Shown here: positions 1-64,000 of the stretch, one piece after another
Layout of the letters: each line of letters starts with the position of its first letter
Numbering within the stretch: position 1 is the first letter of the stretch
Assembly (NCBI GenBank): GCA_937861125.1
Contig: CALMAY010000038.1
Location: forward strand, 27,942-91,941
Length of the DNA: 64,000 nt
Direction of reading: 5' to 3'
DNA from: an uncultured bacterium
GTDB lineage: Bacteria > Patescibacteriota > Patescibacteriia > Magasanikbacterales > UBA922
Made by a program: the position numbers and the translations under genes
The notes under the pieces: model-generated
Databases searched by the model: none
The model's input: the letters and a program-made list of their open reading frames with translations, nothing else
What the model was told of the DNA's origin: nothing

Positions 1-384
1 AAAGCGGGAGCAGTGGTCTGTGTTGTAGGAAAAACACCAAAAGAAGAAGGGGACAACAAAGTGTTTGTTGAAAAAGCATTTGTCCTAACACCTGAGTCAG
101 CACCAGCTGTCGCAAGTCAGCTCGCAGTCGGTGGCAATATGCCTGCACCTGCACCAGCCGCAGCACCCGTAGAAGCACGACTCGAAATTGAGATGACTCA
201 AGAGCAAGTATCAATGGCAGCCGAGAAACTCAAAGGCACATTTATGCGCAATCCAGGACGGACTCGTGTCTATATTCGTGTTGGGTCAAATGTGTTGCGC
301 ACAGATATTTTGGTGGAGCCGTCAGAAGCTTTGAAACAAGAAATTGAGAATGTGGTGGGGGTGGGGAGTGTCGGAAATTTTTAA
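1..384 (+). CDS. Hypothetical protein, C-terminal fragment; frame is open from the window edge. Contains an Ala/Pro-rich linker (PAPAPAAAPVEA).
   Basis: ORF is open from base 1 to the stop at 382-384; no recognisable family motif. Confidence 0.4.
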   Translation, partial: KAGAVVCVVGKTPKEEGDNKVFVEKAFVLTPESAPAVASQLAVGGNMPAPAPAAAPVEARLEIEMTQEQVSMAAEKLKGTFMRNPGRTRVYIRVGSNVLRTDILVEPSEALKQEIENVVGVGSVGNF

Positions 385-553
385 TTAAATTGGTGAATGT
401 TCTTGCCAACTTTTCAATTCATCAAATATTTTGTCATTAAAAGATTTTGGTTTGAATTTGAAAATAGCATCAGCATTTCTCGTGCAATACTCAAGTTCTT
501 TGGCATTGTTTTGACTTGAATACCATTTGAAACTGTCGATAATATTGGCGTTT

Positions 554-1009
554 TTATCTGTTTAGGTGACGAGTACCCTTCAATTTATTAACGGTGGCAA
601 TATATTCACCCGCTTCTCTAATTAATTCTTCGATGGTATGGATATCTTTTTTGGTAATAGCTTCTCTAATTTTTAAAGCAATTTGGTCTATATAAGTTAC
701 TTCTTCAGGTATTTCATCTAGATTTGTTACTCTACGTGCTATATATTGAAGATCCGATATTTTACGGTCTGGATCTGTTATTGATTCTATATATTTTTGG
801 TTTATGTCTTCAAAGAATTTTCTTACAGTTCTAGGTTGATCTTTTATTGCGTCCCAATATTTTTCCTGCCCTGTACGTTTAAAACGATTTAAGTTATGTT
901 GAATTATGCCATATTCATTTTGGTAATGATATAAGTCGTATAGAGCTTCGTTTATTTTTTCTTGTTTTTCTCGGCTAACTTCTAGTTGTATCGGTCTTTC
1001 TCGTTCCAT
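554..1009 (-). CDS. Hypothetical protein, 151 aa, Lys/Glu-rich, in a visibly AT-richer segment.
   Basis: Six-frame ORF. No family motif recognised. A further 58 codons stay open in a neighbouring frame below the stop (see findings). Confidence 0.45.
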   Translation of the reverse strand: MERERPIQLEVSREKQEKINEALYDLYHYQNEYGIIQHNLNRFKRTGQEKYWDAIKDQPRTVRKFFEDINQKYIESITDPDRKISDLQYIARRVTNLDEIPEEVTYIDQIALKIREAITKKDIHTIEELIREAGEYIATVNKLKGTRHLNR

Positions 1010-1109
1010 ATAGTTATATTATAAATAATAAATTTTTTTCTGAGTATGGAGTTTCTATGCATGGATTATTACATAATAATCTTTTATTAATCTTTGATTA
1101 ACAATATAC

Positions 1110-2315
1110 TTAGTATTCATAAATATGCCAATTCGGATCCGGTGTAATCGTATCCCATGATGAAAAATCATGTTTCTGTGCATGTGCATAGCCTGCTACT
1201 GCGATCATGGCTGCATTGTCCATCGAGTATTCGCGAGGACAGGTGAGAAACAAAATATCTAATTTCAAATTACTAATTTCTAATGACAACGTTTCACGAA
1301 GTTTTTGGTTAGCACTCACACCACCAGCGAGGATGACAGTCTTTGGGTTATATTGTTTGATTGCTCTGAGTGTTTTTTGGGTGAGGACATCGACGATGGC
1401 GGTTTCAAAACTGGCACAGAAATCTTCTTTGGTTACGCCCACTACGTCATTCTGAGCGGAGCGAGCCTGAGGTGAGCGGAGTCGAAGAATCCCGAGCATT
1501 TGTCGTATGAAGCTGGGATCTTTCGACTTCACTTCACTTCGTTGCGTTTCGCTCAAGATGACGTGATCGCGCAGCCAGTAGAGTGCCGATGTCTTGAGTC
1601 CTGCAAAACTAAAATCATAGTTTGGCTCTTTGAGCATCGGACGTGGAAACGGTATCGCATCTGTGCGTCCAGTTTTTGCGAGTGCAGAAATTTTTGGTCC
1701 ACCAGGATATTCGAGATCAAGGAGTTTGGCGACTTTATCAAAGCACTCTCCGGCTGCATCGTCGCGCGTCTTGCCGATGAGTTCGTAGACACCATGGTCT
1801 TTCATCAGGATGAGTTCGGTATGTCCACCACTGACAATCAAACAGAGCGTTGGAAATTTTAGATTTGTGATTTCAGATTTTAGATTACCTTTTTGTTCGT
1901 TGAGTAATACTGAGTAAATGTGGCCTTCTATGTGGTTTACACGAATAAGCGGAACATTCCATAGATACGAAAGTGTCTTGGCAGTCTCAACACCAACAAG
2001 TAACCCAGTCAAAAGTCCTGGTCCAGCCGTCACCGCAATAGCATCTGGTACAAATGGTGTACTTTTGGCTTCGCACTTTTGGCTTCGAACTTCACCCAAT
2101 ACTTCCTCAATCACCGGCATAATATTCTCCGCATGTTTGCGCCCAGCAAGTTCTGGAACCACGCCACCGTATGCTTTGTGAATATCAATCTGGCTCGCAG
2201 TTTTTTGTGCTACTACTTCCGCTGTGCCATCTGCGTGAAATGCTAACACAGCGGCGCTAGTGTCGTCGCAGGATGATTCGATGCCGAGGATATAGTAGGG
2301 TGCTTTATTGATCAT
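1110..2315 (-). CDS. tsaD: tRNA N6-adenosine threonylcarbamoyltransferase TsaD (Kae1/YgjD family).
   Basis: N-terminal YILGIESSCDDTSAAV, GPGLLTGLLVG and AGGVSAN motifs are typical of TsaD. Start moved to the internal Met (MINKAPYY), which overlaps the upstream stop by about 4 nt. Carries a roughly 40-aa insertion relative to E. coli TsaD. Confidence 0.9.
   Translation of the reverse strand: MINKAPYYILGIESSCDDTSAAVLAFHADGTAEVVAQKTASQIDIHKAYGGVVPELAGRKHAENIMPVIEEVLGEVRSQKCEAKSTPFVPDAIAVTAGPGLLTGLLVGVETAKTLSYLWNVPLIRVNHIEGHIYSVLLNEQKGNLKSEITNLKFPTLCLIVSGGHTELILMKDHGVYELIGKTRDDAAGECFDKVAKLLDLEYPGGPKISALAKTGRTDAIPFPRPMLKEPNYDFSFAGLKTSALYWLRDHVILSETQRSEVKSKDPSFIRQMLGILRLRSPQARSAQNDVVGVTKEDFCASFETAIVDVLTQKTLRAIKQYNPKTVILAGGVSANQKLRETLSLEISNLKLDILFLTCPREYSMDNAAMIAVAGYAHAQKHDFSSWDTITPDPNWHIYEY
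1444..1564. repeat. Imperfect-palindrome element of about 121 bp inserted in frame inside tsaD (MITE/RPE-like).
   Basis: Terminal inverted repeats ACGTCATTCTGAGCG and CGCTCAAGATGACGT (13/15 complementary). Inner arms GAGTCGAAGAATCCCGAGC and GCTGGGATCTTTCGACTTC are also near-complementary. The tsaD ORF stays open through it. Confidence 0.5.
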
Positions 2316-2821
2316 ATCGTATAGAGATAGAGTGTCGGTTGCTTCTCCCGTTTGATCACCTCTGTTGGTACCCACTGTGGGAGTGGCCAAACATAGGAGA
2401 GTACTATACTGCCAGGTTTGAGCTCTTTTTTCAACTTCTCCATAAGTTTGGGAAACATCTCGGGCATGAGGAAAAAATAGACGTGTGTGGTGTCAGAGAG
2501 ATCGGTGTGCCAGAGATTTTTGTATCTGATCTGTACTCGACTGCGTGCAGGTGAAAACAGTCGTCGTATGTGTGCGATGATGTAGGGGAGGAGAGAGATC
2601 TCTAGTCCTGTGGCACGAGCACCTCGCTCTGCGGCAGCGATAGTGAGTCGTCCGTCACCACAACCGATATCACAAAAGACAGAATCTTTGTTTAGTTTTA
2701 GTGCGTCAATAATTGCTGATACATCATCTTTGCGTGTTGGTACCCATGGCGCGCCCTTGTATCCAGCATAGGCGAAGGTGCCAAAGATAGCGAGGAGGAT
2801 GGTAATGGTAAAAAGTTCCAT
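2312..2821 (-). CDS. Class I SAM-dependent methyltransferase with an N-terminal transmembrane helix.
   Basis: DIGCGDGRL glycine-rich SAM-binding motif; hydrophobic N-terminus. Confidence 0.6.
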   Translation of the reverse strand: MELFTITILLAIFGTFAYAGYKGAPWVPTRKDDVSAIIDALKLNKDSVFCDIGCGDGRLTIAAAERGARATGLEISLLPYIIAHIRRLFSPARSRVQIRYKNLWHTDLSDTTHVYFFLMPEMFPKLMEKLKKELKPGSIVLSYVWPLPQWVPTEVIKREKQPTLYLYTI

Positions 2822-2824
2822 ATA

Positions 2825-3673
2825 TTATCGTTGAAATAGTGACCACATGGTAGAGAGTATCTGCTGCGCAGTGTCTAGTTTGTTTTGACGATGGAGTTCT
2901 GCGGCAAAACGAACACCGCGATAACTCAGTGGTGTTGAGATAATTTCCATGTAGTGTGGGTCATGTGCAAATTCTTTTTTTGCAAAATCCCAACACGCAT
3001 ATGCTTCATCGATATTGTCTGCCTGCCCAACCATCTGGAGTGTGTAGTACACAATGTCATAATATCTAAATGACCAACCACTCCATCCGCTGTCCACAAG
3101 TGTCAGTCTTCCTGTCTGCTTGTCTTTTGCTATATGCCATGGGACGAGATCGTGGTGCTGAAATGCACGAGTATCAAAATGTCGCTTGAGATATGTGTGG
3201 AGCTGTTCTGCTTGTGTCTGAGTGATAAGCGTGTGTTCCAAAAGGTACGTCACATCTGTCTCAAAACGCGGCCAATTGAGCTGACGTCTCTCGTCGCTAT
3301 CATCTCTGATCTCTGTTGGAATATCACTGTAGGGGATGTCTAGACACCATTTCAAAAACGTAAACATTTCCTGTCTGTAACTCTCGAATGCTTGCGCATC
3401 TGCTGCCGTCTGTATGTCCGCTGCGAGCCAGTCATGTGTGGTGCTGATATCGGGGTAGACGAGAGAGGTGCCATCAAATGTAGGCAGGAGAAAATCAAAT
3501 CCCACCTCTTTCCCTTGGGTGTAGTGGTAGAGAAATGTTTGGTTGTGAAACTCGCGGGTGTTTTCTACAATACCTGCCGCTGTCTTGGCGTGTTTTACAA
3601 ATGTCGGTGCGTCACCTGAAAGGTTGCGGAATATATGTATATTGGCTGTTTCTTTGATCGTGTGGTATTCCAT
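2825..3673 (-). CDS. Phosphotransferase-family protein (APH / choline-kinase-like kinase fold).
   Basis: HHDLVPWHI (HxDxxxxN-like catalytic loop) followed by LVDSGWSGW (DFG-equivalent). Confidence 0.5.
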   Translation of the reverse strand: MEYHTIKETANIHIFRNLSGDAPTFVKHAKTAAGIVENTREFHNQTFLYHYTQGKEVGFDFLLPTFDGTSLVYPDISTTHDWLAADIQTAADAQAFESYRQEMFTFLKWCLDIPYSDIPTEIRDDSDERRQLNWPRFETDVTYLLEHTLITQTQAEQLHTYLKRHFDTRAFQHHDLVPWHIAKDKQTGRLTLVDSGWSGWSFRYYDIVYYTLQMVGQADNIDEAYACWDFAKKEFAHDPHYMEIISTPLSYRGVRFAAELHRQNKLDTAQQILSTMWSLFQR

Positions 3674-3736
3674 AGGAGGGGGTTACTATAGTCTACATCA
3701 TAACAAAAAAAAGACCTCATGTATATGAGATCTTTT

Positions 3737-3811
3737 TGGTAGCGCCAAGGGGAATCGAACCCCTGTTCTCAGGATGAAAACCTAATGTCCTAACCACTAG
3801 ACGATGGCGCC
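3737..3811 (-). tRNA. tRNA-Glu (anticodon TTC).
   Basis: Cloverleaf folds by hand: acceptor GGCGCCA, D arm GTC/GAC, anticodon stem TTAGG/CCTGA, loop TTTTCAT, T arm CAGGGGTTCGATTCCCCTT, 3' CCA encoded. Confidence 0.9.
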
Positions 3812-3818
3812 ATGTGCA

Positions 3819-4064
3819 TTATTCAAAAATGCGTCTGTATAATTTTTCTTTTTCACTACTGTTGGTTTTGAGCTGATACTCTCTTTTTCGTGCAAGCGTT
3901 CCTGATACGTATGCTTCGTAGTAGACGAGTTGGTATGGAATTTTTGAACGAATTGATTTGGTTTTACCACTATTGTGTTCCACAAGTCTTTTTCGTAGGT
4001 CTTCAGTGTATCCGATATAGGTGGTTTTGTCTATAGTGGATTGTAAAACGTATGTATAAAACAT
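3819..4064 (-). CDS. GIY-YIG nuclease-domain protein, 81 aa, URI/COG2827-like.
   Basis: YTYVLQS...YIGYTEDLRKRLVEHN matches the GIY-YIG catalytic core. Lies between a complete tRNA-Glu and a duplicated tRNA-Glu 5' half. Confidence 0.8.
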   Translation of the reverse strand: MFYTYVLQSTIDKTTYIGYTEDLRKRLVEHNSGKTKSIRSKIPYQLVYYEAYVSGTLARKREYQLKTNSSEKEKLYRRIFE

Positions 4065-4105
4065 AGTCTTGTCAAGGATGCCACCCTACGGGTGGTCACC
4101 CGCGA

Positions 4106-4144
4106 GGGTGAAAAACCTAATGTCCTAACCACTAGACGATGGCG
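4106..4144 (-). pseudogene. Partial duplicate of tRNA-Glu (5' half through the anticodon loop).
   Basis: 39 nt identical to 3776-3814 (gaaaacctaatgtcctaaccactagacgatggcgccatg) with one extra A. Continues into two GC hairpins (CCACCC-TAC-GGGTGG, TCACCC-GCGA-GGGTGA) instead of a T arm. Confidence 0.7.
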
Positions 4145-4147
4145 CCA

Positions 4148-4413
4148 TGAGTTGAATTGTGAAAACAGTGACAGTATAACTGGTTTTTGGTCGTTCGTCA
4201 ACCCCCTTGACAGATATAGAGATATCCTGTATTCTATCCTCATAACCACAGACAGTAGCTTCCGCCCAAAGCGGATTAAATACGCTACCGAGGTGAATCT
4301 ACTCTCCCTATACATAGGGGATTTGGTCGAAGATTTATCGTTTTACTGTGGTTTTGCCACGGTTTTTTATTTCCCTGTATTTCAGGCAAATAGACCGTTG
4401 TTAAATACTTTCT
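4148..4413 (+). promoter_or_regulatory. Untranslated region upstream of rplJ; possible L10 autoregulatory leader.
   Basis: About 265 nt of non-coding sequence sits directly upstream of rplJ, as in L10-leader operons. Structure not verified. Confidence 0.25.
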
Positions 4414-4938
4414 ATGGCAAAAACACGTGCACAAAAAGAACAAGCAGCAGTGGTGCTCGAACAAACCATGAAAAAAGCCAAAGGCATTGTCTTTGTCAAT
4501 TACCAAGGTTTGACGATTCCACAGACTGATGAGTTGCGTAAAGCATGTCGTGAAAACGACGCGGTGTTTATCGCAAGTAAAAAGACATTGGTGCGTATGG
4601 CACTTGCCAACATTGGCAGTACTGTCGACACCAAATCTTTTGATGGTTCTGTGGCTGTGATTGCAGGTATGAGTGATGAAGTTACTGCGGCTAAAATTGC
4701 AGGTGACTTCGCCAAAAAGAATGACAAACTTGTCTTCTTTGGTGGTGTCCTCGAAGGATCACTTATCGACGCACAGCAGGCAAAAGCACTCGCAGCTCTT
4801 CCAAGTAAGCAACAGCTTCTTGGTCAGCTGGTTGGAACATTGAACGCTCCAGTATCTGGATTTGTCAACGTTCTCGCTGGCAACATCCGTGGATTGGTCA
4901 CAGTCCTCGATGCAGTCAAGAGTCAGAAAGCAGCATAA
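4414..4938 (+). CDS. rplJ: 50S ribosomal protein L10.
   Basis: Typical L10 sequence; immediately followed by L7/L12. Confidence 0.95.
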   Translation: MAKTRAQKEQAAVVLEQTMKKAKGIVFVNYQGLTIPQTDELRKACRENDAVFIASKKTLVRMALANIGSTVDTKSFDGSVAVIAGMSDEVTAAKIAGDFAKKNDKLVFFGGVLEGSLIDAQQAKALAALPSKQQLLGQLVGTLNAPVSGFVNVLAGNIRGLVTVLDAVKSQKAA

Positions 4939-4980
4939 CTTGTTTACTTTTCAAATTATTAACTTGTAATTCAAAAATAT

Positions 4981-5376
4981 ATGTCAGACGTAGTCGTACC
5001 AGAGAAGTTTGCTTCTCTTGTCTCTGAAATCGAAAAGATGTCAGTACTTGATCTCTCAGAGCTCGTAAAAGTGCTTGAAGAGAAATTTGGTGTATCAGCA
5101 GCAGCTCCAGCCATGATGATGGCAGCTCCAGCAGCAGGTGCAGCAGCTCCAGCAGCAGAAGAGAAATCTTCATTTACTGTTGAGCTCACTGAAGCAGGTG
5201 ACAACAAAATCAATGTCATCAAAGCAGTAAAAGAAATCACAGGTCTTGGACTTGCTGATGCAAAAGCTCTCGTTGATGGTGCTCCAAAAGCAGTTAAAGA
5301 AGGCGTAGCAAAAGCAGACGCTGAAGAAATGAAAAAGAAAATCGAAGAAGCAGGTGGTAAAGTCACCTTGAAATAA
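4981..5376 (+). CDS. rplL: 50S ribosomal protein L7/L12.
   Basis: N-terminal dimerisation helix, Ala/Pro hinge ([15 protein letters not shown]) and C-terminal domain ([22 protein letters not shown]). Confidence 0.95.
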
Positions 5377-5398
5377 CACGCAGTGTTATTTCAAGAGT

Positions 5399-5443
5399 GA
5401 TCCTGAGCGAAATCCCGCCGTGGCGGGATGTAGTCGAAGGATC
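5399..5443 (+). other. Nested GC-rich hairpin after rplL with no U-tract.
   Basis: Outer stem GATCCT/AGGATC, inner stem ATCCCGCC-GTG-GGCGGGAT. Shares CTGAGCG, GTCGAAG and ATCCCG motifs with the tsaD element. Confidence 0.35.
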
Positions 5444-5461
5444 TCTCATTCTCTAGATAAT

Positions 5462-5493
5462 AAAAACCCTGTACCTATGGTACAGGGTTTTTG
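5462..5493 (+). terminator. Rho-independent terminator of rplJL.
   Basis: AAAAACCCTGTACC-TAT-GGTACAGGGTTTTT: perfect 9-bp stem with flanking A and T tracts. Confidence 0.8.
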
Positions 5494-5519
5494 TATCGTC
5501 ATGAGCCTTGTGAGCATTC

Positions 5520-5555
5520 TAAGCCTCCTGAGCATTTTAATCCTTTTAAGCCTTA
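5520..5555. repeat. Short dispersed intergenic motif, copy 1.
   Basis: TAAGCCTCCTGAGCATTTTAATCCTTTTAAGCCTTA; about 27/32 identical to 20413-20444. Confidence 0.45.
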
Positions 5556-7745
5556 TAATGAAAAAGAGTACACCACATTGGAATCCAAAATGTACACAGT
5601 TTTGTTTTTTTCATCCACACTCATGCCTGTTGGATTTTTCCACTCTGCTGCGGTATATTGTTTGACCAGTTTTCCTGTCTTGTCTAGTACAACAATACGT
5701 TTATTGGTTGGCTCTAAAATGTAGAGATAGTTGACGTCAGTGTAGGTAAATAGTTCTGTTGGATTGCTCAATGCTGGGTCAAGTCCGGTAATAGAAAATG
5801 CTTCTTCAACTCCTGCAACAAATTTTTTGATTTCTCCTGATGCCGTGAGTATATAGACATCACCATCAATAGCAATCGAGACTGCGTCAGCTAGTGTAGA
5901 TCCTTCGCGCTGTGATTGGATCCATGGCGTGCCTTTGTCATAGCCTGTGGCAGTTGGGTTATGTTTATAGATTTGATTATTTTTTGCGTCTAGTATGTAG
6001 GCTCTGCGGTTGTATAGCGCGATGTCATTTGGTGCTGCATCTGTTGTCGGATAGACGATGGTTTTTTGTGAAATGGTTTGGTTGGTTGGATCAAGTGTGC
6101 CGATACTTTGTGCATCTCCGAGGAAAACAATTGTATCATTTTCTTTTGGTGTGTTGGCACGTAAGAGTGGGGGGAGTGAAGAATGATTGCGTGTATCCAC
6201 TGACCCGCCTACTATTGGTAATACATAATGTGTTGAGTCATTGGTACCATATGCAATGAGGGTATTTTGGATACGAGCGAGGCGGGTAGGGGTGGCTGGT
6301 TTTTCTGCTGTACTTGCAATGGTAGCAAGTACAGTAGGGGAAACGATAGTAATATTACGGACTTGATCCAAAAGAATGGCGATAGAATTGAGAAAAGATT
6401 GGCGTGTCTGTCTTTGTTCGTCTGTATCAGTAGGAAGTTCTTTTGCCTTTGTTTGTGCTGTTGTCAGCAAATTGAGCGCACCGCTTCGATCGTTGTATGT
6501 AAACTGTGCTTGTGCTTTTTCATAGGTACTTTGGATGTCACGTATCGAGAGGGTGTATGCTTGTTTTTGTGCTACTTGTTTTTTGTTGGCACTATAGATG
6601 ACTATGCTACTGATAAATATAGTAATAGCGAGTATGGTCCCAATAAGCAGTACTTTACTGATAAGTGGAAGATGGACAAATGATCGTTTTTTCCCCTCAA
6701 TGCTTCTCGTGAGTGTGTGAATAATTTCAGTTCGTCTATTCTTTTGATTTGTAATCAAAAACCAGACGATGACAATAAGTTCTTTGATACCTACCAAGAT
6801 TCGTTCTAATAGCGCCAGCAACATGCTTGAGGCGGTCAAAAGGACGGTACCAATACCACGTAACAAAGAGACGATAAAGGGAACCGTTGTTGTATCTGGT
6901 TCTACTGAGAGTTGTGTGTTTGTTGGTGATATTGGCTGTTGCGGATGAAATGAAAAGAGACTTTTTGCACTTTGAAGCAGTGATGGGTTGAGTGTTTCTG
7001 CTGTGTTGTCCTGTGTTTCTACAAGTTCATTAATAGAGTCTCCTTTTTGTTTGAGATGAGGTGGAATTTTTCCTGTTTTTGGTAAATCGTGTACAGAGAT
7101 AATTTTGGATACAATACCACCAAATGAGATGTCACTACGTAGGTTGGCTAGGACACGCTGGAGATGGGTAGATCCGCTCATTACATCGCGAGCAGTAATA
7201 ATTTTTTGGATTCTATCTTCTGAAAAATAACGCCCAACAGATGGTGTACCAACAAAAAAGTAATCGTGCATGTGTATACTCCCAGAGAGGACAGAAGAAA
7301 ATAGTTGTGTGGGTGTATCATCTGCTTCATTGATAATGGAGAGGTGTTTGTATTCTTGTTTGTGTTGGTAAAATACGTATGCAATCGGAGCGCCGTGATA
7401 CGATAATAAGATAGTACCACCAATCATCACACCTACAACCGCATCTACCGTTCCATCTGAAAGCATGTGGTGACTTTTACGGTTCATCTGTTCAAGGATG
7501 TGTTCAAATAGTATTTCAGGGTTATCAGTATCTTCACTGTAGTATCGGGATTCTATATCATCGATACATTGTTGTAATTCTTCAATTTGTTCTGTGGTTC
7601 CACCCGTAATTTCAATCAATGCAAATAATGAACCTTTTGGTATTTCTGTAGCAGTGGATGGTTCACTAATATGAAGCAAAACATGAGACGTTTTTCGATT
7701 GCGTCCTTCAACAAAAAATTCTTGAATTTGTGGAAACCCAGACAT
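5553..7745 (-). CDS. Large membrane-anchored hypothetical protein, 730 aa. Possible PP2C-like N-terminal domain, a central transmembrane segment, and C-terminal beta-propeller-like repeats.
   Basis: Long ORF with hydrophobic helices near residues 300 and 360. Repeated YILD/VYIL motifs at the C-terminus. The PP2C-like call (DAVVGVMIGG...HGAPIAYVF) is weak. Confidence 0.55.
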   Translation of the reverse strand: MSGFPQIQEFFVEGRNRKTSHVLLHISEPSTATEIPKGSLFALIEITGGTTEQIEELQQCIDDIESRYYSEDTDNPEILFEHILEQMNRKSHHMLSDGTVDAVVGVMIGGTILLSYHGAPIAYVFYQHKQEYKHLSIINEADDTPTQLFSSVLSGSIHMHDYFFVGTPSVGRYFSEDRIQKIITARDVMSGSTHLQRVLANLRSDISFGGIVSKIISVHDLPKTGKIPPHLKQKGDSINELVETQDNTAETLNPSLLQSAKSLFSFHPQQPISPTNTQLSVEPDTTTVPFIVSLLRGIGTVLLTASSMLLALLERILVGIKELIVIVWFLITNQKNRRTEIIHTLTRSIEGKKRSFVHLPLISKVLLIGTILAITIFISSIVIYSANKKQVAQKQAYTLSIRDIQSTYEKAQAQFTYNDRSGALNLLTTAQTKAKELPTDTDEQRQTRQSFLNSIAILLDQVRNITIVSPTVLATIASTAEKPATPTRLARIQNTLIAYGTNDSTHYVLPIVGGSVDTRNHSSLPPLLRANTPKENDTIVFLGDAQSIGTLDPTNQTISQKTIVYPTTDAAPNDIALYNRRAYILDAKNNQIYKHNPTATGYDKGTPWIQSQREGSTLADAVSIAIDGDVYILTASGEIKKFVAGVEEAFSITGLDPALSNPTELFTYTDVNYLYILEPTNKRIVVLDKTGKLVKQYTAAEWKNPTGMSVDEKNKTVYILDSNVVYSFSL

Positions 7746-7814
7746 AGGGGGTATAGTTGCCTTTTTGGATACTTCCTAGTATACTGCAAGTATACAAAAA
7801 AAACAACCGAATAT

Positions 7815-8417
7815 ATGCTTGAACACTTATTTGGTTCAAAGACTCGCGCAGATATGCTGCGTATTTTCTTTCGTGAACCACAAAAAGCGCTGTACGTACG
7901 TGAATTGACACGACTTTTGGATACACAAATCAATGCGGTTCGTCGCGAAATTGAATCGCTGACGTCGCTGGGTTTGTTGATTGAAAAAGAAGCAGATTTG
8001 ACCGCAGCGCTTGCAGCTGGTGAAGCGGGAGCGGCACTGCGGAAGTATTATGTTGTCAACATGGATCATATTCTTTACAACGAGCTTCGTGCGTTGATTT
8101 TACGTTCTCAAATTGTGGATGAACAGGCGCTGCTGAAAGAGTTGCGAGAAAAAGGGGGTACGATTGATATACTTCTTATTACTGGTGTTTTTACGGGAGA
8201 CAAACATGCACCAGTGGATATGTTGATTGTTGGAGATATCAAGCCACAGCGAGTTGCTAAAAGTATTGAAAATTATGAAGCAAGGTTTGGGTCAAGTATA
8301 CGCTATACGACGATGACAAGACAGGAGTTTGTAGATAGACGTCATATGATGGACAAATTCTTGTTTTCGATTCTTGAGGCAGAACATATTTTTATTGTCA
8401 AAGAACTTGATGTCTAG
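7815..8417 (+). CDS. Winged-HTH domain protein (ArsR/PadR-like N-terminus) with an uncharacterised C-terminal domain.
   Basis: LRIFFREPQKALYVRELTRLLDTQINAVRREIESLTSLGLL resembles a wHTH. Start placed at the internal Met to avoid overlap with the divergent gene. Confidence 0.45.
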   Translation: MLEHLFGSKTRADMLRIFFREPQKALYVRELTRLLDTQINAVRREIESLTSLGLLIEKEADLTAALAAGEAGAALRKYYVVNMDHILYNELRALILRSQIVDEQALLKELREKGGTIDILLITGVFTGDKHAPVDMLIVGDIKPQRVAKSIENYEARFGSSIRYTTMTRQEFVDRRHMMDKFLFSILEAEHIFIVKELDV

Positions 8418-8422
8418 TATAT

Positions 8423-8800
8423 ATGTATTTGGTCATTGATTGTACCAAAAAAGAACAGATAGCACTCTCACTTGTCTGTTCTGCGATAGACATACGAATA
8501 TACGAACAGAGTGGTCGTCAGGTGGAATTACTTATGGCGATTCATACATTTTTTACACGTGAGCATATTGAGCCTCGTCAGGTATCTGGCGTGTGTGCGC
8601 TGACAGGAGAGGGGAGTTTTACCTCAAGTCGGTTGGCAGTGCTCTGTGGTAATGTATTTCATTTTGTGTACGGTGTCCCCGTTGTTACAATGAATACACA
8701 AACCATTTGCTCGTTTGATGCGTTATGTACGTTGTTTCGAAATGCAACGGGTGGGTATGTAGTAGCGACATATAGCGGTCTTCCAAATATACGTTCATAA
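8423..8800 (+). CDS. tsaB: TsaB/YeaZ-like protein (inactive Kae1 paralogue), short form.
   Basis: MYLVIDCT...LTGEGSFTSSRLAVLCGNVF resembles the TsaB N-terminal GPGSFTGxRIG region. Confidence 0.45.
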   Translation: MYLVIDCTKKEQIALSLVCSAIDIRIYEQSGRQVELLMAIHTFFTREHIEPRQVSGVCALTGEGSFTSSRLAVLCGNVFHFVYGVPVVTMNTQTICSFDALCTLFRNATGGYVVATYSGLPNIRS

Positions 8801-8803
8801 TAT

Positions 8804-10300
8804 ATGATCACTGAGTATCAACGGTATCGTTTGTATGAAATATTGCCAGGTCTTTCTATCTGGGGGTCTCTTGTACTTGCCTTGGTATTGAGTATTGTGC
8901 ATCCGGTAGCAATGATTTATTTCATTTTATTGTTTGATGTCTATTGGGTACTTAAAGTACTCAACTATGTGTTATATCTTACAATTGCGTGGCGTCGTTT
9001 TACTCGAGCAAAAGCAATTGATTGGACTAAAAAAATGCGTGTGAGTGCACCTGGATATGAGACCAAAAAACATGTGGTCTTTTTGACGTTATATAATGAA
9101 GAATGGGGGGTTATTAAAACAGCGATGGATAGTTTGGTTGCAAGTGTCTATGATCCACAGGTATTTACGATTGTGGTGGCTGGGGAAGCAAGAAAAGAAG
9201 AACATTGTCGTATGATCTATGCACAGATATGTGATACCTTTCGAGGTGCATTTGCTGATATTGTACTCACTATGCATCCTGCCAATCTCTCTGATGAAAT
9301 TCCTGGAAAAGGCTCTAATCTGCATTACAGTGAGACACAGATGAAACATTATATCGATGAGAAAGGCTGGTCATATGACGATGTGATTGTGACATTGTTT
9401 GATATTGATACCGTGTGTCACGTATCTTATTTTTCATATTTGACGTATCTGTATTGTACACATCCACGTCCAACGCGGAGTTCGTATCAACCAATTGCGC
9501 TTTATAATAATAATATGTGGGAATCTCCTGCGGTGTTGCGTATTATGGCGTTTGGAACCACATTTTGGACGATGATGTCACTTGCTCGTCAAGATGGTTT
9601 AGTTACCTTTTCTTCGCATTCGATGAGTTTTCGAGCGCTTGTGGATGCGGGATTTCATGAAAAAAGAATCGTCTCCGAAGATTCACGTATTTTTTATCAA
9701 TGTTTTTTGGCGTATAATGGTGACTATGAAGTGACGCCAATGTATTCACCTGTATCTATGGATACGGTTCGTGATGATAGCTGGTGGCAAAGTATCAAAA
9801 ACTTGTATCTTCAACAGCGTCGTTGGGCATGGGGTGTAGAGCATGTGCCTTTCTTACTTTGGGAATTTCGTAAAAAGGGTAGTGCTATTCCATTGTGGAA
9901 AAAGATGAAATATCTCTTTTTGGAATGGGAAGGAAAATGGTCGTGGTGTATCGTTGCGATTCTTATTACTGTTGTCGGACGTCTACCACTGTGGGTTTCT
10001 GGTGAAGAGGTTCGTCAGAGTGCATTGTGGTTTAATGCGCCACATGTGCTGGGTTTTTTGATGTCGTTGTCAATGATGGGTATGTTTCTCTCGGCAATTT
10101 TAAGTTTACCGCTGCTTCCACCACGACCTGCATCACACCCACTTCATAAATATATATTTATGTTATTACAATGGCTTTTGTTACCAATATCAATTTTGTT
10201 TGTCAGTGCTATTCCGGGTATTGATGCTGCGACACATTTGATGCGAGGGAAATATCTCGGATTTAATGTGTCACAAAAAAAACGAGCTATTTCTTCTTAG
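8804..10300 (+). CDS. Membrane glycosyltransferase, family 2 (processive, cellulose-synthase-like fold).
   Basis: DID/DxD region and QQRRW (QxxRW) motif; multiple transmembrane helices at both ends. Confidence 0.75.
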   Translation: MITEYQRYRLYEILPGLSIWGSLVLALVLSIVHPVAMIYFILLFDVYWVLKVLNYVLYLTIAWRRFTRAKAIDWTKKMRVSAPGYETKKHVVFLTLYNEEWGVIKTAMDSLVASVYDPQVFTIVVAGEARKEEHCRMIYAQICDTFRGAFADIVLTMHPANLSDEIPGKGSNLHYSETQMKHYIDEKGWSYDDVIVTLFDIDTVCHVSYFSYLTYLYCTHPRPTRSSYQPIALYNNNMWESPAVLRIMAFGTTFWTMMSLARQDGLVTFSSHSMSFRALVDAGFHEKRIVSEDSRIFYQCFLAYNGDYEVTPMYSPVSMDTVRDDSWWQSIKNLYLQQRRWAWGVEHVPFLLWEFRKKGSAIPLWKKMKYLFLEWEGKWSWCIVAILITVVGRLPLWVSGEEVRQSALWFNAPHVLGFLMSLSMMGMFLSAILSLPLLPPRPASHPLHKYIFMLLQWLLLPISILFVSAIPGIDAATHLMRGKYLGFNVSQKKRAISS

Positions 10301-10306
10301 ATTTGT

Positions 10307-11761
10307 ATGAGACACACACGATATATTATTGTTGCAATTATCTGTTTTGTTTTGACACTCGTATCACTGGGTGTATATGGTGCATATACAATGATGCGTC
10401 AATTGACACCAGCAGAAGTGCTCAAAAGTGAGACAGCACGCAACTTTATACGCGATAACCTTCCAGAAGATAAAAAAGTGTTTTTTGATTTACTTCCAGA
10501 CTTATTGGGACTTGAGGCACCAAAGACATATCTTGTTTTATTTCAAAACAATACGGAGTTGCGACCTACTGGTGGATTCATTGGATCATTTGCTGTGATA
10601 CGTGTTTACAAAGGATCATTTGAATTGCTTTCCGTACAGGGGACCGAACAACTTGATTGGCGTACACTCCCGTCTACTGCTCAAAAACCACCCCAACCTA
10701 TTTTGGAGTATCTAGATGTGCCATATTGGTATAGTCGTGATGCAAATTGGTCTCCTGATTTTCGTGTGGCAGTGCCAGATATATTGCGTTTGTATACACA
10801 AGAAGATGGGCCGTATGCGGGTGAAATTGATATGGTGGTGGCAATTACTGCGAGTGTACTTGAAGATGTATTGGCGGATATAGGACCGCTTGAGGTAGAG
10901 GGTCAGACATTTACCGCACAAAATGCGATTGATGTATTGCAGTATGATACGTCATTTGGGTATGCCGATCGTAATATTCCTTGGCAAGATAGAAAACGTA
11001 TGATTGATATATTATCTGCTGAGATTATTCAGCGTATTACGGATGATCCGATTGGGTTGGCGCCAAAGTTGGTATCTACATTAAGTGTTCGTGCGCGTGA
11101 GGGACATGTAGTGCTCTATAGTGTTGATGATGTATTACAGTCTCAATTTGAAGCACAACAAATTGCTGGACGCGTGCTGTCATCAGGTGGTGATGCACTG
11201 ATGTGGGTAGATGCTAATCTAGCTGCACTCAAGACAGATCAAGCAATTAAACGTTCGCTCATATATGCATTACATCAAGACAAGAATTCAAAAGAATGGA
11301 TTGGTACAGCAACAATGCACTATGTACATACAAAAGATTTTGATTGGAAGACGACACGGTATTTGACATACGCACGTGTATTTGTGCCGCAAGGTGCGCA
11401 GATCAAACGAGTCTATACAACACTCAATGGAGGGGAGCAAAAAGACGTAGATATGAAGAAAGTTTCAGGAGGCGTTGAATTGGGAAAACAATGGTTTGGG
11501 TATTATTATTTTTTGGAACCAAAACAGACTGGAACGTTGACATTTGAGTATTCTCTTCCAAAACAGGTGATCACAAAACCGTATACACTTTTTGTTCAAA
11601 AGCAACTTGGTACAGAAGCACATGGTTTGACGCTCGACCTACAATTTGATACAAAGATACAGACAGCAACCCCAGGTGAAACAAAAGATAAGTGGGGGGA
11701 TGCTCGATACCAATATACTACCGATCTTCGGGTAAGTAGGGAGGTACAGGTTGGCTTTTAA
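10307..11761 (+). CDS. DUF4012 family protein, membrane-anchored.
   Basis: N-terminal TM helix plus ELRPTGGFIGSFAVI, the signature I recall for DUF4012. Confidence 0.65.
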   Translation: MRHTRYIIVAIICFVLTLVSLGVYGAYTMMRQLTPAEVLKSETARNFIRDNLPEDKKVFFDLLPDLLGLEAPKTYLVLFQNNTELRPTGGFIGSFAVIRVYKGSFELLSVQGTEQLDWRTLPSTAQKPPQPILEYLDVPYWYSRDANWSPDFRVAVPDILRLYTQEDGPYAGEIDMVVAITASVLEDVLADIGPLEVEGQTFTAQNAIDVLQYDTSFGYADRNIPWQDRKRMIDILSAEIIQRITDDPIGLAPKLVSTLSVRAREGHVVLYSVDDVLQSQFEAQQIAGRVLSSGGDALMWVDANLAALKTDQAIKRSLIYALHQDKNSKEWIGTATMHYVHTKDFDWKTTRYLTYARVFVPQGAQIKRVYTTLNGGEQKDVDMKKVSGGVELGKQWFGYYYFLEPKQTGTLTFEYSLPKQVITKPYTLFVQKQLGTEAHGLTLDLQFDTKIQTATPGETKDKWGDARYQYTTDLRVSREVQVGF

Positions 11762-12776
11762 ACTGCATATGTTAATCAAAAAAGTTGCAATTGATTTGGG
11801 AACCACCAACGTGCTGGTCTATGTACCAAAGCGCGGTATTGTGATCAATGAACCGTCGGTGGTAGCAATTTCTAAAGAAGATAAAAAAGTGTTGGCGGTA
11901 GGTGTTGAGGCAAAGGATATGATTGGTCGTACTCCCGATATGATTATTGCTGAGCGTCCACTCAAAGATGGTGTGATCGCCAACTATCGTACGACTGAGG
12001 CAATGTTGCGGTATTTTATCAACAAAGCACTTGGTGGTGTGCGCCTCTTTCGTCCTGAGGTAATGGTAGCTGTTCCTGGTGGTATTACTAGTACAGAGCG
12101 TCGTGCGGTGATGGAAGCAGCAATGGCTGCGGGTGCACGAGCAGCCTATATTATCAAAGAACCGATTGTGGCGGCGATTGGAGCAGATATTCCGATTGGA
12201 TCTGCGTCGGGAAATATGATTATTGATATTGGTGGTGGTACCGCTGAGATTGCTGTCATTTCACTCGGTGGCATTGTGACAAGTGGATCTGTTCGTATTG
12301 GGGGGACAAGACTTGATGCGTCGATTGGTGAGTATATTCGTCGAAAATATGGTCTAGCAATCGGTGAACGTACGGCTGAAGAAGTAAAGATCAAAGTGGG
12401 TTCAGCTATGTATATGGATAAATCACTGACCATGGAGGTCAAGGGGCGTGATATGATTTCCGGATTACCTCGTACAATGACTATTTCAAGTAATGATATT
12501 ACTGAGGCGCTACAACATGATTTGGAAGGGTTAATTGATGCGATCAAAGACGTGCTCCATCGTACACCACCAGAGCTCTCTGCTGATGTAATGGAAAAGG
12601 GGATTGTGATGAGTGGAGGAAGTAGTCAACTGCGCAATCTTGATGAGCTTGTCTCTCAGGCGACTGGTGTAGCCTGTTATGTGGCGGATGAGCCGCTGCT
12701 CTGTGTGGCCAAAGGGACTGGTATTGCTCTGGAGAATTTGGATAGTTATAAACGTAGTATTTTGGCGACACGTTAG
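11751..12776 (+). CDS. mreB: Rod shape-determining protein MreB.
   Basis: IDLGTTNVLVYV actin-fold phosphate-1 motif and MreB-like sequence throughout. True start may be the internal Met at 11769. Confidence 0.9.
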   Translation: MAFKLHMLIKKVAIDLGTTNVLVYVPKRGIVINEPSVVAISKEDKKVLAVGVEAKDMIGRTPDMIIAERPLKDGVIANYRTTEAMLRYFINKALGGVRLFRPEVMVAVPGGITSTERRAVMEAAMAAGARAAYIIKEPIVAAIGADIPIGSASGNMIIDIGGGTAEIAVISLGGIVTSGSVRIGGTRLDASIGEYIRRKYGLAIGERTAEEVKIKVGSAMYMDKSLTMEVKGRDMISGLPRTMTISSNDITEALQHDLEGLIDAIKDVLHRTPPELSADVMEKGIVMSGGSSQLRNLDELVSQATGVACYVADEPLLCVAKGTGIALENLDSYKRSILATR

Positions 12777-12786
12777 AGAGAATCAT

Positions 12787-13908
12787 ATGGTGATTGGTAT
12801 TGCAATGTACACCGCAAACACCATAGAACGTACCGGGGTGGCCTGGTATGTTTTTCATTTGGTAAAACAGCTTGCTTTGTTGTGTCCGTCAGGTGTTACC
12901 TTTCGTTTGTATGTCGATCGTCCGTTGGTCGCCGATTTTTTTCCATTGCCAGATTGTGTAGAAGTAAGAGTACTACGTCATCCTTTGAAATATGCGTGGA
13001 CACATACTCGATTGTCGTACGAATTATGGCGACATCCTGTGGATGTGCTTTTTGTTCCGTCTCATGTTCTTCCATTATTTTGTCGTATACCGATGGTGAT
13101 GACAATTCATGATGTTGCTGCGATGCATTTACCACAAACATATTCTTTTGCACAACGATGGTATACGATTACGAGTGCACGATTTGCGTTGAAGCGAGCC
13201 AAAGCAGTTATTGTGCCATCTCTCGCGACCAAAAAAGATTTAGAACAATTGATACCAGTGAGTACTGCACGTGTTACGATGGTCCCACTCGCTGTCGATA
13301 CCCAGCAACATTGTGTCGCTTCTCCAGAGGCGGTGAAAACAGTGTTGTCTGAATTGAATATTATTGTGCCGTACTTTTTGTTCGTCGGGAGATTAGAGAG
13401 TAAGAAAAATGTTCAAGGGATTTTGCGGGCGTACGAAGTGTTTCGTCGTCTGAACACATCGTGTGTTCAGTTGGTGTTGGTAGGAAAACGTGGTGTGGGG
13501 TATGAGGAGATTGAGCAGCTGTTTCAAAACCATCCATACAAAAATGACATCATTCTCAAAGAGGGTTGGATAGAACAAGAGAAAGTACAAGCGCTCTATA
13601 CTGGTGCGACTGTTTGTGTGTATCCGAGTTTGTACGAAGGGTTTGGACTCAATGTGCTAGAGTCTTTGTCATATGGCGTGCCTGTGATTGTGAGTGATTC
13701 TGGGTCACTGTCTGAGTTGGGTGGTGACTGTGTGGTGCGCGTTTCGGCGTCAGATACTGAAGCGATTGCGCGGGCTATGGCTACTGTATGTACCGATACT
13801 GCATTTCTCGTACATGTAAAGCAAGATGGTCCGGAGTATGTGAAAACGTATATCTGGGAGCGTACCGCAGTAGAAACGTTACAGGTTTTGACGAACGTGG
13901 TAACATAG
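12787..13908 (+). CDS. Glycosyltransferase family 1 (GT4).
   Basis: EGFGLNVLESLSYGVPVIVSDSGSLSE (EX7E region) and GT-B fold pattern. Confidence 0.85.
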   Translation: MVIGIAMYTANTIERTGVAWYVFHLVKQLALLCPSGVTFRLYVDRPLVADFFPLPDCVEVRVLRHPLKYAWTHTRLSYELWRHPVDVLFVPSHVLPLFCRIPMVMTIHDVAAMHLPQTYSFAQRWYTITSARFALKRAKAVIVPSLATKKDLEQLIPVSTARVTMVPLAVDTQQHCVASPEAVKTVLSELNIIVPYFLFVGRLESKKNVQGILRAYEVFRRLNTSCVQLVLVGKRGVGYEEIEQLFQNHPYKNDIILKEGWIEQEKVQALYTGATVCVYPSLYEGFGLNVLESLSYGVPVIVSDSGSLSELGGDCVVRVSASDTEAIARAMATVCTDTAFLVHVKQDGPEYVKTYIWERTAVETLQVLTNVVT

Positions 13909-13914
13909 TGTTGT

Positions 13915-14790
13915 ATGGAACATATTATTGGTAATACACATATTGTTTCTTTGTTTGAGCGTTTGTTACAAAACGGTCAACTTGGTCATGCATATTGTTT
14001 GGTGGGGCCAGCACATATTGGAAAACACACGATAGCATGTGAGGTTGCGGCTCAGTATTTGGGTACGACCTCAGTACAGCTGCGTATGCACCCAGATATG
14101 TTTGAGTTATCCCCCGAAGACAAAGAAAATGGCAAGATAAAAATAGAAGTAGTTCGGAGTTGTAAAGAATTTCTTTCCCATACATCTGTGCATGGACGTG
14201 GATTGGTGGTGCTTATCGATGATGCGCACACATTGACAGATGAAGCGGCCAATGCGTTATTGAAGTCTATTGAAGAGCCACCCAAGAAAACATTGTTTTT
14301 GTTAGTAACTCCATTTGAATCGCTATTGCCACAGACTATCCGTTCTCGATGTCAGATACTTCAGTGTACGACTGTAGGGAGAGAGGAAATAATTCAGGCA
14401 CTTGTCACACGTGGTACATCTTTAGATGACGCACATATGTATGCGTCATGTGCGGATGGGCGTGTTGGTGTTGCGTTTGGGTGTGCAAGCTCTTTTGATG
14501 TGTATACACAGATCAATGGGTGTCGTATACAGAGTGAACGCTTGCGTCATGCACCGTTGTATGAGAAAATACAAGTAGTCCAAGATGTGACTGACGATGA
14601 GATAGTGTCGCTTTCTGAGCGAATTGCCTGCTGGTGTGTGGCAGATATGCAATATGTTCGTACAGAGATAATTCGTACGGGTACAATTGATACGGCGGTG
14701 TTAGACTATGTGTGTGGTTATCCAAAATTATTAGAAACATTGAGAACAAATACAAATAAACAACTTACTCTTGAACAATTTGTTTTTTAG
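13915..14790 (+). CDS. holB: DNA polymerase III delta-prime subunit.
   Basis: AAA+ clamp-loader pattern: HAYCLVGPAHIGKHT, SRC motif IRSRCQ. Confidence 0.8.
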   Translation: MEHIIGNTHIVSLFERLLQNGQLGHAYCLVGPAHIGKHTIACEVAAQYLGTTSVQLRMHPDMFELSPEDKENGKIKIEVVRSCKEFLSHTSVHGRGLVVLIDDAHTLTDEAANALLKSIEEPPKKTLFLLVTPFESLLPQTIRSRCQILQCTTVGREEIIQALVTRGTSLDDAHMYASCADGRVGVAFGCASSFDVYTQINGCRIQSERLRHAPLYEKIQVVQDVTDDEIVSLSERIACWCVADMQYVRTEIIRTGTIDTAVLDYVCGYPKLLETLRTNTNKQLTLEQFVF

Positions 14791-14798
14791 CTTTTATA

Positions 14799-15884
14799 TT
14801 GTGTATGCGTCGTTATCTTTTCCTTGCTATCATCTGTGCATTACCACTGTTAGGTGCTGGATGTTTATCTGTTGATAAACAGACCAAGACAACTGGTCCA
14901 GCAGGTATGTTTGTTTCTGCAGATAAAGGGGATAACTGGAAGCAGTCTTCCGCAATGCCCACCCTCAAAGGAGTAACGCAACTTGATGGCGTGAGTGTGT
15001 ATCGTATGTTTGAAGATCCAAGTGATCCAAAAGCACTTTACTGGGCATCTCGAGGTGAGGGATTTTTTTATAGTTATGATGACGGTACGACGTGGCAACA
15101 TGCTAAAGCGCCGTTGAATACTGGGATTGTATACAGTATATCAGTTGATCCGGCAGATACGTGTACGGTGTATGTGACAAATGGTAGTAAGCTATACAAA
15201 ACAACAGATTGTAGTCGTAACTGGACTGAAGTATATCGTGAAGATCGTGATATCGCACGCATTGCAACAGTCTATGTGGATAGAATCAAAAATAATCGTG
15301 TATATTTAGGAAAAGCAAATGGAGAATTGCTTGTTTCAAATGATGGTGGTGCGAGTTGGACAATGTTGAAACAATTTACCAAAAAAGCACGTATTACTCA
15401 TCTCGTGGCTGATTCTGTGGATCCAAAAATATTATATCTTGCCACACTCACTGATGGATTGTATCGATCAGTAGATAGTGGGGAGACGTGGACCCATTTG
15501 ATTGACCCAATTAAAAAGTTTTCAAAAGCAACAAATTTTCGTCGATTGGTCGTACATCCAAAACAACAATCAACCCTCTTTTGGGTTTCTGAATATGGAA
15601 TTCTCAAAACAACAAATGGAGGAGATAGTTGGGAAGGGTTGAAATTAGTTACACCTCCTGGGAGTGTTCCAATCTATGCATTTGGTATGAGTGCTCAAAA
15701 TGAAAAAGAGATGTATTATACGACATTTCAAAATGGCCGTACTACATTTTATAAAACCGATGATGGTGGTCAGTCTTGGAGCACGCGCAAGCTTCCAAGT
15801 GGGCAGATACCTACCTTCTTGCGTGTTCATCCAGAAGATGATAGTATCGTCTTTGTTGGGTTTTCAATTCCACCTAAAAAATAA
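14799..15884 (+). CDS. BNR/Asp-box repeat lipoprotein (sialidase-like beta-propeller; Ycf48-like).
   Basis: Six S-x-D-x-G-x-T/S-W repeats (SADKGDNW, SYDDGTTW, SNDGGASW, SVDSGETW, TNGGDSW, TDDGGQSW); signal peptide with Cys. Confidence 0.7.
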   Translation: MCMRRYLFLAIICALPLLGAGCLSVDKQTKTTGPAGMFVSADKGDNWKQSSAMPTLKGVTQLDGVSVYRMFEDPSDPKALYWASRGEGFFYSYDDGTTWQHAKAPLNTGIVYSISVDPADTCTVYVTNGSKLYKTTDCSRNWTEVYREDRDIARIATVYVDRIKNNRVYLGKANGELLVSNDGGASWTMLKQFTKKARITHLVADSVDPKILYLATLTDGLYRSVDSGETWTHLIDPIKKFSKATNFRRLVVHPKQQSTLFWVSEYGILKTTNGGDSWEGLKLVTPPGSVPIYAFGMSAQNEKEMYYTTFQNGRTTFYKTDDGGQSWSTRKLPSGQIPTFLRVHPEDDSIVFVGFSIPPKK

Positions 15885-15899
15885 TGAATTATATATTAT

Positions 15900-16451
15900 A
15901 TGAGCATGTTATCCGTATTTAAAGAACAGATGCAGAACGCTATTGATCATTTAAAAAAAGAGGTTGCGACACTTCGTACCGGTCGTGCTACTCCAGCTAT
16001 TGTTGAGGACGTTTCTATCGAAGCGTATGGTATGCGTCAGCCACTGAAAGCACTAGCTTCTATTAGTATTTTGGATGCAAAAACATTGCAGGTAGAGCCA
16101 TGGGACAAATCACAGATGCAGGCGATTGATTCTGGTATTCGTGCTGGTAACCTTGGGTTTAACCCGGTCAATGATGGAAAGGTGATTCGTATTTCACTTC
16201 CAGACCTTACTGCGGATCGTCGTCAGGAGCTTATTAAAGTACTCAATCGCAAACTAGAAGAAGCACGGGTATCAATTCGTCAGGTACGTGAAGATGCACG
16301 TACAGAGATTGGTAATGCGGTAGATGAGAAGTTGTTGTCTGAGGATGAAAAGTTTAAGCATTTTGATGATATCGAAAAAATGACCAAAGAGTTCAATGAA
16401 ATGACACGAGCAATTGGCGAAGAAAAAGAAAAAGAGATTTTGACTGTGTAA
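15900..16451 (+). CDS. frr: Ribosome recycling factor.
   Basis: Full-length RRF-like sequence. Confidence 0.93.
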   Translation: MSMLSVFKEQMQNAIDHLKKEVATLRTGRATPAIVEDVSIEAYGMRQPLKALASISILDAKTLQVEPWDKSQMQAIDSGIRAGNLGFNPVNDGKVIRISLPDLTADRRQELIKVLNRKLEEARVSIRQVREDARTEIGNAVDEKLLSEDEKFKHFDDIEKMTKEFNEMTRAIGEEKEKEILTV

Positions 16452-16455
16452 CGAT

Positions 16456-16902
16456 ATGCGTTGTGTACTGCAAAAAGTTACACGCGCACAGGTAACTGTG
16501 AATCAAAAAACCGTTGGCGACATTGCCCACGGTTTTGTTCTTTTGCTTGGTGTGACGCATACTGATACTCACAAAGATGTTGAGTATTTAGCCGAAAAAA
16601 TATTGAAGTTACGACTGTTTGCTGATCTTGGGAGTGATACGTTTATGGAGAAAAATATTATTGAAGTTGGTGGAAGTATTTTGATAGTGTCACAATTTAC
16701 ACTGTATGGTGATTGTTCGAAAGGGACGCGACCGAGCTTTACAGATGCTGCCAAGCCCGATGTGGCAAAACCACTCTATGAACACTTCGTTTCGTACATG
16801 CGAGAAAAGGTGGTTGAGGTACAGACAGGGGAGTTTGGTGCACACATGGATGTATCGCTGACAAATGATGGGCCTATTACTCTGGTATTAGAATCAAAAT
16901 AA
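16456..16902 (+). CDS. dtd: D-aminoacyl-tRNA deacylase.
   Basis: Conserved SQFTLY and C-terminal GPITLVLE motifs of Dtd. Confidence 0.9.
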   Translation: MRCVLQKVTRAQVTVNQKTVGDIAHGFVLLLGVTHTDTHKDVEYLAEKILKLRLFADLGSDTFMEKNIIEVGGSILIVSQFTLYGDCSKGTRPSFTDAAKPDVAKPLYEHFVSYMREKVVEVQTGEFGAHMDVSLTNDGPITLVLESK

Positions 16903-16932
16903 AAACACCCCATATATATCGGGGTGTTTTTA
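16899..16932. terminator. Bidirectional rho-independent terminator between dtd and the convergent gene.
   Basis: AAAAACACCCC-atatatatc-GGGGTGTTTTT. Confidence 0.8.
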
Positions 16933-17319
16933 TTATAGCAAAGGACTTTTCTCGGACTGCCAGTATTCTCGCAGAGATGCAATTTTTTCATCTCTGATTT
17001 CCATAATCGCCACTTCTTTCATGTGGACGCGAACGTGGTCGGTATTGTTGTCAAACCAGGCTTCCCATTCAGCGATGAGTGTATCCTCTATAGTGTAGTA
17101 GGTGAGAAGTTTGAATTCGATGTTGGATTGTTCTGTACATACCTTGCTATTCCAGTAGGCGGCGATTTCACTATGTCCGCGCATTGGTTCTCTGAGAACA
17201 CGTTCATGGTATGTTCCATCTTCTGTAAAGATGCTCAAGATTTTTGGTGTGTCTTGTGTTGTCCATGCTTCGCTGTATGTGTGAAGAAGTGTTTCTGCTT
17301 GTGTTTGTGTGAGTGACAT
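16933..17319 (-). CDS. NTF2-like / SnoaL-like small protein.
   Basis: Size and pattern (W..AW...D...F..D) of the ketosteroid-isomerase/SnoaL fold. Start placed at MSLTQTQ. Confidence 0.5.
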   Translation of the reverse strand: MSLTQTQAETLLHTYSEAWTTQDTPKILSIFTEDGTYHERVLREPMRGHSEIAAYWNSKVCTEQSNIEFKLLTYYTIEDTLIAEWEAWFDNNTDHVRVHMKEVAIMEIRDEKIASLREYWQSEKSPLL

Positions 17320-17326
17320 AGTATGT

Positions 17327-17926
17327 TTAGGTATTTGTAATAAGTGTTGTTGGTATTTGTCCGCTTTGCTCCAAAAGAAAGTTGTGACGTGCTGCAAAAG
17401 CAGCTCGCGCCTCAGGGAGCACAATTTTTTTATCCCAATCTTTCATTGCCTTTTTAACATTACCCTGCATGAGCTCGGTGAAATGTGTGCCTGGATTTTC
17501 GTACCACCAGAGTGAAAAGAATGGTCCGATTAAATGTGCACAGCCATCTGCGGAGGAGATAATTTTTATTTCAATGGGTGTCGCATCGCTCCAGAGATCT
17601 ATTTTTTTATCCATGATATCGACATACTCTATTGCGCGCTGTGCAAATGATTCATCAAAGCCATATTCTAGTAGTTTTTCTTTTCCCTTTGTGAGTGTTG
17701 TTTCGTATTGATTGGCAAAATCAAGAATCTTGCCATAATCATGAAGCCAGACGAGCGTATGCACGAGGTCGCGATCTGCTGTTGGATATTTATCACAGAG
17801 CTCAAGAGCTATCTTTTCAACAATGTTGAGGTGGTAGGTGATAAACCATTCGTGGTGAATGAAGTCTGGATTTTGTGAGGCTTCAATGACGTGGGCTTTG
17901 AATTGCTCAATATGTTGTGATGCCAT
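17327..17926 (-). CDS. HD-domain phosphohydrolase.
   Basis: H...LHDYGK (H..HD) metal-binding motif. Confidence 0.7.
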
Positions 17927-17935
17927 AGAGTATTG

Positions 17936-18748
17936 TTATAAAAATAAAAGCAAACTTCCGGCCATCAACATCATTCCAGAAATGAGCCCATAAAGAACAA
18001 TGTGGTGTTCACCAAATTCTTCGGCTGCAGGGATAAGTTCGTCGAGTGAAATATATACCATAATTCCTGCAACACCGGCAAAAATAATACCAAACAGACT
18101 TTCACTAAAAATGTTGCGGAGCAAAAAGAATCCAATAGCCGCGCCAACTGGTTCAGAGAGTCCAGACAAAAAAGACCAAGTAAATGCTTGTACTCGGCTT
18201 TTGGTCGCATAGTATATTGGGATAGCGACAGCAATTCCTTCTGGAATATTGTGAATCGCAATAGCGACGGCAATACTGATACCAAGAAATGGATCGGCAA
18301 TAGCTGCCATAAATGTTGCAAGACCTTCTGGAAAATTGTGAATACCAATAGCAATCGCAGAAAACATGCCCATTCGGTAGAGGTGGTGTGTTTTTGGTTT
18401 TGTGGGATGAGTACCAAGTTCGGTAATCGTATTGAGCTCATCAGGGGTATCTGAGATAGGAACGAGTTTATCAATCAATGCTGCAAGTGCAATCCCACCA
18501 AAAAAAGCAAGAGTTGTGTACAGGTATCCAAGTGCATCGCCATGTACTTCGACGAGAGATATACGTGCTTTTTGAAATATTTCAATAAATGAAACATACA
18601 ACATGACCCCAGCAGAGAAACCAAGTGAAAGGGCGAGAAAGCGATGGCTAAATTGTTTTGAGTATATCGCAATAAGACTTCCGATACCCGTAGAGAGACC
18701 AGCAAGTGCTGTAAGTCCAAAGGCAGTAAGAACGGCATGTGTATCCAT
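17936..18748 (-). CDS. zupT: ZIP-family zinc transporter.
   Basis: Eight transmembrane helices with HNFPEG / HNIPEG metal-binding motifs. Confidence 0.9.
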   Translation of the reverse strand: MDTHAVLTAFGLTALAGLSTGIGSLIAIYSKQFSHRFLALSLGFSAGVMLYVSFIEIFQKARISLVEVHGDALGYLYTTLAFFGGIALAALIDKLVPISDTPDELNTITELGTHPTKPKTHHLYRMGMFSAIAIGIHNFPEGLATFMAAIADPFLGISIAVAIAIHNIPEGIAVAIPIYYATKSRVQAFTWSFLSGLSEPVGAAIGFFLLRNIFSESLFGIIFAGVAGIMVYISLDELIPAAEEFGEHHIVLYGLISGMMLMAGSLLLFL

Positions 18749-18779
18749 AGTATGTCTATACTACCTGTATGCGAGGAGA

Positions 18780-18976
18780 AAATCAAGCCTCTATCTTGAC
18801 TTTTTTCGCTACATTGAGTACTATGAATGTATTCATGATGACGCAGGGTGGCACCTGCCGAGTGAATAGATGTTTCAAGAGTGTCTCGATCTGTATCGAG
18901 AAACTCGGGTGGAACCTCCCTTCGACGCACTTTGTTTGCTCAGGGACCCGAGACAGTTTGTAGCTGTCTTTTTTTA
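18780..18976 (+). promoter_or_regulatory. Candidate T-box leader with intrinsic terminator upstream of glyQS.
   Basis: Two T-box-like sequences, AGGGTGGCACC at 18846 and CGGGTGGAACC at 18906. The second has UGGA, which suits the tRNA-Gly discriminator U. Terminator AGACAG-tttgtag-CTGTCT plus T8 at 18951-18976. Confidence 0.35.
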
Positions 18977-18999
18977 TTTGTTTTCTTACGTTATACTTA

Positions 19000-20403
19000 G
19001 TGTATATGACAAACACAACACTCGACACAATTGTGTCACTGGCGAAGCGTCGTGGGTTTATCTTTCCGGGGAGTGAGATCTATGGTGGTCTGGCCAACTC
19101 TTGGGATTACGGTCCACTTGGAGTTGAACTCAAAAACAATATCAAAAAACTTTGGTGGCAGACCTTTGTGCGTGAGCGCATGGATATGGTCGGACTTGAT
19201 GCTGCGATCCTCATGAATCCTCGTGTGTGGGAAGCGTCTGGACATGTGGGGTCATTTACTGATCCGTTGGTTGATTGTAAAGAATGCAAACAGCGTTTTC
19301 GTGGTGATAAATTACTCGAAGAAAAATTGTTTGTTGAAGAGGTGGCTGGAATCAAACTCGAGGATGTAAGTCCACGTCTGATGAGCGAATCCGTACCGTG
19401 TCCAGCGTGTGGCAAAGTAAACTGGACCGAAGCAAAACGATTCAACCTCATGTTCAAAACAAAGCAAGGTGTTATTGACGGTGAGGGTGCTGATATCTAT
19501 CTGCGTCCTGAGACTGCACAGGGTATTTTTGTGAATTTCAAAAATGTCTCTCAAACACAGCGTCTGAAATTGCCATTTGGAATCGCACAGATCGGAAAAG
19601 CATTTCGCAATGAAATTACTCCAGGAAACTTTACGTTCCGTACTCGCGAATTTGAACAAATGGAAATTGAGTATTTCTTTGATCCAGAAAACACTGATTG
19701 GAAAGTGGTATATGAAAATTGGAAAAATGATACCTGGCAATTTTTGACCAAGACACTTGGGATTCGTGAAGAAAATCTTCGCTTCCGTGATCACGATCCA
19801 GATGAGTTGTCGCATTATTCTAAAGGTACAGTAGATGTGGAGTACAAATTCCCATGGGGTTGGGGAGAGCTCTGTGCTGCGGCAGCGTATCGCACTGATT
19901 TTGATCTCAAACAGCACATGGAATTTAGTGGTGAGGATTTGCGCTATACTGATCCACAGGATCCTCAGCGTAAATTTATTCCACATGTCATGGAGCCATC
20001 ATTTGGGTGTGATCGTGTGGCGCTTGCAGTACTCCTTGATTCATATCAGGAGGAAGCGGCTCAGGATGAAGATGGAGAAGTGCGTGTGATGCTTGGTCTC
20101 GCGAAACGTGTTGCGCCATATCAAATTGCAGTATTACCTCTTTCAAAAAAAGATGAACTCTCAGGAGTATCTCGTGAGATTGTGCAGACACTGGCAAAGC
20201 AGTTTGCAGTCACATACGATGAAACACAGTCAATCGGAAAACGCTATCGCCGTCAGGATGAGATTGGTACACCGTTTTGTGTGACGATAGATTTTGACAC
20301 ACTCAATGACAATGCTGTAACAGTGCGTGAACGTGATAGTATGAAACAGGAACGTATTGCGATTGCAGAGTTGGTTTCTTATTTACAAAAACAGATCGTA
20401 TAG
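19000..20403 (+). CDS. glyQS: Glycyl-tRNA synthetase (alpha2, GlyQS type).
   Basis: Class II aaRS motifs and the GlyRS-specific N-terminus ([14 protein letters not shown]). First ATG at 19006. Confidence 0.95.
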
Positions 20404-20412
20404 TTTGCCGTG

Positions 20413-20444
20413 TAAGCCTCCTAAGCATTTTAAGCCTCTTTAGC
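20413..20444. repeat. Short dispersed intergenic motif, copy 2.
   Basis: TAAGCCTCCTAAGCATTTTAAGCCTCTTTAGC; see copy 1 at 5520-5555. Confidence 0.45.
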
Positions 20445-20455
20445 TTTCAATACAT

Positions 20456-21715
20456 ATGTTCACTCAGTACACTCTCCCAAACAAAACTCGCGTCATCCTC
20501 ATCCCACAAGAGGGGACAATGTCTTTGACAACACAAGTCATGTTTCCAGTCGGTTCACGTTTTGAAACGGAAAAAATGTCTGGTGTTTCTCACTATATTG
20601 AACACCTCATGTTCAAAGGAACTGAGAAACGAAAAAATACGTTGACACTTACTCGCGAGATTGATCGTCTGGGTGCTGAGTACAATGCATTTACTGGCAA
20701 AGAATATACAGGATATTACATCAAAGCAGATACGTCACATGCACGTACTGCGATTGATATTCTTTCAGACATGTTGTTTCACTCCAAATTTGATCCAAAA
20801 GAAATGGAACGTGAAAAAACAGTGATATGCGAAGAGATCAAGATGTATCGTGACAATCCACTGATGAGTATCGACAATGTGTTTGAGGAAGTCATGTTTG
20901 CTGGCTGTCCAATGGGGCGAGATATTGCAGGGACAGAAAAACATGTGATGAGTTTTGATCGAAATGATGTGCTGGCATATAAAGAAAAATATTACCAGCC
21001 AGATAATATGGTGATTGTCTTGGCAGGAAATATTGATGAAAAAGTTCGTGGTTGGGTAGAACAGTATTTTGGTAATGTGACGTCAACAGGAAAAACGTCT
21101 CATGCTAAAAAAGAAGCAGTGTTTGGAGCAACAGCAAAATCAGACCGAATCAAAGTAGTACAAAAACAGGTAGATCAAACACAGCTCATGCTTGGCTTCC
21201 CAGCATTTAATTACAACGATGATCGTAATCCTGCAGCAGCAGTTTTGCATACTATTTTGGGTGGGTCGATGTGCTCTCGTCTCTTTATCCAAGTTCGTGA
21301 ACGTCGTGGCTTGGCCTATATGGTACGTTCTCGTCGTGAAACCTATAGTGATATTGGCTACAGTTATGTGCGTGCAGGACTTGATCCAAAGAATCTCAAC
21401 AAAGCAATTGCAGTCATCCAAGACGAAATCCAAAAAATCATTGATAAAGGTGTGACACCACAAGAGCTCCGTGATGCCAAGTCACATTCTCGTGGTGCAC
21501 TTGCACTTGCACTTGAGGATTCTAGTTTCCGTGCTAATTGGTTTGCACAGGAAAGTCTCTTTGCAAACAAGATTGAGACGCCACAAGAGGTATCCGCAAA
21601 AATGGATGAAGTCAGTAATGAAGATATCAAAAAAGTAGCCAAGACAATTTTTAAGATGAATCAAATGCGAGTCGCAGTAATTGGGCCAACAGACGAGAAA
21701 GATATTGTATTTTAG
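20456..21715 (+). CDS. M16-family zinc peptidase (insulinase-like).
   Basis: Inverted zinc motif HYIEH (HxxEH) near the N-terminus. Confidence 0.85.
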   Translation: MFTQYTLPNKTRVILIPQEGTMSLTTQVMFPVGSRFETEKMSGVSHYIEHLMFKGTEKRKNTLTLTREIDRLGAEYNAFTGKEYTGYYIKADTSHARTAIDILSDMLFHSKFDPKEMEREKTVICEEIKMYRDNPLMSIDNVFEEVMFAGCPMGRDIAGTEKHVMSFDRNDVLAYKEKYYQPDNMVIVLAGNIDEKVRGWVEQYFGNVTSTGKTSHAKKEAVFGATAKSDRIKVVQKQVDQTQLMLGFPAFNYNDDRNPAAAVLHTILGGSMCSRLFIQVRERRGLAYMVRSRRETYSDIGYSYVRAGLDPKNLNKAIAVIQDEIQKIIDKGVTPQELRDAKSHSRGALALALEDSSFRANWFAQESLFANKIETPQEVSAKMDEVSNEDIKKVAKTIFKMNQMRVAVIGPTDEKDIVF

Positions 21716-21731
21716 ACTATACATTATTTGT

Positions 21732-22487
21732 ATGAAATATATCTTTGGAAACTGGAAGCTCTATCTCACCGATGAACAATCAGGTGTATTAGCACAGTCA
21801 TTATCAGCACTAACATTCGATACAGAACAATTGCGTGTTGCTGTTTTTCCATCTACTCTTTCTTTTTCTCGTGTCGCTGGTATGTTGAGTGAGGGTGAGA
21901 TTGCTGTGGGTGTGCAAAACGTCGGCTACACACCATTGGGTGCATACACTGGTGAAGTATCTGCACATGTGTTTGCACAGGCGGGTGCCACCTATGCTTT
22001 GGTTGGACACTCAGAACGTCGTCATATCTTTGGTGAAGATACTGAGGCGACAGTCAAAAAGATGCAGGCATGTCTGGATGAGGGAATTACACCTGTACTA
22101 TGTATCGGTGAGACCAAAGAGGATGTAGAAGAAAACAAGATCGAGTATCGTCTGCGCCGTCAGCTGATTCCAGTGTTGGAAGGTGTGAATGGGATCAAAG
22201 AAAAGAACTGGTTGATAGCATACGAGCCAGTCTGGGCGATCTCAACTGGTGGAAATGGAACACCTTGCCCAGCAGTAGACGCATTGGAGCGTCATAATGC
22301 AATTCGTGCAATCTGCACTGAGTTTGGAGTTGACAACGTACCGGTACTCTATGGTGGGAGTGTCAGTGTGGATAATGTAGAGGAGTATGTGACTACACCT
22401 GGTATCGATGGGGTACTTGTTGGTCATGCGAGTGTTGATAGTGCTACATTTACTTCGTTGGTTGAAAAAGTTGGGCAGTTGGTGTAA
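21732..22487 (+). CDS. tpiA: Triosephosphate isomerase.
   Basis: NWK...VGHSERR...AYEPVWAIGTG-type TIM motifs. Confidence 0.9.
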   Translation: MKYIFGNWKLYLTDEQSGVLAQSLSALTFDTEQLRVAVFPSTLSFSRVAGMLSEGEIAVGVQNVGYTPLGAYTGEVSAHVFAQAGATYALVGHSERRHIFGEDTEATVKKMQACLDEGITPVLCIGETKEDVEENKIEYRLRRQLIPVLEGVNGIKEKNWLIAYEPVWAISTGGNGTPCPAVDALERHNAIRAICTEFGVDNVPVLYGGSVSVDNVEEYVTTPGIDGVLVGHASVDSATFTSLVEKVGQLV

Positions 22488-22499
22488 GATATAAGTCTT

Positions 22500-23390
22500 A
22501 TGAGTTTTATTGGACCTGTCATTTTATTTCTTGTTTCGGCCAGTTTGGTTGGTTTTGTCTTGTCCAAAAAATGGCGTCAGGTGTCATTGCTTAATGTTGA
22601 TTCGATTCCAGAAGTCAAAGAACAGCGCAAGAAAGAGGAAATCTTGGCCAAGCGTATTGAATTACAGGCGCAGTCTCTTCAGGAGAGAATCAAAAAACAA
22701 TTGATACCAGTTGTTGAATCATATCAACAATTTCGTGTGGCAATGCGTAGTTATATCTCTCGCATTGAGAAAGATATGGTTCGTTCAAAGCGAAAAGCTG
22801 CTAAAGCTGCAGCTGCTGCAGTAGATCCTACTGAACTTGCACAGGTTCTTGAGGGTGCACATCGCTTTGCTTCTGCAAAAGAGTGGCAAAAAGCAGAAGA
22901 GGCATATATTGCAATCTTGCGTACATCACCAAAAAATATAGAAGCCTATCGTGGTTTGGCCAAGGTGTACTATGAGCAGGATCAGCTCAAAGAGGCCAAA
23001 GAGACATATCAGTTCGTGCTGCATCTGGAACCGCAAGATGATGGCACTTATGTTATGTTGGGAGACATTGCTATGGAAGAGAAAAAATACGAAGAGGCAG
23101 TAGAAGCATATCAGCAGGCTGTTTTGATCAATCCACAACTTTCTCCTCGTTTTTTCAAGCTTTCTGAAGCGTTTCTTGCGTTAGCTCAGCCACAGACAGC
23201 TCTTGAGGCGATAAAGCAGGCTGTGTCGCTTGAGCCACAAAATCCAAAGTATCTTGACAGTTTGGTAGAAACTGCTATACTATGCCGCGAAGCCGATGTT
23301 GCTACTGAGGCACTGCAACAGCTTCGAATGGTCAACCCAGAAAATCAAAAGTTAGTTCTTTTTAAAGAAAAAATTTCAGCATTAGTATAG
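22500..23390 (+). CDS. TPR-repeat protein with an N-terminal transmembrane anchor.
   Basis: N-terminal hydrophobic helix; repeated 34-residue A/Y/L pattern (AYRGLAKVYYEQDQLKEAKETYQ...). Confidence 0.65.
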   Translation: MSFIGPVILFLVSASLVGFVLSKKWRQVSLLNVDSIPEVKEQRKKEEILAKRIELQAQSLQERIKKQLIPVVESYQQFRVAMRSYISRIEKDMVRSKRKAAKAAAAAVDPTELAQVLEGAHRFASAKEWQKAEEAYIAILRTSPKNIEAYRGLAKVYYEQDQLKEAKETYQFVLHLEPQDDGTYVMLGDIAMEEKKYEEAVEAYQQAVLINPQLSPRFFKLSEAFLALAQPQTALEAIKQAVSLEPQNPKYLDSLVETAILCREADVATEALQQLRMVNPENQKLVLFKEKISALV

Positions 23391-23397
23391 TTTTAAT

Positions 23398-23473
23398 GCC
23401 ATCTTAGCTCAGCTGGTAGAGCAACGGTTTTGTAAACCGTGGGTCGCGAGTTCGATTCTCGCAGATGGCTCCA
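23398..23473 (+). tRNA. tRNA-Thr (anticodon TGT).
   Basis: Perfect acceptor GCCATCT/AGATGGC, anticodon stem ACGGT/ACCGT, loop TTTGTAA, 3' CCA encoded. Confidence 0.9.
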
Positions 23474-23482
23474 AAGTAAATA

Positions 23483-23565
23483 GGGTCGGTTCTAGAGCGG
23501 TCAAATAGGGCAGACTGTAAATCTGCTGGCGTACGCCTTCGCAGGTTCGAATCCTGCCCGGCCCA
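23483..23565 (+). tRNA. tRNA-Tyr (anticodon GTA) with long variable arm.
   Basis: Acceptor GGGTCGG/CCGGCCC, anticodon arm GCAGA-CTGTAAA-TCTGC, long variable arm. Closely follows the E. coli tRNA-Tyr pattern. Confidence 0.88.
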
Positions 23566-23571
23566 CAAATA

Positions 23572-23603
23572 AACAACCTTTCATAAGGTTGTTTTGTTTT
23601 TTT
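23572..23603 (+). terminator. Rho-independent terminator after the tRNA-Thr/tRNA-Tyr pair.
   Basis: AACAACCTT-tcat-AAGGTTGTT followed by a T-rich tract. Confidence 0.8.
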
Positions 23604-23706
23604 ATCTTGTATCTTTTTTTGTTTTGTTCTACACTATAGGGGTGAGGGGATATTATTCATAATATGTGTCTATATGTGCAAAACAATGTGTAAAGGGAAA
23701 TCATGT

Positions 23707-24015
23707 ATGCTCGCCTGCGCAGCTCAATGGCTGGTGCTTGTAGGAGCGATCAACTGGGGACTTATAGGAGTTGGTTATTTTGTAGGAGGTAGTGATTGGA
23801 ATGTGGTACGTATGATTTTTGGAAGTATTGAGTGGCTTGAGGCATTGGTATATATTGTTGTTGGTGCAAGTGCTGTGGTGGCTATCGTTGGCTGTAAATG
23901 TGGCATGTGCAAAGGCGGCGCATGTGCAGGTAGTGCGTGCTGTAAATCAGCAGAAGGTGAAAAAGAAGAAGAAGGCTGTTGTGGTGGCTCATGTGGCTGT
24001 GAAGAAAAAAAATAA
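23707..24015 (+). CDS. DUF378 small membrane protein with a Cys-rich metallothionein-like C-terminal tail.
   Basis: AINWGLIGVGYF...NVVRMIFG matches the DUF378 core. The tail CKCGMCKGGACAGSACC...GCCGGSCGC has 13 Cys in about 40 aa. Alternative upstream starts at 23674 or 23686 would add MCKTMCKGKSC. Confidence 0.6.
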   Translation: MLACAAQWLVLVGAINWGLIGVGYFVGGSDWNVVRMIFGSIEWLEALVYIVVGASAVVAIVGCKCGMCKGGACAGSACCKSAEGEKEEEGCCGGSCGCEEKK

Positions 24016-24029
24016 GAGATATTTTAAAG

Positions 24030-24062
24030 TAAAAAACTCGCACAGCTAGTGCGAGTTTTTTA
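24030..24062. terminator. Bidirectional terminator between the DUF378 gene and bcp.
   Basis: AAAAAACTCGCAC-agcta-GTGCGAGTTTTTT. Confidence 0.8.
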
Positions 24063-24512
24063 TTATGAGAGTGCTTGGATATCTTTGAGTACTTCTGTCG
24101 GGTGCTCTTCTGCTTTGACTTTGGTGTAATGTTTAAGAATATTACCTGATTCATCAATGAGAAATGATTCTCGATTGATACCATGAAAAAGTCTTCCGTA
24201 TAAACTTTTTTCTTTCCATACACCGTATGCAGCGACGATAGTTCGGTCTGTATCAGCGAGGAGGGGGAAGTTGAGATGGAATTTCTCTGCAAATTTTTTG
24301 TGTGACGCAACATCATCACAGCTAACACCGATAACCTGCACCCCTTTACCCTGTAGATCATTGAGACTGTCTCTGAATCCGCAGGCTTCTTTGGTGCATC
24401 CAGGTGTGTCGTCCTTTGGGTAGAAGTAGAGCAATACTTTCTTTCCATTGTAGTCACTGAGTGAATGGAGGGTCCCATCTTGGTCTGGGAGGGTAAAATC
24501 AGGGGCTTTCAT
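24063..24512 (-). CDS. bcp: Thiol peroxidase / peroxiredoxin Bcp.
   Basis: FYPKDDTPGCTKEAC active-site motif. Start placed at MKAPDFTLPDQDG. Confidence 0.9.
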   Translation of the reverse strand: MKAPDFTLPDQDGTLHSLSDYNGKKVLLYFYPKDDTPGCTKEACGFRDSLNDLQGKGVQVIGVSCDDVASHKKFAEKFHLNFPLLADTDRTIVAAYGVWKEKSLYGRLFHGINRESFLIDESGNILKHYTKVKAEEHPTEVLKDIQALS

Positions 24513-24557
24513 AAAGAGGAATGATTGTGTATGATATGGATTGATTGTAACAAACAT

Positions 24558-25418
24558 ATGCCAGAATTACCAGAGGTAGAAACCGTTCGTCGTGATTTAC
24601 AAAAACATATTGTACACAAGACAGTTGACCGTCTAACTTTGGGTAACACAAAAGTGATTCGTCCTACCCATGCGCGATTAAAAAAAGTACTGGTGGGAAA
24701 TAGTATTGCTGACGTACAAAGAGTGGGAAAATTATTGATAGTACAGCTCCGGAGCGGAGATGAGTCTATACTCATACATCTCAAGATGACGGGGCAGTTG
24801 ATCTATCGTGACCAAAAGATGGTGATTGCTGGTGGACATTCGCTATCAGAATCTATCCAATCACTTCCAAATAAACATACTCGTGCGGTGATTCATTTTA
24901 CTGATGGCTCTGAGTTGTTTTTCAATGACATGCGATTGTTTGCCTATCTCGCACTTGCAGATGAGAAAGAATTGATTCGAGTAAAACAGATGTATGGTAT
25001 TGAGCCAGGTACAGTTGCATTTACCAAAGAAGCATTTCAACATATTTTTGTACGACGAACTGCTCCGGTAAAAGCAGTGTTACTCAATCAAACATTGATT
25101 GCAGGGGTGGGAAATATTTATGCAGACGAGGCTTGTTTCCTTGCACATATTCTTCCAATGCGTCGATCCAATACATTGACCAAAAAAGAGATTGATCAGT
25201 TATGGAAGGCGACAGATAAGGTGATTCGGTTGGGGATAGAAAAACGTGGTACCACATTCAACCATTTTGTCGATGGTGATGGAAACAAGGGTGGATTTCT
25301 CCCATTTTTGCGTGTCTATGGCCGAGCAGGAAAACCGTGTAAAAAATGCAAAACACCAATAGTAAAAACATACTCGGCTGGACGTGGGACACACTATTGC
25401 CCACAGTGTCAAAAGTGA
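24558..25418 (+). CDS. mutM: Formamidopyrimidine-DNA glycosylase.
   Basis: N-terminal MPELPEVE and C-terminal zinc finger CKKC...CPQC. Confidence 0.92.
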   Translation: MPELPEVETVRRDLQKHIVHKTVDRLTLGNTKVIRPTHARLKKVLVGNSIADVQRVGKLLIVQLRSGDESILIHLKMTGQLIYRDQKMVIAGGHSLSESIQSLPNKHTRAVIHFTDGSELFFNDMRLFAYLALADEKELIRVKQMYGIEPGTVAFTKEAFQHIFVRRTAPVKAVLLNQTLIAGVGNIYADEACFLAHILPMRRSNTLTKKEIDQLWKATDKVIRLGIEKRGTTFNHFVDGDGNKGGFLPFLRVYGRAGKPCKKCKTPIVKTYSAGRGTHYCPQCQK

Positions 25419-25429
25419 GAAAGAAGCGG

Positions 25430-25458
25430 TTGACAAAACGACGCATTTTTTGTATACT
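25430..25458 (+). promoter_or_regulatory. Sigma-70-type promoter for tRNA-Thr(GGT).
   Basis: TTGACA, 17-nt spacer, TATACT; about 18 nt upstream of the tRNA 5' end. Confidence 0.6.
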
Positions 25459-25476
25459 CTCGTACACAAAATACAT

Positions 25477-25549
25477 GCCGTTGTAGCTCAGTTGGTAGAG
25501 CGTGTCCATGGTAAGGACAAGGTCTCGGGTTCGATCCCCGACAATGGCT
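25477..25549 (+). tRNA. tRNA-Thr (anticodon GGT).
   Basis: Acceptor GCCGTTG/CAATGGC, anticodon arm TGTCC-ATGGTAA-GGACA. CCA not encoded. Confidence 0.88.
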
Positions 25550-25624
25550 CAAGTAAGCCCCGCTCTTCGTATCCGAAAGTGGGGCTTTCACTTATGTCTT
25601 TGAGCGTGCTATACTCTTATCTGT

Positions 25625-26905
25625 ATGTCTTCTCAAAAAGTACAATCACAACCATCATTTTTTACCTCCCTCTCTGTAGGGTGGTTTTTGGCTACACGTG
25701 ATTTGGCTCGGGCGAGTCGTTGGACGACATTGCTTATCATCTCTGTGATGACACTGACTTTTCTCAATCTTGTGGTGGTGTCTGGAATTTTGGTTGGACT
25801 TATCCAGGGGTCGGTTGATGCAAATAAACGACAGTACACGAGTGATATTTTTATCACAGAACCATTGAGCAAGGTGTATATTGAAGATAGTCGGCTGTTG
25901 GCAAGTACTGCTCGGGCGACAGAGGGTGTGATTGGTGTGACTGAACGATATCTCAGTAGTGCCAAAATCGAGGCGAATTATAAACGACAAGTGCAGGCGG
26001 ATGAGACGCGAGATACAGCCAATGCTTCGGTAGCCGGTATTTCTCCTGTGGATGAAGATATCGTGACAGGGCTGTCGTCTGAAATTGCAGAAGGTGAATA
26101 TCTCGAACCAGGTGAGACTGGATCTATTTTGATGGGTGCAGATTTGTTGTATAAATATAATCAAATTACCTCACCTGATATTCAGGTGCTTGATGAAGTT
26201 ACTATTGGTGACACTGTTCGGGTTACTATTGGAGACACAGTCAATGAGTTTGTTGTGAAAGGTATTTTGGATAGCAAACTGAGTGAAATTGACTTGCGTA
26301 TTTTTATGAATGAGGGTGAGTTACGTCAACTGATTAATCGACGTGCGACCAATGCGGATGAGATTGCGATCATGGTGGAGCCTGGCACTGATCTCGTACC
26401 AATTTTGGACACACTGCGGTCACTCTCTGGTCCTGATGGAGCACTCGTTCGTACTGCAGAAGAGGCTCAACCAAAATTCCTTCAGGATATCACTGCAACG
26501 TTTGCTATTTTGGGAAATGCGATTGGGTCTATCGGGTTGGCAGTCGCTTCGATCACTATTTTCATTGTGATTTTTGTCAACGCGATTACACGCCGTCGAT
26601 TTATTGGTATTCTCAAGGGTATCGGTATTACCTCCACTGCGATTCAGTGGTCATATATGTTTCAATCGTTATTTTATGCAGGGGCGGGTATTGCGATTGG
26701 TATGTGTCTCGTGTTTGGAGTACTCAAACCATTTTTTGCCGAGCATCCAATTGATTTCCCGTTCAGTGATGGTATCTTGGTTGCAACAATGGGTGGGACA
26801 CTGCTTCGTGCAGGATTGCTTTTGATTGCGACAGTGATTGCAGGATTTTTACCAGCAAAAATTGTTGTGCGTCAAAACACGCTCGATGCTATTTTGGGGA
26901 GATAA
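25625..26905 (+). CDS. ABC transporter permease, FtsX/MacB-like, with a large extracytoplasmic domain between TM1 and TM2.
   Basis: N-terminal transmembrane helix, roughly 250-aa loop, three C-terminal helices. Stop overlaps the ATPase start. Confidence 0.8.
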   Translation: MSSQKVQSQPSFFTSLSVGWFLATRDLARASRWTTLLIISVMTLTFLNLVVVSGILVGLIQGSVDANKRQYTSDIFITEPLSKVYIEDSRLLASTARATEGVIGVTERYLSSAKIEANYKRQVQADETRDTANASVAGISPVDEDIVTGLSSEIAEGEYLEPGETGSILMGADLLYKYNQITSPDIQVLDEVTIGDTVRVTIGDTVNEFVVKGILDSKLSEIDLRIFMNEGELRQLINRRATNADEIAIMVEPGTDLVPILDTLRSLSGPDGALVRTAEEAQPKFLQDITATFAILGNAIGSIGLAVASITIFIVIFVNAITRRRFIGILKGIGITSTAIQWSYMFQSLFYAGAGIAIGMCLVFGVLKPFFAEHPIDFPFSDGILVATMGGTLLRAGLLLIATVIAGFLPAKIVVRQNTLDAILGR

Positions 26906-26906
26906 T

Positions 26907-27596
26907 ATGAATATTATTGAAGCAAAACAACTGACAAAAGTGTATCATACGGGGGTGCTCGATGTGCATGCGCTCAAGGATGTTTCTTTGTCTATTGCAG
27001 AGGGTGAATTTGTGGCAATCACTGGACGGTCTGGTTCTGGTAAAAGTACACTGCTGTATCAGCTTGGTTTACTCGATCATCCGAGCAGTGGATCTGTACA
27101 GATAGATGGGATTGAGACGATTGGACTCTCTAGTGATCAGCGGACGGTGATGCGTCTTTCTGTGCTTGGATATGTGTTTCAGGATTATGCACTGATTCCA
27201 TCATTGACAGCGTTGGAAAATATTTTGGTACCACTGCTCATGCAGGGTGATGTATATGGTGTCGCGGAGCAAAAAGCCAAAGATGCACTGCAACGAGTGC
27301 GATTACTCGATCGTGCAAACAATTTACCGAGTCAGATGTCTGGTGGACAGCAACAGCGTGTTTCGATTGCGCGTGCGATTGCACATAGTCCAAAGATTGT
27401 CTTTGCAGATGAGCCAACAGCCAATTTGGATTCTGAAACATCTCGAGCAATTTTGGATACATTTTTGGATCTTCATACGCAGGGACAGACGATTGTGATG
27501 GTGACACACGAGCCAGAGTTTGCGGCCCTTGCGCAGCGAGAAATTATTATGTCAGATGGTGTTATTACCAATGTGATTACCCACAAATCATCCTAA
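26907..27596 (+). CDS. ABC transporter ATP-binding protein (MacB/LolD family).
   Basis: Walker A GRSGSGKST, signature LSGGQQQRV, Walker B IVFADEPT. Confidence 0.92.
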   Translation: MNIIEAKQLTKVYHTGVLDVHALKDVSLSIAEGEFVAITGRSGSGKSTLLYQLGLLDHPSSGSVQIDGIETIGLSSDQRTVMRLSVLGYVFQDYALIPSLTALENILVPLLMQGDVYGVAEQKAKDALQRVRLLDRANNLPSQMSGGQQQRVSIARAIAHSPKIVFADEPTANLDSETSRAILDTFLDLHTQGQTIVMVTHEPEFAALAQREIIMSDGVITNVITHKSS

Positions 27597-27604
27597 GTAC
27601 TACT

Positions 27605-28462
27605 ATGCCTATCATTGGTGCTCATGTCTCCGCAGCTGGCGGACTTCATAACTGTTTCAAAAACGCTTCAGATATCGGTGCTCAAGCGTTGCAGATTTTT
27701 GTTTCTTCACCGCGTGCATTTCAGGTCAAGGTGCCAACAGAAGAGATTGTCTCACAATTCAAACAAGCACAAAAAGAGACAAAGCTTGGTCCCGTCTTTG
27801 CACATGCAGCGTATTTGGTTAATCTCGCATCAGCGGATAAAAAAACACAAAACGCTGGGATACAAAGTTTGGTGGCACATCTCTCAATTTGCGAAACACT
27901 TGGGATTGTTGGGCTTGTTTTTCATCTGGGGTCCATTGCTAAAGGTGGAACAAAAGAAGAGGGAATTGCACGTACCGCAGAAGCAATGAACAAGGTACTT
28001 CAAAAAGTACCAGGGAAAAGTTTTTTGATTATGGAAAATTCCTCTGGTGGGGGAGGTAAGCTCGGGAATACACCAGAAGAAATCGGTGAGATGTTTCGTC
28101 TCGCCAACAATTCGCGTATTAAAGTGTGTCTGGATACTGCACATGCGTTTGCGGCGAACGAACTCGGTGAGAGTGTGACGGACAAAACAGTGGATTCGTT
28201 TGTCTCTCGTTGTGACACATCATTTGGGTGGGAGAATGTCGTCTGTATTCACTTCAATGATTCCAAAGTCGCTGCCGGAACATTTACTGATCGTCATGAA
28301 AACATTGGCGAGGGGTTGATTGGGACCAAAGGGTTAAAAGCAATTGCGTTGCATCCAAAAATGAAGAATCTTCCGCTTGTGATGGAGGTGCCTGGATTTG
28401 GAGACGATGGGTCAGATATGGAAAATATACAACGATTGAAAAACATATGTGGAATCAAATAA
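27605..28462 (+). CDS. nfo: Endonuclease IV (AP endonuclease family 2).
   Basis: IGAHVSAAGG N-terminus and TIM-barrel metal-ligand pattern (HxxY, E..G, H.ND). Confidence 0.9.
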   Translation: MPIIGAHVSAAGGLHNCFKNASDIGAQALQIFVSSPRAFQVKVPTEEIVSQFKQAQKETKLGPVFAHAAYLVNLASADKKTQNAGIQSLVAHLSICETLGIVGLVFHLGSIAKGGTKEEGIARTAEAMNKVLQKVPGKSFLIMENSSGGGGKLGNTPEEIGEMFRLANNSRIKVCLDTAHAFAANELGESVTDKTVDSFVSRCDTSFGWENVVCIHFNDSKVAAGTFTDRHENIGEGLIGTKGLKAIALHPKMKNLPLVMEVPGFGDDGSDMENIQRLKNICGIK

Positions 28463-28890
28463 TACGTACAGTACAAATTTGTTCGTTCATGGTAGGAGTA
28501 TATCTGATAGGGTTGTATTTTACATATATTTATCCTGCGTTTGAGTTGTTTGTTTGGATGAGTCCGCTTATGCATACGTTGGGTGGGCTTGCTACTGCAT
28601 TTACTCTTGATCAGTTCTATCGTCAATGTAGTGTTAGGTGGAAGGTGCGTATTGAACCGGTGGGCGTGTATATGGTGTACCTCATTGCAATGACGGTCTG
28701 TGTGGGGGTGGTGTGGGAGATACATGAGTATCTTCATGATGTGCTCTTTGCTAGTGTTTGGCAACCGGGTATAGGAGATACACTTCTTGATTTGGTGATG
28801 GATACGGTTGGGGCAGTCCTGTATGTACTCTTTTTCTTGACAATAGAGCCTAAAAAGATACAAAAAACAAAAGGGAGAGGTAGGGCTTGA
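28447..28890 (+). CDS. Hypothetical integral membrane protein.
   Basis: Four predicted transmembrane helices; no family motif recognised. Confidence 0.5.
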   Translation: MWNQIIRTVQICSFMVGVYLIGLYFTYIYPAFELFVWMSPLMHTLGGLATAFTLDQFYRQCSVRWKVRIEPVGVYMVYLIAMTVCVGVVWEIHEYLHDVLFASVWQPGIGDTLLDLVMDTVGAVLYVLFFLTIEPKKIQKTKGRGRA

Positions 28891-28915
28891 CAGATAGAGC
28901 TGTTTTTGCTATACT
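28887..28915 (+). promoter_or_regulatory. Sigma-70-type promoter for rpmG.
   Basis: TTGACA, 17-nt spacer, TATACT. Confidence 0.55.
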
Positions 28916-28969
28916 AAGGCACATATTGATTTGATTTTCTCTGTTTAGCTTTTTAATTTTTCCACGTGT

Positions 28970-29125
28970 ATGTCACAAGATAACATGATCAAAATGGAGT
29001 GTACGACTTGCAAAATGCCTCGTTATTTCTCCACAAAAAACAAGAAAAAACTCCGCAATCGTCTCGAGCTCAGTAAATACTGCAAAGTCTGCAAAGCGCA
29101 CGTCTTGCACAAAGAGACAAAGTAA
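28970..29125 (+). CDS. rpmG: 50S ribosomal protein L33 (51 aa; shorter than the ORF-track minimum, so absent from it).
   Basis: [51 protein letters not shown], with the L33 Cys4 pattern (CxxC...CxxC). Confidence 0.85.
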
Positions 29126-29133
29126 GTTACAAT

Positions 29134-29156
29134 AAAATCCCCGAAAGGGGATTTTG
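29134..29156 (+). terminator. Hairpin after rpmG.
   Basis: AAAATCCCC-gaaa-GGGGATTTT. Confidence 0.7.
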
Positions 29157-29184
29157 AATATGGGCTCGTACTGAGCTCGTCGAA

Positions 29185-29258
29185 GGGCGCTTCGTATAAT
29201 GGTAGTACTACGGTCTCCAAAACCGTATGCGTAGGTTCGATTCCTACAGCGCCTGCCA
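29185..29258 (+). tRNA. tRNA-Trp (anticodon CCA).
   Basis: Acceptor GGGCGCT/AGCGCCT, anticodon arm ACGGT-CTCCAAA-ACCGT, T arm GTAGGTTCGATTCCTAC, 3' GCCA. Confidence 0.88.
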
Positions 29259-29263
29259 AAAAC

Positions 29264-29298
29264 AAAAAAGTAGCTTAGTTGCTACTTTTTTGTTTTTT
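29264..29298 (+). terminator. Rho-independent terminator after tRNA-Trp.
   Basis: AAAAAAGTAGC-ttagtt-GCTACTTTTTT. Confidence 0.8.
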
Positions 29299-29559
29299 TG
29301 TCTGAGTATTTGTTGTGGTAGTATAAGTTATTTTTATTCTGTGGTAGGAGGATGTGTACGGACATGATTTTTGGTATATTGGATATAAAATAAGATGAAT
29401 GTAAAACTCTGTATATTTGTATAGGGTTTTTGCTACATGCACAATAAAAAGATAGGATAAGTTATCCACAAAAACATATTGTAAAGTATAAAACTGTGTT
29501 ATACTTCTACAGATAAATAATTTTATTATCCATCTTTGTTTTTAAGATAGCAGTTTTTT

Positions 29560-32500
29560 ATGTACACACCATTTTCTTGGTTGACTGGAGTAAACCCGAG
29601 ACATATTTTGCGCAGTACACTTGTTGTCCTGTCTTTTTTTATTGTGACAGGCGCAGTGTTGTATGCATATCAGCAGGTATTTGCCTTTTCTGGATCAGGA
29701 TCTGGTACTGCGGAAGATCCGTATATTATCATGACCTGTGAACAGCTCGCAGAAGTTGATAATGATTTAGCAGCACACTATCGTTTGGGTGATTATATTG
29801 GGTGTGGTGCTGAAAATTTTCCACTTGCTCGTGTGATGGATGGATCTGATTTGGACGCTGGGTTTGGCGGGTTTACTGGTGTGTTTGATGGAGATGGGTA
29901 TACAATTAGTTATCAAAAAAATGTACCAGCAGAAATCGATGACCAAAATTACCTCGGGTTGTTTGGGTATCTTAATGGTGCAACAATTAGAGATCTACAT
30001 ATTGTAGCTGGGTGGGAACAGGGACCTGGAGGTACTGATGTGTTGTATGGGGGAAGTTTTGTGGGTTCTCTGGCTGGAAAAGCAGTCAATACGCTGATTA
30101 TTAATGTAAGCGCATCAAATAACATCCAGAGTGCAAATACTACTGGAGGGTTGGTCGGACAGATGAACAACTCTCGTATTGTTGGAGGCTCATTTGAAGG
30201 AAGTATTGATGCCACATCACAAAGTGGTGGGTTGGTTGGTGAGGTATCTGGAAATTATGAGGGTGATTTGCCTGCTATAGAACAGTCATACACATTTGGT
30301 TCTTTTACGGCTGGGTGGGGTGTTGGTAATGTTGGAGGATTAGTTGGGTATATGACGACAGCAGAGATACTCAATTCGTATTCACAGATGGATGTAAATG
30401 CATATAACAATGTTGGTGGTTTGGTCGGAAATGCGATTGGGTCTAGTATTGTAAATGCGTATGCGTCAGGGAGTGTAACTGGAAATAACACTGTCGGTGG
30501 TTTGGTTGGAAGAGTATTTTCAAGTGGTTCGAGTATAGAAAATGCATTTGCAGCTGGTATCATTACTGGGTCTAGTTATATTGGAGGTGTGGTTGGTGGT
30601 GTAGGGGATTTTGGAGGTGATAATCCATCTTTTCTTTCTACGACAAACACGTACTGGGATGCAACGATGACTGGTATGAGTGAATGTAGTGGTTTAGCAG
30701 AAGAAACATGGGCTGGGTGTACGATGATTACACCTGGAGATCCGACGACATATTGGAAATTGGGTGGTGTTGAGCCGATGTTAACTTGGAATACTACAGA
30801 CATTTGGAATCTTGATTCCATGTCTAACTATCCTTGGTTATTTGCTTATACTGAACCTACATTTGCTAGTGGTACTGGTGTTGAAGGTGATCCATATGTT
30901 ATTACAAATTGCACACAACTTCAGTTGATGAACACGGTGCTGGATGCACATTTTGTGTTGGGAAGTGATATCGATTGTTTGGAGACAGAAGGGTGGAATG
31001 AAAATACAGCTGAGTGGGTAGATGGGGTGGTGGATGGAGAGTTGATTCCTGATAGTTACAATGATATTCCTGGTGTATATGGGGCAGTATCAAACAATGG
31101 ATACTATGGTTTTGAGCCAATTGGGTCCGACGGAGATCCGTTTACTGGCGTGTTTGATGGAGATGGATATACGATTAATGATTTGTGGATATTTCGAAAA
31201 GAACAAGATAATGTTGGTTTATTTGGCTATACTGCTGGCGCAACAATTGAAGATTTTGATTTAGTTGCAGCAGACATTGTTGGCGAGTCAAATGTGGGTG
31301 GCGTTGTAGGTACCATGGAAGATACGTCGATTTCTGATGTGACTATATTCGATAGTCATGTGCGAGCATATTTGAGTTATTACGGCGGAGGAATTGCCGG
31401 TATTATGATGGAAAATACTGGAACAAGCACTATCTCATATGTGACTATGTCTGGTGGTGGGGTGCATGGAAGTGGAAATATTATTGGTGGTTTGATTGGT
31501 AAAATGTATGATGGTATTCTCACATATGCTAATTCTTCTGCATCGGTGGATGGTGGATTTAGTATCGGTGGTGCGATTGGAGAAATGTCTACTGGTTCAG
31601 TGTCGTATGTTGATATAACGGGGTCAGTTCATTCAGATCGTACTGAAGGTGAATTTATTGCAAAATCTGGTGAAAATACAGGTGGATTTGTTGGATATAT
31701 GTATGAAGGGACTATCACTAGTTCTACTGCGAGCGGTGATGTGGAGTGTGAGGGTGGAAAGTGTGGTGGATTTATCGGATATGCTGCGAGTGGAAACGCG
31801 CTCATTACAAACTCTTCTGCCTCAGGTGATGTGACTGTTGTTGATGGGTTTTCACCGTCATACATTGGCGGATTTGCTGGGTATGTGGAAAACAGTGGAT
31901 ATAATTGGGAGGATCCGTATGTATATGGCGTTGAATGGGTAAATCTGTCTGCTGCTGGTTCTGTCTTTGCAACCTCTTCTGATTCTGTAGGTGGTTTTGC
32001 TGGGCGTGTCTACGGATATGATCTTTCTTCTGTATCTTCGACAGGTGGTGTGGTAATAGGTGATAGTTATGTCGGTGGTTTTGTTGGTGAGATATTTAAC
32101 TCCTCTGTGTCGTCGAGCACTGCTTCTTCTACTGTTACAGGTATGGATAACTATATTGGTGGCTTTGCTGGTTATTCAGGTTGTCAGAGTCGGTTTACTC
32201 GGTCACAAGCTTTTGGAGATGTGTTTGGTGCTGCTGCGGTAGGTGGTTTTTCTGGCGCAGATGGATGTGAGGGGTATGGATCGACGTTTACAGAGGTGTA
32301 TACAACAGGTGATGTGGTTGCGTCTGTAGTTGCAGCTGGAGGTTTGATCGGAGAAGCATATTTAACTACAGTAGAGCGCTCGTATGCGTTGGGAAATGTT
32401 ACTGCGACAGGAGATAATGTGGGTGGATTGATTGGACAAATGATTGGGTATGATGGGTATGAACATTCGTCTGTGACAGATTCATACGCTCGAGGGAATG

Positions 32501-34527
32501 TTGAATCAACCTCAGGGGTTCAGGTCGGTGGTTTGGTTGGGTATATTGGTGCATATACTGATATGGTCAATGTGTATGCGACAGGTGTCGCATCTGGTAC
32601 GACTGCTGTTGGAGGTCTTTATGGCGGTGGAGACGTTTCCACTGCAGCATTTTGGGATATTGAGACATCTGGTCTTTCTGCGGGGTGTGGATATGGATGT
32701 GACGACACTGCTGTAGGGACAAGCACTGAGCGTATGAAGACACAATCGATGTATACAGATGCTGGCTGGGATTTTGAAACAGTGTGGACATTTGAGGGGG
32801 CAAACATAGTAAATGATGGGTACCCAATTTTACAATTTCAAACAGTAGGAGAAGATACTGAAACATTGACTCCTGAATTACTTTCACCGGAGGATGGTTC
32901 TTCTCACGATGTAGATGCAGAGATGGATATCACTTTTGTGCTTCCTGAGACACCGTTGTCAAATAGTATTACTATTGCATTCTTACCAGAAGTGGGTGAT
33001 CCAATAGTGCTACAGTTGCGTGATGCTGCGCCTGAGGTGGAAAACACCTTTACGATTATACCAAATCAGAATCTTTCTTTGGTTGAAGAGGTGCTTTCTG
33101 CTTCGACAAGCACTATTCCAACTGGTACATATACAATATTACTCGCATACCAAGATGTATTTGGAAACCCTGTTGCTACTGATAGTGTTTCAGAAGTGTT
33201 ATTATACGAATTTCCTGAGTTAGTTATGGGTGAGACAACTGGTATCGGACAGACACAGGCGACGTTGAATGCAAGTGTTGTCGATGGTTCTGTGGAATTG
33301 TTTAGTGAGTATGCATTGTATGGATTTATCGTGAGTGAAAATTCAGATCCAACAGTTGAAAATGCGGTTGCAATACCTGGTCCTGTCGTTATCGAAGAGT
33401 TGGGTTCATATGAATGGATTTTTGGGGATGACGATGGTGAGGTGCTTGAGTGTGGTACGACGTACTATGTGCGTGCACTCGGAGTGTTGATGTATGGTGA
33501 AACTCTCTTGACGAGTGAAAATGTAGATTCGTTTACAACACTTGATTGTGATGAAGAAGAAGGAGAAGAAGAGCCACGTCCTCGTTCTGGTGGTGGGTCT
33601 TCTGTCTCTATTTCTCGTCCTCGTCCAACAGACAACACGACAGCAACTACTGGGGCACTCGTTATCAATAATGGTGATGAGACTACAACAAGTAGAACTG
33701 TTTCTTTGAAAATTAATGCAACAAATGCAGTAGAGATGGCAATCAGTAATAGTCCGCTATTTAGCGATAGTACGTATATCCCATTTACTTCTTCTGCAAA
33801 GCATACACTTAGTGCTGGTGAGGGGCAAAAAACAGTGTATGTAAAGCTTCGTTCTGCTACCGGTGGTACTCTTCTGGTTTTAGATTCGATTCAGTTGTCT
33901 AATGTGGTGAATAAAAAACCATCTGACATTGTTCCTTTAGTACTAACCACCCCAATCCCACAAAACGGCCTCCAATGCACTACTAACCTTGTTCTCACTA
34001 CTCCAGTCAAACTCGGAGCCCCCAACAATCCAAACGACGTCAAACTCCTCGAGCAGTTCCTCAATACCTATGAAGGCACTAACCTCCCAGTCAATGGAAT
34101 ATATGAAACAGCAGACTTCAACGCAGTAGTGAAGTGGCAAGAGAAATATGCCTCTGACATCCTCACTCCATGGGGACTCACCAAAGGCTCAGGATATGTC
34201 TACACCACATCTTTGAAAAAAATCAAAGAGATCCACGAAAAGAACTGTGCAACAGCAGGAACGACACCAGTGCAACCAACCACACCAGTATCAGCAAGTT
34301 GTCTCAACACACAAACAACCCTGACACAAGGTATGACAGGAGCACTCGTTACCACCGCACAAACACTCCTCCAAAAACTCAACTACTTCACTGTCACACC
34401 AACCGGCTTCTTTGGCCCAGTCACCACCGCCTCAGTCAAAGCCTTCCAAAGTGCAAACGGCATTGACCCTGTCGGCTACATCGGACCAGCAACCAGAGCC
34501 AAGCTTAATGAGTTGGGGTGTCGGTAG
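29560..34527 (+). CDS. Giant (1655 aa) surface protein with GGLVG (GLUG-like) repeats. Layout: N-terminal membrane anchor, two PYxIxxCxQL + FTGVFDGDGYTI modules, long arrays of xGGLVG/IGGFAG repeats, an Ig-like domain, a Thr/Pro linker, and two C-terminal peptidoglycan-binding (PG_binding_1-like) domains.
   Basis: More than 30 recurrences of GG[LFI][VIA]G at roughly 20-residue spacing. C-terminal LLQKLNYF...GFFGPVTTASVKAFQSANGIDPVGYIGPATRAKL matches the PG-binding consensus, with a second copy just upstream. Confidence 0.85.
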   Translation: MYTPFSWLTGVNPRHILRSTLVVLSFFIVTGAVLYAYQQVFAFSGSGSGTAEDPYIIMTCEQLAEVDNDLAAHYRLGDYIGCGAENFPLARVMDGSDLDAGFGGFTGVFDGDGYTISYQKNVPAEIDDQNYLGLFGYLNGATIRDLHIVAGWEQGPGGTDVLYGGSFVGSLAGKAVNTLIINVSASNNIQSANTTGGLVGQMNNSRIVGGSFEGSIDATSQSGGLVGEVSGNYEGDLPAIEQSYTFGSFTAGWGVGNVGGLVGYMTTAEILNSYSQMDVNAYNNVGGLVGNAIGSSIVNAYASGSVTGNNTVGGLVGRVFSSGSSIENAFAAGIITGSSYIGGVVGGVGDFGGDNPSFLSTTNTYWDATMTGMSECSGLAEETWAGCTMITPGDPTTYWKLGGVEPMLTWNTTDIWNLDSMSNYPWLFAYTEPTFASGTGVEGDPYVITNCTQLQLMNTVLDAHFVLGSDIDCLETEGWNENTAEWVDGVVDGELIPDSYNDIPGVYGAVSNNGYYGFEPIGSDGDPFTGVFDGDGYTINDLWIFRKEQDNVGLFGYTAGATIEDFDLVAADIVGESNVGGVVGTMEDTSISDVTIFDSHVRAYLSYYGGGIAGIMMENTGTSTISYVTMSGGGVHGSGNIIGGLIGKMYDGILTYANSSASVDGGFSIGGAIGEMSTGSVSYVDITGSVHSDRTEGEFIAKSGENTGGFVGYMYEGTITSSTASGDVECEGGKCGGFIGYAASGNALITNSSASGDVTVVDGFSPSYIGGFAGYVENSGYNWEDPYVYGVEWVNLSAAGSVFATSSDSVGGFAGRVYGYDLSSVSSTGGVVIGDSYVGGFVGEIFNSSVSSSTASSTVTGMDNYIGGFAGYSGCQSRFTRSQAFGDVFGAAAVGGFSGADGCEGYGSTFTEVYTTGDVVASVVAAGGLIGEAYLTTVERSYALGNVTATGDNVGGLIGQMIGYDGYEHSSVTDSYARGNVESTSGVQVGGLVGYIGAYTDMVNVYATGVASGTTAVGGLYGGGDVSTAAFWDIETSGLSAGCGYGCDDTAVGTSTERMKTQSMYTDAGWDFETVWTFEGANIVNDGYPILQFQTVGEDTETLTPELLSPEDGSSHDVDAEMDITFVLPETPLSNSITIAFLPEVGDPIVLQLRDAAPEVENTFTIIPNQNLSLVEEVLSASTSTIPTGTYTILLAYQDVFGNPVATDSVSEVLLYEFPELVMGETTGIGQTQATLNASVVDGSVELFSEYALYGFIVSENSDPTVENAVAIPGPVVIEELGSYEWIFGDDDGEVLECGTTYYVRALGVLMYGETLLTSENVDSFTTLDCDEEEGEEEPRPRSGGGSSVSISRPRPTDNTTATTGALVINNGDETTTSRTVSLKINATNAVEMAISNSPLFSDSTYIPFTSSAKHTLSAGEGQKTVYVKLRSATGGTLLVLDSIQLSNVVNKKPSDIVPLVLTTPIPQNGLQCTTNLVLTTPVKLGAPNNPNDVKLLEQFLNTYEGTNLPVNGIYETADFNAVVKWQEKYASDILTPWGLTKGSGYVYTTSLKKIKEIHEKNCATAGTTPVQPTTPVSASCLNTQTTLTQGMTGALVTTAQTLLQKLNYFTVTPTGFFGPVTTASVKAFQSANGIDPVGYIGPATRAKLNELGCR

Positions 34528-34546
34528 AAATGTTTTTGATAAAATA

Positions 34547-34580
34547 CAAAAACAGCCTTGAAAAGCTGTTTTTGTTTTTA
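34547..34580. terminator. Bidirectional terminator between the giant gene and the ABC-F gene.
   Basis: AACAGC-cttgaaaa-GCTGTT with flanking A and T tracts. Confidence 0.75.
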
Positions 34581-36377
34581 TTATATACGTCCATATTTTG
34601 CTTCCAAATCACCGAGCTTTTCTTGCACTCCAAACCATTGTGACTCTTTTTCTTTGAGGAGGAGCTCTACTATCTGGAGTTGCTTTGTTTTTTCAATTGA
34701 GTACTTACCGGGATGTTTGAGAAACCATTTATGAATACTATGTTGTTCTTTTTCTAGGTCAGCAACTTCTTCTTCAATATCACGTAACAACTTTTTCTGT
34801 TCTTTAATCTCCTCCTTGAGTCGTGGGCGTTCATCATCTGATGCGAGAGCTGGAATTGTTTTTTCTGGAATAGCTGGTCGTCGATTGCGACCGATGATAT
34901 CACCGAGGTGATAGACATACTCCTCGTATGAGTGGTGATAGCGTTTTACAGATCCATCATTTACCTCAATGATACCTGTGGCTATTTTTTCTACAAAGGC
35001 ACGATTGTGACTGATGAGTAATATGGTACGATTGGTTTCGTGAAGTGCTTGGGCGAGCGACTCTACTGTTTCAAAATCAAGATGGTTGGTCGGTTCATCC
35101 AGTAGTAGAACCTGATCTTTTCCAAGCATTAACCCAGCGAGACACAGGCGTGCTCTCTCACCTCCACTAAGTACTGACAAGGGTTTTTCGATGTCTCCTG
35201 CACGGAACAAAAAATTTCCAGCAATTTCAAGTACATCTTGTGTGCTTCGATGAATACTTCCGGCTCGTTCGAGATATCCAAGGACTGTATCAAACGGATT
35301 GAGCTGATCAGTCATGTGCTGAGCATAGTAGCCAATAGAAACAGTTGGGTGCCATGTGGCGGTGCCAGAGAGTGGGAGGAGGTCTTTGGCGAGTGTACGT
35401 AGGAGTGTTGTTTTGCCTTGTCCGTTGTCTCCGACAATGGCGACATGTTCACCGCGGTGGATTTCAAACGTGATATCACTTGCCACAGGTGACTCTTTGG
35501 TATATCCCATACTGAGTTCTTCTGTTCGCAGTACAATTCCTTTTTTATTTTCACAATTTGGGACGTGTATACGGGTGGTGTGTAGTGGTGCTTCGATTTC
35601 AATTGTTTTGAGTTTTTCAAGATATTTCATCTTTGATTGTGCTTGTGTTGCTTTGCTTGCTTTGGCACGGAAACGGTCGATAAATTCTTGGACATGAGCA
35701 CGTTCTTTCTCAACTTTTTTATTATATTTTTTTTGCATTTCAAGTTGCGCTTTTTTGTATTCTAGATATGCATCAATTTGTCCGGGGTATGAATACGCTC
35801 TACCACGCTCAATATCAAGTGTCTCGGTACAGACATCACGCAAGAATGCGCGATCGTGTGAGATGAGGAGAAAGCTGCCAGTGTATTGTTTCAAAAAATC
35901 TCCTAAAAGCAAGATAGTAGAGAGGTCGAGAAAGTTTGTTGGCTCGTCGAGTAAGAGGACGTTGGGATCTTGGAGCAGCATGCCAACAAGTTTGATACGC
36001 ATACGATACCCCCCAGAGAGGTTTTTGAGTTGGGAGTTGAGATGTGTTTCGTTCAGTTCAAATTTATGTGCGAGTTTGGCCGCCTGCCATGATTCTTTTT
36101 TAGATGTGCGTATTAGATAGGAGAGGGCTGTTTCACTCAGATCCATGTCGTCGTGCTGTGCGATGTGTCCGAGTCGAGCACTGTTGTGAAGTTGTACTGT
36201 CCCGCTATCAGCTTCTTCTTGTCCGAGAATGATGCGAAAGAGGGTTGATTTTCCTGCACCATTTCTCCCGATTACACCGATTTTCTGACGTTCAGAGACG
36301 GTAAAGGTCGCTCCCATGAGGATAGGGCGTTCGCCATAGCTTTTTTGAATGTCATTGACGGCGAGAAGAAGTGCCAT
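34581..36377 (-). CDS. ABC-F family ATPase (two ABC domains; Uup/EttA/YheS-like).
   Basis: Two Walker A (GRNGAGKST, GDNGQGKTT), two signatures (LSGGYRMR, LSGGERAR), inter-domain linker, C-terminal coiled coil, no transmembrane domain. Start placed at MALLLAVNDIQ. Confidence 0.85.
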   Translation of the reverse strand: MALLLAVNDIQKSYGERPILMGATFTVSERQKIGVIGRNGAGKSTLFRIILGQEEADSGTVQLHNSARLGHIAQHDDMDLSETALSYLIRTSKKESWQAAKLAHKFELNETHLNSQLKNLSGGYRMRIKLVGMLLQDPNVLLLDEPTNFLDLSTILLLGDFLKQYTGSFLLISHDRAFLRDVCTETLDIERGRAYSYPGQIDAYLEYKKAQLEMQKKYNKKVEKERAHVQEFIDRFRAKASKATQAQSKMKYLEKLKTIEIEAPLHTTRIHVPNCENKKGIVLRTEELSMGYTKESPVASDITFEIHRGEHVAIVGDNGQGKTTLLRTLAKDLLPLSGTATWHPTVSIGYYAQHMTDQLNPFDTVLGYLERAGSIHRSTQDVLEIAGNFLFRAGDIEKPLSVLSGGERARLCLAGLMLGKDQVLLLDEPTNHLDFETVESLAQALHETNRTILLISHNRAFVEKIATGIIEVNDGSVKRYHHSYEEYVYHLGDIIGRNRRPAIPEKTIPALASDDERPRLKEEIKEQKKLLRDIEEEVADLEKEQHSIHKWFLKHPGKYSIEKTKQLQIVELLLKEKESQWFGVQEKLGDLEAKYGRI

Positions 36378-36503
36378 ATTTTTGCCTATATTAACAGAAA
36401 AAGAGTGTTTCGTAAAGATTACTATGTTATCCACAGGGGGGTACGAAGAGCTGGTTTTGTGTGGTATACTATATACATATTTATTTATCTATATTTTTTA
36501 TAT

Positions 36504-36941
36504 ATGAAACAGTTTGCATGTTTATTCTTGCTTGGCGGTGTATTGTTAGCTTCACCTGCACTTGCGGTTGATGAAACATCGTCCTCTACAACACCAGTAA
36601 CTGAAACAGCATCTGGTTTGGAATGTATTCAAGATGCAATTGAAACAAGAGATACTGCACTTATTGATGCATTGAGTTCATATCACGCTGCTGCAAAAAC
36701 AGCATTAGAGACACGTATCGCTGAATTAAAATCTGCGTGGGAGCAACCAAAAGGGACATATCGTAAAGCTGATATTAAAGATGTGTGGACTGAGTATCGA
36801 ATAGATCTTCGAAATGCACGAAAAGAGTTTAAATTAGATAAAAAAGTAGCGTGGGATGTATTTAAAAAGGCTAAAGCTGCATGTAAGGGTGTGCAGGTTT
36901 CGGATGATACTGGCAATTCAGCCGCAGATACAACATTATAA
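36504..36941 (+). CDS. Secreted hypothetical protein with signal peptide.
   Basis: MKQFACLFLLGGVLLASPALA signal peptide followed by a helical Lys/Glu-rich domain. Confidence 0.5.
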   Translation: MKQFACLFLLGGVLLASPALAVDETSSSTTPVTETASGLECIQDAIETRDTALIDALSSYHAAAKTALETRIAELKSAWEQPKGTYRKADIKDVWTEYRIDLRNARKEFKLDKKVAWDVFKKAKAACKGVQVSDDTGNSAADTTL

Positions 36942-37023
36942 TATTTGTACTAAAAGACATCCCTGTAATTCTGGGATGTCTTTTAATTTTATGGTATACT
37001 ATCTGTACTATTGTCCATGTATT

Positions 37024-38379
37024 ATGTCACAAAAAAAAGCATATATTGTTGCAGTCGATATGGGGTACGGTCATCAGCGTGCTGTTCATCCGTTGTTTGA
37101 CATCTCTCGTGCTCCAAAAGGATGGGATCATGATTCTGCGATGATTATCTGTGCAAATAAATATCCAGGTATACCTGAGATTGATTTTAAACGATGGAAT
37201 GGAAGCCAGGGGGTGTATGAATTGATTTCACGCATGAAACGTCTGCCAATTGTTGGTGATTGGATTTTTGGTGCTATGGATTATTTTCAGCGGATTGAGG
37301 TGTTTTATCCCAAACGTGATCTGAGTAAGCCAACTATACAGTTGAGTCAGATTTATAACATGATCAAAAAAGGGTGGGGAAGACACTTGATTGATGAGCT
37401 GAATCGTGACCCACTTCCACTTATTACCTCTTTTTTTATCCCAGCATTTTTTGCGGAAGAGCATGGGTACAAGGGTGAGATATATTGTCTGTGTACCGAT
37501 ACGGATGTTTCTCGTGCTTGGGCACCGCTGCATCCGCAAAAGAGTCGTATCACTTATTTAGCTCCAAATAAGCGTGTTCGAGAACGTCTCAAGCTTTATG
37601 GTGTACGTCCAGAAAAGATTTTTATTACAGGCTTTCCGTTGCCAAAAGAAAATATTGGTTCACCTGATACTGTTAAAACACTCAAGACATCACTTGGGTG
37701 CCGTATAGGCAATCTCGATCCACATGGTCGGTACCAAAAGAAATACCAGCAAATGCTTCAGTTTTACCTTGGTTCGCCATTTTGTGATTTGCGGGCCAAG
37801 CATCCGTTTACTATTACCTTTGCAGTAGGAGGTGCGGGGGCACAGCGAGAAGTGGGAATCGAGATTTTGCAAAGTTTGCGGACGCACATTGATGCTGGTG
37901 CTGTGAGGCTTAATCTTGTTGCCGGATCTCGCGCTGATGTGTTTAGTTTTTATGAAGCAGAAATTAAACGTTTGGGCTTGGATCATCGTCATGATCAAAC
38001 AGTTCGTATTATTTATGATGAAGATAAGTTCCGTTATTTTCAAAAATTTGATGAAGCATTACTCACCACAGACGTGCTGTGGACCAAACCAAGTGAATTG
38101 TCATTTTACGCTGGGCTAGGACTTCCGATCATTATTGCCCCAACGATCGGTTCTCAAGAAGAGTATAATAAAGCTTGGTTACACGCAATTGGTGCTGGGT
38201 TTGAGCAAAACGATTCACGATATACTCATGAGTGGTTATTTGATTGGCTAGAGAGCGGTTGGCTCGCAGAGGCTGCGATGAGTGGATTTTTACATGCACC
38301 GAGAAATGGGGCGTATCATATTGCGGATATTGTACTCAACGGCAAGAAGAGTGAAATTGAAGATGTGCATTTGTTGTAG
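37024..38379 (+). CDS. GT-B glycosyltransferase, MGDG-synthase/UgtP-like (GT28-like N-terminus).
   Basis: AYIVAVDMGYGHQRA resembles the G-x-GH-x-x-A motif at the N-terminus of GT28/MGDG-synthase-type enzymes. Confidence 0.5.
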   Translation: MSQKKAYIVAVDMGYGHQRAVHPLFDISRAPKGWDHDSAMIICANKYPGIPEIDFKRWNGSQGVYELISRMKRLPIVGDWIFGAMDYFQRIEVFYPKRDLSKPTIQLSQIYNMIKKGWGRHLIDELNRDPLPLITSFFIPAFFAEEHGYKGEIYCLCTDTDVSRAWAPLHPQKSRITYLAPNKRVRERLKLYGVRPEKIFITGFPLPKENIGSPDTVKTLKTSLGCRIGNLDPHGRYQKKYQQMLQFYLGSPFCDLRAKHPFTITFAVGGAGAQREVGIEILQSLRTHIDAGAVRLNLVAGSRADVFSFYEAEIKRLGLDHRHDQTVRIIYDEDKFRYFQKFDEALLTTDVLWTKPSELSFYAGLGLPIIIAPTIGSQEEYNKAWLHAIGAGFEQNDSRYTHEWLFDWLESGWLAEAAMSGFLHAPRNGAYHIADIVLNGKKSEIEDVHLL

Positions 38380-38381
38380 AT

Positions 38382-39131
38382 ATGACTTCTTTCGCACTTA
38401 TTCCATTTGCATTTCTCTCTGGTATCCTCATGTTTTTGGCACCTTGTTCATTACCACTTGTTCCAGGGTATTTGGCATTTTTGTCTGGCAATACTGATTT
38501 GCGTATGTGGAATGAACGGACTGTTCGATGGCGGATGGTGCGTCAAGCATGTTTTGTCTCGCTTGGATTTGGTGGTGTATTTATTTTTTTGGGTGTTTTG
38601 TTTGGGCTTGGTGGTGTCGTATTATTGCCATATCGAGAGGTGCTGAGTCGCGTTGGTGGTGTACTAATTATGTTGTTTGGTCTTGCACTGCTGGGAGTGT
38701 TTTCTCTGCCATCATTTTCTTTTGTTTCACGTCTAGTTGCATACAAACAGATACATCCAAACACACCAGGTGCTGCTATATTATTTGGAGGTATTTTGGC
38801 GCTCGGATGGTCGCCATGTGTCGGGCCTATTTTGGGGACTATTTTGTTGCTGGCTGCATCTAGCGCAACGGTTGTTTCTGGCGGCTTCCTTTTGGCTGTT
38901 TTTTCTCTTGGGTTTAGTGTGCCGTTTATTCTCACTGCATTTGGCGCTGGGCATATATCACAATGGTTACAGAGATTCAGCAGTGTACAGAGGGTGCTTA
39001 CGGTTATCGGTGGCATGAGTTTGATCGTCATGGGGTATCTCATGGCTACGAACATGATGGGAGTGTGGAATGGTTTTTTTTATGGATTGTTTGATTTTAT
39101 GTCGTACGATTCATTATTACGTTTTTATTAG
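38382..39131 (+). CDS. ccdA: Cytochrome c-type biogenesis / thiol-disulfide transporter, CcdA/DsbD-core family.
   Basis: APCSLPLVPGYL (first Cys in TM1) and WSPCVGPILG (second Cys); six transmembrane helices. Confidence 0.8.
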   Translation: MTSFALIPFAFLSGILMFLAPCSLPLVPGYLAFLSGNTDLRMWNERTVRWRMVRQACFVSLGFGGVFIFLGVLFGLGGVVLLPYREVLSRVGGVLIMLFGLALLGVFSLPSFSFVSRLVAYKQIHPNTPGAAILFGGILALGWSPCVGPILGTILLLAASSATVVSGGFLLAVFSLGFSVPFILTAFGAGHISQWLQRFSSVQRVLTVIGGMSLIVMGYLMATNMMGVWNGFFYGLFDFMSYDSLLRFY

Positions 39132-39134
39132 TCT

Positions 39135-40070
39135 ATGCATTGGTTTCTTCTTTCATTGGTTGGATATGTCTGTCTTGCGCTTGTCTTTATTCTCGATAAG
39201 CTTATCTTGACCAAGTCGGTCGAGAAGCCAGTGGTCTATACATTTTACTCAACCATTTTCTTGGCGGTTGTATTATGTGCACTACCGTTTGGTGGAGAAT
39301 TATTACATACACCATTTGATTGGGGGGTTGCAACGCTCTCTGGTCTTGGGTTTGGGTTTGGGTTGTGGGCGATGTTTCTCGCGCTGCATTATGGAGAGAC
39401 GAGTCATATTTCTCCGTTCATTGGTGCGATGGTGACTGTCTCTACCTTTGTACTCTCTGCATTGTGGCTCGGAGAATCGCTCACTGATGTCCAAAAAATT
39501 GGTGTAGTGATTTTAGTGTTTGCTTCACTTCTGCTCTCATTTGAAAAAAGTAAACAACACAGTGGATTCCATGTTGGATTTTTGTGGGCGATACTTGCTG
39601 GCGTCTGTTTTGGTATCTCTCATGTAGCAGCCAAATATATCTATGACCTCTATCCGTTTTTGACTGGTTTTATCTGGACACGTGCGACGATTGCCCTAGT
39701 GGGTGTCATTACATTGTTTGTCCCAAGTGTCTGGAAGTCTTTGTTTGGTAAAAAGACAGCTGTGAGTAAAAAAGTAAGTGTTGAAAGTCAAAAAACATTT
39801 GGTCATCGCCATGCATTTGCAATCGTCTTAAGCAATAAGGTGTTGGGTGTTTTGGGCGTAGTGCTCATTCAAGCTGCTATCTCTTCTGGGAGCGTGACAC
39901 TTGTCAATGCATTGAGCGGTATGCAGTATGTATTGATGTTTGTACTTGTCTTTATCTCTAGTAAAATAAGTCCGCAAGTATTTAAAGAATATTTTACAAA
40001 ACGTGAAATCATTGTTCAGACAATTGCTATTTTGCTCGTTTGCCTTGGCTCTGTATGTTTCGTTCTCTAG
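39135..40070 (+). CDS. Integral membrane protein, DMT/EamA-like (10 TM).
   Basis: Two roughly 5-TM halves; no sharper motif. Confidence 0.45.
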   Translation: MHWFLLSLVGYVCLALVFILDKLILTKSVEKPVVYTFYSTIFLAVVLCALPFGGELLHTPFDWGVATLSGLGFGFGLWAMFLALHYGETSHISPFIGAMVTVSTFVLSALWLGESLTDVQKIGVVILVFASLLLSFEKSKQHSGFHVGFLWAILAGVCFGISHVAAKYIYDLYPFLTGFIWTRATIALVGVITLFVPSVWKSLFGKKTAVSKKVSVESQKTFGHRHAFAIVLSNKVLGVLGVVLIQAAISSGSVTLVNALSGMQYVLMFVLVFISSKISPQVFKEYFTKREIIVQTIAILLVCLGSVCFVL

Positions 40071-41065
40071 TTCGTCATATTTTTCATTTTATACTTTTTT
40101 TTGTTGGTACTATTAGTATTGTATATGGTATTTCTTGGTTGTTGTCACAAAAAAATTTTCAGCCAGAGTATGGTATCAGCTTCAATCATGAGCATGCATT
40201 ACATCTGGAACTTGATTGGAAATTGGTATATGGAGATATCCTCACTGACTTGCAGCCAAAATATATTCGTCTTGCGGCTATGTGGGATGAGGTAGAACCT
40301 CAAAAAGGAGAATGGTTTTTTGAACATGTTGATTTTATGCTTGATGCAGCAGCGGCAAACAATACCAAAGTATTGCTGGTGGTAGGGCAAAAAGCACCAC
40401 GGTGGCCAGAATGTCACATTCCACAGTGGGCTGAAGACGTATCTGTTCATGATAGGCGTGAGCAGGTGATGTCATATGTGAGTACTGTGGTAGAGCGATA
40501 CAAGGATCATCCTGCGCTTGAATATTGGCAGATAGAAAATGAGCCGTACATTCCGTTTACTTTTGGAGAGTGTGCAGCATTTGATCAAACTATCGTCGAA
40601 GCAGAGGTTTCGTTGGTCAAACAAATTGATCCGAATCATCCTGTGGTACTCACAGACAGTGGTGAAATGTCTATATGGTATCCAGCTGCTGTTGGCGGAG
40701 ATGTATTTGGGACGACACTTTATCGTATTGTACGTACTCCATCTGGGCGTATTTGGAATTATGATTGGATGCCACCAGGATTTTATCGTCTCAAGTCTGA
40801 GTTGTTTGGGCTATCACCTGAGACTTTTTTTGTTGCCGAATTGCAGGCTGAGCCATGGTTTACGGGAGATGGACCAAACGGTACTTCACTTGAAAGCCAG
40901 CAGGAGACAATGACTCCAGAACGTATGGCCCAACATATCGCATATGCGGACCATGTAGGTGCGTCTCGGGTGTATTTGTGGGGAGCAGAGTGGTGGTACT
41001 GGATGAGGGAGAGACACAATAATAGTTCGTTTTGGGATATAGCCAGAGATATATTGACAAGATAA
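40055..41065 (+). CDS. Membrane-anchored glycoside hydrolase, GH5-like (TIM barrel).
   Basis: WQIENEPY (catalytic NEP motif of the clan GH-A/GH5 acid-base) and N-terminal transmembrane anchor. Start uncertain (40040 or 40055). Confidence 0.5.
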   Translation: MFRSLVRHIFHFILFFVGTISIVYGISWLLSQKNFQPEYGISFNHEHALHLELDWKLVYGDILTDLQPKYIRLAAMWDEVEPQKGEWFFEHVDFMLDAAAANNTKVLLVVGQKAPRWPECHIPQWAEDVSVHDRREQVMSYVSTVVERYKDHPALEYWQIENEPYIPFTFGECAAFDQTIVEAEVSLVKQIDPNHPVVLTDSGEMSIWYPAAVGGDVFGTTLYRIVRTPSGRIWNYDWMPPGFYRLKSELFGLSPETFFVAELQAEPWFTGDGPNGTSLESQQETMTPERMAQHIAYADHVGASRVYLWGAEWWYWMRERHNNSSFWDIARDILTR

Positions 41066-41082
41066 AAAAAATGGGATACACT
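41054..41082 (+). promoter_or_regulatory. Sigma-70-type promoter for tRNA-Val.
   Basis: TTGACA, 17-nt spacer, TACACT. Confidence 0.55.
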
Positions 41083-41095
41083 ATTCCCATTCGAT

Positions 41096-41169
41096 GCGCG
41101 CCTAGCTCAGTTGGTTAGAGCATCTCGTTTACACCGAGAGGGTCAGGGGTTCGAATCCCTTGGCGCGCA
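41096..41169 (+). tRNA. tRNA-Val (anticodon TAC).
   Basis: Perfect acceptor GCGCGCC/GGCGCGC, anticodon arm TCTCG-TTTACAC-CGAGA. CCA not encoded. Confidence 0.88.
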
Positions 41170-41174
41170 CAGGT

Positions 41175-41206
41175 AAACACACTCATCTTTGGTGAGTGTG
41201 TTTATA
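41175..41206 (+). terminator. Rho-independent terminator after tRNA-Val, followed by an extended -10 (TGGTATAAT) for the permease.
   Basis: ACACACTCA-tctttgg-TGAGTGTGT then TTTAT. Confidence 0.75.
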
Positions 41207-41226
41207 TTGTGGTATAATATTTGTAT

Positions 41227-42303
41227 ATGAATACAAATATTCCACTCGCTACACATCACGGTATTTTTCGTCAGCAAATTTCATTATTTCAAGCAGTGGC
41301 TTTGATTGTCTCTGGTACTGTTGGTGCTGGAATTTTGGGTATTCCATATGCCATCGCACAGGTAGGTTGGTTGCCTGGGTTTTTTAGTATTGTACTTATT
41401 GGGTTGTTGATGATGGGGGTCAATTTATTGATTGCACGTATTGTGATTGGTACAAATCAACAGCTTCATTTTGTCGGGTTGGCAAATAGATATTTAGGTG
41501 CTGTGGGGAAGTATTTGATGTCTGTTATTATGTACGGTATGTTGTTTGGTATTTTGGTTGTCTATATTTTGGGAGTTGGTGAATCGTTAGCTGCATTGTT
41601 TGGTTGGGATCCTCGACTGTGGAGTACAGTATTCTTTTTACTTGGTGCGATCTGTATTTTGTTTGGTCTACGCACGATCAAATCTGTTGAGTTTTTTCTC
41701 AGTCTTGGTATTTTGTGTGTTGTGCTTATTATCTCTGCGACACTTGTTCCAAGTATTGAGACAACTCATTTTGGATTTGTTTCTCTTCATAATGTGTTGG
41801 TACCATATGGTGTGCTGTTATTTGCATTTCATGGAGCAACGAGTCTACCTGAGGTATATAGTCTTGTACAAAACAAAGAAAAGTTTTTTATAGAAGCAGT
41901 AAAGGTTTCATCGGTGATTGTGATTGCTATTTATGCGTTGTTTACTTTTGTGGTACTTGGTGTCACTGGTCCATATACGACAGAGATTGCCACAGTCGGT
42001 CTGGGACAAGCAATCGGTCCTGTCATGCTGGTACTGGGAAATATTTTTGCAGTACTCGCGATGGGGACGAGTTATTTGGTTGCTGGACTTGCATTGCGTG
42101 ACTCATTGACATGGGATATGAACATGTCTCGACCGCTGGCAACCGCAGCGGTGACGTGTATTCCGTATTTGATCTTTTTATTTTTTGCAACCAGTTTTGT
42201 TGGGATGATTGATTTGGTTGGTGGGGTGTTTATGACGTCTGAGATTGTACTTTTGTTGATTATCTATGTGGTGGCGAAGAGGAGAGGGGATGTACATGGA
42301 TAA
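41227..42303 (+). CDS. Amino-acid permease (APC-superfamily, 10-11 TM; aromatic/hydroxy amino-acid permease-like).
   Basis: LFQAVALIVSGTVGAGILGIPYA N-terminal consensus of amino-acid transporters. First ATG lies 9 nt after the -10, so the mRNA is probably leaderless. Confidence 0.65.
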   Translation: MNTNIPLATHHGIFRQQISLFQAVALIVSGTVGAGILGIPYAIAQVGWLPGFFSIVLIGLLMMGVNLLIARIVIGTNQQLHFVGLANRYLGAVGKYLMSVIMYGMLFGILVVYILGVGESLAALFGWDPRLWSTVFFLLGAICILFGLRTIKSVEFFLSLGILCVVLIISATLVPSIETTHFGFVSLHNVLVPYGVLLFAFHGATSLPEVYSLVQNKEKFFIEAVKVSSVIVIAIYALFTFVVLGVTGPYTTEIATVGLGQAIGPVMLVLGNIFAVLAMGTSYLVAGLALRDSLTWDMNMSRPLATAAVTCIPYLIFLFFATSFVGMIDLVGGVFMTSEIVLLLIIYVVAKRRGDVHG

Positions 42304-42363
42304 AATTGTCTATATTAAAAAGCCGCTTGAATAAAGCGCTTTTTTTTGTTAGTATAGCCATAT

Positions 42364-43161
42364 ATGACTTTTATCCAAGCAATCGTCCTTGGTCTAGTTC
42401 AGGGGCTCACAGAATTTCTTCCAGTATCTAGCTCTGGGCATCTTATTTTTTTTCCGTACCTATTTGGTTGGACCGATCAAGGGGTACTATTTGATTTGAT
42501 ACTGCACATGGGGACACTTGGTGCCGTTGTATTGTTTTATCGTCATAAACTACTCTCGTTGGCTCAAGCAGCTTTTTCATGTCAAAAAGAAAACGAGTCA
42601 GAACGTCGATTGGCTTGGTATATCGCTCTGTCGGTGTTTCCAGCAGGGATTGCAGGCTATTTGATTGAGACCAATGATCGATCTGCAACTATTGTTGGTA
42701 TTTCGCTTATTGTTTGGGGTGTCGTACTGTATGTGGCTGATCGGTATGCACAGCGACGTGCTCGTACAGTAGTGCCAACTGAATTAACACATGTATCTTG
42801 GAAGGATATTGCGACGATGAGTATTGCACAAGCGGTGGCATTGATTCCAGGTACAAGTCGATCGGGGATTACGATGAGTGCTGGATTGTTTCGTGGTTTG
42901 TCCAAAACAGCTGTAGCAGATATTTCATTTCTCATGAGTGTGCCAGTACTTACGATTGCTGGTGCTGTTAAAATTTTTGAGGCAGTGTCACTGGGAACAG
43001 TTGATATACCTATCATGATGCTTGTGACTGGTTTTTTGACATCGTTTACTTCTGGCATGTTTGCGATTTCGTTTTTGTTGAAAATTATTAAAAAGTTTGA
43101 TTTTACACCGTTTGTGGTGTATAGAATTGTTGTGGGGATTTTGATTTTGTGGTTACTGTAG
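42364..43161 (+). CDS. uppP: Undecaprenyl-diphosphatase.
   Basis: LGLVQGLTEFLPVSSSGH and PGTSRSG motifs. Confidence 0.92.
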   Translation: MTFIQAIVLGLVQGLTEFLPVSSSGHLIFFPYLFGWTDQGVLFDLILHMGTLGAVVLFYRHKLLSLAQAAFSCQKENESERRLAWYIALSVFPAGIAGYLIETNDRSATIVGISLIVWGVVLYVADRYAQRRARTVVPTELTHVSWKDIATMSIAQAVALIPGTSRSGITMSAGLFRGLSKTAVADISFLMSVPVLTIAGAVKIFEAVSLGTVDIPIMMLVTGFLTSFTSGMFAISFLLKIIKKFDFTPFVVYRIVVGILILWLL

Positions 43162-43165
43162 TCGT

Positions 43166-44689
43166 ATGACAGAAAAAGAATTATTTCCAATCATCGCAAC
43201 TCTTGCCGAAAAACTTGATGTAGAAGTATACGCTGTTGGTGGTCATGTGCGTGATCGCTTGCTTGGTATTGAACAAAAAACAGTTGTGGTAGAAGAAAAC
43301 AGAATTATAGCGGCGCAAAAAAAAGATATTATCGAAGGTGGAGATGATGTAGTAGTTGAGACAATTATCAAAAAGCGTGATATTGATTTTGTGGTTGTAC
43401 CTGGAAAGACTGATATTGGTGGTGTTGCGTTTGCGACTGCATTTGATGAGGTGATGGAGCAGTCAGGAAGTTTGGTATTGTTTGAACAATTTAATACCGC
43501 ACGCTATGTATTTGACGATATTGAGATAGAATTTGCTGGTGCACGTAAAGAAGCCTATGACCCATCATCGCGCAAACCGATTGTGGTGAGTGGAACACTC
43601 CTCGAAGATCTGGCTCGACGTGATTTTACCGTCAATGCAATGGCGCAACGTGTGACGAATGATGGTCTTGGTGAGATAGTTGACCCATATGACGGACAGA
43701 AAGATTTAGCAGAAAAAATACTTCGTACACCGCTAGATCCAATGGAAACATTTTCAGAGGATCCACTGCGTATTATGCGTGCAGCGCGCTTTGCTGCACA
43801 ACTCAATTTTAGTATTGAAGCTGCAACGCTCAAGGCGATGTATGATGTGCGTGAACGTCTCTCTATTATCTCAGCTGAGCGTATTGCTGAAGAGTTTTTC
43901 AAATTACTTGGTACAACACAGCCATCCGTCGGGCTTTGGATTCTGTATCAGACACACATCTTTGATCAATTCTTGCCTGAAGTGCCAGCACTGAGCGGAG
44001 TAGAGGAGATCGGTGGTCAGGGACACAAGGACAATCTGACACATACATTCAAAGTGGTGGACAATCTTGCGACACGAACAAACAAACCACTGTTGCGTTA
44101 CGCAGGGCTGATGCATGATATTGGCAAGCCTGAGACCAAGAGTTTTATCAAAGGTCGTGGGTGGGCGTTTGATATGCACGAGCATGTTGGTAAGCGGATT
44201 GTTCATGAAGTTGCTAAACGTTTGAAGATGAGCATCGCGGATACACGCTATGTTGCAAAACTCGTTCGCTGGCATCAACAGCCGATTGCATTGATGGATG
44301 CGACAATTACCGACAGTGCTGTACGGCGTTTGGTTGTCTCACTTGGTGACGAGATTGACGATCTTTTGAAGTTATGTCGCAGCGATATTACCACTGGTAA
44401 TCCAAACAAGCTCGAGAAGCGCTTGAAAAATTACGATGTTCTCGAAAAGAAAATTATTGAAGTGATAGAAAAAGACAAGCTTCGTGCCTTTCAGTCTCCA
44501 CTTCGTGGTGAAGAAATTATGCAGCTCTCAGGACTCAAACCTGGCCCAACGATTGGAAAAATCAAAGAGGCGATTGAGGAGGCGATTCTAGAAGGTGAGA
44601 TTCCAAATGAGTATGAGGCGGCCAAAGCGTATTATGAGAAAATTAAAGATACATATTTGAAAGATGTGAATGATTGGGAAAAAGAATAA
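43166..44689 (+). CDS. cca: CCA-adding tRNA nucleotidyltransferase with HD domain.
   Basis: Pol-beta head VYAVGGHVRDRLLG and HD motif LMHDIGKP. Carries a roughly 45-aa insertion (EQKTVVVEENRIIAAQKKD...) in the head domain. Confidence 0.8.
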   Translation: MTEKELFPIIATLAEKLDVEVYAVGGHVRDRLLGIEQKTVVVEENRIIAAQKKDIIEGGDDVVVETIIKKRDIDFVVVPGKTDIGGVAFATAFDEVMEQSGSLVLFEQFNTARYVFDDIEIEFAGARKEAYDPSSRKPIVVSGTLLEDLARRDFTVNAMAQRVTNDGLGEIVDPYDGQKDLAEKILRTPLDPMETFSEDPLRIMRAARFAAQLNFSIEAATLKAMYDVRERLSIISAERIAEEFFKLLGTTQPSVGLWILYQTHIFDQFLPEVPALSGVEEIGGQGHKDNLTHTFKVVDNLATRTNKPLLRYAGLMHDIGKPETKSFIKGRGWAFDMHEHVGKRIVHEVAKRLKMSIADTRYVAKLVRWHQQPIALMDATITDSAVRRLVVSLGDEIDDLLKLCRSDITTGNPNKLEKRLKNYDVLEKKIIEVIEKDKLRAFQSPLRGEEIMQLSGLKPGPTIGKIKEAIEEAILEGEIPNEYEAAKAYYEKIKDTYLKDVNDWEKE

Positions 44690-44721
44690 GAATAAGATTA
44701 TCAAACAGTATTATCATATCA

Positions 44722-44760
44722 AATCTTAATTTTTAATCTCAATCTTAGTCTTATTTTTCA
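44722..44760 (+). promoter_or_regulatory. Conserved AT-rich upstream motif, copy 1 (upstream of yidC).
   Basis: TTTTTAATCTCAATCTTA is identical to 48086-48103 upstream of hsp20. Confidence 0.45.
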
Positions 44761-44808
44761 CATTGCGTCTTGCTTCTCACATCAAAATACGCTACACTAT
44801 ACCTATAT

Positions 44809-45561
44809 ATGCTCGAAACATTTTGGTACACCTTTCTCTACCAACCTACATTTAATGCCTTGATCTGGCTCTATAATCATGGTACCAATGAAAATCTTGG
44901 TGTGGCGATTATTTTGTTAACGTGCATCCTCCGTGTTGGACTACTTCCGTTTAGTGTATTTGAGATTTTTGCAAGAAAAAGAAATGAAACATTGGCTGCT
45001 GAGATTGCAGCGATTCAAAAATCATACAAAAATGATCCCATCATGATGAAAGAGGAAGTGCGACGACATCTGCGTAAAAAACATATCACTCCATGGGCTC
45101 GATTTGTGGTACTTGGGGTCCAGTTGTTGGTACTGTTTCTTTTGTATCAAGTATTTATGCAGGGGGTATCCGGAGAAAGAGTACTTGCTACATTGTACCC
45201 GTTTGTTTCTGTTCCCGGAACGATTAATACAGTCTTTTTTGGATATGATATTGCACAGCGGTATAGTGTATTTTGGCCCGGTCTTATCTTTGCTTGGTTG
45301 TTTACGGAAATTTATTGGGGGTATCACAAAAACAAACAGATTAAAGCCGATGCGTCTGATGTTACGTATCTCTTTTTATTTCCGTTTTTTGTCTTTTTCT
45401 TGCTATACCTCCTTCCGATTGTAAAATCATTATTTGTACTGACATCTATGGTATTTTCATTTGTAACATATCCAGTATTGGAGGCTTGTATTGGATTGTT
45501 TCAAAAAAAGCCAGGAGATGCACATGCAGCGGGCCATGGACATGGTGAAAAACATCACTAA
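44809..45561 (+). CDS. yidC: Membrane protein insertase YidC/Oxa1 family (short form) with a His-rich C-terminus.
   Basis: GVAIILLTCILRVGLLPF...ARKRNETLAAEIAAIQKSYKNDP...KKHITPWARF matches the YidC core helices. Ends HAAGHGHGEKHH. Confidence 0.8.
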   Translation: MLETFWYTFLYQPTFNALIWLYNHGTNENLGVAIILLTCILRVGLLPFSVFEIFARKRNETLAAEIAAIQKSYKNDPIMMKEEVRRHLRKKHITPWARFVVLGVQLLVLFLLYQVFMQGVSGERVLATLYPFVSVPGTINTVFFGYDIAQRYSVFWPGLIFAWLFTEIYWGYHKNKQIKADASDVTYLFLFPFFVFFLLYLLPIVKSLFVLTSMVFSFVTYPVLEACIGLFQKKPGDAHAAGHGHGEKHH

Positions 45562-45597
45562 TTTTGCTCTATGTAGAAAAAAAGTGTATTTTTGCTC

Positions 45598-45626
45598 TTG
45601 CAAAAAGAGTAAAAATATGTTATGCT
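45598..45626 (+). promoter_or_regulatory. Sigma-70-type promoter for the SPFH gene.
   Basis: TTGCAA, 17-nt spacer, TATGCT; 24 nt upstream of the ATG. Confidence 0.5.
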
Positions 45627-45650
45627 ATCTATCGTATTTAATCCACTTTT

Positions 45651-46244
45651 ATGTCTGATGATTCTATTGATAAGCTGATGTACTCCTTTGTAATGGACGA
45701 CGTCCTCAAAGGTTTTTTTATCAAAGTGCCACCAGGATACGTGGCATGTGTCTACGATCTTGGTCGTGGCGTGCTCAAAAAAGTGCATACTCCAGGACTT
45801 CACTTCAAGATTCCTTTCTGGCAGAAAGCCAAACTTTTTAATACTCAGACGCTTGAATACGGTATTTCTCGCAATTTTACTCTTACTAACGAACGTGCGA
45901 TGGGTGATATTCCAATCGCGGCGGTGACTCAGGATGGCAAGCGTATCGGTGTAGAGGGAACGATTTTACTTCGTTTGGATGTACATCAGATCCCATCTAT
46001 TTGGCAGACTGTCGGTGAGGATTTTGTCGCCAAGATTATCCGTCCTACGGTTCGCAGTCGCATTCGTATGGTTGCTAGCCGCTTTGATATGCAGGAGATG
46101 ATCGGTGCCAAGCGTGATGCAGTGGAGACTGAACTCAAGAATGAGCTGGAACGTATCTTCTACTCTCGTGGTATTTATGTTGAGAATGTGCTCTTGAGTG
46201 AGATCGGTGACATTTCTGAGTACAAGCATACGGCTGGAGAGTAA
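45651..46244 (+). CDS. SPFH/band-7 domain protein.
   Basis: Prohibitin/stomatin-like core (GVEGTILLRLD...IRPTVRSRIRMVASRFDMQEMIGAKRDAVETELKNELE). Confidence 0.8.
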   Translation: MSDDSIDKLMYSFVMDDVLKGFFIKVPPGYVACVYDLGRGVLKKVHTPGLHFKIPFWQKAKLFNTQTLEYGISRNFTLTNERAMGDIPIAAVTQDGKRIGVEGTILLRLDVHQIPSIWQTVGEDFVAKIIRPTVRSRIRMVASRFDMQEMIGAKRDAVETELKNELERIFYSRGIYVENVLLSEIGDISEYKHTAGE

Positions 46245-46282
46245 CGGAGTTTGCGAAGTTGGCTGAGTTTTCTAAGTTGAGA

Positions 46283-46308
46283 TCCCTCGTGAATGCGAGG
46301 GGTTTTTG
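46283..46308 (+). terminator. Rho-independent terminator after the SPFH gene.
   Basis: CCCTCG-tgaatg-CGAGGGG TTTTT. Confidence 0.75.
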
Positions 46309-46323
46309 TTGTGGATAACCCCC

Positions 46324-46352
46324 TTGACTTCCTCTTTTATCACTCGTATAAT
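46324..46352 (+). promoter_or_regulatory. Sigma-70-type promoter of the hrcA heat-shock operon.
   Basis: TTGACT, 17-nt spacer, TATAAT. Confidence 0.65.
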
Positions 46353-46363
46353 ATGAGTGCTAA
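46337..46363. promoter_or_regulatory. CIRCE operator (HrcA binding site) overlapping the -10.
   Basis: TTATCACTC-N9-GAGTGCTAA against consensus TTAGCACTC-N9-GAGTGCTAA. Right arm exact, left arm 7/9. Confidence 0.7.
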
Positions 46364-46364
46364 T

Positions 46365-47057
46365 ATGACTATATCAGAACGACAACAACATATTTTACGC
46401 CTCGTGATTGAGGAGTTTATTGCTACTGCTGAGCCGGTTGGGTCTCAGTCTTTGACTGACAATAAAGACCTCGATGTTTCAGCTGCGACGATTCGCAATG
46501 AGCTTCGTGATCTCGAGGATCTAGGCTTTTTGACTCATCCACACACGAGTGCTGGACGTATGCCGACAGAGCAGGGATATCGATACTATGTCGATACACT
46601 TATGAAGCCAAAGGCGCCGAGCAGTGGGGAAGTTGAGGCGATAGCGAGATGCGTGGCGCAGTGTAGCGATGTTGAGCAGGCACAAAAGCAGGTGGCACAG
46701 TATATCGCCACATCACTCCAAGACGCAGTGATTATCGTGCGAGGTCGTGAACGGCTGTACTATACTGGACTTTCGGCGCTCTTTACTCAGCGTGAGTTTC
46801 AAGACTACAGTTATACTATCTCGGTTTCACAGATATTTGATCATTTTGAACAAAACCTTGATCAGATGTATGACTGTATCACTAGTGTGGGTCCACAGAC
46901 CTGTATCGGGAGTCAAAACCCACTTGGGAGTACGACGAGTCTGGTGGGGACGCGGATGGGGGAGAATGATCTGTTTCTCATCTTTGGTCCACTCCGACTC
47001 GATTATGCGCGAGCGGTCGGAACTATTAACTATTTAACACAAGTGCTTTCTCAATAA
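46365..47057 (+). CDS. hrcA: Heat-inducible transcription repressor HrcA.
   Basis: N-terminal wHTH (SERQQHILRLVIEEFIATAEPVGSQSL...SAATIRNELRDLEDLGFLTHPHTSAGR). Start placed at the second ATG, because the first lies inside the -10/CIRCE. Confidence 0.85.
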   Translation: MTISERQQHILRLVIEEFIATAEPVGSQSLTDNKDLDVSAATIRNELRDLEDLGFLTHPHTSAGRMPTEQGYRYYVDTLMKPKAPSSGEVEAIARCVAQCSDVEQAQKQVAQYIATSLQDAVIIVRGRERLYYTGLSALFTQREFQDYSYTISVSQIFDHFEQNLDQMYDCITSVGPQTCIGSQNPLGSTTSLVGTRMGENDLFLIFGPLRLDYARAVGTINYLTQVLSQ

Positions 47058-47072
47058 TGTTTTTTATACAAT

Positions 47073-47609
47073 ATGTCTGATGAACAAACACAACAACCTC
47101 TTGATGAGCAGTTGGATCAAGATGGTGTACAGCAATCAGAGGTGCAAGAAGAAATAATGTCAAAACCAACAGAAGAAAATATTGACTACAAAGACAAGTG
47201 GCTCCGTGCGCAGGCGGACTATAGTAATCTGGTCAAAGAAACCAATGCACGTCGAGCTGAGTGGGTCGCATACAGTGAAGCACAGATTCTCGAAGAGTTT
47301 CTTCCTGTATATGATAATTTTTGCAAAGCCTTTGCGCATGAGATAAAAAACGGTGAAAAAGATTTTGAGAGTTGGAAAAAAGGAATTGAGTACATCATGC
47401 AGCAATTTTGGACAGTGCTCAAAAATCACAATATAGAGAAAATTGAGACAAGCGGAAAACAATTTGATCCAAATATGCACGAGGCAGTGGGTCAAGAGAG
47501 TGTAGAGGGGAAACAGGAAGGTGATATTATTCGTGAGGTTGATCCTGGATATAGTATGAGAGGAAAGGTGATCAAGGTGGCGAAGGTGATTACAAATACT
47601 ACACATTAA
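47073..47609 (+). CDS. grpE: Nucleotide exchange factor GrpE.
   Basis: GrpE long helix and C-terminal beta-domain (FDPNMHEAV...GYSMRGKVIKVAKV). Confidence 0.9.
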   Translation: MSDEQTQQPLDEQLDQDGVQQSEVQEEIMSKPTEENIDYKDKWLRAQADYSNLVKETNARRAEWVAYSEAQILEEFLPVYDNFCKAFAHEIKNGEKDFESWKKGIEYIMQQFWTVLKNHNIEKIETSGKQFDPNMHEAVGQESVEGKQEGDIIREVDPGYSMRGKVIKVAKVITNTTH

Positions 47610-47611
47610 TT

Positions 47612-48082
47612 ATGTTAACTTCTAATTATATGAATATGGCCGAAAGAGGAATTATACATGAGTTTCCCCGTTCTGAGTCTCAGTCTTTTGAGGATTTACA
47701 GTTGTCACTTATTATTGAGGCTACAGATAATGCCCGTGCAAACAATCCAGCATATTCGTATAAGGACAGTATTCGTCAATTGGTTGATGAAGGAAAAATT
47801 GTACGTGCTGATCTTGAAAGGCTTGCTGAAGAGATAGATAAAAAAATAAAAGACCACTCATATTTTGATGATTTATCTGGTGAACAGTTAGAAGCTGTAG
47901 AAGCTGTACGAGATTATCTTGATACTGCAGTATTTGGAACGGGTTCTCTTGGTAAAGAGTTAGATCGCGATGCAGATCCAGGAATAGAGATAATTGGTAG
48001 GCCTGCAGCTACACGTAATAATAGTGACACGGAGCTAGAAATAGATGAGGATCTCGGGCTTGGTGTCAAAGATGCTGCATAA
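47612..48082 (+). CDS. Hypothetical acidic protein embedded in the heat-shock operon.
   Basis: ORF tightly packed between grpE and hsp20; no family recognised. Confidence 0.45.
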   Translation: MLTSNYMNMAERGIIHEFPRSESQSFEDLQLSLIIEATDNARANNPAYSYKDSIRQLVDEGKIVRADLERLAEEIDKKIKDHSYFDDLSGEQLEAVEAVRDYLDTAVFGTGSLGKELDRDADPGIEIIGRPAATRNNSDTELEIDEDLGLGVKDAA

Positions 48083-48084
48083 AA

Positions 48085-48116
48085 TTTTTTAATCTCAATC
48101 TTAATCTTTTATTCAT
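48085..48116 (+). promoter_or_regulatory. Conserved AT-rich upstream motif, copy 2 (abutting the hsp20 start codon).
   Basis: TTTTTTAATCTCAATCTTAATCTTTTATTCAT. Same 18-nt core as 44729-44746. Confidence 0.45.
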
Positions 48117-48560
48117 ATGTCACTCATTCGTTTCTCCCCAATGTGGGACCCATTCTCAGAGATGGAAGAGGTGATGAATCGCCTCCCAGCAACAGTCGGT
48201 CAAAACAGCATGCAGGCATTTGTGCCAGCGGTCAATGTCTATGAGACCAAAGAGGCTGTGGTGGTTGAGTCAGCGCTCGCGGGGATTGACCCAAACAATG
48301 TCGAAGTCAGTGTTGAAAACGGACTCTTGAGTATCTCAGGAGATACAAAAAAAGAACACGAAGTAGAAGAAAAAAACTACTATCGTAAAGAAGTTCGTAG
48401 TGGTAGTTTCCGCCGTCAGATTCCACTTCCTACTGCAGTGGATGAAGAAAAAGTAGAAGCAGTGTTTGAAGATGGAATGCTCAAAATTACTTGTCCAAAA
48501 GTGTCTGTGGTTGAACCAAAAAAGATTAGTGTGAAGGTGGTGAAGAAAGAGAAGAAATAA
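48117..48560 (+). CDS. Small heat-shock protein, Hsp20/alpha-crystallin family.
   Basis: Alpha-crystallin domain (PAVNVYETKEAVVVESALAGIDPNNVEVSV...FRRQIPLP...LKIT). Confidence 0.9.
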   Translation: MSLIRFSPMWDPFSEMEEVMNRLPATVGQNSMQAFVPAVNVYETKEAVVVESALAGIDPNNVEVSVENGLLSISGDTKKEHEVEEKNYYRKEVRSGSFRRQIPLPTAVDEEKVEAVFEDGMLKITCPKVSVVEPKKISVKVVKKEKK

Positions 48561-48568
48561 AATAACGT

Positions 48569-49048
48569 ATGACTATTCGTCCATATCAAGAACAAGATAA
48601 ATCTAGAATTGTACAATTGTTTCAGGATTTTCAGACATATCTTGCTAATTTGGATCCGATGGGGTTAATTCAGGTGGATCCGCGGTATGGATCATTGAAA
48701 GTACAAGAGTTGATAACACAATTGAACGAAGAGAATATATTTCTTGTCGCTCAAGAAGATAGTATCGTAATAGGATGTGTTCTTGTTTCTATATATACGA
48801 CAAATGATATTGAAAAAATCGAATGGTCTGTAGAAAAGTATGGTGAAATAAAGGAGTTGTTTGTGGACGTGGAGTATCGTGCAAAAGGAGTTGGAAAAAA
48901 ACTCGTTGAGGCAGCGGAACAATATGTAAAAGAAAAAGGATGTGGTGCGATGTTTATCGAAGTATTCTTGCCAAATACATCAGCAAAACAGTTTTACGAA
49001 AAGCTTGGTTATGAAGATAGAAGTGTAGAAATGATGAAATTACTTTAA
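48569..49048 (+). CDS. GNAT-family N-acetyltransferase.
   Basis: Acetyl-CoA binding motif A (VDVEYRAKGVGKKLV). Confidence 0.8.
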   Translation: MTIRPYQEQDKSRIVQLFQDFQTYLANLDPMGLIQVDPRYGSLKVQELITQLNEENIFLVAQEDSIVIGCVLVSIYTTNDIEKIEWSVEKYGEIKELFVDVEYRAKGVGKKLVEAAEQYVKEKGCGAMFIEVFLPNTSAKQFYEKLGYEDRSVEMMKLL

Positions 49049-49082
49049 AAATTAGTATTTACTAATTACAAATTATTAATAT

Positions 49083-51017
49083 ATGCCAAAAGTATTAGGA
49101 ATTGACCTCGGAACAACAAACAGTTGTATGGCCATCATCGAGGGTGGTCAGCCAAAAGTCCTCGAAAACAAAGAAGGAGATCGTACAACACCAAGTATGA
49201 TTGCACAGAGTAAGACAGGTGAACGATTGGTCGGAAAACTCGCCAAACGTCAGGCAGTGACTAATCCAAAAAACACGCTTTACTCAGTCAAACGTCTCAT
49301 CGGTCGCCGTAGTGGTGACAAAGAGGTGACATACGTCAAGGAACATGCGCCATACGAAGTGGTCGCAGACGGTGATCGCGTCAAAGTCAAACTCGGTGAT
49401 GAGGCCAAGACTGCACCAGAAATTTCAGCCATGGTGTTGCAGAAACTCAAAGCTGATGCAGAAGAACGTTTGGGTGAAAAAATTACTCAGGCTGTTATTA
49501 CTGTGCCAGCGTACTTTGACGACTCACAGCGTCAGGCAACCAAAGATGCAGGTGCAATTGCAGGGCTCGAAGTGCTTCGTATTATCAACGAGCCAACTGC
49601 TGCAGCCTTTGCTTACGGATTTGACAAAACTGGTGAGCAAAAGATTTTGGTCTATGATCTAGGTGGTGGTACATTTGATGTCTCAGTGCTTGAAATCTCA
49701 CATGACAAAGAAACGAACCAATCAACGGTAGAAGTACTCGCCACAAATGGTGATACACACCTCGGAGGAGATGACTTTGATAAAGTCTTGATTCAATATA
49801 TCCTCGATACATTCAAAAAAGATGAAGGAGTAGATCTCAGTAAAGACCCACTCTCACTTCAGCGCATCAAAGAAGCTGCTGAGAAGGCAAAAATTGAGCT
49901 CTCAACAGCACAGGAAACTGAAATCAACGAACCATTTATCACATCAACTGCGGACGGTCCAAAACATCTCAACATCAAACTCTCTCGTGCAAAACTCGAA
50001 GAGTTGGTGATGGATTTGGTGGACAAGACGATGGTGCCAGTGAAAAAAGCACTTGAGGACTCAGGAGTAGACAAGGGTGCGATTAACGAAATCGTGATGG
50101 TCGGTGGTATGACTCGCATGCCACTCGTGCTCAAAAAAGTAGAAGAGTTCTTTGGTAAAAAACCAAACGTCAGTGTGAACCCAGATGAGGTGGTGGCAAT
50201 TGGTGCTGCAATTCAGGCTGGACAGCTCCAGGGTGATCTTGGTAAAGAAATTCTCTTGCTTGATGTCACACCACTTTCATTTGGTATTGAAACTATGGGT
50301 GGAGTATGTACCAAGATTATCGAGCGAAATACCACAATCCCAACAAGTAAATCACAAGTGTTTAGTACAGCAGCAGACAATCAGCCAAGTGTCGAGATCA
50401 AGGTGCTCCAGGGTGAGCGTCAGATGGCTGCGGACAACAAGATGCTTGGGGTATTTCACCTCGATGGTATCCCTATGGCGCCACGTGGCGTGCCACAGAT
50501 TGAAGTGACCTTTGATATCGATGCCAACGGTATTCTCAATGTAAAAGCAAAGGATAAAGGCACAAACAAAGAACAATCAATCCGTATCGAAGCATCATCA
50601 GGTCTCAGTAAAGAAGAGATTGAGCGTATGAAAAAAGATGCAGAGATGCATGCAGATGAGGACAAGAAAAAAGGTGAGCTGGTAGAAGCACGAAATATCG
50701 CTGACACGATGATCTATACATCTGAAAAAATGATGAAAGATATCGCTGAGAAAAACATTGCTATTACTGATGATGAGAAAAAAGCGGTCGAGGATGCTAT
50801 CACAAAGCTCAAAGAAGTGAAAGATAAAGATGATCTCGAAGCGATCAAGGCTGCGAGTGAGGTGCTCAGTAAAGCTGGCCAAGCAGTCGGACAAAAAATG
50901 TACGCTGCGGAGCAGGGAGCAAAGGGCGGTGATCAGGGTTCAGGAAATCAACCAAACGGTGACTCAAAAAATGAAGGTCCTGTTGAAGGGGAAGTGGTGG
51001 ATGATAAAAAAGAATAA
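49083..51017 (+). CDS. dnaK: Molecular chaperone DnaK (Hsp70).
   Basis: [21 protein letters not shown] and the rest of the Hsp70 signature set. Confidence 0.97.
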
Positions 51018-51101
51018 TAGTTTTCTCTACTTCAGCCTGTCTAAAGGAAACTTTGGACAGGTGATTGTGAAGAGAATTAATTCTTGGTATACTAGTGTTA
51101 T

Positions 51102-51293
51102 ATGCGTGAACATTTTCATCTCTACAAACGAAATCATCGCCGTACTATTCTTGCTACTGGGATGTTTTTCTTATATTTCTTAACAATTGGTGTTGCTGGG
51201 TGGCTCGGTATGGACCCAAATGGGATTTGGATTATTGGCGGGTTGTTTGTGATTGTAACGTTGGTGATGGAGGCAATGTTTGAACACTATTAA
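51102..51293 (+). CDS. Possible small membrane protein between dnaK and dnaJ (low confidence).
   Basis: 63-aa ORF with two hydrophobic helices. Confidence 0.3.
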   Translation: MREHFHLYKRNHRRTILATGMFFLYFLTIGVAGWLGMDPNGIWIIGGLFVIVTLVMEAMFEHY

Positions 51294-51319
51294 TAGGTGC
51301 GGCGTTGTATTGATTCTTT

Positions 51320-52411
51320 ATGTCTAAAGACTATTACAAAATTCTTGGTGTTGAAAAAAATGCTTCAGCAGATGAGATAAAGAAATCCTTTCGTAAGCTC
51401 GCACATCAATATCATCCAGATAAACAAGGTGGTGATGAGACAAAATTCAAGGAGATCAACGAAGCATACCAAGTATTGAGCGATACAGACAAGCGTCAAA
51501 AATACGATCAGTTTGGCTCTGATTTTGAACAGCAGGGCGGTTTTGGTGGTGGTGCTGGGTGGGATGATTTTATGCGTGCGGCTCGCGGTGGCGGCGGATC
51601 TGGATTTAATTTTAACTTCGGTGGGGACATAGGGGATATTTTTGGTGATTTTTTTGGTGGTGGATCTCGTGGTGGCCGTCAAAAGCGTGGAAACGACATA
51701 CAAGTTGATGTAGAACTTTCATTTTCTGAGGCGGCATTTGGTATTGAGCGTGAGATACAGTTGACCAAAAATAATGCTTGTGATGTTTGTGAAGGAAGTG
51801 GAGCTGAACCCGGAGCAGGATTTGAGAATTGTGCTACGTGTGGTGGCCGAGGACAGACAGTACAGGTACAGCGAACTATTTTGGGTGCGATGCAGGTGGC
51901 TGTACAGTGTACTGATTGTCAGGGACAAGGAAAGCGACCAAAAAAGAAATGTAAGCATTGTGGTGGCGATGGAGTAGTACGCAGTGATACAAAACTTACT
52001 GTCAAAATTCCTGGTGGTATCGATGATGGTCAATCTATTCGTCTCTCTGGAAAAGGGGAGAGTATTGGTGCAAATGGGCAGGCTGGAGATCTCTATATCG
52101 TGGTGCATGTGAAATCGGACAAGCGATTTGAGCGTGATGGATTTGACGTCTATACCGAAACTCGGATACCATACCCACTGGCAGTGCTCGGTGGTGAGAC
52201 AGATGTGGAGACGCTCGATGGTACAAAGACGATCAAGATTCCAGAGGGAACACAGTCACACACACAGATTCGTCTGAGAGGCTATGGCACCAAGACGGTC
52301 AATCGTGAAGACCGAGGAGATCTGTTTGTCAAAGTGATTGTGGATGTGCCAAAAAAAATAAGTAAACAAGCAAAAAAATTACTTGATGAATTACGTCAGG
52401 AATTATCTTAA
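51320..52411 (+). CDS. dnaJ: Molecular chaperone DnaJ.
   Basis: J-domain with HPD (HQYHPDK), G/F region, four CxxCxGxG zinc-finger repeats. Confidence 0.95.
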   Translation: MSKDYYKILGVEKNASADEIKKSFRKLAHQYHPDKQGGDETKFKEINEAYQVLSDTDKRQKYDQFGSDFEQQGGFGGGAGWDDFMRAARGGGGSGFNFNFGGDIGDIFGDFFGGGSRGGRQKRGNDIQVDVELSFSEAAFGIEREIQLTKNNACDVCEGSGAEPGAGFENCATCGGRGQTVQVQRTILGAMQVAVQCTDCQGQGKRPKKKCKHCGGDGVVRSDTKLTVKIPGGIDDGQSIRLSGKGESIGANGQAGDLYIVVHVKSDKRFERDGFDVYTETRIPYPLAVLGGETDVETLDGTKTIKIPEGTQSHTQIRLRGYGTKTVNREDRGDLFVKVIVDVPKKISKQAKKLLDELRQELS

Positions 52412-52417
52412 AACACT

Positions 52418-52918
52418 ATGTGGTTTCCGCTTCCAGTAGGAAATACGACTATTCTCGTTGGGTTTGCGGTGTTATTGTTCCTTCATTTTTTGTTTGTCAG
52501 TAAATCGCGGTTGTTTATCGATATGGTGGCGGTATACGCAGCACTGTTGTTACTCTGGGTGTTGCCGTTGTTTGTTTCGTCTATTGCTACACTCTTTAGT
52601 ACACAACCATTCGCTCGTATTTTTTCCTTTTTTGCGATAGTCGCACTACTTCATATTGTGCTTTGGCATAGTAATTTGCGTGAGCCATCCACGCTTATTC
52701 GTCCATTTATGTTTGCGACGTCAGTGGTGTATCGGGTGAGTGTCGTTGGGCTGTTTGTTACCACTCTTGTCTATCTTTTGCCCGAAGCGTTTCGTGGAGT
52801 GATTTCTGGTTGGGTGGGGTTCATGTTCGCAAGTTATGCTGGCTTACTCATCTGGTTGTTACTGCCAGCGCTTCTAGCCTTTACCTATCGATTTCACGCC
52901 AAAAATGGCTGGTTCTAG
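52418..52918 (+). CDS. Hypothetical integral membrane protein (4-5 TM).
   Basis: Hydrophobic ORF only. Confidence 0.45.
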   Translation: MWFPLPVGNTTILVGFAVLLFLHFLFVSKSRLFIDMVAVYAALLLLWVLPLFVSSIATLFSTQPFARIFSFFAIVALLHIVLWHSNLREPSTLIRPFMFATSVVYRVSVVGLFVTTLVYLLPEAFRGVISGWVGFMFASYAGLLIWLLLPALLAFTYRFHAKNGWF

Positions 52919-52939
52919 TCCTCTCTTCAAGTATTATCT

Positions 52940-52968
52940 CAACACCCTGTAACAAACAGGGTGTTTTG
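52940..52968 (+). terminator. Hairpin terminator before the ECF sigma gene.
   Basis: AACACCCTGT-aacaa-ACAGGGTGTT TTT. Confidence 0.6.
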
Positions 52969-53020
52969 ACGTATAATACAGCATAAGACACTCAATGCAT
53001 TGCACTTCTTATCCCTACAT

Positions 53021-53569
53021 ATGATTCACACAAATACAGTACCGGCCCAAGACGCTTTGTTTCTCTCTTGGTATGACAGCTATGCGGCTGACATCTATCG
53101 GTACGTTATCCTTCGTATTGGCGTCAAAGAGGTGGCGGAGGACATTGTTAGCGAGATCTTTCTCTCAGCCTGGAAACATCGAGCACGGTACAATTCAGGC
53201 AAGGCAAGTGCGAAAACTTGGTTATTTACTATTGCCAAGAATGCGCTGATTGATCACTATCGCAAAACGAAACCACAGTCAGAGCTGTTTGAAAACATCA
53301 AAGACGGTACTGATTTGATGGAGACGATACACTGGAATCTGCTCTCAGATGAGATACAAGTAGCATTACAAAAATTAACTAAAGAACAACGTGAGATAGT
53401 AGAACTACGTGTGTGGCATGGATTTTCTCACGCAGAGATTGCTCAGCTTGTATCCAAAGATGAACGAGCGGTACGTGTGATGTTTCATCGATCTCTACAG
53501 TCGCTCAAAAAACATATTTCCCCACAGTCATATTTATCATTTCTCTTTTTCCCATTTTTATTTTCTTAA
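53021..53569 (+). CDS. ECF-subfamily RNA polymerase sigma factor (sigma-70 regions 2 and 4).
   Basis: Region 2 (YRYVILRIG...AEDIVSEIFLSAWKH...WLFTIAKNALIDHYRK) and region 4 HTH (REIVELRVWHGFSHAEIAQLV...VRVMFHRSLQSLKK). Confidence 0.8.
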   Translation: MIHTNTVPAQDALFLSWYDSYAADIYRYVILRIGVKEVAEDIVSEIFLSAWKHRARYNSGKASAKTWLFTIAKNALIDHYRKTKPQSELFENIKDGTDLMETIHWNLLSDEIQVALQKLTKEQREIVELRVWHGFSHAEIAQLVSKDERAVRVMFHRSLQSLKKHISPQSYLSFLFFPFLFS

Positions 53570-53570
53570 T

Positions 53571-55127
53571 ATGAACAAACTTGATATTCAAAATATTGTC
53601 GAGGATATCCTTCGACTGGACCCGACACTCGTGTCCAAAAAAGCAGAACTAGAAAAACTTATTACTGCAATGCTTGCGCAAAAACCAAATATTACTGTAG
53701 ATGATGCATTCCTCTCACGTCTGCGCAGTCGTCTGGTGGATCAGATCGAAGAATCTCAGTCAAAATCATTTTCATTTGGTCAATTATTTGTCTCACATAA
53801 ACTGGTATTTGCTGGAGCACTTGGGTGTTTGACTGTGGGGATTGTGTCGGCGTCATTATTGTACTCGCCAACACAACATATAAGAATTGCGTCAGTGAAT
53901 GGATTTGGATCGTTGGTAACATCTCCTGCTACAGGAGAAACAGTCACAGCATTATCTGCTAGTGCGCCCACCTCTTTTTCTGCGAGTGACACGAGTGTTG
54001 GGATGGTGGCGCCAGCAGTATCTCGAGCACAATCAGGTGGGGGAGCGGATAATGCCTCAAAAATGATGATATATCCACCAATTGATGGTGAATATGGTCA
54101 GTATTCCTTTGTGTTGCGCGGTGACGTTGCTGTTCCGCCAGAACAAATGGATGTCTATGGGTATCTGCTATCAAATGAGGTAAATCGTATTGTTGATAAG
54201 GCAATGTCAGGATTGTGGGGTGTTGTGTTTACTGAGCGGAGTGTTGATGTGCGAGGACAGAGTTTGGGTGGAACTATCTCAGTTGATTCCGGTTCATATA
54301 TAGTGTCTGTGGATGCACAACGGGGTGTTTTGTATCTTTCACGATTTGAACCGTACACACCTACCGACATTCAATGTTTTCGTGCGCCTTGTGGTGTATA
54401 CCAACCACTTGAAAAGAAAGATATACCAGCAGACGATACTATCATCGGTTGGGCACAATCTTTTGTTGATGAGTTAGGTATTGATGTGTCATCTTTTGGA
54501 GAACCAAAACTTATTCCTCCAGTAATGTATATGATTATGAATGAATCTGGTACATCTGTAGAATCATTTGGAGAGATGGTTGATGTTATATATCCGCTTG
54601 TATTGGATGACATTATGACAGTAGATTCTTCTGGTGTTTCAAATGTTGGCTTGCGTATTTCTATTAATCTTCGTACACAACAGGTACAAAGTATTTCTGA
54701 ATTACCATTAGGTGACCTCGGTTCTTCTACATATACTCTTGTTACTGATGTTGAACGTATTACACAGGTAGCAGAATTGGGTGGGCAGTATGGTATGTGG
54801 GGTATTAAAACAAAAGAGGCAATTGGATTGGGTGCACCAACACTTGTATATACCTCAATTTGGAAACAAGATAAAAATATACCTGAAGGACGTTCATTGT
54901 TGGTACCAGCGTATCGTTTTGATATTGTATACCCAGATGAAATTCGTGATACGCAATTTATGCAGCAGGCGATTGTTATTCCGTTAGAAAAAGAACTGTT
55001 TGAGCAAGCGGAACGTGATGCGCTCAGTCGTCACAATCAAGGTGAGTATCCGGTCCCGATGCCATTTATCAAGACAATGGAAGCTGGGAGTACTGGTGCT
55101 GAAATACTCGTCGATCCTGCTCAATAA
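53571..55127 (+). CDS. Putative anti-sigma factor: short cytoplasmic N-domain, one transmembrane helix, about 430-aa extracytoplasmic domain.
   Basis: Start is 2 nt after the ECF sigma stop. Single TM at about residues 75-97. Topology is typical of ECF anti-sigma factors; no sequence-level confirmation. Confidence 0.45.
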   Translation: MNKLDIQNIVEDILRLDPTLVSKKAELEKLITAMLAQKPNITVDDAFLSRLRSRLVDQIEESQSKSFSFGQLFVSHKLVFAGALGCLTVGIVSASLLYSPTQHIRIASVNGFGSLVTSPATGETVTALSASAPTSFSASDTSVGMVAPAVSRAQSGGGADNASKMMIYPPIDGEYGQYSFVLRGDVAVPPEQMDVYGYLLSNEVNRIVDKAMSGLWGVVFTERSVDVRGQSLGGTISVDSGSYIVSVDAQRGVLYLSRFEPYTPTDIQCFRAPCGVYQPLEKKDIPADDTIIGWAQSFVDELGIDVSSFGEPKLIPPVMYMIMNESGTSVESFGEMVDVIYPLVLDDIMTVDSSGVSNVGLRISINLRTQQVQSISELPLGDLGSSTYTLVTDVERITQVAELGGQYGMWGIKTKEAIGLGAPTLVYTSIWKQDKNIPEGRSLLVPAYRFDIVYPDEIRDTQFMQQAIVIPLEKELFEQAERDALSRHNQGEYPVPMPFIKTMEAGSTGAEILVDPAQ

Positions 55128-55146
55128 CCTACACCATGTCGTGGAT

Positions 55147-55177
55147 AAAAAACCCGCTTATGTAAGCGGGTTTTTTG
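55147..55177. terminator. Bidirectional terminator between the anti-sigma gene and the convergent operon.
   Basis: AAAAAACCCGCTT-atgt-AAGCGGGTTTTTT. Confidence 0.8.
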
Positions 55178-55853
55178 TATTTTGATGTTCTTGTATTTGT
55201 TTGTGTTCCATGTCCATTTGCCAGAGTTCTTTGCTGGTTTTGGATATGACAATGAGTATGCCGATAAGTGAAAAAACAAGGAGATAAGGGAGACTAAATG
55301 CGAGATGTGTTTTGCCAAAGAAAATAAGAAGTGTATTGATCATGATAAATAGCAGGCGAATCTCTGTCGGACCAATACCGAGATAGGTAATTTGAAATCT
55401 ATTTGTGGCAGCAAAACTTAAATAAGAGTTGATCATAAAGCCACTAAAAATAGCGAGGACAAATAACATAAGGATGTTAAACGATGGTGGGAGGATGAGT
55501 GTGTATCCAATGATGATTGCACAGAGAAAAAAGTAATCAAGGAGATGATCCATGTAGTATCCCCACTTGACCAGTCCAGTGTTGCGAGATCTTCCTACTG
55601 CTCCGTCAAGTGAGTCAGTGAGCCACTGTAAAAAGATACAAAAAGAAACGAGCCAGAGCCAGTTGATATTGGTATTAGCAAAATAACTTGCAACGATAAT
55701 GCCGAGTGACCAGACGATAGTGGAGTAGGTGAGTTGAGACGTGCTGATCCAGAGTGGTACTTTTGGTACCGCAAAACGGATGAATGCTTGTTCTGGTTTG
55801 TGGAGTATAGATGTACCAAATTTTTTGTCTCCAGCGAACGGTTGTGTGGACAT
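55158..55853 (-). CDS. CDP-alcohol phosphatidyltransferase family protein.
   Basis: DSLDGAVGRSRNTGLVKWGYYMDHLLD fits D-G-x2-A-R-x8-G-x3-G-x3-D-x3-D; multiple transmembrane helices. Confidence 0.7.
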   Translation of the reverse strand: MSTQPFAGDKKFGTSILHKPEQAFIRFAVPKVPLWISTSQLTYSTIVWSLGIIVASYFANTNINWLWLVSFCIFLQWLTDSLDGAVGRSRNTGLVKWGYYMDHLLDYFFLCAIIIGYTLILPPSFNILMLFVLAIFSGFMINSYLSFAATNRFQITYLGIGPTEIRLLFIMINTLLIFFGKTHLAFSLPYLLVFSLIGILIVISKTSKELWQMDMEHKQIQEHQNTKNPLT

Positions 55854-55854
55854 A

Positions 55855-56259
55855 CTATTGTTGATCAAGAACTTTATTTACCTCAGCATCGGCTTCTTTG
55901 TTGAGCTCACGAGGGATATGTTGGAGAGAGTAGCTTTTGGGGAATGTTTGGAGGAGTTTGTATACCTCTAGTACGAGTGGTTGGAGGCTTGGTTCTTTTA
56001 CCTTCCATCGACCCGATACTTGTTCAATGACGAGTTTACTATCTGCTTTACAGATGATTTTTTCTGCGCCCAACTCTTTGGCTTTTTTGAGTCCTGAGAT
56101 GAGCGCACTATATTCAGCAAAGTTGTTGGTTTGTTCGCCGAGATATTCGCCATAGTTCGCGATTGTTTCATTCGTTTCGTTTTTAATAACAATGCCGGTG
56201 GCGGCTGGACCTGGGTTACCACGGGCACCGCCGTCGGTGTAGAGGGTAAATGTGGACAT
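55855..56259 (-). CDS. rnhA: Ribonuclease HI.
   Basis: YTDGGARGNPGPA...NNFAEY catalytic core. Confidence 0.85.
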   Translation of the reverse strand: MSTFTLYTDGGARGNPGPAATGIVIKNETNETIANYGEYLGEQTNNFAEYSALISGLKKAKELGAEKIICKADSKLVIEQVSGRWKVKEPSLQPLVLEVYKLLQTFPKSYSLQHIPRELNKEADAEVNKVLDQQ

Positions 56260-56260
56260 A

Positions 56261-58039
56261 TTATTCGTGTTTGCGTAAATCAACAATAGTGAGCTGTAAC
56301 TCCCGATTTCCATTCCACTCATTGATGTCTACCTCAAAGACAAGATCAACTAAATCGCCACTCCCGACCTGTTTGGTCCAATCAATTGAATCAGGATTTT
56401 TGTCACTACCACAGAGTCCCCAGCCAATTGTTTTGTGAATCTTTGGGGAGTTGTGTTTGACCATCATGGAGAGATGATGTGAGCCGTTGCCGACACATTT
56501 CATGGTGTGGACTGTCACACCTCTGGCCAAGTATTTTGGTTTCTCGTTACATTGTCCAAACGGTTTGAATTTATCAAGTACGTCGTAGAGATCCCAATTG
56601 ACGTCAGTGAGTGAGAGTTCTGCGTCGATCATGAGGGTTGGTTCTACTGAGATACCTTCTGTTTTTTTGTAGTAGGCTTCGATAAAGGCTTTTTTCATCT
56701 CTTCATATTTTTCTTCGCTCGCCAGAGTAAATCCACACGCCTGAGGATGTCCACCAAATTTGAGGAAGTACTGTGGCATTTCTTGGAGCGTGGCGATCAT
56801 GTTGAAGATATCGATACTGCGTCCAGAGCCGACGATAAAACCGTCGTTGTGTGTGAGCGCAAAAACTGGTTTTTGATATTTTTCTTTGAGTTTGCTCGCG
56901 ATGAGTCCGACGATACCAGCGGACCATGAGTATCCTTTGACAAAAAGTACTGGTGCGTCTTTTTGGTCTTTTTCTACTTGCTCACAGGCTTCTTTGACGT
57001 ACTGTTCTGTCAATTTTTGACGATCAATGTTGTTATTGTTGAGTTCAAATGCAAGATCAGTTGCCTCAATCGGACTCTTAGTAAAGAGGAGATTGTAGGC
57101 AACGTTTGCGTGATTCATGCGACCAGCCGCATTGAGGCGTGGTGCGATTTGAAAGCTGATCGTCGTCGTATCAAATTCTTTTTTCTTACTCCCATCATCA
57201 GCAATGAGTTTTGCTTCTGCGAGTAGTTTTTGTAATCCGACATGACGTGTCTTGTTGAGTACGAGTAAGCCGTATTTGGTGAGGGTACGACTCTCGCCAA
57301 GTAGCGGAACCATGTCAGATACACTCGCAATTGCAACGAGATCAATCAACCATTTTTCAAATGTATCGTGTGTTTCGCCATTTGGGAGTGTACTGTGTGT
57401 TTCTTTGTGTTTTTTGAACATCCCTTGCAGGAGTTTGAAAGCAACGCCCGCGCCACAGAGTCCGTCATCTGGATATGTTTCTCCTTCGCGTTTGGGGTGG
57501 ATGATGGCGACTGCTGGTGGGAGGGTTGCAGGAAGTGCATGGTGATCTGTAACGATCACATCAACACCAAGCGTGTTTGCTAAGGTAATTTCCTCGACAT
57601 TACTGACACCACAGTCGCACGTGATGATGAGTTTTGTTCCTTCGTTTGCGAGAAGTTGAACATTTTTTTTGTTGAGTCCGTATCCATCTGTTTCACGGTG
57701 AGGGAGAAAGACAGATGCATTGGTATGTCCGAGTGCATAAAGCATCTCCATCAAAATTGTCGCAGCGCAGACACCATCTGCATCGTAGTCACCGTGAATG
57801 GTGATTTTTTCATTTTGTTCGATGGCGCGATTGATTCGGTCAATCGCTTTTTGCATGTCCAAAAAGAGATATGGGTCAAAGATATCTTGGGTGTAATCAG
57901 GATTGAGAAACTCATCAATTTTTTCTGCATCAGTTACACCGCGGTGGTACAACAAATTCGCCACAATTGGTGGAAGTTCTGGGTGTTGCTCCAGAAATGA
58001 TTGTGGGGGTGTTTCACGGACGATCCATTTTTTTTGCAT
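56261..58039 (-). CDS. recJ: Single-stranded-DNA-specific exonuclease RecJ.
   Basis: DHH motifs (HGDYDADGV, DHHALP) and DHHA1 (GGHPQACG). Confidence 0.9.
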   Translation of the reverse strand: MQKKWIVRETPPQSFLEQHPELPPIVANLLYHRGVTDAEKIDEFLNPDYTQDIFDPYLFLDMQKAIDRINRAIEQNEKITIHGDYDADGVCAATILMEMLYALGHTNASVFLPHRETDGYGLNKKNVQLLANEGTKLIITCDCGVSNVEEITLANTLGVDVIVTDHHALPATLPPAVAIIHPKREGETYPDDGLCGAGVAFKLLQGMFKKHKETHSTLPNGETHDTFEKWLIDLVAIASVSDMVPLLGESRTLTKYGLLVLNKTRHVGLQKLLAEAKLIADDGSKKKEFDTTTISFQIAPRLNAAGRMNHANVAYNLLFTKSPIEATDLAFELNNNNIDRQKLTEQYVKEACEQVEKDQKDAPVLFVKGYSWSAGIVGLIASKLKEKYQKPVFALTHNDGFIVGSGRSIDIFNMIATLQEMPQYFLKFGGHPQACGFTLASEEKYEEMKKAFIEAYYKKTEGISVEPTLMIDAELSLTDVNWDLYDVLDKFKPFGQCNEKPKYLARGVTVHTMKCVGNGSHHLSMMVKHNSPKIHKTIGWGLCGSDKNPDSIDWTKQVGSGDLVDLVFEVDINEWNGNRELQLTIVDLRKHE

Positions 58040-58047
58040 ACACGCTA

Positions 58048-59832
58048 TTATCGTTTCAATACAGCTAAATATGCCTCTGTTGGGATTTCTACTTTTCCAC
58101 GACCCAACTCTTTCATTTTCTTCTTTCCTTTCTTTTGTTTGTCGAGCAATTTATTCTTTCGTGTCACATCTCCACCGTATAATTTCGCGATCACATCTTT
58201 ACGAAGCGCTGAGAGACGTTCACCTGCAATAACTTTACCACCGATTGCTGCTTGAATCTTGAGTTCAAACTGTTGGCGAGGCATGCTCTCTTTGAGAGAT
58301 TCGACAATTTTTTTGCCCACTGTATGTGCGTCGTCACGCCAGACGAGACAGGCGAGTGCTTCCTCGACTTCTTCGGCAATCATAATATCGAGCTTCACCA
58401 CGTCGGTCTTGCGATATTCTTTGAACTCGTAGTTGAGTGAGGCGTACCCACTCGTCACAGTCTTGAGTTTGTCGTAGAAATCAGTAATTAAAGAGGCGAG
58501 TGGAATCTCATATCGTAAAATGGCGCGTTTACCAGCGCCCATACTGAGATATTCGGTTGTTTGGTAGTTTCCTTTTCGTTCTGCTACGAGTGACATGACA
58601 TTACCGATGTAGTCTTCTGGAGTAATAATTTCAGCGACCATCCACGGCTCTTCGATGCGTTCTATTTTTTGTACCTCTGGGAGATCTTGTGGACTTTTGA
58701 TGATGAGATCAGTTCCGTTGGTTTGAAAAATATGGTAGGCAACAGAGGGGATAGTAGCGACAATATCAATATCAAATTCACGACGTAAGCGTTCCTGGAA
58801 AATATCGAGATGTAACATACCAAGGAATCCGCAGCGGAATCCAAAACCAAGCGCCTGTGAGTGTTCTGGCTCATATTGCAATGCTGAGTCAGAAAGCTTT
58901 AGCTTATCAATAGCATCTCGCATCGCATTGTAGTTGTCTCCCTCGTTTGGAAAGATACCAGCGAACACCATCGGACGGACTTCTTTATATCCATCGAGTG
59001 CGTGTGGACTTGGTGTTTTTTGGAGCGTAATTGTATCACCGACACGAACATTTCCCAGTTCTTTGAGTCCCGTAACGACGTACCCAATATGTCCGTCAGT
59101 TAGCTCTGCTTCAGAAACAAGTTTGGGTGTGTAGCGTCCCACTTCTAGTATTTCGGCAGTAGCACCAGTACGCATAAAAAGGATTTTGTCAGCTTTTTTG
59201 AGCGTGCCACCTTTCATGCGGACTGAAGCAATCACACCGCGATAATCATCGTAGAACGAATCAAAGATGAGGCCTTGGACATTTTCTACTCCTTCACTTG
59301 GTGCTGGTACGCGAGCAATGATGGCATCCAGAAGCTCTGGTACACCCTGTCCAGTTTTGCCAGATGTGTGCAAGATGTCTTTTGGGTCGCATCCGAGCAA
59401 GTGAACAATTTCTGCAGTTGTTTTTTCGAGATCTGAATTTGGTAGGTCAATTTTATTGAGTACAGGAATAATTGTCAGTCCCTGATCAATCGCAAGATAG
59501 AGGTTGGCAATGGTTTGTGCCTGTACACCCTGTGTTGAGTCAACGAGTAAAATAGCACCCTCTACCGCAGCCAAAGAGCGAGAGACTTCGTAGGTAAAGT
59601 CCACGTGGCCGGGGGTATCGATGAGGTTCAGTGCAAAACCTTTGTATTGCATACGGGCCGGCTGGAGTTTGATCGTAATACCTCTCTCTTTTTCGAGCTC
59701 CATGGTATCGAGCATCTGGTCCTGCATGTTGCGCTTATCAATGGTGCCGGTAATCTCAAGAAACCGATCCGCGAGGGTCGATTTGCCATGATCGATATGT
59801 GCTATGATACAAAAATTTCTTATGTTATTCAT
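58048..59832 (-). CDS. lepA: Elongation factor 4 (LepA).
   Basis: IRNFCIIAHIDHGKSTLADR G-domain and the LepA-specific C-terminal domain. Confidence 0.95.
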   Translation of the reverse strand: MNNIRNFCIIAHIDHGKSTLADRFLEITGTIDKRNMQDQMLDTMELEKERGITIKLQPARMQYKGFALNLIDTPGHVDFTYEVSRSLAAVEGAILLVDSTQGVQAQTIANLYLAIDQGLTIIPVLNKIDLPNSDLEKTTAEIVHLLGCDPKDILHTSGKTGQGVPELLDAIIARVPAPSEGVENVQGLIFDSFYDDYRGVIASVRMKGGTLKKADKILFMRTGATAEILEVGRYTPKLVSEAELTDGHIGYVVTGLKELGNVRVGDTITLQKTPSPHALDGYKEVRPMVFAGIFPNEGDNYNAMRDAIDKLKLSDSALQYEPEHSQALGFGFRCGFLGMLHLDIFQERLRREFDIDIVATIPSVAYHIFQTNGTDLIIKSPQDLPEVQKIERIEEPWMVAEIITPEDYIGNVMSLVAERKGNYQTTEYLSMGAGKRAILRYEIPLASLITDFYDKLKTVTSGYASLNYEFKEYRKTDVVKLDIMIAEEVEEALACLVWRDDAHTVGKKIVESLKESMPRQQFELKIQAAIGGKVIAGERLSALRKDVIAKLYGGDVTRKNKLLDKQKKGKKKMKELGRGKVEIPTEAYLAVLKR

Positions 59833-59994
59833 ATTATGGGCGATGCCTGTCCGCCTTGGGCGGAATACAGAAATTGCGGATGTTGTTCATATGTAGAAAT
59901 GCTTGACAAAAATCATTGGTTGTGTTATTTTTTGCTTTAAACAGGAAAAGTGCCATAATAGATTTTCGCGGGTCTTGAAGTGGTCTTTCCTGTT

Positions 59995-60066
59995 AGCGAG
60001 GTAGCTCAGTGGTAGAGCCCCGGGTTCATAACCCAGATGTCGCAGGTTCGATCCCTGCCCTCGCAA
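59995..60066 (+). tRNA. tRNA-Met (anticodon CAT); A1-A72 mismatch at the top of the acceptor stem.
   Basis: Anticodon arm CCGGG-TTCATAA-CCCAG with three G-C pairs next to the loop. T arm GCAGGTTCGATCCCTGC. CCA not encoded. Confidence 0.8.
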
Positions 60067-60070
60067 TTTT

Positions 60071-60112
60071 GACCCACCCCGACATCGTCGTGCGGTGGGT
60101 CTCTCTTTTTTT
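60071..60112. terminator. Bidirectional terminator between tRNA-Met and murJ.
   Basis: GACCCACC-(15-nt loop)-GGTGGGTC followed by TCTCTTTTTTT. Confidence 0.7.
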
Positions 60113-61724
60113 ATAGACTATTTTCACTATCTACCAGTTCCATAATAACTGGTTTTTTTGTAAAGAATTTTCGTTGAATTTGTGCTTTGATAATACGTAT
60201 TTCATCAACTCGAAATAGGTAGAGGATACCTACATAGCAAAGTAGCCCTATTGTGGCAGTAATAGCTCCTTGAGTCAAGATGCCAAAGCCTGTGTCCATG
60301 TTCACTAGTAGACTAACTGGTGCCTTGAGGGATTGGATCATGAAGGCCATCACAATACTCCCTCCAGTTACCACAGACAAGAAACGAAGTAATGGTAGGG
60401 TTTTGAGGTCGTGTTGACGGTGGGTGAGGAAAAGAAAGAGAAGTGAAACCTGGACTATAGACGAGATGGAGATAGATAGTGCAAGTCCTGGAATGCCCAT
60501 GTATGGTTTGAGTATGTATCCAAGTCCAATAGCAATGAGTACTCCAAACATCGCGATAAGGGATGGGGTTTTGGTATCTTTTTTTGCAAAAAAGCCACGG
60601 GTAAGGAGTGGGATAAGACACTGTGCAAAAAGAGATAGTGCAAAAAATCCTAGGGTGTTGCCTGTGATAATAGTGTCTGTCCAGTCAAATGCACCGCTGC
60701 CAAGTAGTACACGAACAATTTGCATGCGTAGAAGTAGAAATATAATTGCAAGAGGGACAATACAGATCAAAATAGTTCGTAGTGTTTGCAAGATATGTGT
60801 CATAAATACCTCTTCTTTGCGTGATTGTGCGGCAGTGGACAGTGTTGGAAATGCAGCAATAGCAAAACTAATTCCAATGAGACCGATTGGAAATGATTGA
60901 ATATTGTTGGCAAAGGTAAACATCGAGACACCACCAGCTGTGAGGGTGGAGGCAAATCCAACCATGATAATCGTTTGTATCTGACTACTACCGAGAGAAA
61001 AGATGCGTGGGATGGATGCGGTGCACATGTGGGAGAACTCTCTGACGTCATATCCACGCACAATTGGTTTGTAACCAATATAGATGAGTGACGGGAGTTG
61101 GATGAGGAGATGGAGCGCAGCACCAATGATCACCCCATATGCAAGTGCGATGGGGCCATACGTTGGAACAAGAAAGAGTGCCCCTATGATAATACCAAGG
61201 TTGTAGAGAATTGGTGAGAGAGAGGTAACGAAAAAAAGTTTTTGTGACTGGAGAGCTCCGCTCACTACACTACTGATACCCATGATAAGTGGTGAGAATA
61301 ACATGATGCGTGTCATGAGAATACTCAAGGTTTGTGCTTCTGGTGTGAGTCCTGGTGCGAGCAGTGGTATCAATGTTGGTGTACACAGCATAAGACCAGA
61401 TATTCCAACAAATATGGTGATACCACATACTATCAGTGTAGCGTTAAAAAACTTCCACCCATTATCTGTATTTTCGTCTCTTTGGGAAATAAAAGATGGG
61501 ATAAAGCTGGCAGAGAGTGCGCCAACAATCAAGAGTGTGTAAATAAAATCAGGAATGAGAAAGGCGCTATAGTAGGCGTCAAGTGTTGGCCCGGCACCAA
61601 AGAGGTGTGCTAAAAGTCTATCACGGAGTAATCCAATAAGACGACTCAAAAATGACGCTGCACCAATAAAGAGGGCGGCATGTGTAATGGTGTCTAGTGG
61701 TTTTGAAAAAATATTTCGGATCAT
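60111..61724 (-). CDS. murJ: Lipid II flippase MurJ (MviN).
   Basis: 14-TM MOP-superfamily pattern with the MurJ N-terminus (FLSRLIGLLRDRLLAHLFGAG...DAYYSAFLIPD). Confidence 0.9.
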   Translation of the reverse strand: MIRNIFSKPLDTITHAALFIGAASFLSRLIGLLRDRLLAHLFGAGPTLDAYYSAFLIPDFIYTLLIVGALSASFIPSFISQRDENTDNGWKFFNATLIVCGITIFVGISGLMLCTPTLIPLLAPGLTPEAQTLSILMTRIMLFSPLIMGISSVVSGALQSQKLFFVTSLSPILYNLGIIIGALFLVPTYGPIALAYGVIIGAALHLLIQLPSLIYIGYKPIVRGYDVREFSHMCTASIPRIFSLGSSQIQTIIMVGFASTLTAGGVSMFTFANNIQSFPIGLIGISFAIAAFPTLSTAAQSRKEEVFMTHILQTLRTILICIVPLAIIFLLLRMQIVRVLLGSGAFDWTDTIITGNTLGFFALSLFAQCLIPLLTRGFFAKKDTKTPSLIAMFGVLIAIGLGYILKPYMGIPGLALSISISSIVQVSLLFLFLTHRQHDLKTLPLLRFLSVVTGGSIVMAFMIQSLKAPVSLLVNMDTGFGILTQGAITATIGLLCYVGILYLFRVDEIRIIKAQIQRKFFTKKPVIMELVDSENSL

Positions 61725-61738
61725 GCACTATCTATATA

Positions 61739-62662
61739 CTAAAGCCATTTTTTTCGTCTCATGTACATGATAAACAACATAGTCAGTATGCCGAGAAGTC
61801 CAAACATTGACCAGACAATTATCGGGTGATTGGCATATGGTAGATGAACAAGGTTCATGCCATAGATACTACTCAGTAGGGTAAACGGCATGAGTCCCAC
61901 AGAGATAAAGGTCAAGAAACTGATCACCTGTGTGGTACGTTGATTGGTCACTGATTCGAGGGTAACATGAAGTCCCTCAATCGTGTCACGAAATGATTCG
62001 AGTATAGACCATTGTTTGTTGAGGAAGTCTGTCAGGTCATCAAAGTATACACCTAGTGATTCATCCAAAAAGGTACGATGTGTATGAGAGAGTGATGAAA
62101 TAAGATAGCGCTGCGGATCGATAACACGGCGGAATTTGAGGATGTCACGTCGATACATGGCAATTTCTTTGATCAATGAAATATCTGGACTATCTTGAAA
62201 AATTTCTTCTTCGGCTTCAGAGAGTCGTTTACCGAGTTCACTGAGAATTGGTTGGGTGGTATGGAGTACTGATTCGATGATGTTGTATACCAAAAAACCA
62301 GATGATCCGCTCATCCACTCATTTCGCACGTCGTCTGTTTTCATGCAACGATAAAAAATGTTTTTCATTACTGATGTACGTTCTGGTTCAATTGTGATGA
62401 CGTAGTCATCACCAAAGAAAATGTACACCTCTTGTCTGGTGATAGATTTTTTTCCATCTTTCCACTGTGGAAATTGGAGCACCAAAAAAAGATAGTCTTT
62501 GTATGTATCCAACTTTGGTACTTGGCTACCACCAGTCTGTACGTCTTCGATATCTAACGGGTGAAAGCGATGATTTTTTTCTAAAAACGCAATGGTCTCC
62601 TCGTCAGTTGAATCAATATATGTCCAGGTGAGATTTTTTTCTTTGATTTTTTTCATTGACAT
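61739..62662 (-). CDS. corA: Magnesium/cobalt transporter CorA.
   Basis: YGMN motif in the loop between two C-terminal transmembrane helices. Confidence 0.9.
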   Translation of the reverse strand: MSMKKIKEKNLTWTYIDSTDEETIAFLEKNHRFHPLDIEDVQTGGSQVPKLDTYKDYLFLVLQFPQWKDGKKSITRQEVYIFFGDDYVITIEPERTSVMKNIFYRCMKTDDVRNEWMSGSSGFLVYNIIESVLHTTQPILSELGKRLSEAEEEIFQDSPDISLIKEIAMYRRDILKFRRVIDPQRYLISSLSHTHRTFLDESLGVYFDDLTDFLNKQWSILESFRDTIEGLHVTLESVTNQRTTQVISFLTFISVGLMPFTLLSSIYGMNLVHLPYANHPIIVWSMFGLLGILTMLFIMYMRRKKWL

Positions 62663-62684
62663 AAGACAGGCGTATTAAAAAATT

Positions 62685-63371
62685 CTAAGGAAGTTCGGTA
62701 ATATTGAGTTCCAAAATGACTTCGTCTGTACCACGATCAGTTGGGGATGGATCAATAATGCGGAGTGTTCCGTTGATTGGCTCACTTGTGTGGGTAAAAG
62801 TAATTTCTTCGGAATACTGTGGAGTGACTGGTGTGGTGGTGACGATAAATCCTGTTTTTGTTAATTCGTCAGTGTAGTATTCCTTGATAAATGAAGGTCT
62901 AGCGGAGAGATGTGTCCAGTGGATAGTAAAGGTGCTGTTGTTGGCAAAAAGAGGTTTGTTGATAATTTGTTTGAAGCGATCTGTACCACTGAGATTGCGT
63001 GTGTCTGAGAGAATTTGATAGTTGCTCGGGAGATATTGTTCAACCATGAGGTACAGTGGTGTGATAATGACTTTTGGGACGTAGGCGAGACGTTCGAGCG
63101 TATTACCTTTTTCCTGTGCTGAGAGGTAGGTGATACCCTCGATGTTCTCCTTGTCATACATTGGGATAAGGTTACTGGGGAATGAATCAGGAAGTGTCTT
63201 GAACTCTTTGAGACTTGGTACAGCCAAAAGACGTACCAAAAGCAAAAAGGCGATACAGATAAGAAAGAGGCATCCGCACCCTCCAAAACAACTTCGTTTG
63301 AGGCATGATCGGTTTTTTCCGAGGGTCTGGATGGTTGGTTCTTGGATTTCAATTGTTTCGCGTTTTGGCAT
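62685..63371 (-). CDS. Hypothetical membrane-anchored protein (N-terminal transmembrane helix, Cys cluster CFGGCGC).
   Basis: ORF plus hydrophobic segment only. Confidence 0.45.
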   Translation of the reverse strand: MPKRETIEIQEPTIQTLGKNRSCLKRSCFGGCGCLFLICIAFLLLVRLLAVPSLKEFKTLPDSFPSNLIPMYDKENIEGITYLSAQEKGNTLERLAYVPKVIITPLYLMVEQYLPSNYQILSDTRNLSGTDRFKQIINKPLFANNSTFTIHWTHLSARPSFIKEYYTDELTKTGFIVTTTPVTPQYSEEITFTHTSEPINGTLRIIDPSPTDRGTDEVILELNITELP

Positions 63372-63630
63372 AGGGATATGTGTGATAGTATATCACGATT
63401 GAGGTGTTTAGTCCACTCGTTTGTGTGTCTAGATGACTTTTAAAGATACAAATTATTTTGCCACAGCATTATCCAGTCTCGCGACGGAAAAGATACAAGG
63501 ATACAAACAAATTAAAAATATCGACTGATGCAATGTATTGGAATTTTTAATTTGGTTATTGTTTGCATCTTGTGTCCTTTTTCTTTTTTCTTTTCTTTTG
63601 TATACTAGATATATTCTAAATATAACGTCT

Positions 63631-64000
63631 ATGAAACTCCATTTCTGCGGTGCCAATAAAGAAGTTACCGGTTCATGCCACCTCCTAGAAGTTGCGGGAA
63701 AAAAGTTGTTGATTGACTGTGGGATGTATCAGGGAAGTGATTATGCTGAAGGAAAAAACTTTGAAGATTTTCCATTTGATGTTCGTAGTGTTGATGCAGT
63801 GCTTGTTACGCACGCCCACCTCGACCACATCGGGCGTCTGCCAAAGTTGTTTACTGATGGATATCACGGACCTGTGTATGCGACCCATGCGACGTGCGAT
63901 ATCATTCCACTTGAGCTCGATGATGCGTATCAGATTATGGCGTACAATCATCGTAAGTTTCAGTATCCAATGCTCTACAGAGAAGAGGATATTGCAAAAC
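63631..64000 (+). CDS. Metallo-beta-lactamase-fold RNA-processing hydrolase (beta-CASP / RNase J-like), N-terminal fragment running off the window.
   Basis: MKLHFCGANKEVTGSCHLLE...VDAVLVTHAHLDHIGRLP gives the HxHxDH motif and the beta-CASP-type N-terminus. No stop before the window end. Confidence 0.7.
   Translation, partial: MKLHFCGANKEVTGSCHLLEVAGKKLLIDCGMYQGSDYAEGKNFEDFPFDVRSVDAVLVTHAHLDHIGRLPKLFTDGYHGPVYATHATCDIIPLELDDAYQIMAYNHRKFQYPMLYREEDIAK

What the first reader, a model, noticed from the sequence alone, without database searches (positions are those of the whole stretch)
29560..34527. 1655-aa GGLVG-repeat (GLUG-like) surface protein with two C-terminal peptidoglycan-binding domains
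This is by far the largest gene in the window. It has an N-terminal membrane or signal anchor, then two modules of the form (D/E)PY-I-x-CxQL...L..DIDC plus FTGVFDGDGYTI. After these come more than 30 degenerate repeats of about 20 residues centred on GG[LFI][VIA]G (GLUG-motif-like), consistent with a parallel beta-helix. A beta-sandwich-like segment with the G-x-G-x-KTVYVK-x-R motif follows, then a Thr/Pro linker, then two PG_binding_1-type domains. The gene sits behind a long AT-rich leader and has its own strong terminator. In a reduced, probably host-associated (CPR-like) genome, a peptidoglycan-anchored fibre of this size is a prime candidate for host-cell attachment or a surface-layer component.
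Basis: partly seen in the sequence, partly recalled or inferred. Interest (0 to 1): 0.6.

Follow-up and report, generated by a model that had tools for sequence, protein, structure and literature searches.

The report
Wall-anchored beta-helix surface protein
This is a real, intact gene for a large secreted surface protein of a Patescibacteria (CPR) bacterium: two GLUG-type beta-helices on a stalk of three Ig-like domains, held to the cell wall by two C-terminal peptidoglycan-binding domains. It is an ordinary member of a widespread family of surface proteins, although it evolves fast.

Summary

- There are about 21 repeats of 27-28 aa, not more than 30 of about 20 aa.
- The N-terminus looks like a cleavable signal peptide (VFA|FSG).
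- The terminator is shared with the convergent ABC-F gene.

The same C-terminal cassette ends proteins with unrelated passengers, in about 2,900 clusters at 50% identity. That fits a generic wall anchor. In a related genome the same tRNA-Trp/ABC-F locus holds two tandem GLUG genes. The passenger diverges about ten times faster (dN 0.41-0.45) than the flanking genes (0.04-0.06).

Best reading: a secreted, self-wall-anchored adhesin-like fibre. It is a new member of a known kind. Binding to a host or partner cell is inferred, not shown.

The parts
29185..29258 (+). tRNA-Trp (CCA). It marks the upstream boundary of the variable surface-protein locus.
   Evidence: ARAGORN and Rfam. The rpmG and tRNA-Trp region is nearly identical to the related genome L004, and similarity collapses immediately 3' of the tRNA.
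29259..29559 (+). AT-rich, non-conserved leader. It includes a hairpin after the tRNA (about 29265-29290) and a possible extended -10 promoter (TTGTAA-15 nt-TGtTATACT, about 29479-29505). No clear Shine-Dalgarno sequence.
   Evidence: Read directly. The consensus scan did not list a promoter here because the spacer is 15 nt, so the promoter is tentative. The leader is not conserved in L004.
29560..34527 (+). Complete gene for a 1655-aa GLUG beta-helix / PG-binding surface protein. The mature protein is about 168 kDa with pI about 4.05.
   Evidence: The identical protein is on 11 contigs, and the two loci fetched are from ENA assemblies ERZ724532 and ERZ724552.
29560..29685 (+). Signal peptide, aa 1-42. 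It has a basic n-region (R14, R18) and an h-region at aa 19-37. The predicted signal peptidase I site is VFA|FSG.
   Evidence: This is the only hydrophobic segment. Homologues with other passengers all end their N-terminal hydrophobic segment in an AxA-like motif just before the mature domain: AFA|FSG, IFA|FSG, THA|FAG, VSA|DG, VYA|DA, VHA|DN. Cleavage itself is inferred.
29686..30855 (+). Beta-helix module 1, aa 43-432. It has an N-cap (DPYxIxxCxQL...C, C60/C82), a degenerate coil, 6 GLUG coils (aa 182-355) and a C-cap (YWDATMTG...NYPWL, C376/C387).
   Evidence: Pfam GLUG, repeat HMM, AF2 solenoid of short strands with pLDDT mostly 80-90, 53% identity to ortholog P0002.
30856..32841 (+). Beta-helix module 2, aa 433-1094. 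The N-cap carries a conserved insertion of about 30 aa (WNENTAEWVDGVVDGELIPDSY...NNGYYGFEPIG). It has 15 GLUG coils (aa 566-1031) and a C-cap (FWDIETSG...WDFETVW...DGYPILQFQ).
   Evidence: Foldseek top hits are 3n6z and the IgA1-protease beta-helix domains. It is 41-51% identical to nine homologues, and its N-terminal third is the most conserved part.
32842..33207 (+). Beta-sandwich (Ig/Fn3-like) domain 1, aa 1095-1216.
33217..33537 (+). Beta-sandwich domain 2, aa 1220-1326 (TTYYVRA motif, C1298/C1330).
   Evidence: AF2 pLDDT 60-85. No Pfam family. Present in P0242 and P0037.
33559..33639 (+). Acidic, Gly/Ser-rich disordered linker, aa 1334-1360.
   Evidence: pLDDT below 50.
33643..33897 (+). 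Beta-sandwich domain 3, aa 1362-1446, with the GEGQKTVYVKLR motif.
   Evidence: AF2 pLDDT about 85-95. No Pfam family. Conserved in P0002 and P0242-P0245.
33976..34248 (+). PG-binding domain A, aa 1473-1563. It is a divergent 91-aa PG_binding_1-like module bracketed by C1473 and C1563, with an 8-aa insertion.
   Evidence: 14 of 14 homologous modules hit PF01471 below threshold. HHalign against canonical PG_binding_1 gives 94.3%, E 9.7e-8. Helical model with pLDDT above 90. 2,918 clusters match at E<=1e-10.
34249..34299 (+). Thr/Pro-rich linker, aa 1564-1580.
   Evidence: pLDDT below 50 for aa 1568-1578.
34300..34524 (+). PG-binding domain B, aa 1581-1655. It is a canonical PG_binding_1 domain bracketed by C1581 and C1654. 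The A+B cassette has pI 8.66.
34546..34575 (.). Bidirectional intrinsic terminator hairpin between the gene and the convergent ABC-F gene (34581..36434, -).
   Evidence: (11-13 bp stem, T-runs on both strands).

Best explanation
The gene encodes a Sec-exported, acidic, disulfide-containing surface fibre of about 168 kDa from a Patescibacteria bacterium related to Magasanikbacteria.

Proposed mechanism:
1. The 42-aa signal peptide is cleaved (inferred).
2. The basic C-terminal cassette of two PG_binding_1-type domains binds the cell's own peptidoglycan non-covalently (inferred from homology and architecture).
3. Flexible Pro/Thr/Gly linkers and three Ig/Fn3-like sandwiches act as a stalk.
4. 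Two stacked GLUG right-handed beta-helices are displayed distally as a non-enzymatic interaction surface. The most likely role is adhesion to a partner or host cell surface or to a polymer.

The passenger is a fast-evolving, domain-shuffled part of a variable locus bounded by tRNA-Trp and an ABC-F gene. The anchor cassette and the signal peptide are conserved.

Shown: the ORF, the domain families, the predicted folds, the modular reuse of the cassette, and the locus variability. Inferred: signal-peptide cleavage, binding to the cell's own wall, and adhesion.
For: - The ORF is real and reproducible.
- GLUG and PG_binding_1 are above the Pfam thresholds.
- AF2 gives a beta-solenoid for aa 43-1104 (pLDDT 78.5, pTM 0.63). 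Its best solved matches are the GLUG proteins 3n6z, 7uvl and 6xja, followed by adhesin/autotransporter and tailspike beta-helices.
- Domain A is homologous to PG_binding_1.
- The layout, signal peptide then functional head then Ig-like stalk then flexible linker then C-terminal wall-binding domain, is that of Gram-positive wall-associated adhesins (established knowledge).
- The passenger has pI about 4.05 and the cassette pI 8.66.
- The 18 Cys fall into 9 sequential near-neighbour pairs, two of which bracket the two PG-binding domains. A DsbD/CcdA gene lies 4 kb away.
- The same cassette ends proteins with C-type lectin, beta-propeller, Laminin_G and NosD passengers, and proteins of up to 6588 aa. 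In 52 of 62 listed large proteins, module A sits 81-130 aa from the C-terminus.
- Across phyla, the GLUG passenger is paired with lineage-specific surface anchors: the T9SS C-terminal domain, PGF-CTERM, SLH and dockerin.
- The organism makes its own wall: MurJ, MreB and BacA are in the window.
- Passenger dN is 0.41-0.45. Flanking genes are at 0.04-0.06, the cassette at 0.10 and the signal peptide at 0.08.
- The related genome has two tandem GLUG genes at the same locus.
- Highly expressed extracellular proteins with PG-binding domains have been reported in other Patescibacteria (PMC10936435).
Against: - No experimental or expression data exist for this protein.
- No ligand is known for any GLUG beta-helix. 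In the only mechanistically studied case, the IgA1 protease, the beta-helix is a gate for a catalytic domain and not an adhesin (PMC7695701).
- The 19-residue h-region is long for a signal peptide, so an uncleaved signal-anchor is not excluded.
- PG_binding_1 domains could bind foreign (host) peptidoglycan rather than the cell's own wall.
- The AF2 alignments were shallow (14-20 sequences), and model coordinates could not be inspected, so the disulfide pairing is unverified.
- dS is near saturation (0.8-1.9), so the rate ratios are rough.
Confidence: 0.6

Rival explanations
1. Host-grappling orientation. The N-terminal hydrophobic segment is an uncleaved membrane anchor, and the C-terminal PG-binding cassette at the far end of the fibre docks onto the peptidoglycan (or pseudomurein-like wall) of a host cell. 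This would tether the epibiont to its host.
For: - The h-region of about 19 residues is compatible with a transmembrane anchor.
- PG-binding-domain proteins of Patescibacteria have been proposed to take part in host attachment (PMC10936435).
- The signal-peptide region is unusually conserved between orthologs: 86% amino-acid identity and dN 0.08.
Against: - Homologues with unrelated passengers all carry AxA-type cleavage motifs directly before the mature domain.
- The cassette also ends small proteins of about 330 aa and proteins of every size. That fits a generic retention tag better than a host-binding tip.
- The organism has its own peptidoglycan machinery.
- The fast-evolving part is the beta-helix and not the cassette. 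That is the opposite of what is expected if the cassette were the host-specificity determinant.
Confidence: 0.15
2. Structural envelope or S-layer-like component. The protein is an abundant wall-bound coat protein, and the beta-helices tile or shield the surface rather than bind a specific partner.
For: - Large, acidic, secreted and non-covalently wall-anchored, with its own transcription unit and terminator.
- Rapid divergence and gene-number variation are also typical of S-layer and coat genes.
Against: - No SLH or other S-layer family hit.
- The multidomain stalk-plus-head fibre with long disordered linkers is not typical of lattice-forming proteins.
- The related genome carries two quite different genes at the locus.
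- There are no abundance data.
Confidence: 0.12
3. Wall-bound enzyme. One of the beta-helices is a polysaccharide lyase/hydrolase or protease-associated domain that degrades host or environmental polymers.
For: - Foldseek lists PL6 alginate lyases, AlgG, tailspike depolymerases and pectate lyase among weaker matches.
- PG_binding_1 domains are usually attached to wall-active enzymes.
- Ortholog P0002 carries additional NosD/Beta_helix domains.
Against: - These fold matches are weak (E>=5e-4, probability mostly <=0.6, 8-12% identity) and reflect the generic beta-helix fold.
- There is no catalytic family hit in Pfam, NCBIfam or PHROGs, no HExxH motif and no Peptidase_M26_C.
- The NosD/Beta_helix insert of P0002 is absent here.
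Confidence: 0.08
4. Assembly artefact or pseudogene in a repeat-rich region.
For: Repeat-rich genes can be misassembled (general knowledge).
Against: - The identical 1655-aa product is on 11 contigs, and the two loci fetched are from different ENA assemblies.
- The DNA repeats are short and degenerate, at most 43 nt at 88% identity.
- The reading frame is open, and the domain order is colinear with homologues from end to end.
Confidence: 0.02

Closest known systems
GLUG motif-containing proteins (Pfam PF07581), for example Bacteroides ovatus BACOVA_03286 (PDB 3n6z) and the many T9SS-, PGF-CTERM-, SLH- or dockerin-tagged GLUG proteins
   Same: Repeats of 27-28 aa centred on GG[LFI]xG. The same N-cap (DPYxIxxxxQL...DIDC...FxGxFDGxGxxI) and C-cap (FWDxxTSG...WDFxxVW...YP). 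Right-handed beta-helix fold. Large secreted proteins with a C-terminal surface-anchoring module.
   Different: The anchor here is a tandem PG_binding_1-type cassette. There are two beta-helix modules in series, and module 2 carries a conserved insertion of about 30 aa in its N-cap that the nine homologues aligned share.
N-terminal beta-helix domain of Gram-positive M26 IgA1 metalloproteases (S. pneumoniae ZmpA/IgA1P, PDB 6xja/6xjb; G. haemolysans 7uvk/7uvl)
   Same: The beta-helix fold and GLUG-type sequence. Foldseek probability 1.0, 15-22% identity. NCBIfam gives a ZmpA partial hit and Pfam a weak Peptidase_M26_N hit.
   Different: No M26 catalytic middle or C-terminal domains, no HExxH motif, no G5 domain and no LPXTG motif. 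In IgA1P the helix gates a protease active site (PMC7695701). Here there is no enzyme to gate.
Gram-positive wall-associated beta-helical or Ig-stalk adhesins (for example S. pneumoniae PfbA, PDB 4mr0; MSCRAMM-type proteins)
   Same: Signal peptide, distal binding head, stalk and C-terminal wall attachment. PfbA appears among the fold matches.
   Different: Attachment is non-covalent through PG-binding domains rather than through sortase and LPXTG. The sequence similarity is only that of the generic beta-helix fold (7% identity).
Highly expressed extracellular proteins with PG-binding domains of Patescibacteria that parasitise methanogens (Kuroda et al., mBio 2024, PMC10936435)
   Same: Patescibacteria. 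Secreted proteins that combine PG-binding domains with Ig-like folds. Proposed surface or host-attachment role.
   Different: Those are from Paceibacteria (Yanofskyibacterium, Minisyncoccus), and I did not compare the sequences. The passages I searched in that paper contain no occurrence of 'beta-helix'.
Autotransporter and two-partner-secretion passengers (Hbp, Ag43, TibA, SepA, FHA)
   Same: A long right-handed beta-helix displayed on the cell surface as an adhesin scaffold.
   Different: No beta-barrel translocator or TPS domain. The export route is different (Sec only, monoderm-type envelope). The fold matches are weak (E>=0.02).

Membership tests
GLUG motif-containing protein (PF07581) | Multiple matches to the 28-aa GLUG profile above the gathering score | tested here: met
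   92.7 bits against a cutoff of 20.5, in 11 stretches. My own HMM finds 21 units of 27-28 aa.
GLUG motif-containing protein (PF07581) | Right-handed parallel beta-helix like the solved GLUG domains (3n6z, IgA1P NTD) | tested here: met
   The AF2 model (pLDDT 78.5) has as best Foldseek hits 3n6z (E 1.6e-6) and 7uvl/7uvk/6xja/6xjb, at probability 1.0. This rests on a predicted structure, not a solved one.
PG_binding_1 (PF01471) | Domain B (aa 1581-1655) matches the profile above the gathering score and has the three-helix fold | tested here: met
PG_binding_1 (PF01471) | Domain A (aa 1473-1563) matches the profile above the gathering score | tested here: not met
   14.8 bits against 23 (E 0.033), covering profile positions 3-41 of 57. 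Homology at superfamily level is nonetheless supported: HHalign gives 94.3% probability and E 9.7e-8 against canonical domains, and 14 of 14 homologous modules give sub-threshold hits.
PG_binding_1 (PF01471) | Actual binding to peptidoglycan | not testable with these tools
   This needs a pull-down of the recombinant cassette with purified sacculi.
M26 IgA1-specific metalloprotease (ZmpA/B/C) | Catalytic domain (Peptidase_M26_C) with an HExxH zinc site | tested here: not met
   No PF07580 hit at E<=1. No HExxH motif anywhere. The NCBIfam ZmpA hit scores only 25 bits against a 3000 cutoff and covers the beta-helix part only.
Sortase-anchored (LPXTG) surface protein | C-terminal LPXTG motif, hydrophobic segment and basic tail | tested here: not met
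   No LPx[TSA]G motif and no C-terminal hydrophobic segment.
Type V secretion passenger (autotransporter / TPS) | Beta-barrel translocator domain or TPS secretion domain | tested here: not met
   The whole-protein Pfam scan at E<=1 returns only Glug, PG_binding_1, Peptidase_M26_N (weak) and PG_binding_5 (weak).
S-layer protein | SLH or another S-layer anchoring or lattice domain | tested here: not met
   No SLH (PF00395) hit here, although some GLUG homologues carry it.
S-layer protein | High abundance and self-assembly into a lattice | not testable with these tools
   This needs proteomics and cryo-ET.
Beta-helix carbohydrate-active enzymes (PL6, pectate lyase, tailspike depolymerases; Pfam Beta_helix/NosD) | Match to Beta_helix (PF13229) or NosD (PF05048), or to a catalytic family | tested here: not met
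   No such Pfam hit in this protein. Only weak fold similarity: probability 0.1-0.6 and 8-12% identity. PHROGs hits are limited to the PG-binding domain.
Sec signal peptide (SPase I substrate) | n-h-c organisation with small residues at positions -3 and -1 | tested here: inconclusive
   R14 and R18, h-region aa 19-37, VFA|F at positions 40-43. The equivalent AxA motifs are conserved in 10 homologues. No dedicated predictor was available, and the h-region is long.

The most novel reading that the evidence does not exclude
The Cys-bracketed PG_binding_1 variant (domain A) is not recognised by Pfam. Together with a canonical domain B it may form a lineage-wide C-terminal retention tag that defines much of the surface proteome of these ultrasmall bacteria. 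It occurs in about 2,900 clusters at 50% identity, on proteins of 93 to 6,588 aa with unrelated passengers. Under this reading, the tRNA-Trp-flanked locus is a shuffling hotspot where passenger modules are swapped onto the constant signal peptide and anchor, so the locus acts as a host-range or partner-specificity determinant. In the boldest version, the cassette docks onto the wall of the host rather than the producer.
Probability: 0.15. Interest if true: 0.6.

Novelty: new member of a known kind. Interest (0 to 1): 0.3.

Why it matters
If the reading is right, this gene is one of the few obvious candidates for how a Magasanikbacteria-like CPR cell touches its surroundings. That makes it a reasonable target for surface proteomics, antibody or FISH-tag localisation, and host-range comparisons.

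Two by-products are more generally useful:
1. A divergent PG-binding module that Pfam misses marks thousands of secreted proteins, so it could improve annotation of CPR surface proteomes.
2. The passenger evolves about ten times faster than its anchor and its neighbours, and gene content differs between related genomes. This is the signature expected of a surface molecule under diversifying pressure.

None of this changes the basic picture. Large GLUG beta-helix proteins with lineage-specific anchors are common and are already named in the databases.

Tried and rejected
- A genome-contig scan with the whole protein found only a distant Pirellulales GLUG protein (27% identity, L003). It found neither the source genome nor close relatives, so taxonomy had to come from DnaK hits.
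- The listing of cluster members gave no organism names, either for this protein or for ten cassette-bearing proteins. The taxonomic range of the cassette therefore stays unverified.
- The afdb50 fold library was unavailable.
- Literature searches for 'GLUG' with 'beta-helix' and for 'GLUG' with 'Patescibacteria' returned nothing. 'GLUG motif' returned two papers that only note an unknown function or possible adhesion.
- tblastn of the N-terminal, middle and C-terminal parts against the window found no paralog.
- The three beta-sandwich domains scanned on their own have no Pfam family, even at E<=1.
- Phage origin or tail-spike idea: PHROGs matches only the PG-binding domain (to endolysins), and the neighbours are housekeeping genes. 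Rejected.
- IgA1-protease idea: there is no catalytic domain or HExxH motif. Rejected.
- Polymorphic toxin or contact-dependent inhibition idea: there is no C-terminal toxin domain. The EndoU-containing giant gene near the related locus has no counterpart in the window. Rejected.
- Positive selection: pairwise dN/dS is 0.2-0.35 for the passenger, so it is not above 1 overall, and dS is saturated. Only 'accelerated' can be claimed.
Full report
**Observation**

It is the largest ORF in the window; the next largest is 730 aa.

The region upstream is not just a leader:
- a strong sigma-70-like promoter at 28887-28915;
- a 46-aa ribosomal protein L33 gene at 28985-29125;
- tRNA-Trp at 29185-29258, followed by a hairpin;
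- about 300 nt of AT-rich sequence before the ATG.

Downstream, the hairpin at 34546-34575 is a bidirectional terminator shared with a convergent ABC-F ATPase gene.

The gene is not an assembly artefact:
- The identical 1655-aa product is recorded on 11 contigs, and the two loci fetched come from different ENA assemblies, ERZ724532 and ERZ724552.
- The internal DNA repeats are short and degenerate, at most 43 nt at 88% identity.

**Family assignments**

Pfam gives GLUG (PF07581; E 5.7e-27, 92.7 bits against a 20.5 cutoff, 11 stretches). It also gives PG_binding_1 (PF01471; E 5.7e-16) at aa 1594-1649. Weak Peptidase_M26_N and PG_binding_5 hits complete the list. NCBIfam adds only partial hits that reflect the same two elements.

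The strict GG[LFI]xG motif occurs 22 times. A repeat HMM built from these finds 21 clear units of 27-28 aa: 6 at aa 182-355 and 15 at aa 566-1031. The 81-84 nt DNA spacing agrees. Both 'DPYxIxxCxQL...C...FTGVFDGDGYTI' heads are present, at aa 52-116 and 443-540.

**Predicted structure**

AlphaFold2 on aa 43-1104 (14-sequence alignment; mean pLDDT 78.5, pTM 0.63) gives an almost uninterrupted series of short strands. Low confidence is confined to the junction between modules and a few loops. Foldseek against the PDB ranks the hits as follows:
- first, the Bacteroides ovatus 'putative IgA1 protease' BACOVA_03286 (3n6z, E 1.6e-6);
- then the beta-helix N-terminal domains of Gram-positive IgA1 metalloproteases (7uvl, 7uvk, 6xja, 6xjb; probability 1.0);
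- then, weakly, PL6 lyases, tailspikes, autotransporter passengers and the adhesin PfbA.

The parallel beta-helix prediction is therefore supported, as two helices in series.

AlphaFold2 on aa 1095-1655 (20-sequence alignment; mean pLDDT 80.6) gives this layout:
- three beta-sandwiches at aa 1095-1216, 1220-1326 and 1362-1446, the last carrying GEGQKTVYVKLR;
- disordered linkers at aa 1334-1360, 1449-1467 and 1568-1578;
- two helical domains at aa 1473-1566 and 1581-1655, both with pLDDT above 90.

**The first PG-binding domain**

Domain A (aa 1473-1563) is a 91-aa module that starts and ends with a cysteine. On its own it scores below the Pfam threshold (14.8 bits against 23). All 14 homologous modules examined give sub-threshold PG_binding_1 hits, the best at 6.9e-6. 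A profile-profile comparison with canonical domains gives 94.3% probability and E 9.7e-8 over 71 columns, with an 8-residue insertion. Domain B is likewise bracketed by C1581 and C1654.

All 18 cysteines of the protein fall into nine sequential near-neighbour pairs. That suggests an extracytoplasmic disulfide-bonded protein, but I could not inspect the coordinates. A DsbD/CcdA-type gene lies at 38382-39131.

**Organism and context**

The best named hits of the window's DnaK, at 75-79% identity, are nearly all Candidatus Magasanikbacteria, with one Nomurabacteria and one unclassified Patescibacteria. The 'CPR-like' guess is therefore supported. MurJ, MreB and BacA are in the window, so the cell makes its own peptidoglycan. 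The neighbours are housekeeping genes, and there is no paralog in the window.

**Comparative evidence**

*1. GLUG passengers pair with lineage-specific anchors.* Among 1,782 significant homologues, the GLUG passenger is combined with T9SS C-terminal domains, PGF-CTERM, SLH, dockerin or PG_binding_1. The C-terminal module therefore looks interchangeable and serves surface retention.

*2. The C-terminal cassette is reused on unrelated passengers.* A search with the C-terminal 561 aa finds the same cassette on proteins whose passengers are C-type lectins, beta-propellers, Laminin_G or NosD beta-helices, and on small proteins of about 330 aa. A profile of domain A matches 2,918 representatives of 50%-identity clusters at E<=1e-10, in proteins from 93 to 6,588 aa. 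In 52 of 62 listed proteins of at least 600 aa, domain A lies 81-130 residues from the C-terminus, which leaves room for one further domain. In 6 it is terminal. P0374, at 1658 aa, shares nothing but the cassette. Several cassette-bearing proteins have no Pfam annotation for it.

*3. The locus varies between related genomes.* In a related genome (JGI contig Ga0654431_0000035) the same interval, from DUF2238-rpmG-tRNA-Trp to the convergent ABC-F gene, holds two tandem GLUG genes, P0004 (1352 aa) and P0002 (2571 aa). Nucleotide similarity is near-perfect through rpmG and tRNA-Trp and collapses right after the tRNA. Most flanking proteins are 87-94% identical. The beta-helix region is only 50% identical to P0002. 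Sandwich 1 resembles P0004 and not P0002. The cassette is 71-85% identical.

| Region | dN |
|---|---|
| Beta-helices | 0.41-0.45 |
| FtsX, AP endonuclease, ABC-F, DsbD, EamA | 0.04-0.06 |
| Cassette | 0.10 |
| Signal peptide | 0.08 |

dS is about 0.8-1.9 throughout and is near saturation. The passenger is fast-evolving and domain-shuffled, while the export and anchoring ends are conserved. Within module 2 the N-terminal third (aa 430-730) is the most conserved part across distant homologues. It includes an N-cap insertion of about 30 aa.

**Mechanism**

The N-terminus has a basic n-region, one hydrophobic stretch (aa 16-37) and VFA|FSG. Ten homologues, including ones with unrelated passengers, end their hydrophobic segment in an AxA-type motif directly before the mature domain. 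I therefore read it as a cleavable Sec signal peptide. This is inferred, because no predictor was available. The passenger is strongly acidic (pI about 4.05) and the cassette is basic (pI 8.66).

The order of parts is signal peptide, head, Ig-like stalk, flexible linker, C-terminal wall-binding domains. This is the layout of wall-associated adhesins of monoderm bacteria (established knowledge), except that attachment is non-covalent: there is no LPXTG motif. No catalytic family, HExxH motif or toxin domain is present.

The most likely mechanism is thus a secreted fibre held on the producer's own wall by the A+B cassette, with two GLUG beta-helices displayed distally as a binding surface. Which ligand it binds is unknown. 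The only mechanistically studied GLUG helix is a gate in IgA1 protease (PMC7695701). Elsewhere GLUG proteins are only suggested to be adhesins (PMC9723798). Highly expressed extracellular proteins with PG-binding domains have been reported in other Patescibacteria and proposed to take part in host attachment (PMC10936435).

**Rivals**

| Rival | Confidence | Main argument against |
|---|---|---|
| Reversed orientation: uncleaved N-terminal anchor, cassette docking onto host wall | 0.15 | Conserved cleavage motifs; generic distribution and slow evolution of the cassette |
| Coat or S-layer role | 0.12 | Nothing specific supports it, though it is not excluded |
| Enzymatic beta-helix | 0.08 | Only weak generic fold matches |
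| Assembly artefact | 0.02 | Identical product in the two assemblies fetched |

**Verdict**

The structural interpretation is supported. The functional interpretation (host attachment or S-layer) remains inference. The protein is a new member of a known kind, the GLUG-motif beta-helix surface proteins with a lineage-specific anchor.

The parts worth keeping are:
- the Pfam-invisible, Cys-bracketed PG-binding module that tags thousands of secreted proteins;
- the evidence that this tRNA-Trp-adjacent locus is a rapidly changing surface-protein site.

Interest is modest, at 0.3.

Noticed in passing
window 28887-29290: A near-consensus promoter (TTGACA-17-TATACT with TG) drives a 46-aa ribosomal protein L33 gene (28985-29125) and tRNA-Trp (29185-29258). 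This block is almost identical in the related genome L004, and similarity collapses immediately 3' of the tRNA. The tRNA therefore marks the edge of a variable region.
   Followed up: partly
L004 5906-17716 (related genome, JGI Ga0654431_0000035): The syntenic locus holds two tandem GLUG genes (1352 aa and 2571 aa, 36 nt apart) instead of one. The window's protein looks like a mosaic: the beta-helices resemble the second gene, sandwich 1 and the cassette are closer to the first, and the 1100-aa NosD/Beta_helix/MAM-like insert is absent.
   Followed up: partly
window 30988-31104 (aa 477-515 of the protein): An insertion of about 30 aa in the N-cap of beta-helix module 2 (WNENTAEWVDGVVDGELIPDSY...NNGYYGFEPIG) is strongly conserved in the nine homologues aligned. 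AlphaFold models it with pLDDT below 50. It is a possible functional loop or ligand site.
   Followed up: no
window 38382-39131 (+) and 36856-38379 (+): A DsbD/CcdA-type membrane thiol-disulfide transporter gene and a DUF6938 gene lie 2-4 kb downstream, conserved in synteny with the related genome. They may be relevant to the nine putative disulfide pairs of the surface protein.
   Followed up: no
window 30001-32000: GC skew jumps to 0.39, against about 0.1-0.2 elsewhere. This is probably a compositional consequence of the Gly-rich (GGN) GLUG repeats and not a replication signal.
   Followed up: no
window 5553-7745 (-), 8804-10300 (+), 53571-55127 (+): Three sizeable ORFs (730, 498 and 518 aa) have no Pfam or NCBIfam family at the thresholds used. 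The neighbouring ORF at 10307-11761 is a DUF4012 protein.
   Followed up: no
L004 25780-27716 (related genome): A protein of more than 1598 aa with Transglut_core, LGFP and EndoU toxin domains sits downstream of the shared Aa_trans gene in the related genome. It has no counterpart anywhere in the window (tblastn), so this is a second point of gene-content variation.
   Followed up: partly
window 34581-36434 (-) and 36345-36941 (+): The mechanical ABC-F ORF (617 aa, GTG start) overlaps the next ORF by about 90 nt. One assembly's gene call for the same gene is 598 aa, so the true start is probably internal.
   Followed up: no
window 14799-15884 (+): A 361-aa BNR/Sortilin-Vps10-type beta-propeller protein. 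A similar propeller is fused to a GLUG module and PG-binding domains in homologue P0019.
   Followed up: no
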